The notes under the pieces were generated by a model, which was not told the origin of the DNA, made no database searches, and saw nothing but the letters and a program-made list of their open reading frames with translations. Of a stretch of DNA of 32,000 bases, positions 1-32,000 are shown one piece after another. The DNA is from Synechococcus sp. A15-28. Its GTDB lineage: Bacteria; Cyanobacteriota; Cyanobacteriia; PCC-6307; Cyanobiaceae. The position numbers and the translations under genes are program-made. Numbering within the stretch: the stretch's first letter is position 1; the number at the start of each line of letters is the position of its first letter. Location: positions 150,001 through 182,000 of the forward strand of contig NZ_CP047931.1 in assembly GCF_014280175.1 (NCBI RefSeq). Reading direction: 5' to 3'.

Positions 1-162
1 TCTTCAACAAATCATTACTCTAGTATTCATACTCAAATTCTTCCTAATAGCCCTCAATTCATTGAAGTTATTGTGTCACCTGATGAGTATATTGGTCCCA
101 GGCTTATGCCCTCCGATAGCATTGATGATGAACACCTTAATATGTATCCCTATCTTAATTAA
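1..162 (+). CDS. 3' end of an unidentified CDS (partial, continues beyond left edge)
   Basis: Frame 1 is open from base 1 for 53 codons (...DEHLNMYPYLN) up to TAA at 160-162. This is AT-rich DNA where stop codons are frequent. No recognisable motif. Confidence 0.3.
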   Translation, partial: SSTNHYSSIHTQILPNSPQFIEVIVSPDEYIGPRLMPSDSIDDEHLNMYPYLN

Positions 163-178
163 ATTTTTTTAGATACCA

Positions 179-1306
179 ATGAAGCTGATTTTTCATCAAT
201 GCGAAAAACCGTTAGTTCAGTCAATGAAGATATCTCGCGGTGGGTTTCAATCGCGAATTCACAACATATTTGAGTTAAGATTAAATAATCGATCTTTTTA
301 CTCAGAAGTTATAGGTGATTCCTCTCTCATAAAATACCTAGTCTCGAAGCTTTCTGCATACATTAAGGCTTATAATCCTCTCGACGTCAGTGCTCTGTTT
401 GAATGTATTGCTAGCTGGCCAAATACTTTTGTTTATTTAGAGTCTGCCAGCAGCATTCACTCCATAATATGCGCATTTGATTGGCTTTACTGTGTTTATT
501 CTTCATATTCGCAGAATATATCCTTATATGAGTATTTAGGTCTTCCCATAGCTACCTCAAACCAATGCCCTATATATGCCTCTAACTTTTATATGTATGA
601 TGATATGAGTGACTTTGAATCTCAATTCTCTGGGTTTGATTTTTCAAAAACGAATAATATAAAAGTTCATTTAGGAGCAAATGCAATCGAAGACGAGTCT
701 GATTTCTATCTAGTGCTTGAGAGATATATGCATCGCGCTGATTCTATAATGATTGATTACAATTGTGGATATAACCTATCAGCGCTTGTTGACATTCAAA
801 ATGTATTGCTTCGATATCCTAATTTGTCTAATAAGTTATTATGGGTAGAAGAACCTACTCACCCCAATTTCTCTAAATATTGGAAAGACCTGTTATTTTT
901 TGAATGTGCGGCAGGCGAGAATCATCATGGTGTTGAAAGTCTTTTTCAGTTGACTAATTGTAATGTAAAATACATCATGCCTGATCTTGGAAGAACTTTA
1001 AAAGTATCTGAGCTTCCATCTCTAATAAAGAGACTTGAAAAGTCAGATTCATCTATTTCCTTTCATAGTTTTTCAAGTGGTTTCTTGTCTTACATTACAT
1101 TATATCTAACATTGTCTCTTGATACGAAGCATCAAATGTTTGAATATGACTTTTCTGATAACGCTTTGCTCGATGAGATTCTTCTTGATTCCTTCCAAAT
1201 TAAAGACGGCTATGTAACACTTAATAGCTCAGTCTTATTTGATTTGAATTTACCTTCTACACTAGATGGTTGGTATACTACTAGTATCGAACTTTTTGAA
1301 GCATGA
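179..1306 (+). CDS. enolase-superfamily (mandelate racemase / muconate lactonizing enzyme-like) protein
   Basis: The order of barrel-domain motifs matches the MR/MLE metal-ligand and catalytic pattern: IKVHLG, MIDYNCGY, LWVEEP, AAGEN, IMPDLGR. The stop overlaps the next start (ATGA at 1303-1306). Confidence 0.5.
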   Translation: MKLIFHQCEKPLVQSMKISRGGFQSRIHNIFELRLNNRSFYSEVIGDSSLIKYLVSKLSAYIKAYNPLDVSALFECIASWPNTFVYLESASSIHSIICAFDWLYCVYSSYSQNISLYEYLGLPIATSNQCPIYASNFYMYDDMSDFESQFSGFDFSKTNNIKVHLGANAIEDESDFYLVLERYMHRADSIMIDYNCGYNLSALVDIQNVLLRYPNLSNKLLWVEEPTHPNFSKYWKDLLFFECAAGENHHGVESLFQLTNCNVKYIMPDLGRTLKVSELPSLIKRLEKSDSSISFHSFSSGFLSYITLYLTLSLDTKHQMFEYDFSDNALLDEILLDSFQIKDGYVTLNSSVLFDLNLPSTLDGWYTTSIELFEA

Positions 1307-2010
1307 AACCAATTGATCTTAACTCATTGAAGAACTATCTAGACTTAGGGTATTTTTCTTCTTCACCTGGTACTAGACGCAGTATCAAAAGAAATATAGC
1401 CAACAAAATGCGAGCATGGGAGCTTTCGTATGATTACTATGATGGAGATAGAGATGACGGGTATGGTGGTTTTACCTTTGATGATAGATGGAATGCTTAT
1501 CTGCATAAACTGTTTATATCTACCAATCTAATCTCATCAGCTAACCCGAATCTTTCTGTATTAGATGTTGGCTGCAAAAAGGGATTTTTATTGCAATCTT
1601 TAAGGAAATTGTACCCTAATGTCTATTCCGTTGGAGTTGAAAATCATAGATATCCATTAAGTGTTGCTGACTCTTCGATAAAGTCGAGGCTGCTTTTGTC
1701 TGAATATTATAATCTTCCATTTGAGGATCATTGCTTTGATCTCGTTATTGCATTCTCCTCCATCTACATGTATAATTTAAAAGGTGTGATTAATTCAATA
1801 CGTGAGATTCAGCGCGTCTCCTCTAATACCTCTTATATCTCTTTGGCTGCTTATAATCATGACTGGGAAAAAGATATCTTCATGAATTGGACACTTCTAG
1901 GAACAACTTGCCTCCATATTTCTGAGTGGCTTGATATATTTAACGATTTAAATTACACCGGTTATTACGTCTTTACTACTCCTACACTTTTGGGTTTTTC
2001 AAATGATTGA
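1303..2010 (+). CDS. class I SAM-dependent methyltransferase
   Basis: Motif I is VLDVGCKKGFLLQSL. It is followed by VGVENH and the post-II/IV segment LPFEDHCFDLVIAFSS. There is an 8-nt overlap with the next ORF. Confidence 0.7.
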   Translation: MKPIDLNSLKNYLDLGYFSSSPGTRRSIKRNIANKMRAWELSYDYYDGDRDDGYGGFTFDDRWNAYLHKLFISTNLISSANPNLSVLDVGCKKGFLLQSLRKLYPNVYSVGVENHRYPLSVADSSIKSRLLLSEYYNLPFEDHCFDLVIAFSSIYMYNLKGVINSIREIQRVSSNTSYISLAAYNHDWEKDIFMNWTLLGTTCLHISEWLDIFNDLNYTGYYVFTTPTLLGFSND

Positions 2011-2788
2011 TAAATCAGCTCCCAATGTTTCTAGTAGTGACTCCCTAGCCAAAAGATCTTGTGTAAAAAAGCCGTGGGGATATGAGTTCGAATATTTTGA
2101 AAACACTGATGTCTCTATTTGGGTACTTTGCATGGGTTATATGCATAAGAGTGGATACCTAATGGATGACAGCAAGACTTCATTTCATATGCATGAACAT
2201 AAAAGCTCAACTGTATTATGTATAGATGGTGCTATAATGGTTGAAACATTCTCGGGAGCAAATATACTTCGTCCTTTTGAGTCAACTAAGGTTTCAAGTA
2301 AGGAATTTCACCGTGTTTCTTCGTATCTAAATTACGGAATTGCTCTTGAAATTGAGTCTCCTAATGACCGCAACGATATTGCGCGATTATTCGATAGTCA
2401 CGGACGTGTAAATAAGGGATACGATTGGAACCACTCTGATCTTTCTGATTTATCTATATTAAAGTCAGAAGTCGATTTTTCGAACAATTTCCCTAATCTT
2501 ACTTTGATTGATGCTGAAACTGGTGTTAGTTCTTTGCAAATTTATAATAAGAATAATACAACATACATAACAGGTGTCTCTGTTGACCAATTAGTTCAAA
2601 CTTATGATTCAGGATCTGTATTTATCTGCACTGAAGGCAAGTTAATTGACAAAAACAACAAAACTATTTTACTTCCGTCTTCTGTTTATGTAGTCGAAAA
2701 TCTTGCTATGCTATCAGAAAGATTTTTTGCTCATAATCATGGTTTAGCAAATCTAAGTGGCTTCATTGTTACTAGTTATGCAGCTTGA
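2003..2788 (+). CDS. cupin-domain protein (sugar isomerase/epimerase-like N-terminal cupin, unknown C-terminal half)
   Basis: KKPWGYE followed by SFHMHEHKSSTVLCIDG resembles cupin motif 1, and FHRV lies downstream. The last ~130 aa have no motif I recognise. The 3' end overlaps the convergent gene by 13 nt. Confidence 0.5.
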   Translation: MIDKSAPNVSSSDSLAKRSCVKKPWGYEFEYFENTDVSIWVLCMGYMHKSGYLMDDSKTSFHMHEHKSSTVLCIDGAIMVETFSGANILRPFESTKVSSKEFHRVSSYLNYGIALEIESPNDRNDIARLFDSHGRVNKGYDWNHSDLSDLSILKSEVDFSNNFPNLTLIDAETGVSSLQIYNKNNTTYITGVSVDQLVQTYDSGSVFICTEGKLIDKNNKTILLPSSVYVVENLAMLSERFFAHNHGLANLSGFIVTSYAA

Positions 2789-3591
2789 AGTGTTTTTCTT
2801 TTCTTTACGCAATCACTATCATTTGTATATAATCCTAAAAACCACCTAATATCTCCTCCTTTACCTTGTATTTTATTTACGCCATGTATTATCCTGGCTG
2901 AACCAACTCCCATGTCACCTGGTAAAAATAGACCCTCAAGTTCCTGCTGTTCTTTTTTTGAATTTAGCGCCCAAAATCCACCCCCCATAAAGTCATGTCC
3001 CTGTTTTGACAAATAACCTGAAATAAACAATCTTTGGTTGTGGTCAGGGTCTTGATGCGCTGGCAAATAACCACTGTTTGCATGGTATTGAACAACTTGA
3101 ATACGATCAACATAACCCTCCTCAGGCTTTGAATGTTCAGCAAAGTCTTCACTCCTGCCTCCCAATACTTTATAGAGCCTCCAACGTCTATTGATTAATG
3201 CAAATAGTTCCTTTTGATCATTCCATGGGAAAAAGTACGCTGCTTGCTTTACAATTGGTACTGAATATTTCTTGGCAATTTCCGGTGTAATATTTCTCCA
3301 GTAATCTGGAATCAATCTATCCATTTTATAGAAAGTACTTTCTGTTTTCTCCTGAAGATTAAGCATTGACTCTTTTATGAAATATATCTCTTCTTTGCTA
3401 AAACAACTTCTAATCACTAGAAATGCGCCTGTAGACAGTTCTTCTACTAAAGACGTAAACATATTCGCACCCTCTGCAACTACTGTTTCTAACTCATGAA
3501 AGTCTATCTCCACTATCTTAGAGAAATGCTTACATTCGAGATTTCTATCGGCTTCGTCCCAGATTATTTTGGCTTTTGCAAAATTGTCCAT
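2776..3591 (-). CDS. Fe(II)/2-oxoglutarate-dependent oxygenase-like protein
   Basis: HxD...H facial-triad arrangement: PAHQDPD (H179, D181) and a distal IIHGV (H236). It starts 3 nt downstream of the radical SAM gene. Confidence 0.5.
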   Translation of the reverse strand: MDNFAKAKIIWDEADRNLECKHFSKIVEIDFHELETVVAEGANMFTSLVEELSTGAFLVIRSCFSKEEIYFIKESMLNLQEKTESTFYKMDRLIPDYWRNITPEIAKKYSVPIVKQAAYFFPWNDQKELFALINRRWRLYKVLGGRSEDFAEHSKPEEGYVDRIQVVQYHANSGYLPAHQDPDHNQRLFISGYLSKQGHDFMGGGFWALNSKKEQQELEGLFLPGDMGVGSARIIHGVNKIQGKGGDIRWFLGLYTNDSDCVKKRKTLQAA

Positions 3592-3594
3592 TGG

Positions 3595-4728
3595 TTAAAT
3601 AAAGTTTTTGTGCAATACGTTACCCTCTATAATATCATACAAATATCGGTTTGGTTCGTCCATTCTGCATGTTCTTCTGCAGTCATTAAGGTCAAGCTTC
3701 GTTTGAACATATTCAAGGCACTTTTGTCTCTCAGGAGACTTCCAAATGTTTTCGATTTTTTCTTCTTTAACGTTTCCTAATTTAAAGTTTTCATTTCCAA
3801 CGTGTGCACCACAACCATACACTGAACCATCCCCTGATATGTAGAACCATAAGGCTGGCGTACTCCAGCAAGTTTTGTATCTTTCTACTTCTCCTCGCAA
3901 TTTTTCTAATGCATTAAATCGACTAACAAAATTAAAATCTTTTACATTTTTGTATTTTTCACTAAGAGACTGAACTGTGTCTCTATAGAGAGCTGATGAA
4001 TAATCGAGCGAATTCTTATAACCTTCTTGCTTCATATATACATTATGTACGTATGGTTTTAGTACCACATAGTCGACGCCATGATCAATAGCTCTCTCAC
4101 AGAGCTCATCAAGAGTATCAATATTATCAGGCAGTAGCAATGATTGTATGCCTAAAGCACATTTATTTGTATTTCTGTTGTCCCTTCTGTGTGAAACTAA
4201 ATTATCAATATTTTCCCAAACTTTGTTAAAGTCTTCTTTGCGTGTTCTATGTATAGCTTCATAGCTATTTTCATTGCCTGCATTCATGGAAATTTTGATC
4301 CATGAGACATTGTGAATTGCTTTTCTAATGAATTCACTATTTAAATAAACTCCATTAGTCGTAAAGGATGTATCTATTCCATTCGATGCTGCATCATTTA
4401 CTATATCTGAGATCTCCTTATTGAGTAAAGGCTCTCCGTCACCAGCAAACATTACTGATTTTAATCCTATGTTACGTGCTGAATCAAAAAACTCTTTTAG
4501 GAGGCTCCTATTCAAAAATATTGGTTTATAGCCAATATAATCAACAGAACAAAATGTGCATCTATGATTGCATGATCCAGAACTCGATATTTCTGCATAT
4601 ATTGGTTTCAGCTCCTTGTGTTTGTTCCAATCATCTTTGGCGTCTATTAACGCACTGACTCTATCGGGATGATAATGAAGCTTATGCGTGTCAATCCGAA
4701 ATTTGTCCATGAATTTTTTTTTTATCAT
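3595..4728 (-). CDS. radical SAM protein with Cys-rich (SPASM/twitch-like) C-terminal region
   Basis: CNHRCTFC (CX3CX2C) is encoded at 4549-4572, followed by the MFAGDGEPLLN glycine-rich SAM motif. The C-terminus carries extra cysteines (CWST...YGCG...DCRRTC). Confidence 0.85.
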   Translation of the reverse strand: MIKKKFMDKFRIDTHKLHYHPDRVSALIDAKDDWNKHKELKPIYAEISSSGSCNHRCTFCSVDYIGYKPIFLNRSLLKEFFDSARNIGLKSVMFAGDGEPLLNKEISDIVNDAASNGIDTSFTTNGVYLNSEFIRKAIHNVSWIKISMNAGNENSYEAIHRTRKEDFNKVWENIDNLVSHRRDNRNTNKCALGIQSLLLPDNIDTLDELCERAIDHGVDYVVLKPYVHNVYMKQEGYKNSLDYSSALYRDTVQSLSEKYKNVKDFNFVSRFNALEKLRGEVERYKTCWSTPALWFYISGDGSVYGCGAHVGNENFKLGNVKEEKIENIWKSPERQKCLEYVQTKLDLNDCRRTCRMDEPNRYLYDIIEGNVLHKNFI

Positions 4729-4807
4729 ACCATGCCTTGCTTGCAGGCTAATGTGAGCGAAGCCTTCATTAATAATTAGTAGATTCTTATCAACTAATGA
4801 CTTCTAC

Positions 4808-5794
4808 TTATTTTTTGTGTGAGTACTCCCAACTCATCTTTATCAGGCTATTTAGGTTTTCTCTTACCCAGATTATTGTTTTGTCTATACCAGCTTCTAG
4901 GTTGCATTCATCTTTCCATTCCATTTCAATTCTTAGTTTGTCTGTTTTCAACAAATATGTGTCGTCTTTCCCTAATCTCTCGTCAGTCACTTCAACACAT
5001 TTTTCGAAACTACCCCCAGTTCTCTTGAATATTCTCATTACTAGCTCTTTGATGGATATAATTTCGTTGGTTGATATATGCCATATTGACCCCGGATTGG
5101 CTCTTTCCATAATTAACCTTGTAGCTCTGACTGTGTCGTCAATATATACAAATGATCTTTTTGATTTCCCCCCTCCGTGTAGTTGCATACGCGCTCCTGT
5201 TAAAGAACATAGTATTGCTTTAGGCATAATCCTATATAACTGTTGGCCTGGTCCATATACATTCGCTGCTCTTGTAAAAACAACTGGAAAGTTATATGCA
5301 TTTAAAAAGCTCTTTAGATGTAAATCGCACGCAGCTCTACTTACTGCATAGGGTGTAGAAGGCTTGTAATTTTCGTTTTCTTTTTGCCATTTTCCTTCAC
5401 TGCTGCCATATACTTCGGGAGTGCTTATATGAACGTACTTCTCAAGACCCTCTGTTTGCCTCAAGATATCATGCAATTTAACTTGTGCTACAACATTTGT
5501 TTGATACCAATCTTCTGGGGTTCGCCAACTTTGTGCCACCATTCCTTGAGAAGCAAAATTTACTACATACTCTGGCTTATACTTATTAATTATATTTTTA
5601 AGAATCTCCTCATCATGATTTAGGTTGACCTGTTCAAAGACTATATCTTTTTTATCCCATTTGTAGGGTAAAAATTCTATGGGTGGCTCTGCTGACCTAC
5701 TTATTCCAATTACATTATATCCTCTTTTAATGCATTCCCTGCAGTAGTGTGCCCCCGTGAAGCTATTGCTTCCAATGACTAAAATAGTTTTCAT
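4808..5794 (-). CDS. NAD(P)-dependent sugar epimerase/dehydratase (extended SDR family)
   Basis: N-terminal Rossmann motif ILVIGSNSFTGAHY, then HISTPEVYG, and a catalytic segment PYAVSRAA (YxxxR rather than YxxxK). It abuts the upstream gene with 0-nt spacing. Confidence 0.8.
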   Translation of the reverse strand: MKTILVIGSNSFTGAHYCRECIKRGYNVIGISRSAEPPIEFLPYKWDKKDIVFEQVNLNHDEEILKNIINKYKPEYVVNFASQGMVAQSWRTPEDWYQTNVVAQVKLHDILRQTEGLEKYVHISTPEVYGSSEGKWQKENENYKPSTPYAVSRAACDLHLKSFLNAYNFPVVFTRAANVYGPGQQLYRIMPKAILCSLTGARMQLHGGGKSKRSFVYIDDTVRATRLIMERANPGSIWHISTNEIISIKELVMRIFKRTGGSFEKCVEVTDERLGKDDTYLLKTDKLRIEMEWKDECNLEAGIDKTIIWVRENLNSLIKMSWEYSHKK

Positions 5795-7255
5795 TCAGTC
5801 AAAAAACTCAGTTATTTTTGATTCTAGCTTTTTAATTGTAATTGGTACATTACCCATTGTTTCGACTGCTGTGCATGCAATAAATGTACCTATGAAGGCG
5901 ACTTTCATAATTGGCTGGCGCAGTGACAGGCCTATTGCCATTCCTGCGAGCAACGAGTCTCCTGCTCCAGTCACATCTACTGGTGTGACTGCCAAAGCTG
6001 GATATGCCTGCTTCACTGTCCTTCCATCATCTTGATTCTGATAAACGATAAAACCTTCTGCACCTATTTTCATTATCATATTTTTTGATCTGGTTACCTT
6101 CATTACTTCTAGGCTTAGTTGCTCTAAATTAATATCTTTTTTTTGCAATGCCACCTTGGCTTCTCTTTCATTTGGACATATTAGTTCTGCCCCCCTATAT
6201 TTAGTTATCGATCCAACTTGCGAGCTACATTGTAGATCTGCAAAGATTGGTATACCTTTCTTCGTTGCTAAACTCTCTATTGTATCTTTTACTTTGTCAG
6301 TAATTACTCCATAAACAAAGTCTGAGATAACAATTCCGTCATGTGTTTTTATTTTTTCCTCTAGTTCTTCAATGACTTTTCTCTCAACTTCTGAATCAAC
6401 ATCTTTTTCATCCAACTTGCTTACTCTAAATAGTTTTTGACCATCAACAACGTATCTTTTCTTTACTGTCGTTGGTCTGCGCTTATCTTTAATCAGCGAA
6501 CAATTAATGTTTAACGAGTTCAGTTCACTTCTTATCCATTCAGAGGCTTCATCGTCCCCTGTTACAGATATGTATGAGCATTTTGCACCTAATGCACTTA
6601 TATGACTAGCAACAATACTTGCCCCACCTACGAATTTTTTTTCTTCTATTTCTTTTACAACAACTACCGGAGCTTCCGCACTTAGTCCCAGTGCTTCACA
6701 CACAGAATATTCATCAACTATTGTATCTCCAATAACAAGAATATTCGCATTTTTCCAGTTTTCTAAAAGTTCGTTGATATCCGATTTTTGTATTGATCTC
6801 TTTTCACATATCTCCTTTATTGCTTTTAATTTTTTTTCTTTTCTTTCTTGCTCTGTTTTGGTTAATAAATCATGAGCATCATTGACTTGATCCGTTACAT
6901 GATATAAAACTTTTCTCCCTTCACAGACTTGGAGATCAATAGCCTCATGGATTCTTATATCGTTAGTGTTTTTGTGTTCGATGCCTAGTACTAGGAAATC
7001 AGGTTTTAGATCTTTAATTGCAGCCGCTAAATCTTTGTTTGCTAGTGATATTAACTCCTCATTTGTCGTAAATCTTCTGAGTGATTCTATTCTTTCTTCT
7101 TGAGAATAGGGATATATCGGATTACCTTTATTGTCTCTTTCATCGCCTGCTACTGCTATTATTACTTTTTCTCCTTGTTTCTTCGCGTATCCTAGATATC
7201 GAAGATGCCCAGGATGTATGGAACTGAAGTGTCCATATGTTAAAACTGTAACCAT
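5795..7255 (-). CDS. bifunctional cytidylyltransferase-like (HxGH) domain / PfkB-family heptose 7-phosphate kinase-like protein (HldE/RfaE-like, reversed domain order)
   Basis: N-terminal GHFSSIHPGH is encoded at 7205-7234. A K/E-rich linker follows. Then comes an RfaE-domain-I-like ILVIGDTIVDEY...SAEAPVVVV...GGASIVA and the PfkB signature DVTGAGDSLLAG, encoded at 5942-5977. Confidence 0.8.
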   Translation of the reverse strand: MVTVLTYGHFSSIHPGHLRYLGYAKKQGEKVIIAVAGDERDNKGNPIYPYSQEERIESLRRFTTNEELISLANKDLAAAIKDLKPDFLVLGIEHKNTNDIRIHEAIDLQVCEGRKVLYHVTDQVNDAHDLLTKTEQERKEKKLKAIKEICEKRSIQKSDINELLENWKNANILVIGDTIVDEYSVCEALGLSAEAPVVVVKEIEEKKFVGGASIVASHISALGAKCSYISVTGDDEASEWIRSELNSLNINCSLIKDKRRPTTVKKRYVVDGQKLFRVSKLDEKDVDSEVERKVIEELEEKIKTHDGIVISDFVYGVITDKVKDTIESLATKKGIPIFADLQCSSQVGSITKYRGAELICPNEREAKVALQKKDINLEQLSLEVMKVTRSKNMIMKIGAEGFIVYQNQDDGRTVKQAYPALAVTPVDVTGAGDSLLAGMAIGLSLRQPIMKVAFIGTFIACTAVETMGNVPITIKKLESKITEFFD

Positions 7256-7259
7256 TGTC

Positions 7260-7829
7260 TTATCCCTGCTTGCTTCTTATTAGTATTTCTTGCATGCAGA
7301 TATGCCCAACTATTAATTGCCAATCTTCGCTTATTTGCATGTCATTAACATCAAAGTGTATCGCTATATCTACTAAGTTTTTACATATTCCTCCATCATA
7401 TCCAAAAATTCCAATAGTCTTCATTTCTTTTTTCCTGCCCACTTCTATAGCATTAATTATATTTTTTGAATTGCCGCTACCGGAAAGTACTAACAGCATA
7501 TCACCTTTCATGCCTTTTCTTTCTACTTGATGGCTAAATATCTGTTCGTACCCCAAATCATTACCAAGGCATGTCAATATGGATGTATTACTTGCTAACG
7601 CTTCTACTTTGATTCCTCTCGAGTTCTTTGCATTTTTGCATGCGCCATAATGTAAATCGTTTGATATGTGAAGCGCATTAGCCGCGCTTCCTCCGTTTCC
7701 ACAAATATACACCACATTATTATTTTTTCTGCATTCATCTATTTCATTTATCAACTTAGTTATCTTTTCTTCAATGTCTCCAGGAGTACAACTTATTAAT
7801 CTCTGTAAGTAATTCTTTGCAAGCACCAT
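7260..7829 (-). CDS. gmhA: sedoheptulose 7-phosphate isomerase (phosphoheptose isomerase, SIS domain)
   Basis: 189 aa, typical GmhA length. ICGNGGSAANALHISNDL and VLSGSGNSKNIINAIE are typical GmhA/SIS motifs. Confidence 0.85.
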   Translation of the reverse strand: MVLAKNYLQRLISCTPGDIEEKITKLINEIDECRKNNNVVYICGNGGSAANALHISNDLHYGACKNAKNSRGIKVEALASNTSILTCLGNDLGYEQIFSHQVERKGMKGDMLLVLSGSGNSKNIINAIEVGRKKEMKTIGIFGYDGGICKNLVDIAIHFDVNDMQISEDWQLIVGHICMQEILIRSKQG

Positions 7830-7874
7830 GATACTTCAACATACCTGGGCACTCTACCATGGGCCGCACCCTCT

Positions 7875-8954
7875 CTACGTTAATCTCATTTCAATATTCT
7901 GTCTTATCATGTATTCGTATGTCTCATGATTACTTCTTTCATTAATCCATGTTTGGCCGGGACAACTATTGTATCGGTATAATCTTTGCGAACTATATGG
8001 GGTTACCCAGATTGCATCTGCATATAGCACATAATTAACATCTTTAGATAATATGCATACCTCGGATATGCCACCACCATTAATCTGATAATGTAAACGC
8101 GATTGACTAGCTGTAATTATTTCATCCATGAAATTACCTGAGTTTCCAAATAGCACAAGCTTATTTCTTGTATAGATACTGTTCAAGTAATCTCTACCTT
8201 CCTTGCATGTAAGTATGATTGTTTTTTGGCCATATTCATTATATAGGTTGGTTATCGTTTCCATTATTGCGAATGGATTGTTATTTTTTATTGGCCTCGC
8301 GCGATTGTATCTAAAGTTTGTTGTCATATATTCTCCTATAGTATTTTTCTTTCTGTACTTTTCTCTTAGTCTATCGCCAAATAAGTAATTCTCTTCATAT
8401 GCTTCTAGTCTCTTATGAAATAGTGCTGTAAGTAGTGAATACAATTCTCTTGTTAAGGTAAAAAAGTTTTTTACCTTTTTTTTGTCAACCCACTCTTCCT
8501 CTATCATGTTTGCTTGTACTAACTTTTCAAATAGTATTGTTCCCTCTAGGTTCTTAATAATTGTTTTCTCCCTCTCCAGTTCAGTCACTCTTATTATTTC
8601 AATATTTCTTCCCGCGAGAACTTCATCATTTATCTTCCCTATATTTTCATACACGGAAGCTCCCACTTTATCGGTTTTGTTAGTTTTATTTTCTTTCTCA
8701 TAACTCCATAGCCCAGATTTTTCTGCTTCGAAGATATAGATGTTTGTTACTACACCTAAGGCCTTTAATGTAGATATGCAATTTAATGCATGTATCAATT
8801 CACCGTATTTCGGCTTAACCCATTTGAGATCAATTATTGCATTTAAACCTTTGCCGTAGCTTCCCTTCTTGATTTTATTGGCAACATTTATTACCTCTCT
8901 GCTGTACATTGTACTCGCATTTACCAAAAACTTTTCTAATACTTTATTTCGCAT
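7875..8954 (-). CDS. hypothetical protein (orphan inside the heptose operon; weak GT-B-like C-terminal segment)
   Basis: A 359-codon ORF in AT-rich DNA, tightly packed between gmhA and the NTP-transferase gene. Only a weak LFGNSGN...INGGGISE resemblance to glycosyltransferase C-terminal domains. Confidence 0.5.
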   Translation of the reverse strand: MRNKVLEKFLVNASTMYSREVINVANKIKKGSYGKGLNAIIDLKWVKPKYGELIHALNCISTLKALGVVTNIYIFEAEKSGLWSYEKENKTNKTDKVGASVYENIGKINDEVLAGRNIEIIRVTELEREKTIIKNLEGTILFEKLVQANMIEEEWVDKKKVKNFFTLTRELYSLLTALFHKRLEAYEENYLFGDRLREKYRKKNTIGEYMTTNFRYNRARPIKNNNPFAIMETITNLYNEYGQKTIILTCKEGRDYLNSIYTRNKLVLFGNSGNFMDEIITASQSRLHYQINGGGISEVCILSKDVNYVLYADAIWVTPYSSQRLYRYNSCPGQTWINERSNHETYEYMIRQNIEMRLT

Positions 8955-8969
8955 TGCTTTCTGTCAAAT

Positions 8970-9695
8970 CTACTGCATTATATCAGTATCCGGTCTCGTC
9001 CTAAAATATTCACATGCATGTTCCAGTCTTTCAACAGAACCGATATCATCAAAATAACCTTTTGATTCATATGAATATATTTGGCCTGTTAAATATTGAA
9101 TTATATCCTTAGTTAAATCAAAATTCTTCTTTCCAGAAAATGTATCATAGTTCCAGAATTCTTTGGCGAGTATGTATACTGCTCCGTTTGCTTGGTATCC
9201 ATTGTAATCTTTACTTTTTTCGTGAAACTCGACAACTATATTTTTTGAATTTGTTTTTATTATTCCACATTCATGTGGACGCTCTGTTGTGTAGGTCATC
9301 ATTGTGATATTGCACTGCCTAGGTCTTTCTTTATGCGCCCTTATAAAGCCTGTTAAACTATCTTCCACAATGTTGTCTGTGTGTATCACTAGACAATCGT
9401 CATGCCTTAAGACTTCTTTGTGTGCTTCTAGTGTTCCTGCAGTTCCTAATAGCTTTTCTTCGTAGTGCAATTCTATTTTCTTACCTCTATTCTTCCACTT
9501 CTCCATATGACTTTCGACAATATCATGCATATAATGTGTATTTATTATTATATTATCTACGCCGACTCTTTCAAGTTTTTTTATCCAAATGTCTAGCAAT
9601 ACCTTTCCATTAATTGTAACCAAGCATTTGGGTATTTTGTTTGTAATTGGTCTCAATCGTGTGCCTAGTCCAGCAGATAGAAGAAGTGCGTACAT
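8970..9695 (-). CDS. sugar-1-phosphate nucleotidyltransferase (HddC / mannose-1-P guanylyltransferase-like)
   Basis: N-terminal LLSAGLGTRLRPIT (GxGTRxxP) and LGTAGTL, in a 241-aa single-domain NTP-transferase. Confidence 0.8.
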   Translation of the reverse strand: MYALLLSAGLGTRLRPITNKIPKCLVTINGKVLLDIWIKKLERVGVDNIIINTHYMHDIVESHMEKWKNRGKKIELHYEEKLLGTAGTLEAHKEVLRHDDCLVIHTDNIVEDSLTGFIRAHKERPRQCNITMMTYTTERPHECGIIKTNSKNIVVEFHEKSKDYNGYQANGAVYILAKEFWNYDTFSGKKNFDLTKDIIQYLTGQIYSYESKGYFDDIGSVERLEHACEYFRTRPDTDIMQ

Positions 9696-9762
9696 TTTTG
9701 TGTTTTCGTTTTTAGCTTGCCTAGTCCGATGATACCATTGTACATCTTGGCGTGTATTTTCA

Positions 9763-10635
9763 GTGCCAGTAGCATATCTCTATCCATCCGCTACGCCGTG
9801 GGCTAATCACCAACTATTGTCCCTTTATAAGAGATTAGATTGCGCTTCCCGCGGTTGCTCTTTGGTCAACCGCATTCCATATCGATCTAAAGTTCCTCAT
9901 GTTACTTATGGCTACCTAGGTTATTATTCGAACCTGCGTAAGCAAAATATCCCTCACAATTCTTCTTTTTCGAATCTCTATATTCTTGATCATGCCTATG
10001 TTCCTTCCTCTCTCAAAGGCTCAGTTTTTCGTTTATGCAGTGGCAATAGTGATTTAACACCTTTTGTTACTCATGATTCTCTCTTATCATCAATTGATCT
10101 TGATTTTACATTTAATCACTTATGTCAACTTCAATCTGCATCTGAAATATCTTTTTCAGTCCCTTCCTTGCAATCATTTGATGGCACTTCCCGTATTGCC
10201 TTGTTCATAAAGTCATCTCCTGTTATATCTCGTCTTCTAGCCTCTAAGTTCTTAGGATCTATTTCCTTCTGGAAATCCCACCTCCACCCAGATTTGACTC
10301 CTCTCTTATCTGTAAAGCCCACTGAAGTCGTTCTCTCACCCTTCTTCACCACTAAATCGAGAATTCACCAAGTTATAAAAAAAACTTTTAATTATGACCA
10401 GTTTGAATTTGTATATTCGCCATCCTCTATGATGGCTATACCTTTTATCCTTCACTCAATTCCTGTTTACTTGTCCACTGCACATCCTCTTTTCCCAATT
10501 CTTGGCTCATACATCCCTCCCTTATCTAGAAAGCAATCCATCGAACTAATAATTAACGCTATTTCTAGGACTTCGATTTCTATCTCCACGTTTTCTGATC
10601 TGGAAGCATTGCTGTCAGTCATTCATCCTCATTGA
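9763..10635 (+). CDS. hypothetical protein, Ser/Leu/Phe/Pro-rich
   Basis: A 290-codon ORF with a GTG start at 9763, far longer than expected by chance in this composition. It ends 1 nt before the next gene. No motif recognised. Confidence 0.45.
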   Translation: MPVAYLYPSATPWANHQLLSLYKRLDCASRGCSLVNRIPYRSKVPHVTYGYLGYYSNLRKQNIPHNSSFSNLYILDHAYVPSSLKGSVFRLCSGNSDLTPFVTHDSLLSSIDLDFTFNHLCQLQSASEISFSVPSLQSFDGTSRIALFIKSSPVISRLLASKFLGSISFWKSHLHPDLTPLLSVKPTEVVLSPFFTTKSRIHQVIKKTFNYDQFEFVYSPSSMMAIPFILHSIPVYLSTAHPLFPILGSYIPPLSRKQSIELIINAISRTSISISTFSDLEALLSVIHPH

Positions 10636-10636
10636 T

Positions 10637-11422
10637 ATGTCTAGCTTTCCGTCTCTTCTTGATAATGTTTCGCGTTCACAGTTAAGGCTTGAACCTTTTC
10701 CCCATTATGTAATCGAAAATGCGTTGCCCATTGATACTTATGCTAAGTTATCTAAATCGTTTCCATCTTCATATTTATCATCTGATTCTTCCCATGTAAT
10801 AAATGATCGTGGCCATACGAGAAGATTGTTGGCTCGGAACTTTCCTTTGGTTAGTGATGTTCCGCAAACTTGGTGTGATTTTGCCGATGTCCATACTCAT
10901 CCTTCTTTTTTTAGTGCTGTTACCTCTTTCTTCCTTCAACAGCCTATTGAAATTTATTACCCTGGACTCTTATCTAAGCTTCAAAATCTTGACATATCTC
11001 TTAGATCTGGCGAACAATCAATTGACTCTAATTCCTGTTTGACTGATTTTCAGTTGGTTGCTAATTTGCCCCATGGCGACAACCATAGTAGTCGGAGTCC
11101 CCATCTTGATAATCCACAACAACTCTATGCAATTTTGTACTACATGAGATCGACTGACGATCAATCAATTGGTGGTGGTTTAAAATTATATTCCGCTTCA
11201 AATTATGTTAAATCTATCACGCATGGTCGTAATCGCAGTATCGATGAGCAATACTTGACCCCCTTTGACCTCCTTCCCTACAAATCAAATACTGCTATCC
11301 TTTTTCTCAACACCCGCAAGTCTTATCATTCTGTTCAACCCATATTTTCTCAATCTGTTATCCGTCGTAGTGTTAATATCATTGGTGAACTGCCTCCTGG
11401 CTCTCGTCTTTTTAAAATCTGA
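10637..11422 (+). CDS. 2OG-Fe(II) oxygenase family protein (prolyl-hydroxylase-like)
   Basis: N-terminal EPFPHYVIENAL, an HxD in SPHLDNP, GGGLKLY, and a distal His in SYHSV. The motif order is the same as in the 20499-21233 protein. Confidence 0.6.
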   Translation: MSSFPSLLDNVSRSQLRLEPFPHYVIENALPIDTYAKLSKSFPSSYLSSDSSHVINDRGHTRRLLARNFPLVSDVPQTWCDFADVHTHPSFFSAVTSFFLQQPIEIYYPGLLSKLQNLDISLRSGEQSIDSNSCLTDFQLVANLPHGDNHSSRSPHLDNPQQLYAILYYMRSTDDQSIGGGLKLYSASNYVKSITHGRNRSIDEQYLTPFDLLPYKSNTAILFLNTRKSYHSVQPIFSQSVIRRSVNIIGELPPGSRLFKI

Positions 11423-11425
11423 TAT

Positions 11426-12256
11426 ATGGCCTTCAACCCCTTAACTGGTCTTGCCGTTTCACGCGCTACTGCGCTTTTACGTGAGAACTCACCGACTAGC
11501 CCACAGGGCTCTGTATTGGACTTTGGTAATCAAAGATTCCGACTTACCCCTCCTGTTCTTAAACACATTTCTAAAGAGCTCGATTGTTCTTTTGAGATCC
11601 CTTCTAATGAAGAAGATTTTACTAATTATACTCCTTTTTTTTACCGAGATATTGGTTATTCCGAATATATCGCTATTGATATGAATCAAAAAATGAGTGC
11701 TATTCCGATGGATTTGAATACTCATATACCTACTTCCTATCGTTACAAGGCTCAGCATTCACTTGTTATTGATAATGGTACTGGCGAGCATGTGTTTGAT
11801 CAGCATATGGTTTTTAGAAACCAGCATGACCTTTGTTCTGTAGGTGGAATCATCTTGAACAATAAGCCTTTTTTCCCTTGGATTAATCATGGCTTTTTTG
11901 CCTTCCAGCCGGTTTTATTTAGGGACCTCGCTTATGCCAATGGATATGAACCCGTTTTCACATGGCTTGGTGGTAATCACGGCGAGTTCATAGACGTAAC
12001 CGATAATGACGATATCTGGGTTGAAATTCCTCGTTCGTTTCCATTTTGGAAACGCCCCAAAGGTGCCCTTGAGACACTTCTCTACGACAAGCTTTTAGAA
12101 AAGAACAATATCTCAATTGTTGTTGCATACCGTAAGGTAAATGACAACCCTTTCCAAATACCACTTCAAGGGAAGTGGATTCATAATATCGCCGATAAAG
12201 AACTTAAGGAAAGGTACAAAGGTCAGCCCGACACCTACCGAGATTTTCACAGTTAG
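11426..12256 (+). CDS. putative SAM-dependent methyltransferase-like protein
   Basis: Class I MTase-like motif order: VLDFGNQ, YIAIDMN, MDLN, SLVIDNGTGEHVFD, VGGIILNNKPF. The motifs are divergent, so the call is tentative. Confidence 0.4.
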   Translation: MAFNPLTGLAVSRATALLRENSPTSPQGSVLDFGNQRFRLTPPVLKHISKELDCSFEIPSNEEDFTNYTPFFYRDIGYSEYIAIDMNQKMSAIPMDLNTHIPTSYRYKAQHSLVIDNGTGEHVFDQHMVFRNQHDLCSVGGIILNNKPFFPWINHGFFAFQPVLFRDLAYANGYEPVFTWLGGNHGEFIDVTDNDDIWVEIPRSFPFWKRPKGALETLLYDKLLEKNNISIVVAYRKVNDNPFQIPLQGKWIHNIADKELKERYKGQPDTYRDFHS

Positions 12257-13000
12257 TTTCAGTCAAATCATTTCGGTTGCCAAATTTTTAATTTATGTTT
12301 TATTAGAACCGTATATATTGTATTTTACATTTACGATTATGGCTTCTTTTCTCTGTAATTGCTGATTTTTCGCCTTTTGCCTGCCAAGCTTTATCTTTAT
12401 GGGCTTTTGTAGATAGTATTCACTCTTTTTCTTTATTTCTGCCCTTAATTACTGTTTTAATCGTCATTGTTGCATCTTTTTGCATATTTATATCCTGCAA
12501 ATAATTCCTTCTCTTCTTTTTTTGTGTATTTAGCATTATTAGAGTTATTTTGCTTTCGGCATTGCATGGAGATCAATCATTGAATCCAGTTTGCACATTG
12601 TGACTCTCGTCTTTGATGGGGCTTGCGCAATACTTGTCTTGATTTCAATGCCTTCCTTGTTGCTTGGTTCAATATTTAATTTCGAATTTTGTTGTCTATG
12701 TCTCGTAGAACGTGTGTTAATGCGATTATCTTAATGACTTCTGAGTCTTTGATTCGAGATAGGCGATTCTGTTCAGGCGTGATAGCTCAAGGTATAATTT
12801 TCTTTGGTGTTTTTTCAAAGTGCCTAGATACGAGTTCCTCGTGTGCGACTATGTCTATTATCTTCTAGGACTGGTCTAGTGATATTCCTTTCAATATTTT
12901 CACTGGTTGATACGCTGCTTTCTTTACTAGGTTATTGGAAAACGTCTGTTCACTTACGAGAAACAGCATGCCGTTGTCTGTTTCTGTCTCTGTATTTTGT

Positions 13001-13033
13001 ACAACTAAAGGCCCGCACATTTGTGTGCGGGCC
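13001..13033 (-). terminator. rho-independent terminator downstream of tkt
   Basis: Perfect 10-bp stem GGCCCGCACA (13010-13019) / TGTGCGGGCC (13024-13033) with a 4-nt loop. On the minus strand it is followed by UUUAGUUGU. It lies 40 nt past the tkt stop. Confidence 0.7.
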
Positions 13034-13072
13034 TCGAATCGACAAAAACCGTATTTATAGTGATTCTTTCGT

Positions 13073-15085
13073 TTATTTAACCAACAGTGTTTTAGCTTTC
13101 GTGACGACATTGTCTACAGTGAATCCAAATTCCTTCAGGCAGGTTCCGCCTGGAGCCGAAGCGCCGAAGCGGTTCATGGTGACGCTGTCACCGTCGAGGC
13201 CGATGAAGCGGTGCCAGCCGAAGGATTCAGCGGCTTCCACCACCATGCGCTTGCGCACGGCTTTGGGAAGCACCTCTTCCTTGTAGGCGTCGCTCTGCTC
13301 ATCGAACAGTTCCACACATGGCATGGAAACAACGCGCACCTTCTTGCCGTCTGCGCTGAGCTGTTTGGCAGCCTGCACGCAGAGGTCGAGTTCGGTGCCG
13401 GTGCCGATCAGGATCAGATCCGGAGTACCGGCGCAGTCTTCGAGCACATAGCCGCCTTTAGCGACCTTGTCGATCGAGGAGTTGGCCTGGTTGGCCATGC
13501 CCTGGCGGCTTAGGCAAAGAGCACTGGGGCGCTTGCGGTTCTGGATCGCCAGCTTGTAAGCACCGCTGGTTTCGTTGGCATCGCCAGGGCGGAACACCAG
13601 CATCCCGGGCATGGCACGCAAAGACGGGATGGTTTCGATCGGCTGGTGGGTGGGGCCGTCTTCGCCGACGCCGATGGAGTCGTGGGTGAGCACGTAGATC
13701 ACACCCAGTTCACTCAGGGCCGACAGGCGCATGGAGCCGCGCATGTAGTCGGCAAACACCAGGAAGGTGCCGCCGTAGGGGATCAGGCCGCTGTCGTGAT
13801 ACGCAATGCCGTTGAGGATGGCGGCCATGGCGTGCTCGCGCACGCCGAAGTGCAGGTAGCGCTTCTCAGGGGTTTCAGGCTGATACGAACCGGTTTCGCC
13901 CTTGATGTCAGTGTAGTTAGAATGGGTGAGGTCCGCCGAGCCACCGATCAGCTCAGGCAGGTTGGGACCGAGGGCACCCAGGCAGATCTGGGAGTGCTTT
14001 CGGGTGGCGAGACCCTTCTCGTCAGGGCCAGCGGTGGGCAGGTCCTTGTCCCAGCCCTCGGGAAGTTCGCCGCGCAGCATCCGCTCGAACTCAGCGGCCT
14101 CAGAGGGGAACTGGGTGCGGTAGCTGGCCAGGGTCTGGTTCCACTCCGCCTCGAGGCTGGCGCCACGATCGATGGCCTGGCGGAACTGGTCGTAGGCCTC
14201 CTGGGGCACTTCGAAGGGGCCGTACTCCCAACCCAGCTGCTGACGGGTCAGAGCGGTCTCGTCTTCACCCAGGGGAGCGCCGTGCACGCCAGCGGTGTCT
14301 CCCTTATTGGGGGAGCCATAGCCGATGGTGGTGGTCACCTTGATGATCGACGGCTTGTCGGTCACCGCTTTGGCGGCCTCGATTGCCTTGGCGATGGCAT
14401 CCACGTCGGTGTTGCCGTCGGCCACGTGCTGCACATGCCAGCCGTAGGCCTCGTAGCGCTTCAGCACGTCCTCGGTGAAGGACACGTCCGTGCGGCCGTC
14501 GATGGTGATGTGATTGTCGTCGTAGAGAGCGATCAGCTTGCCCAGCTTCAGGTGACCGGCCAGGGAGCAGGCTTCCGAGGCGATGCCTTCCTGGTTGCAG
14601 CCATCACCCATCACCACATAGGTGTAGTGATCCACAAGGGTGGCGCCGGGCTTGTTGAACTTGGCGGCGAGGTGCGATTCCGCGATCGCCAGACCCACGG
14701 CGTTGGAAATGCCGGCACCCAGAGGGCCGGTGGTCACTTCCACGCCCGGGGTTTCAAAGGTCTCGGGGTGGCCAGGGGTTTTGGAGCCCCACTGGCGGAA
14801 CTGTTTGATGTCCTCAATCGACACCGAGTCGTAGCCGGTGAGGTGCAGCAGCGCGTACAGCAGCATGCAGCCATGACCGGCCGACAGCACGAAGCGGTCG
14901 CGGTTGAACCACTTGGGGTTCTTGGGGTTGTGCTTCAGGAACTTGTCCCACAGCGCGTAACCCATGGGTGCGCAGCCCATCGGCAGGCCGGGGTGGCCGC
15001 TCTTGGACTTGTTAATTGCATCGACGGCCAGCATCCGGATGCTGTTGATGCAGAGCGTGTCGAGAGAGGCGGGCGCAGCGACCAT
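13073..15085 (-). CDS. tkt: transketolase
   Basis: 670 aa. N-terminal [21 protein letters not shown], the TPP motif GDGCNQEG, and conserved transketolase blocks along the full length. Confidence 0.97.
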
Positions 15086-15139
15086 GGTGTTAGGAGGAAA
15101 AGTTGGGGCGATTGTGACGCACGATGTGAGCCCTGAGGC

Positions 15140-17031
<1,892 letters not shown>

Positions 17032-17058
17032 TTTACTCCGTTTCACCTCATAAGCTCG

Positions 17059-17083
17059 GCCCGGCTTCAGCCGGGCTTTTTTT
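17059..17083 (+). terminator. rho-independent terminator after psaC
   Basis: Stem GCCCGGC (17059-17065) / GCCGGGC (17070-17076), loop TTCA, then seven T (17077-17083). Confidence 0.75.
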
Positions 17084-17085
17084 GT

Positions 17086-18975
<1,890 letters not shown>

Positions 18976-18978
18976 GCC

Positions 18979-20442
18979 TCAGCTGGCGTTCATGCTGAGG
19001 TCGCTGCGGCCGTAGCGGTCCTTGAAGCGCACGATGTCGTCCTCGCCGAGGTATTCGCCGCTCTGCACTTCGATCAGTTCAACGGGGATCCGGCCGGGGT
19101 TGGAGAGGCGGTGTTTGCAACCCATCGGGATGTAAGTGCTCTGGTTTTCGCCCACAAGCTGCTCGGTACCATCGCGCTCTACCAGCGCCGTGCCTTTCAC
19201 CACCACCCAGTGTTCGGCACGGTGGTGGTGCATCTGCAGCGAGAGGCTAGCTCCGGGTTTCACCGAGATCCGTTTCACCTGCCAGCGGTTTCCTTCGGTG
19301 ACACTGGTGTAATGGCCCCAGGGGCGGTAAATCTTGCGGTGGGCCTTGCCCTCCGGGCTTCCGGCGGCTTCTAGCTGCTTCACCACTGTTTTGATCTCCT
19401 GGGCCTTGGAGCGATCCGCAATCAACACGGCATCGTCGGTTTCCACCACCACAAGGTTTTCAACCCCTAGCCCTACCACTAAGCGGTGTTCGCTGCGCAG
19501 GTAGCAATCGCGACTGCCTTCGGCGATCACGTGGCCCTGCAGCACATTGCCTTGGGAATCCTTTTGCTCTGAGGTTTCCCAGAGTGCGCTCCAACTGCCC
19601 ACGTCGCTCCAGCCTGCATCCAGCGGCAGCACACTGCCCAGATCCGTTTTCTCCATCACGGCCACGTCAATGGCCACGTTGGGGCACTTTGCCAAGGCCT
19701 CCCGCTCCAGCCGATGAAATTCCAGGTCAGCCGTGTCCTGCTCCAGAGCTGCTCGACAGCAGCTCACCACTTCTGGGGCCAGTCGCTCCAGTTCCGCCAG
19801 CATGGCGCTGGCGCGGAACAGGAACATGCCGCTGTTCCAGGTGAAGCGGCCTGTGGCCAGGAACTGCTCCGCTGTTGCCTGATCTGGCTTCTCCACGAAG
19901 CGCTTGATCGGCACATGGGCCTGTTTCCTAAGGGAGAAGGGTTCGCTGGCTTCGATGTAGCCGTAGCCGGTTTCCGGGGCCGTCGGCACGATGCCGAAGG
20001 TCACAAGGCGGCCCGCTTCGGCTGGCTTGCGGCCGGCGTTGATCGCCTGGCGGAATTGGGTGGCATCGCGGATTAAGTGATCCGCTGCCAGCACCAGCAG
20101 CAGCGGGTCCTCGCCGTTGGCCGTGGCCTGCAGTGCGGCTACGGTCACCGCCGGGGCGGTGTTGCGGCCAATAGGTTCCAGCAGAATCGCATTGGGCTCA
20201 ACGCCGATCTGGCGCATCTGTTCGGCCACGATGAAGCGGTGGTCTTCATTGCAGATCAATAGAGGAGCTGCAATGGCGTCTAGGCCCTGAAGGCGCTGTT
20301 GGGTCTGCTGGAGCAGCGTGGCCTCTCCGTCTCCGCTCAACGGCCAGTACTGCTTGGGGTAACTGGCCCGCGATAGCGGCCAGAGCCGTGTGCCGGTGCC
20401 TCCGCAAAGGATCACTGGAATCAGCGGTGTAGCGGCCATCAT
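18979..20442 (-). CDS. manC: mannose-1-phosphate guanylyltransferase / mannose-6-phosphate isomerase (type II PMI-GMP)
   Basis: ILCGGTGTRLWPLSR at the N-terminus and a C-terminal cupin (RPWGHY...MHHHRAEHWVVVKG). 487 aa. Confidence 0.93.
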   Translation of the reverse strand: MMAATPLIPVILCGGTGTRLWPLSRASYPKQYWPLSGDGEATLLQQTQQRLQGLDAIAAPLLICNEDHRFIVAEQMRQIGVEPNAILLEPIGRNTAPAVTVAALQATANGEDPLLLVLAADHLIRDATQFRQAINAGRKPAEAGRLVTFGIVPTAPETGYGYIEASEPFSLRKQAHVPIKRFVEKPDQATAEQFLATGRFTWNSGMFLFRASAMLAELERLAPEVVSCCRAALEQDTADLEFHRLEREALAKCPNVAIDVAVMEKTDLGSVLPLDAGWSDVGSWSALWETSEQKDSQGNVLQGHVIAEGSRDCYLRSEHRLVVGLGVENLVVVETDDAVLIADRSKAQEIKTVVKQLEAAGSPEGKAHRKIYRPWGHYTSVTEGNRWQVKRISVKPGASLSLQMHHHRAEHWVVVKGTALVERDGTEQLVGENQSTYIPMGCKHRLSNPGRIPVELIEVQSGEYLGEDDIVRFKDRYGRSDLSMNAS

Positions 20443-20498
20443 GTTCCGTATTAGATGACTCAGGTTCGCTTGTTTCAGGGGCGTCTGTCGATGGGATC

Positions 20499-21233
20499 AT
20501 GGAAATGACTCTTAATGAGCCCCTTCCTATGGCCATCCACGCGAGTGAATTGGCACACACCTATGCCGCTAACAATCCCTTTCCTCATCTGGTGCTTCGC
20601 AATAGTTGGGATGAAGCGTTGCTTTCCAGAGTCGCAGCGGAATGTGACGCTTTTACTAATTGGGACGAGGAGAAGTCTTTTTATGGGTCGATTGGTAAAC
20701 GCACCTGCGGGACATTCAGTAAGTTGCCGAAGTATACTGCAAAGCTAGTTTCCTACTGCAATGGTTCGAAATTTCTTGCTTGGCTAGAGGAGTTGACTGG
20801 AGAAAGTGGTTTAATTTCGGATCCACATTTGTTTGGTGGAGGCATTCATTCTACGATTAATCAGGGATTTCTCAAAATGCATACGGACTTCAACTGGCAC
20901 CACCGTTTGAAGTTGTACCGGCGGCTCAATTTACTAATTTATCTCAATAAGAACTGGCAGAAGTTGTGGGGTGGCGAATTGCTGTTAGCTCGAATGACGG
21001 AAGCCGGTTTGCATACAGAAGCGTCCATTGCACCATGCTTTAACACAATGGTGATTTTTACCACAACTGACCATAGCTTTCATGGCCACCCACAACCTAT
21101 GCTTCTCCCAGAAGGTAGGGCTCGTAATTCAATTGCCCTCTATTACTACGTCTCCGAGAAGCCTAAAGGCACCTCGGACATTCGACGAACAATGACGGAT
21201 TATCGTCGTTCAAATGGTCAGCGTTATTTATAA
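20499..21233 (+). CDS. 2OG-Fe(II) oxygenase family protein (prolyl-hydroxylase-like)
   Basis: NPFPHLVLRN, an HxD in KMHTDFN, WGGELLL, and a distal His in HSFHGHP. GC is intermediate (about 42% in line 20761-20820). Confidence 0.65.
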   Translation: MEMTLNEPLPMAIHASELAHTYAANNPFPHLVLRNSWDEALLSRVAAECDAFTNWDEEKSFYGSIGKRTCGTFSKLPKYTAKLVSYCNGSKFLAWLEELTGESGLISDPHLFGGGIHSTINQGFLKMHTDFNWHHRLKLYRRLNLLIYLNKNWQKLWGGELLLARMTEAGLHTEASIAPCFNTMVIFTTTDHSFHGHPQPMLLPEGRARNSIALYYYVSEKPKGTSDIRRTMTDYRRSNGQRYL

Positions 21234-21687
21234 TTCCCGCCTTCAATACATTTAAGTGGCTGATGCAATATATTTGCCATCATTTCTCGACATGCGATTA
21301 GTCAGCTTTTGTGAAAAAAATTAATTACTTCTTTTAGCAAAAGCAGTAGCCTTTGGATGGCTTGCTTCAGACTTTTTCACTTCTCCAGCATAAATTTTTG
21401 AAATTAGATCTTTTTCTTGAGCTTGAGAAAGGGGATTGTCAAGAATAAATTTGAAACTTTATCGTTTATGGGTGGTTGCTAAACATCCATAATTTTTGTT
21501 TTTACTGAATCTATTTGATTAATCCCTTTGTGATAAGTTTGGCTGAAATTATGTGTGGGTTGCTACTTTAATATTTGTTGGAAATAGTATTAGAGAAAAT
21601 TGATTTAACTGATCAGTCTGACTAGATAGGTCAATGAGAAAAAGTGTATATTATATTTATGCGTTAAAGCATGCTATAATGTGTTTA

Positions 21688-22443
21688 TCATGTTAAATCA
21701 CAAGCTAATACATAGTCAGTAATCACATTTGCGCTGTTTCGGGAAGTTCCTTTGATTGAGTATCCTTTTTTCAATAAAAAGTTTAACGCAGCATTATTAT
21801 CTTGATTATTAAGCCTTATTGAGTTTTGCTCAATAATTATAACAGGATTTTTGTTTATTATAGTATTCCATCCTCCGCGTAAAACATTAAATTCAAATCC
21901 TTCGACGTCAATTTTAATTAGACCTATATTTGAATATTTTGTTGTCAATAAAAAACTATCAAGAGGTACACTTTGCGCGTAGTGTTTGGTTGATTTTAAA
22001 AAGGTTCTTTGTTTTCCATCATCGAGGCTATTATGATGACATCCTCCATACATTTTTATTGTTTCAAATTCGTTCCCGAGCGCGCATTTGTAGTGTGTTG
22101 ATTTTGATAAGTCTGCATTAGTACAAAAATCCTCATAAACGACTGGGTCAAAACAGAAAGTATGCGAAAAATCCTTTTGAGAAAAATAAGTAAACTCTCC
22201 AAATCTGCAACCTATATCAAGTGCCAGGTCGAAAGATTTTATATAAGGTCTACTCATCTCATAAAGTACTTTGCAGGGATGATTCTTTGGGTCCATCCAC
22301 CCATTAATGGGATTAAAGATATATTTTTTTTGAATGTAATTTTCTTTTTGCTGATTAGGAAATTGCGTTGGCAACGGAAGGCATTGATGATACATCAGAA
22401 GTGTTTTAAATATATTACACTGGAATGGATGTCTATCCCACAC
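21688..22443 (-). CDS. FkbM-family methyltransferase
   Basis: LDIGCRFGEFTYF (motif I) and IGLIKIDVEGFEFNVLRGG, the hallmark FkbM segment. Confidence 0.8.
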   Translation of the reverse strand: MWDRHPFQCNIFKTLLMYHQCLPLPTQFPNQQKENYIQKKYIFNPINGWMDPKNHPCKVLYEMSRPYIKSFDLALDIGCRFGEFTYFSQKDFSHTFCFDPVVYEDFCTNADLSKSTHYKCALGNEFETIKMYGGCHHNSLDDGKQRTFLKSTKHYAQSVPLDSFLLTTKYSNIGLIKIDVEGFEFNVLRGGWNTIINKNPVIIIEQNSIRLNNQDNNAALNFLLKKGYSIKGTSRNSANVITDYVLACDLT

Positions 22444-22627
22444 TTTTTTGGATGAGACGAGAAATTGACCTTTGTAACAGTTGTCAACAATTGAATGCGC
22501 CTATTTCTATTGCATGGCGCAAATACTTTATTCGCTTTCTCAATAGCAAGCTTGAGCCTAGACTCTGTAGATGTGCCATAATATCAAAATCTTAAGGTCT
22601 TTATTTCATTGAGTAAAGGAATGAAGC

Positions 22628-24250
22628 ATGACTCACTCACTTTCAGACAGTCGATTTAGAAGTGAACTAAAAAAAGCTGTTCGGTTCCTAAAAGATGGAA
22701 ATTTGCATGAAGCTGAAGTGATTCTTCGTGAATTGGCTAGTACGTATAGTCAAAATATTGGTGTTATTGGTAATTTGGCTTGTATTTATATTGAGCTTGC
22801 TAAATATAAAAATGCAATCAGGCTTCTAGAGCATGCTCTAGCATTAAATCCAAATTCTCCAAAGCTAAATTACAATATTGGACTTGCTTTACTTTGCTCT
22901 AAGCAATACAGACAAGCAATACATTATTTGCAGAGGGCTAGGAATTTTTCCCCACAAAATGCCGACGTTTTGAATAATCTTGGGTTGGCTTTTCAGAAGA
23001 ATAATCAACTAAAAGAATCTATTCATTGCTTTAGAGATTCTCTCGAAGTTCGAGCAAGCAATTCTGAAGCACATAATAACTTAGGGGTTTCGTGGTTGAT
23101 TCTTGGTGAATATAGTAAGGCTTTTGCATCATTTAAGACTGCTCTGAAATTCGATAAACTCTCTGTTCAGTCTTGGTCTAACCTTGGTATCGCTTTGAAG
23201 TATCAGGGTAAATTTCAATATTCAATATATGCTTTACGTCATGCTTTGAAATTATTTCCTCATTCACATGAACTGCATTATAATTATGCACTATCACTAT
23301 TTAGTGCTGGTAATTATAGGGAAGCTTGGCAGCATTTTGCTTGGAGGGACGAATTAATTGAAAGGCCTGATTTGATGCAAAAGACCTTTTTTCATTATGA
23401 TAAATTAATTCCTTCTGATTCCTCTATATGCATCTTTTCTGAGCAAGGGCTTGGTGATACCCTTCAATTCTCACGCTACTTTTTGCTCGCATCAAAAACG
23501 TTTAGTGAGATATCCTTTTGTATACCACCTAAGCTTTCATCTCTACTAAAATATTCTGGATTTCCTAGATTGGTTCACAATACTAATACGTTGCCATCTT
23601 CTTTCTATACATATAAATTATTAGACTTGCCTTCATATTATGGGGCTTCTCCATCAAATGCAATTATTTCTTCGAAATACCTAAAAACTCCTCATCATCT
23701 TGTGGATAAGTGGAGATCAAAATTTGCAAAAGCTGGAATTGTTAACCCTATTATTGGCATAAATTGGTCTGGCAATAGACTAGATCTTCGTAAAAAGGGT
23801 CGCGATTTTCCAGCCCAAAATCTTATTGAACATTGCAGTTTGATTGGCCTGCATTTAGTATTTCTTCAACGTGTTCAAGATGAGGATTTTACAAGGTATA
23901 GACCACTTCCTTCTCAGCCTGAGCTCAAATTAATTCAAGAGGAAATTTATCGTTTAGCTGATTCAGACTGTCCAGACGATTTTCTAGAATATGCATCAGT
24001 TGTATGTAGTTGCGATTTGATTATAACTTCTGCTACTACCTTATGTCATCTAGCAGGTGGATTAGGAGTGCCTACTTGGACCTTACTGCAGAAAGTTCCC
24101 GATTGGCGCTGGGGGGCTGAAGAATATCAAACAGGCTGGTATGAATCTATGCGTTTATTTCGTCAAAGATCTGATGGGGATTGGGCAAGTGTAATTGAGG
24201 ACATTAAGCTTGAACTAAGTATCAAGTATTTTCTTGGTATTGGTGTTTAA
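22628..24250 (+). CDS. TPR-repeat protein fused to a glycosyltransferase family 9-like (heptosyltransferase-like) domain
   Basis: About 6-7 TPR units in aa ~10-235 (repeated A..Y/F..AL...P..A...NLG pattern). The C-terminal half has GLGDTLQFSRY (23447-23479), IGINWSGN, and ATTLCHLAGGLGVPTWTLL, typical of GT9-like GT-B domains. An AGGA lies 7 nt upstream of the ATG. Confidence 0.75.
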   Translation: MTHSLSDSRFRSELKKAVRFLKDGNLHEAEVILRELASTYSQNIGVIGNLACIYIELAKYKNAIRLLEHALALNPNSPKLNYNIGLALLCSKQYRQAIHYLQRARNFSPQNADVLNNLGLAFQKNNQLKESIHCFRDSLEVRASNSEAHNNLGVSWLILGEYSKAFASFKTALKFDKLSVQSWSNLGIALKYQGKFQYSIYALRHALKLFPHSHELHYNYALSLFSAGNYREAWQHFAWRDELIERPDLMQKTFFHYDKLIPSDSSICIFSEQGLGDTLQFSRYFLLASKTFSEISFCIPPKLSSLLKYSGFPRLVHNTNTLPSSFYTYKLLDLPSYYGASPSNAIISSKYLKTPHHLVDKWRSKFAKAGIVNPIIGINWSGNRLDLRKKGRDFPAQNLIEHCSLIGLHLVFLQRVQDEDFTRYRPLPSQPELKLIQEEIYRLADSDCPDDFLEYASVVCSCDLIITSATTLCHLAGGLGVPTWTLLQKVPDWRWGAEEYQTGWYESMRLFRQRSDGDWASVIEDIKLELSIKYFLGIGV

Positions 24251-24519
24251 GTATCAAGAAGATTCTTGTTATATTTTTATTCGATTCTAGATTAGTGGTA
24301 TATTGATTTTGGTTTTTTGGTTAATCCTGATCCCTAATCAGTAAACACATCGTTGTACATGGCGCCTACCTTGAACGTACTTGCAAGTGTTATTTGAAAT
24401 AAATCGTCATTAACGTGTACCCTTTTGTGAGTATTTTATTAATCAATTAAATCTTGTCTGTTTTGCTGGGGCGGCTTGTTGTTTACGCTTCATGGATATA
24501 CGAATAGACATATATTAAT

Positions 24520-25734
24520 TCATTTGCTAATCCCAGTCATTCCTGGATATGAACTAAAGCTAATAATCTTTTGAATTCCACTGTATCTCTTTCCGCTCGG
24601 CAAGTGAGTAATTGATTCGTTTCCGAATTCATGATAAATCTTGCTAACCGCATTGGAAAAAGTTGATTCAGAGTCTTTCATGTATTGAATTGATTTTAAG
24701 TATCCATTAAAAGCAATTTCCATAGATTGCTGGTCATTTCTACTGCACCATTCTACTATATCTTCTATATTTGAGAAATCTTTTTTGACTGGTATATAAT
24801 CTCGCCAGGGTTTCATATACATATCAATGCATAGGAGATTTTCATTATCTTCTTCTCTTAATACTAGGCTGCCTTGTAAATGCCGAAAAATAGTTCCCCA
24901 TGCCCTTACAGATCCTTTGATGTCAGGGAAATATTTATAGCCAAAGAACTCCTTATTGCTTATTTCTTTTGCAGTGATTTTATGTATTTTGCCCGAGATA
25001 TTTTCGATATTGTGGGTATTTCGTGTTATTTTCATGTCAATATTCTTTTTGCCTTGATGTATGAGGCATAAATGTGTTCTTAAGTTAGCTTTCATTCCGC
25101 CTGCGCTTCTGTATATGTTGGGGCCGTTTGCGCCTCCTCTCCAAAAAAGTATGCTTTTCTTTTCCCTCCAGATTTTTTTATGAATTACTCGCATTCTACC
25201 GATATTAGAGGGATTAGTCATATATTCGAAAAGTTCACTGTTAAGTTCTTTGTATGCTATTAGAAGTCTTGCGTCGTATTCTGTGGGTATGAGAAAATTT
25301 TGATCGCCGCCTGAGTTATGTGAGATGTCTGATGTTAGTGCTGGACTCCAAGAGCAGTGATCATTTGTATTTATTGGTATCAGGCAATTTTCTAAGTCTT
25401 CTCTTTTTAAAAACTCTGCGATCGCTTTCCTGTACGCGCAAAGAATCCACTCGCCTCGATTGTGCATTGTTAGTTTATTGATATAGATATTTTTTCTGCT
25501 TTTGCAAAGTCCTCTTTTTGGTATATTGATTATATTGAGGTTGTAATTTCCGGAGGTTTTTTTTTGGAATGCTAAGGCAAGCATCGAATGGCCTAGTGTT
25601 TCTTCGCAATTAATTGGAAGTCCTAAGCAATAGTCTTCAATTAATATATTTTTGGCCAACTTTTTCCCGATATTTTCATAAATAATCTGAGATGGCGTTT
25701 TTGCTATATCCTGAGGTATTTCGAAAATGTTCAT
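24520..25734 (-). CDS. glycosyltransferase family 90 (CAP10 / LPS-modifying, protein O-glucosyltransferase-like) protein
   Basis: ILFWRGGANGP ... YKYFPDIKGSVRAWGTIFRHLQGSLVLREE ... MKPWRDYIPVKKDFSNIEDIVEWC follows the characteristic GT90 motif order. Confidence 0.6.
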   Translation of the reverse strand: MNIFEIPQDIAKTPSQIIYENIGKKLAKNILIEDYCLGLPINCEETLGHSMLALAFQKKTSGNYNLNIINIPKRGLCKSRKNIYINKLTMHNRGEWILCAYRKAIAEFLKREDLENCLIPINTNDHCSWSPALTSDISHNSGGDQNFLIPTEYDARLLIAYKELNSELFEYMTNPSNIGRMRVIHKKIWREKKSILFWRGGANGPNIYRSAGGMKANLRTHLCLIHQGKKNIDMKITRNTHNIENISGKIHKITAKEISNKEFFGYKYFPDIKGSVRAWGTIFRHLQGSLVLREEDNENLLCIDMYMKPWRDYIPVKKDFSNIEDIVEWCSRNDQQSMEIAFNGYLKSIQYMKDSESTFSNAVSKIYHEFGNESITHLPSGKRYSGIQKIISFSSYPGMTGISK

Positions 25735-25979
25735 CTTTTTTTATGGTAACAAGTTAAATTTACACTGCTTATGGTTCTCATGCAATTGCCGTTTGTCGAT
25801 TTGGGTATGACTGCGATATTTCACAGCATCTACAGGCGGTTATGTGTTGTGTTGGGATTTTGACGTTGGTCTATGACCAAGACACTTGCTTTGATTTCGC
25901 TTTTTGGCTCGTGCCTCGCGTTCGAGCGTTTAGGTTGACTTGCATTTTTAGTTATATTTGATTAATTACAATGAAATTG

Positions 25980-26513
25980 TTAAAGATCTAGTAGCCCACG
26001 TGGTGGCGTAAGCAGAATCCATCCCTCTTCTTGTCGCACCTCTGGCACGATTGCCTCCACAAAAGGAATCAGCAGCTTGCGGCCCCCCGATGTGGTGATT
26101 TCCAGCAGGTCGTTGCCGCCGCTGATCAAATCGCTCACGGTGCCAACTGCAGGTCCATTAGCCGTGAGCCGTGCCTCCAGGCCCAGTAGATCGAGCAGGT
26201 GAAATTCCCCCTCTTCCAATTCGGGACGGTCATCCTCTGACACCAGCAGTTCATGGCCCACAAGGGTTTCGGCGGCGCTGCGGCTGTCAATTCCTTCAAG
26301 CCGCACCACAAACAGCGACTTGCCGGGTAGTTGCCGGCCCTTCTTGAGTTGGATCTCCGTCGGCGCAGCCCCCGTACGACTGCGCAGCCAGCGGGGTCCC
26401 GGCTCCGTGAATCGCTCGGGGAAATCACTGGCGGGATTGACCCGAAGTTCCCCTTGCAGCCCTTGGACCCCCACGATCTTGCCGACGCTTAGCCATTCAT
26501 TGCTCTCCGTCAT
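25980..26513 (-). CDS. rimM: 16S rRNA processing protein RimM
   Basis: [20 protein letters not shown]-terminal barrel motif and a PRC-barrel-like C-terminus. I take the start at the internal ATG 26511-26513 (177 aa). The 215-aa track ORF would overlap divergent ndhS. Confidence 0.85.
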
Positions 26514-26568
26514 GCCATCAGCCGCGCACTCTGTCGATAATGGCGCCAGATCCGCCCACGAACGAGCT

Positions 26569-26754
26569 ATGGCGCCTGCAACCGCTCCGATCCTCCCCGG
26601 CTCCACCGTTAACGTCTCGGATGTCAACTCGATCTACAACGGTTACACCGGCTTCGTGCAGCGAATCAGCGGCGACCGTGCGGCAGTTTTGTTTGAAGGC
26701 GGCAACTGGGACAAATTGGTGACCCTGCGGCTGAAGGACCTCCAGCTGGCCTGA
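26569..26754 (+). CDS. ndhS: NAD(P)H-quinone oxidoreductase (NDH-1) subunit S
   Basis: 61 aa, [61 protein letters not shown]. The PG.TV.V....Y.G..G.VQR......[14 protein letters not shown] pattern matches the cyanobacterial NdhS family as I remember it. The gene is hidden inside a longer track ORF. Confidence 0.7.
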
Positions 26755-26758
26755 GGCG

Positions 26759-27583
26759 ATGGACAAGGACCGAAGCCTGCGACAACGGCTCCAGGCCACG
26801 GTGCTGGAAGCCAGCACCGTGGCGGGCAAGACCTACAACGTTGCCATTTTCGGGGCGATTCTGCTGAGTGTTCTGGCTCTGCTGCTGGAACCCGACCCCC
26901 TGGGCAATTCAGCCCTGCGCCAAACCAATGTGCCCTGGATCGATCTGGTTCAGAACGTTTGCTTGGCGGTGTTTGCAGCGGATTTCGTCCTTCATCTGGC
27001 CTTGGTGGAGAGGCCTCGCCGTTACCTGTTCAGCTTCACCGGACTGATTGACGCCTCGGCGGTGCTCTTTTTCTTCGTGCCCCAGGTGCGCAGCGAGTTG
27101 TTGCTGTGGGTGTTCAAGTTCGGCCGCATCCTGCGGGTGTTCAAGCTGCTGAAGTTCATTGATGAAGCTCGGGTGCTCGGTCAAGCTCTGCGGGGCAGTG
27201 CGCGCACCATCTGCGTCTATCTGTTTTTCGTCTTTCTGCTGCAGGTGGTGCTGGGGTACTTCATCTTCGTGATCGAGAGCTCAAACCCTGAGTCCCAGTT
27301 CCAGACGGTGTCCAACGGGGTGTATTGGGCCATCGTCACGATGACGACCGTTGGCTACGGCGATCTTGTCCCTCAGACGGCTCTGGGGCGTTTGCTGGCC
27401 TCCATCGTGATGATGCTCGGCTTCGGAATCATTGCGATCCCCACGGGGTTGCTCACGGTGTCGGGCGTCCGTCACCAGAAGAAGCAGCGGGGACCAATCT
27501 GCTCCAGCTGCGGCCGCCAGGGTCATCGCGATGATGCGCTCCATTGCGATCAATGCGGGGCGTCCCTCCCCGCCAGGGTCTGA
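26759..27583 (+). CDS. voltage-gated-type (6TM) potassium channel with C-terminal zinc-ribbon-like tail
   Basis: Selectivity filter TTVGYGD is encoded at 27344-27364. There is an S4-like FGRILRVFKLLKF and six hydrophobic segments. The tail is CSSCGRQGHRDDALHCDQCG (27500-27556). Confidence 0.85.
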   Translation: MDKDRSLRQRLQATVLEASTVAGKTYNVAIFGAILLSVLALLLEPDPLGNSALRQTNVPWIDLVQNVCLAVFAADFVLHLALVERPRRYLFSFTGLIDASAVLFFFVPQVRSELLLWVFKFGRILRVFKLLKFIDEARVLGQALRGSARTICVYLFFVFLLQVVLGYFIFVIESSNPESQFQTVSNGVYWAIVTMTTVGYGDLVPQTALGRLLASIVMMLGFGIIAIPTGLLTVSGVRHQKKQRGPICSSCGRQGHRDDALHCDQCGASLPARV

Positions 27584-28269
27584 ATCGCTGCTGCTGCAGC
27601 ATTTTGCTCGGCCTCCTTGCGCGAGCCCCCGTGGCCTTCGGCCAACACCTGGTCCGCGACGTGCACTCTGCTGTGGAATCGCTGCGGATCGCCATGCCGT
27701 CGACTCCGTTCTTCGGTGCGGTAGTCCGGCAAGCCCAGCCCCTGACCCTGGCTCCATTCCTGCAGGGCGGTTTTGCCATTGAAGCGATGGGGGGCCTCCA
27801 GCACCGCCGCAGTGGTGGCTTGCCAGTGGGGAGCGAGCCAGTCAATGATCGGCTCCAGGCTGCCGCTGGAGCTGTAGATCGCCCCGATCAGTGCTTCGGT
27901 GGCATCGGCGCGAATCGTCTCACGAGCCGCGGCATCACCCAGCGCTTTCGGACCAAGGATCAGGCAGGATTCGATTTGAATCTGATCCCCCAGCTCGGCC
28001 AGCCAGCGGTCACTCACCAGTTGCGCGCGAAGGCTGGAGCTTTCGCCCACCGTCAGTTCGGGATAGTGCTGATCGAGATACAGCGTTGCCGCTAGCCGCA
28101 GCACGGCATCCCCTAGAAACTCAAGCCGCTCGTTGTGGTCGGCCCGTCCACTCGAGACATGGGTCATGGCGCGTTCCAGCTCGATCAGGAGGGTCGGGTG
28201 ATCCACGGCCTCAACAAGGCCCAGTCGCCTGATCAGGCTCTGCAGTGAGTCGCGACGCGCTTGGTCCAC
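27550..28269 (-). CDS. rnc: ribonuclease III
   Basis: NERLEFLGDAVLRL signature and a C-terminal dsRBD. The start is GTG at 28267-28269. The 3' end overlaps the convergent channel gene by 34 nt. Confidence 0.93.
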   Translation of the reverse strand: MDQARRDSLQSLIRRLGLVEAVDHPTLLIELERAMTHVSSGRADHNERLEFLGDAVLRLAATLYLDQHYPELTVGESSSLRAQLVSDRWLAELGDQIQIESCLILGPKALGDAAARETIRADATEALIGAIYSSSGSLEPIIDWLAPHWQATTAAVLEAPHRFNGKTALQEWSQGQGLGLPDYRTEERSRRHGDPQRFHSRVHVADQVLAEGHGGSRKEAEQNAAAAAIQTLAGRDAPH

Positions 28270-28281
28270 GAAATTAGGGGT

Positions 28282-28663
28282 GAAAGCAGGACATAAGCCG
28301 GGTTCTGTTCACTCCTCCGAAGAGGGTGGGTGGCTATCTATCTGGGACCGCCGTTACCGACGGCCTCGAGCGGCGCGTTAAAGCGGAACGGGGCCAATGG
28401 CCAGCCGTCGTTCCTTGGCCTTGCTCCCAGCCGGGGTTTACCGAGCCAGCACCTCTCGATGCTGCTGGTGCGCTCTTACCGCACCTTTGCACCCTTGCCT
28501 GTGCCTGGGGAATCCCCACGGGGCCATCGGCGGTGTGTTTCTGTGGCACTCTCCTCACGGTCACCCGCACTGGGCGTTACCCAGCAAGCCTGGCCATCAG
28601 GGAGCCCGGACTTTCCTCAGCCGACACTCAAAGAGATCGGCCGCAACCACCTCGCCTGCTTTC
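28282..28663 (-). ncRNA. rnpB: RNase P RNA (bacterial type A)
   Basis: The reverse complement contains GAGGAAAGUCCGGGCUCC, ACAGAAACACACCGCC, GGUGCGGUAAGAGCGCACC, GGUAAACCCC and ACAGAACCCGGCUUAUG. P1 pairs GAAAGCAGG (5') with CCUGCUUUC (3'). The ends are approximate, within a few nt. Confidence 0.9.
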
Positions 28664-28703
28664 AGCCCACATCATGCCTCGGGGGCATAATCAGGGCAGA
28701 TCG

Positions 28704-28777
<74 letters not shown>

Positions 28778-28860
28778 TCAGGAGCGCCGAGATCGGTAGT
28801 GGACGCTACATCTGGTGGGGTGGGCAGATTGTTCTCCACCGCTAGGGTTGCATCAACCGG

Positions 28861-29196
28861 GTGGGTGCCATGACCCAGCTTCACGACCTCCGACTGCGGC
28901 TTCTTGTGCAGCAGGAAAGCGAGCGCATTGCGGACACCCAACCCACGGATCTCGACCTGTCTGTGGTGCAGGCCCGATGCCTGTGCTGGTTGGCTCTGCT
29001 GGCTGAGGCCCATGAAGATCAAGCCGGTGATGCCGAGCGCCGTGGGGACACCGAGCAGGCCATGGGCTGGTTTGCTGACTCCATGCGCCTCCGGGATGTG
29101 ATCGGTGTCGTGTCTTCGATTGAGATTCCTCTTCCAGGAACCATTGAGGACGACGACAAGAGTGCCGAAGACGACCGCGGACCCCTCGCGGCCTGA
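28861..29196 (+). CDS. hypothetical protein
   Basis: GC-rich third codon positions and an ordinary acidic composition, unlike the Arg/Pro/Gly-rich antisense ORF. The start may be GTG 28861 or ATG 28870. No motif recognised. Confidence 0.4.
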   Translation: MGAMTQLHDLRLRLLVQQESERIADTQPTDLDLSVVQARCLCWLALLAEAHEDQAGDAERRGDTEQAMGWFADSMRLRDVIGVVSSIEIPLPGTIEDDDKSAEDDRGPLAA

Positions 29197-29233
29197 TGGG
29201 TGGCGTAGTGTGAATTGAGATCGAGGGACTGCG

Positions 29234-29698
29234 GTGCCGGAAGAGCCCTGTCAATGTCCGGACTGTCAACGGTTCTACCGGGAGCATGACCGGTTGATTC
29301 GTGAGTTCCCAACCCTGCGTCAACAGCAGGAATTGAACTGGGCTGCTCTCCAGTCCTTCCGGACGCTGTCTGGTCGGGTGCTGGAAGATCTGCAGAAACA
29401 CCAGAGCTCGCGTCAGCAGCAGGATCAGGTTCCGTCCAACGCCATGGCACAGCCGGCGTCTGCAGAAGAGTCCAGCGATGGCCTCCAGCAGGCCATGGCG
29501 GATCTCGAGAACATCAATGCGCATCTCTTCTCGATTGAAGCCCTGATGGAGCGCGTGTTTGACGTGCGCGTCCCCGAGGAGATCGAACAGAAATTTCGAG
29601 AGCTTGCCGGCGAACTGGCTCCCGACCCCCTCAACGTTGATCGCCTGCGGTTGAACCGCCTGCTGCACCAGACGCCGGATTTACCCGACCGCAGCTGA
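29234..29698 (+). CDS. hypothetical protein (N-terminal CxCxxC, Gln-rich/coiled-coil-like)
   Basis: 154 codons with a GTG start and core-like codon bias. Contains EEPCQCPDCQRFY. No family recognised. Confidence 0.4.
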   Translation: MPEEPCQCPDCQRFYREHDRLIREFPTLRQQQELNWAALQSFRTLSGRVLEDLQKHQSSRQQQDQVPSNAMAQPASAEESSDGLQQAMADLENINAHLFSIEALMERVFDVRVPEEIEQKFRELAGELAPDPLNVDRLRLNRLLHQTPDLPDRS

Positions 29699-29747
29699 AG
29701 CAGGCGTATCGCTGTGACGCTTACAGCGGCGAGCGATCATGCCCTCC

Positions 29748-29881
29748 TCATCCGCCGCCATGCACAACACGGTGACCGATCAGGCTCACCCTCCGTGCCA
29801 AGGGGAGGCTCTGGTGAAGTCCACCAGAGCCGCCTTGAGGCTGGAGCTGCCCAGGTTGATCACCAGGGACAGATCGCTCAT
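29748..29881 (-). pseudogene. ackA: decayed acetate kinase remnant
   Basis: The minus strand reads MSDLSLVINLGSSSLKAALVD...stop (29881 down to 29786). A different frame then reads LIGHRVVHGGG-stop (29783 down to 29748). V-I-N-x-G-S-S-S-x-K and GHRVVHGG are the two N-terminal acetate/propionate-kinase signatures. They sit only ~20 codons apart, are frameshifted, and the rest of the gene is missing. Confidence 0.55.
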
Positions 29882-32000
29882 CAGCGCACGTAGCAGGTGA
29901 TTTCAACGTTGAGGGGATCCACGTTCCAGATGTTCTTGCAGTACTCGCCGATGGAGCGGTCGGAGGAGAAGAACCCGGTGCGGGCGGTGTTCAGCAGCGA
30001 CATCCGGTTCCAGTGCATGCGATCGGTCCAGGCGAGGCTGACGGCCTCCTGGGCTCGCAGGTAGTCGGCAAAGTCCGCCATCACGAAGAAGGGATCGTTG
30101 CCGGTGAGGTTGTCAAGCAACGGACGGAACAGCTCGCTGTCGCCATTGCTGAAGTGGCCCATCTCGATCAGGCGCAGAGCTTCTTGCAGCTCCGGCATGG
30201 CATTGATGAAATTGCCGGGGTTGTAGCCGCTCTGCTTGAGCTCAGTGATCTCCTCCACGGTTTTGCCGAACAGGAAGAAGTTCTCCGCGCCCACCAGCTC
30301 GCGGATCTCCACGTTGGCGCCATCCAGGGTGCCGATGGTGAGGGCGCCGTTCATGGCGAACTTCATGTTGCCGGTGCCGGAGGCTTCCTTGCCGGCGGTG
30401 GAGATCTGCTCGGAGAGGTCGGAGGCGGGATAGACCTGCTCGCCCAGCTTCACGTTGTAATCCGGTAAAAACACCACCCGCAGGCGGCCGTCCATGTCGG
30501 GATCGGCATTGACGGTTTCGGCGATGCCGTTGATGAAGCGGATGATCAGCTTCGCCATGTAATAACCGGGAGCCGCCTTGCCTCCGAAGATCACGGTGCG
30601 GGGGGCCATGCCATCGGCCTGGCCGTTCTTGATCCGCAGGTACTGAGTGATCACCTGCAAAGCATTGAGGTGCTGGCGCTTGTATTCATGAATGCGCTTC
30701 ACCTGCACGTCGAACAGGGTGGAGGGGTCCACCAGGACACCGGTGTTGCGGTGGATGTAGCTGGCCAGCTTGCGCTTCACCGAGAGCTTGGTGTTGCCCC
30801 AGTGCTCGAGGAAGCCGTGGTCGTTCTGGCGTTCCTCCAGTTTGCGCAGGTTCTCCATGTTGGAGATCCAGTCCTCTCCGATGTGCTCGTTCAGCAGGTT
30901 GGAGAGCTCGGGGTTGGCCAGAGCCATCCAGCGGCGGGGGGTGACGCCGTTGGTGACGTTGGTGAATTTTTCTGGCCAGAGCTCGGCGAATTCCGGCAGC
31001 AGGTCGGTTTTGACCAGATCGGAGTGCAGCGCTGCCACGCCATTCACGTGGTGCGCTCCGATGGTGGCCAGGTGCGCCATGCGCACAGCTTTACTGCCGT
31101 CTTCGTCGATGATCGACAGCTTGCGCTGAATGGCGTCGTTGCCGGGGTAACGCAGACGCAGTTGCTGGAGGAAGCGGCGGTTGATTTCGTAAATCAGCTC
31201 CAGGTGGCGGGGCAGCAGATTGCCGAACAGGTTCAGATCCCACTTCTCCAGGGCCTCTGGCAGCAGGGTGTGGTTGGTGTAAGCGACAGACCGGGAGGTG
31301 ATATCCCAGGCCTTGTCCCACTCCATGTGGCGGTCGTCGATGAGCAGTCGCATCAACTCCGCTACAGCGATGGCGGGGTGGGTGTCGTTGAGCTGAACGG
31401 TCCAGTACTGAGGGAAGTCCTCAACGGGTAAACCGCGGTTGTCGAGGCTGCGCAGCATGTCCTGCAGTGAGCAGCTCACGAAGAAGTGCTGCTGCTTCAG
31501 GCGCAGACGCCGACCTTCATCGGTGCCGTCATTGGGATACAGCACCTTGGAGAGGGTTTCGCTGCCCACCTTCTCCTCAACGGCGCCGTAGTAGTCGCCA
31601 ATGTTGAAGGCATAGAAGTCAAAGCTCTCGGTGGCATCGGCACGCCAGAGGCGCAGACGATCGCAGATGTTGACCCGATAGCCCAGGACGGGGACGTCAT
31701 GGGGGATGCCGATGGCATGCTCGGCGGGGATCCAGCGGGAACGGTAGATGCCCTTGTCATCGATGTAGCTCTCGGTACGGCCACCAAAGCCGACGAAGCA
31801 GGCTTCATCGGGCTGAGGAAGTTCCCAGGGCCAGCCTCCCTTCAACCACTTGTCGGTGATCTCCACCTGCCAGCCGTCGCGGATGAGCTGGTCGAAGATG
31901 CCGAATTCATAGCGGATGCCATATCCCGTGGCGGGGATCTTCAGGCTGGCCAGGGATTCCATGTAGCAGGCCGCCAGGCGTCCCAAACCACCGTTGCCGA
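29881..32000 (-). CDS. glgP: glycogen/alpha-glucan phosphorylase (partial, N-terminus beyond right edge)
   Basis: PLP-site signature EASGTGNMKFAMNG. The reading frame stays open past the track's Met, with GNGGLGRLAACY encoded up to base 32000. The C-terminus ...ITCYVR is followed by a stop at 29881-29883. Confidence 0.95.
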   Translation of the reverse strand, partial: GNGGLGRLAACYMESLASLKIPATGYGIRYEFGIFDQLIRDGWQVEITDKWLKGGWPWELPQPDEACFVGFGGRTESYIDDKGIYRSRWIPAEHAIGIPHDVPVLGYRVNICDRLRLWRADATESFDFYAFNIGDYYGAVEEKVGSETLSKVLYPNDGTDEGRRLRLKQQHFFVSCSLQDMLRSLDNRGLPVEDFPQYWTVQLNDTHPAIAVAELMRLLIDDRHMEWDKAWDITSRSVAYTNHTLLPEALEKWDLNLFGNLLPRHLELIYEINRRFLQQLRLRYPGNDAIQRKLSIIDEDGSKAVRMAHLATIGAHHVNGVAALHSDLVKTDLLPEFAELWPEKFTNVTNGVTPRRWMALANPELSNLLNEHIGEDWISNMENLRKLEERQNDHGFLEHWGNTKLSVKRKLASYIHRNTGVLVDPSTLFDVQVKRIHEYKRQHLNALQVITQYLRIKNGQADGMAPRTVIFGGKAAPGYYMAKLIIRFINGIAETVNADPDMDGRLRVVFLPDYNVKLGEQVYPASDLSEQISTAGKEASGTGNMKFAMNGALTIGTLDGANVEIRELVGAENFFLFGKTVEEITELKQSGYNPGNFINAMPELQEALRLIEMGHFSNGDSELFRPLLDNLTGNDPFFVMADFADYLRAQEAVSLAWTDRMHWNRMSLLNTARTGFFSSDRSIGEYCKNIWNVDPLNVEITCYVR

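What the first reader, a model, noticed from the sequence alone, without database searches (positions are those of the whole stretch)
2776..9695. Low-GC operon for a nucleotide-activated, heavily tailored heptose (candidate undescribed sugar pathway)
Seven minus-strand genes are packed with gaps of 15, 45, 4, 0, 79 and 3 nt. In order they are an NTP-transferase (GxGTRL), a 359-aa orphan, a GmhA-type isomerase, a cytidylyltransferase-like/heptose-kinase-like fusion, an extended SDR, a radical SAM enzyme (CNHRCTFC) and an HxD...H oxygenase. GmhA plus an RfaE-domain-I-type kinase plus a nucleotidyltransferase is the established core of NDP-glycero-manno-heptose synthesis. The SDR, the convergent cupin (2003-2788), the radical SAM enzyme and the Fe/2OG oxygenase have no role in the textbook ADP- or GDP-heptose routes. 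I therefore infer that the product is a modified heptose. SDR and cupin tailoring of GDP-heptose is known from Campylobacter capsule loci. I cannot map a cassette that adds a radical SAM enzyme, 2OG oxygenases, several methyltransferases and an enolase-like enzyme to any described pathway. Its location in a low-GC island of a picocyanobacterium suggests a strain-variable surface glycan relevant to phage or grazer interactions.
Basis: partly seen in the sequence, partly recalled or inferred. Interest (0 to 1): 0.7.

Follow-up and report, generated by a model that had tools for sequence, protein, structure and literature searches.

The report
Uncharacterised tailored-heptose sugar operon, Synechococcus island
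A foreign, low-GC gene cluster in a marine Synechococcus appears to build and attach an unusual heptose-type (seven-carbon-based) surface sugar, and it is one version of a gene cassette found widely in ocean bacteria and some archaea whose sugar product nobody has identified.

Summary
Seven tightly packed minus-strand genes (2776-9695) sit in a 35% GC island of Synechococcus sp. A15-28, whose core DNA is about 62% GC. Its "orphan" is a GT-B glycosyltransferase closest in fold to GT9 heptosyltransferases. The HxD...H protein has an Fe(II)/2OG dioxygenase fold.

- The isomerase and kinase match heptose enzymes best (GmhA, RfaE domain I/HldA), but score below equivalog cut-offs.
- No GmhB phosphatase lies in the window.
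- The kinase's N-terminal nucleotidyltransferase domain lacks its C-terminal signature motif.
- The SDR is not a canonical 4,6-dehydratase (TDE→TPE, YxxxK→YxxxR).

The operon is not a one-off. SIS isomerase, reverse-order HldE-like fusion, twitch-type radical SAM enzyme, a thiamine enzyme and usually an SDR recur in Cyanobacteria, Acidimicrobiia, Paraburkholderia, Solidesulfovibrio, Paceibacterota and Methanoregula. The locus also runs past the window's left edge, where the tail of an acetolactate-synthase-like thiamine enzyme sits at 1-162.

No characterised counterpart was found. My best reading is an NDP-heptose-derived sugar with a two-carbon branch, methylated and hydroxylated, for a strain-variable surface glycan. 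This is a new variant of a known kind, of moderate to good interest.

The parts
1..162 (+). 3' end (last 53 codons plus stop) of an acetolactate-synthase/YerE-like thiamine-diphosphate enzyme, cut off by the window edge.
   Evidence: tblastn of the full-length TPP enzyme of L017 matches window 25-159 in frame +1 (42% identity, E=2e-6). The same gene order TPP-MR_MLE_C-MT-cupin occurs in L015, L016 and L017. The L017 enzyme's best NCBIfam model is acolac_lg (258 bits, below cut-off).
179..1306 (+). Enolase-superfamily protein (MR_MLE_C domain), 375 aa. Role unknown.
   Evidence: Pfam PF13378 E=1e-11. Orthologs of 40-47% identity sit in the same position in L015, L016 and L017.
1303..2010 (+). 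Class I SAM-dependent methyltransferase, 235 aa.
   Evidence: Pfam Methyltransf_31/11/25. It is 51-52% identical to the MT next to MR_MLE_C in L015 and L017, and 29-33% identical to the MT next to the SIS gene in L001, L003, L004, L007, L009 and L012.
2003..2788 (+). Probable cupin-fold protein, 261 aa. It converges on the oxygenase gene and overlaps it by 13 nt.
   Evidence: The evidence is weak: MannoseP_isomer C-terminal (cupin) E=0.02; the L015 and L017 homologs (32-33% identity) hit Cupin_2 at E=1.3e-5 and 3.3e-3. There is no hit to the RmlC family PF00908.
2776..3591 (-). Fe(II)/2-oxoglutarate dioxygenase of an unnamed family, 271 aa. GenBank annotates only 213 aa.
   Evidence: No Pfam, NCBIfam or PDB sequence hit. 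AF2 model pLDDT 95.2. Foldseek top hits are 2OG oxygenases: thymine-7-hydroxylase 1.6e-8, prolyl-4-hydroxylase, IPNS. H179, D181 and H236 are invariant and R249 is nearly invariant across 33 homologs.
3595..4728 (-). Radical SAM enzyme with a single-cluster (twitch-like) C-terminal domain. The probable true start is at 4710.
   Evidence: Pfam Radical_SAM plus SPASM. C53, C57 and C60 are invariant, and only four further Cys are invariant (C287, C306, C350, C354) in 116 homologs. 849 homologs were found. It is linked to the SIS and fusion genes across phyla.
4808..5794 (-). Extended SDR of the RmlB/UXS-like lineage with a non-canonical active site.
   Evidence: TIGR01181 scores 196.5 bits against a cut-off of 365. 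It aligns end to end with three RmlB structures but has STPEVYG where they have STDEVYG, YAVSR where they have YxxxK, and GSNSFTG where they have GxxGxxG. These changes are conserved in orthologs in L001, L003, L004, L007, L009 and L013.
5795..7255 (-). Reverse-order HldE-like fusion: an N-terminal cytidylyltransferase-like domain (~1-130) and a C-terminal PfkB kinase of the RfaE-domain-I type (~165-486).
   Evidence: Pfam PF01467 plus PF00294. TIGR02198 rfaE_dom_I scores 209.8 bits against a cut-off of 345. The best PDB hit is HldA 4e84, E=1e-21. The SAEAPVVVV and GAGD kinase motifs and the HPGH motif are invariant in the family. The N-domain aligns to solved cytidylyltransferases only up to residue ~96 and lacks the (F/L)xxGRSTT motif (motif from PMC11573728).
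7260..7829 (-). GmhA-family SIS isomerase (a putative sedoheptulose-7-P isomerase, or one acting on a related ketose phosphate).
   Evidence: TIGR00441 scores 127.7 bits against a cut-off of 209. It matches 13 GmhA structures at E 5e-25 to 8e-19. Of the four residues that, from my recollection of the GmhA literature, bind zinc in B. pseudomallei GmhA, both His are conserved, Glu is replaced by Asp and Gln by Glu; the SGSGNS phosphate loop is conserved.
7875..8954 (-).
   Evidence: No Pfam or NCBIfam hit even at E<=10. Only 23 representatives exist among 1.84 billion proteins. AF2 pLDDT 85.6, pTM 0.88. Foldseek top hits are a GT9 protein (3tov, 6.5e-7), WaaC (3e-6) and WaaF (1.5e-5), followed by UDP-GlcNAc 2-epimerases. 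A homolog lies two genes (a DAO-type oxidoreductase between) from the same NTP_transferase type in L018.
8970..9695 (-). RmlA/ManC/HddC-type sugar-1-phosphate nucleotidyltransferase.
   Evidence: Pfam NTP_transferase E=2.6e-33. No NCBIfam equivalog is reached; HddC scores 78.5 bits against a cut-off of 300. The best PDB relatives are GDP-mannose pyrophosphorylase (7.6e-21) and Yersinia HddC 5xhw (5.7e-17). Orthologs of 36-44% identity occur in L001, L003, L004, L007, L009, L013 and L018.
9763..12256 (+). Divergently transcribed trio inside the same low-GC island: 290-aa unknown (9763-10635), 2OG-Fe(II) oxygenase (10637-11422) and 276-aa unknown (11426-12256). Whether they belong to the pathway is uncertain.
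   Evidence: The ORFs are separated by 1 and 3 nt. PF13640 E=4.3e-6 for the middle one. No homologs were found in the fetched loci, except that the 276-aa protein is 32% identical to a hypothetical protein on the Solidesulfovibrio plasmid locus L099.

Best explanation
The seven genes are the right arm of a horizontally acquired surface-glycan locus in Synechococcus sp. A15-28. I propose that it makes and transfers a nucleotide-activated, heavily modified heptose-type sugar.

Proposed route:
1. The GmhA-family isomerase converts sedoheptulose-7-P to a heptose-7-P. The family is shown; the substrate is inferred.
2. The PfkB domain of the fusion phosphorylates C1. The family is shown; the substrate and anomer are inferred.
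3. An unidentified phosphatase removes the 7-phosphate. No such gene lies in the window.
4. The sugar-1-P is nucleotidylated, probably by the stand-alone NTP_transferase. The fusion's N-terminal nucleotidyltransferase domain has lost its C-terminal signature motif, and such degenerate domains always co-occur with an NTP_transferase in the sampled loci. This step is inferred.
5. The NDP-sugar is oxidised at C4 by the non-canonical SDR and/or the twitch-type radical SAM enzyme.
6. The thiamine enzyme at the left edge of the window adds a two-carbon acyl branch. Further tailoring comes from the cupin, the methyltransferase, the enolase-like protein and the Fe/2OG dioxygenase. This whole block is inferred from gene content and from known acyl-branched sugar pathways.
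7. The GT9-like GT-B transferase places the sugar on a cell-surface acceptor. The fold is shown; the donor and acceptor are inferred.

The locus is one mosaic variant of a widespread, experimentally uncharacterised cassette: SIS, reverse-order HldE-like fusion, radical SAM enzyme, a thiamine enzyme and usually an SDR.
For: -
- The orphan has a GT-B, GT9-like fold. The 271-aa protein has a 2OG dioxygenase fold with an invariant HxD...H.
- The SIS, fusion and radical SAM genes are syntenic in marine Acidimicrobiia (L004, L008), an unassigned marine metagenome contig (L007), Paraburkholderia steynii (L006), a Solidesulfovibrio plasmid (L099), Paceibacterota (L011) and Methanoregula (L012, L014). 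Synechococcus KORDI-100 (L001) and Prochlorococcus MIT 1300 (L003) carry the SIS, fusion and SDR genes but no radical SAM gene. A thiamine enzyme is nearly always adjacent, as a split transketolase, an E1 alpha/beta pair or an ALS-like enzyme.
- The left arm TPP-MR_MLE_C-MT-cupin-oxy271 recurs in L015, L016 and L017 beside Wzz, WecA-like GT4, Bac_transf, GT1, GT2, GT9 and ABC-transporter genes, which indicates a polysaccharide context.
- The tail of a TPP enzyme lies at window 1-162.
- Thiamine enzymes of these same three types install C2 acyl branches on NDP-keto sugars in known pathways (PMC9306805, PMC4753412).
- The degenerate N-domain correlates with an NTP_transferase neighbour: 5 of 5 degenerate lineages have one, and 0 of 4 canonical lineages do.
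- GC is 35% in the island against about 62% in the core.
Against: - All the heptose-enzyme matches fall below equivalog cut-offs.
- There is no GmhB/HAD motif in the 32 kb window.
- An RfaE-type kinase is expected to give the beta-1-phosphate, whereas the NTP_transferase's nearest solved relatives act on alpha-manno sugars.
- The SDR lacks the dehydratase Asp and the canonical Lys, so its chemistry is unknown.
- The roles of the radical SAM enzyme, the enolase-like protein and the cupin are guesses.
- No gene-for-gene copy of this exact seven-gene string was found. The window combines two modules that usually occur separately.
- There are no expression or chemical data.
Confidence: 0.5

Rival explanations
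1. Two sugars are made in one operon. GmhA plus the fusion make a plain NDP-beta-heptose that the GT9-like transferase uses directly. Separately, the NTP_transferase activates a different sugar-1-P (mannose-like or hexose), and the SDR, radical SAM enzyme, thiamine enzyme, cupin, methyltransferase and oxygenase tailor that sugar into a branched deoxyhexose of the yersiniose type.
For: - There are two nucleotidyltransferase candidates.
- The NTP_transferase is closest to GDP-mannose pyrophosphorylase.
- The SDR is closest to hexose 4,6-dehydratases.
- The alpha versus beta anomer mismatch would disappear.
- The left-arm module occurs in L017 without any SIS or fusion gene within 10 kb.
Against: - In Paraburkholderia, Methanoregula and Solidesulfovibrio, the radical SAM enzyme, the thiamine enzyme and an SDR sit directly beside the SIS and fusion genes with no NTP_transferase at all. 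There the tailoring must act on the product of SIS plus fusion.
- The N-domain of the window's fusion lacks the motif expected for activity.
Confidence: 0.2
2. The logic is the same but the sugar is not a heptose. The diverged GmhA-like isomerase and RfaE-like kinase act on another ketose phosphate, for example an octulose-8-P as in lincosamide biosynthesis (LmbN and partners; from my own knowledge) or a hexulose. The product would then be a higher-carbon or other rare sugar.
For: - All three core enzymes score well below the equivalog cut-offs: 127.7 against 209, 209.8 against 345, and 78.5 against 300.
- The GmhA metal and catalytic site carries Glu→Asp and Gln→Glu substitutions.
- Split transketolases in sister loci could supply or extend unusual ketoses.
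Against: - The best matches in every library are heptose enzymes.
- The kinase hallmark SAEAPVVVV and the GmhA phosphate loop are conserved.
- The linked transferase is most like heptosyltransferases.
Confidence: 0.15
3. The cluster makes a diffusible small molecule rather than a cell-surface glycan. Examples would be a heptose-containing nucleoside-type natural product, or a signalling NDP-heptose.
For: - ADP-heptose feeds natural products such as septacidin (PMC9978623, listed).
- The cluster carries many redox tailoring enzymes.
- The window island has no flippase, polymerase or initiating transferase.
Against: - A GT-B transferase lies inside the operon.
- Sister loci are embedded in Wzz, WecA, Bac_transf, GT and ABC-transporter genes, or next to TPR-GT41 proteins.
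- The neighbouring window genes are GlmS, ManC, a GT90-like protein and an FkbM methyltransferase.
Confidence: 0.07

Closest known systems
[quoted passage not shown]
   Same: The locus has a GmhA-family isomerase, an RfaE-domain-I-type PfkB kinase fused to a cytidylyltransferase-fold domain, and an HddC/ManC-like NTP_transferase. In every case the best HMM and PDB hits are the heptose enzymes.
   Different: - The domain order is reversed relative to HldE.
- The N-domain lacks the (F/L)xxGRSTT motif.
- There is no GmhB and no HldD.
- All scores fall below equivalog cut-offs.
- A beta-type kinase is mixed with an alpha-type nucleotidyltransferase.
Campylobacter jejuni capsule GDP-heptose tailoring (C4 dehydrogenase, cupin C3/C5 epimerases, C4 reductases, DmhA/DmhB; PMC10680097)
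   Same: Both use SDR, cupin and methyltransferase tailoring of an NDP-heptose for a variable surface polysaccharide.
   Different: - The SDR here is RmlB-like, not GMD-like (gmd 67.7 bits against a cut-off of 415), and has an altered active site.
- The cupin is not RmlC-family (no PF00908 hit).
- The radical SAM enzyme, thiamine enzyme, enolase-like protein and 2OG oxygenases have no counterpart in the Campylobacter system.
Thiamine-dependent acyl-branched sugar pathways (YerE for yersiniose; E1 alpha/beta-type enzymes for paulomycose, eurekanate and aldgarose; PMC9306805, PMC4753412)
   Same: An ALS-like thiamine enzyme lies next to sugar-nucleotide genes. Sister loci use E1 alpha/beta or split-transketolase forms in the same position.
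   Different: The known examples branch 6-deoxyhexoses or pentoses and involve no GmhA or HldE module and no radical SAM partner. Only the last 53 codons of the thiamine enzyme are inside the window.
NCBIfam/TIGRFAMs 'sporadic carbohydrate cluster' (TIGR04323 LIC12192 family; TIGR04324 2OG-Fe(II) oxygenase)
   Same: Both marker families occur inside the sister cassette L007, between the SDR and the radical SAM gene. So curators have already noticed a conserved, sporadically distributed carbohydrate cluster overlapping this cassette.
   Different: No window protein hits either marker. These families are placeholders with no assigned function, and no paper in the library mentions them.
Twitch/SPASM radical SAM enzymes acting on sugars (BtrN, DesII, BlsE)
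   Same: The enzyme has a CX3CX2C core plus one auxiliary-cluster Cys set. Weak PDB sequence hits include DesII and BlsE.
   Different: The similarity is confined to the radical SAM core (E 3e-4). The best PDB hit is the peptide maturase CteB (4e-9). The reaction type is unknown.

Membership tests
NDP-glycero-manno-heptose biosynthesis (ADP- or GDP-heptose pathway) | GmhA sedoheptulose-7-P isomerase with its catalytic and zinc-binding residues | tested here: inconclusive
   The best model is TIGR00441 (127.7 bits), below its cut-off of 209.45. It matches 13 GmhA structures at E down to 5e-25. Of the four zinc-site residues as I recall them from the GmhA literature, both His are kept, Glu is replaced by Asp and Gln by Glu; the phosphate loop is kept.
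NDP-glycero-manno-heptose biosynthesis (ADP- or GDP-heptose pathway) | Anomeric heptose-7-P kinase (HldE domain I/HldA, or HddA) | tested here: inconclusive
   TIGR02198 scores 209.8 bits against a cut-off of 345. Ribokinase scores only 65.9 bits. HldA 4e84 is the best PDB hit at 1e-21. The SAEAPVVVV and GAGD motifs are invariant in the family.
NDP-glycero-manno-heptose biosynthesis (ADP- or GDP-heptose pathway) | GmhB heptose-1,7-bisphosphate 7-phosphatase (HAD, DxDGT motif) | tested here: not met
   No HAD family hit appears among the window ORFs scanned. The only six-frame DxD[GN][TV] match lies antisense to the transketolase gene. The gene could be elsewhere in the genome, which I could not check.
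NDP-glycero-manno-heptose biosynthesis (ADP- or GDP-heptose pathway) | Heptose-1-P nucleotidyltransferase of the HldC/HldE-domain-II type, with HxGH and the C-terminal (F/L)xxGRSTT motif | tested here: not met
   HPGH is present. The motif region reads YHVTDQVNDAHDLL, and alignments to solved cytidylyltransferases stop at residue ~96. rfaE_dom_II scores 39.6 bits against a cut-off of 181.5 (motif from PMC11573728).
NDP-glycero-manno-heptose biosynthesis (ADP- or GDP-heptose pathway) | HddC-type heptose-1-P guanylyltransferase | tested here: inconclusive
   NF049965 HddC scores 78.5 bits against a cut-off of 300. Yersinia HddC structures match at E=5.7e-17, behind GDP-mannose pyrophosphorylase at 7.6e-21.
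NDP-glycero-manno-heptose biosynthesis (ADP- or GDP-heptose pathway) | HldD ADP-heptose 6-epimerase | tested here: not met
   The only SDR in the operon scores 42.1 bits on TIGR02197 against a cut-off of 274.6.
dTDP-glucose 4,6-dehydratase (RmlB) | Catalytic Thr-Asp-Glu and Tyr-x3-Lys, and the GxxGxxG NAD motif | tested here: not met
   Aligned to 2hun, 6bi4 and 8du1, the protein has STPEVYG where they have STDEVYG, YAVSR where they have YxxxK, and GSNSFTG where they have GxxGFIG. TIGR01181 scores 196.5 bits against a cut-off of 365.1.
Radical SAM, SPASM subgroup | CX3CX2C, plus the seven-Cys SPASM motif for two auxiliary clusters | tested here: not met
   CX3CX2C is invariant. Only four further Cys are invariant (C287, C306, C350, C354), which is enough for one auxiliary cluster, i.e. 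twitch-like. The Pfam SPASM domain hit is E=1.8e-8.
Fe(II)/2-oxoglutarate dioxygenase superfamily | Double-stranded beta-helix fold with an HxD/E...H iron triad | tested here: met
   AF2 pLDDT 95.2. There are 484 PDB matches at E<=1e-3, led by 2OG oxygenases. H179, D181 and H236 are invariant. These results rest on a predicted structure only.
GT9 heptosyltransferases (WaaC/WaaF) | GT-B fold, plus sequence membership of PF01075 | tested here: inconclusive
   The seven best Foldseek hits are all GT9 (E 6.5e-7 to 1.5e-5), with TM-scores of only 0.40-0.52 and 10-13% identity. There is no PF01075 hit even at E<=10. Related locus L016 carries a true PF01075 protein.
Campylobacter-type GDP-heptose tailoring | RmlC-like cupin C3/C5 epimerase and a GMD-like 4,6-dehydratase | tested here: not met
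   The cupin candidate has no PF00908 hit at E<=10. The SDR scores 67.7 bits on gmd against a cut-off of 415.
NCBIfam 'sporadic carbohydrate cluster' | Presence of the TIGR04323 and TIGR04324 marker proteins | tested here: not met
   The markers are present in sister locus L007 (239.7 and 106.3 bits) but absent from all window ORFs scanned.

The most novel reading that the evidence does not exclude
The conserved trio of GmhA-like isomerase, reverse-order HldE-like fusion and twitch radical SAM enzyme, working with a thiamine enzyme, defines an undescribed branch of nucleotide-sugar metabolism. It would build a C-branched or chain-extended sugar of nine or more carbons from sedoheptulose-7-P. 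It would be widespread in marine bacteria and present in methanogens. In its marine clade, the ancestral HldC-type nucleotidyltransferase domain has been functionally replaced by an RmlA/HddC-type enzyme.
Probability: 0.3. Interest if true: 0.75.

Novelty: new variant of a known kind. Interest (0 to 1): 0.58.

Why it matters
From my own knowledge, marine Synechococcus LPS is reported to lack heptose (Snyder et al. 2009), and strain-variable surface-glycan islands are the main determinants of cyanophage adsorption and grazing resistance in picocyanobacteria. This acquired locus would therefore add a foreign, chemically unusual sugar to the cell surface.

The cassette it belongs to is common. 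More than 1,500 fusion homologs and about 850 radical SAM homologs were found, mostly from marine metagenomes, and the cassette spans bacteria and archaea. No product is known for it. Solving one member would name a sugar that is probably abundant in the ocean, and would assign chemistry to a radical SAM family, a non-canonical SDR family (TPE, YxxxR) and two families with no Pfam or NCBIfam hit here. It would also bear on the open question raised after the cross-kingdom NDP-heptose work (PMC11573728): what non-LPS heptose pathways are for.

Tried and rejected
- **Exact-sequence look-ups.** I tried the A15-28 fusion and oxygenase proteins to obtain DNA left of the window. Neither is on record, so the upstream part of the locus (the rest of the TPP enzyme, and a DJ-1 gene if present) and any genome-wide GmhB could not be checked.
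- **Genome-collection scan with the radical SAM protein.** It returned only 7 loci.
- **Metagenome scan with the orphan GT.** The 16-sequence alignment failed. A 5-sequence alignment gave one 4-kb locus.
- **Viral contigs.** No close relatives were found. With an alignment, 137 distant relatives of the fusion appeared (<=33% identity). None carried another cassette gene, except one contig (L023) with a SIS gene and a few with distant SDR matches. A phage origin for the island is therefore not supported.
- **Promoter, terminator and tRNA scans.** These were uninformative: there were fewer promoter-like sites than in shuffles, and no tRNA lies at the island border.
- **Literature.** Eight full-text searches found no paper linking a radical SAM enzyme, a transketolase or thiamine enzyme, and heptose genes in a glycan pathway, and none on the 'sporadic carbohydrate cluster'. 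A ninth search retrieved the acyl-branched-sugar papers.
- **Closest oxygenase homolog on a longer contig (L100).** Its context is unrelated (two B12-radical SAM genes), so the 271-aa family is not tied to this cassette alone.
- **The SDR as a plain 4,6-dehydratase.** Rejected because of the Asp→Pro and Lys→Arg changes.
- **The orphan as a pathway enzyme.** Rejected in favour of a glycosyltransferase. A UDP-GlcNAc-2-epimerase-like role remains a weaker alternative.

Full report
**Observation.** The ORF table shows seven co-directional minus-strand ORFs at 8970-9695, 7875-8954, 7260-7829, 5795-7255, 4808-5794, 3595-4728 and 2776-3591. GC content is 0.34-0.40 across 1-13000 and jumps to 0.59-0.65 at 13001, where core genes begin: transketolase at 13073-15085 and FabF at 15140-16387. 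The fusion protein is 100% identical to a 'PfkB family carbohydrate kinase' of Synechococcus sp. A15-28. The host is therefore a high-GC marine picocyanobacterium and the region is a foreign island.

**Gene by gene.** Pfam and NCBIfam confirm every family call.
- **8970-9695** is an NTP_transferase (E=2.6e-33, GLGTRL motif). Its nearest solved relatives are GDP-mannose pyrophosphorylase (7.6e-21) and the Yersinia 6-deoxy-manno-heptose pathway enzyme HddC (5.7e-17).
- **7260-7829** is a SIS_2 protein. Its best model is gmhA (127.7 bits, cut-off 209), and it matches 13 GmhA crystal structures at E down to 5e-25. Of the four zinc-site residues as I recall them from the GmhA literature, both His are kept, Glu is replaced by Asp and Gln by Glu. 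The Ser-rich phosphate loop is conserved.
- **5795-7255** carries an N-terminal CTP_transf_like domain and a C-terminal PfkB kinase. The kinase's best model is rfaE_dom_I (209.8 bits, cut-off 345; ribokinase only 65.9), and its best structure is the Burkholderia heptose-7-P kinase HldA (1e-21).
- **4808-5794** is an extended SDR closest to dTDP-glucose 4,6-dehydratases.
- **3595-4728** is a radical SAM enzyme with a SPASM-type C-terminal domain.

The two proteins with no family hit were resolved by structure prediction.
- **The 359-aa 'orphan'** has only 23 representatives among 1.84 billion proteins. It folds with pLDDT 85.6 and pTM 0.88 into a GT-B architecture. Its seven best PDB matches are all GT9 heptosyltransferases: 3tov, WaaC and WaaF, at E 6.5e-7 to 1.5e-5. 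UDP-GlcNAc 2-epimerases follow.
- **The 271-aa protein** folds with pLDDT 95.2 into a 2OG-oxygenase fold: thymine-7-hydroxylase at 1.6e-8, then prolyl hydroxylases and IPNS. H179, D181 and H236 are invariant among 33 homologs.

**The locus is larger than the finding.**
- Window 1-162 encodes the last 53 residues of an acetolactate-synthase-like thiamine enzyme (42% identity to the full-length enzyme of L017, E=2e-6).
- It is followed by the enolase-like protein (179-1306), a methyltransferase (1303-2010) and a probable cupin (2003-2788). The cupin gene converges on the oxygenase gene.
- The same order, DJ-1 / TPP enzyme / MR_MLE_C / MT / cupin, with the oxy271 gene next to it or a few kb away, recurs in three metagenomic loci (L015, L016, L017). 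Two of these also carry the radical SAM enzyme and the SDR. Polysaccharide-assembly genes (Wzz, WecA-like GT4, Bac_transf, GT1, GT2, a true Pfam GT9, an ABC exporter) flank L016 and L017.
- A divergent trio at 9763-12256 (unknown, 2OG oxygenase, unknown) lies in the same island, but no fetched locus has homologs of it.

**Comparative genomics.**
- The fusion architecture is abundant. 1,530 proteins scored E<=1e-5, and the top 120 all carry PF01467+PF00294 at 45-51% identity.
- The radical SAM family has 849 members.
- Neighbourhoods and tblastn of the window proteins against all fetched loci show the SIS, fusion and radical SAM genes together in several lineages. These are marine Acidimicrobiia, Paraburkholderia steynii (beside two TPR-GT41 proteins), a Solidesulfovibrio plasmid (beside NeuB and PseF genes), a Paceibacterota contig and two Methanoregula genomes.
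- Synechococcus KORDI-100 and Prochlorococcus MIT 1300 carry the SIS, fusion and SDR genes but no radical SAM gene.
- A thiamine enzyme is almost always adjacent. It takes the form of a split transketolase, an E1 alpha/beta pair or an ALS-like enzyme.
- Orthologs of the window's SDR, methyltransferase and NTP_transferase occur in the marine loci.
- This phylum-spanning linkage is the strongest evidence that the radical SAM enzyme and the thiamine enzyme act on the product of the SIS and fusion proteins.
- No locus reproduces the window's seven-gene string gene for gene. The window is a mosaic of two recurrent modules plus a rare glycosyltransferase.
- A homolog of that glycosyltransferase sits two genes (a DAO-type oxidoreductase between) from the same NTP_transferase type in L018.

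**Mechanism.** The shown parts are the families, the folds, the conserved motifs and the synteny. The inferred route has six steps.
1. S7P is isomerised by the GmhA-like enzyme.
2. The PfkB domain phosphorylates C1.
3. An unidentified phosphatase removes the 7-phosphate.
4. The sugar-1-P is nucleotidylated.
5. The sugar is oxidised at C4 and tailored, including a thiamine-dependent two-carbon branch. Thiamine enzymes of exactly these three types do this in yersiniose, paulomycose and eurekanate pathways (PMC9306805, PMC4753412). Methylation and 2OG-dependent hydroxylation follow.
6. The GT9-like enzyme transfers the sugar to its acceptor.

The radical SAM enzyme has the CX3CX2C triad plus only four further invariant cysteines. 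That gives one auxiliary cluster, as in twitch enzymes that act on small molecules. Its reaction cannot be deduced.

**Departures from the textbook pathway.**
- No GmhB-type motif or HAD hit exists in the 32 kb window.
- The fusion's N-domain keeps HPGH but aligns to solved cytidylyltransferases only to residue ~96. Where the (F/L)xxGRSTT motif of heptose nucleotidyltransferases should be (PMC11573728), it reads YHVTDQVNDAHDLL.
- Fusions in Paraburkholderia, Methanoregula and Solidesulfovibrio keep KGPxRP and FSS(T/S) and have no NTP_transferase neighbour. All marine-clade loci with degenerate N-domains do have one: 5 of 5 against 0 of 4 lineages, not phylogenetically independent. This suggests the RmlA/HddC-type enzyme has taken over nucleotidyl transfer.
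- That in turn clashes with the beta-anomer expected from an RfaE-type kinase.
- The SDR aligns end to end with RmlB structures but has Pro for the catalytic Asp (STPEVYG), Arg for the SDR Lys (YAVSR) and GSNSFTG for GxxGxxG. These changes are conserved in its orthologs. It should not be called a 4,6-dehydratase.

**Comparison with what is known.** The nearest systems are listed here.
- The ADP- and GDP-heptose pathways.
- Campylobacter capsule heptose tailoring (PMC10680097).
- Thiamine-dependent acyl-branched sugar pathways.
- From my own knowledge, the lincosamide octose route, which reuses GmhA, kinase and NTase logic on an eight-carbon sugar.

NCBIfam contains two placeholder families, the 'sporadic carbohydrate cluster' protein TIGR04323 and oxygenase TIGR04324. 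Both hit ORFs inside sister locus L007 but nothing in the window. No paper in the library mentions them. Eight full-text searches found no characterised pathway combining these genes.

**Verdict.** The feature is real and coherent. 'A tailored, nucleotide-activated heptose-type sugar for a variable surface glycan' is the best reading (confidence about 0.5). The main rivals are two separate sugars made in one operon (0.2) and a non-heptose ketose substrate (0.15). It is a new variant of a known kind of system and a member of a large, uncharacterised cassette family. Interest is 0.58. It is not categorically new, but it is widespread and chemically unresolved, and it carries several specific, testable oddities.

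Noticed in passing
window 21000-26000: A second low-GC island (GC 0.34-0.37) lies between core genes. It holds an FkbM-family methyltransferase (21688-22443, minus strand), a 540-aa TPR protein (22628-24250, plus strand) and a GT90-like glycosyltransferase (24520-25734, minus strand). It is flanked by ManC (18979-20442), GlmS (17086-18975), a 2OG oxygenase (20499-21233) and RimM. The whole 32 kb window is a hotspot for surface-glycan genes.
   Followed up: partly
window 9763-12256 (+): Three long, tightly packed plus-strand ORFs have a pyrimidine-rich coding strand (GC skew -0.32, AT skew -0.25), the opposite of the usual purine-rich bias seen in the neighbouring minus-strand genes. Their proteins are rich in Ser, Pro, Leu and Phe. 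Two of the three have no family hit and no homolog in the fetched loci.
   Followed up: partly
window 2776-3591 (-): The public annotation of this gene (SynA1528_00169) is 213 aa and covers 79% of the ORF. Homologs of 276-284 aa align from about residue 7, so the 271-aa ORF is the likely true product.
   Followed up: yes
window 3595-4728 (-): In the alignment of 116 radical SAM homologs, the first five columns are gaps for most sequences, and the closest relative is 371 aa. The true start is therefore probably Met7 (coordinate 4710), which widens the gap to the SDR gene from 79 to 97 nt.
   Followed up: partly
L019-L098 (IMG/VR viral contigs): 137 viral-contig stretches encode distant relatives (24-33% identity) of the fusion. 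Many marine ones match query residues 4-440, which spans both domains in the same order. None carries another cassette gene, except L023 with a SIS gene and nine loci with distant (about 21-24% identical) SDR matches.
   Followed up: partly
L003 (Prochlorococcus sp. MIT 1300, CP139302.1) 16760-21503: Right next to the non-canonical cassette sits a textbook GDP-heptose set: NTP_transferase, SDR, SIS_2, a HAD/GmhB-like gene, a GHMP kinase and an SDR. One genome can therefore carry both routes side by side.
   Followed up: no
L099 (Solidesulfovibrio carbinolicus plasmid pDCAR1) and L004/L005: The fusion, SIS and radical SAM trio lies beside NeuB-family synthase genes, and in L099 also CMP-nonulosonate cytidylyltransferase genes (PseF, acylneuraminate cytidylyltransferase). 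This hints that some variants feed an ulosonic-acid type product.
   Followed up: no
L006 (Paraburkholderia steynii) 1634-5691: Two large TPR-Glyco_transf_41 (OGT-like) proteins sit beside the cassette. This suggests protein glycosylation, possibly of flagellin, as the destination of the sugar in that organism.
   Followed up: no
window 28704-28777 (+): tRNA-Arg (CCT) is the only tRNA in the window. It is not at either island border.
   Followed up: yes
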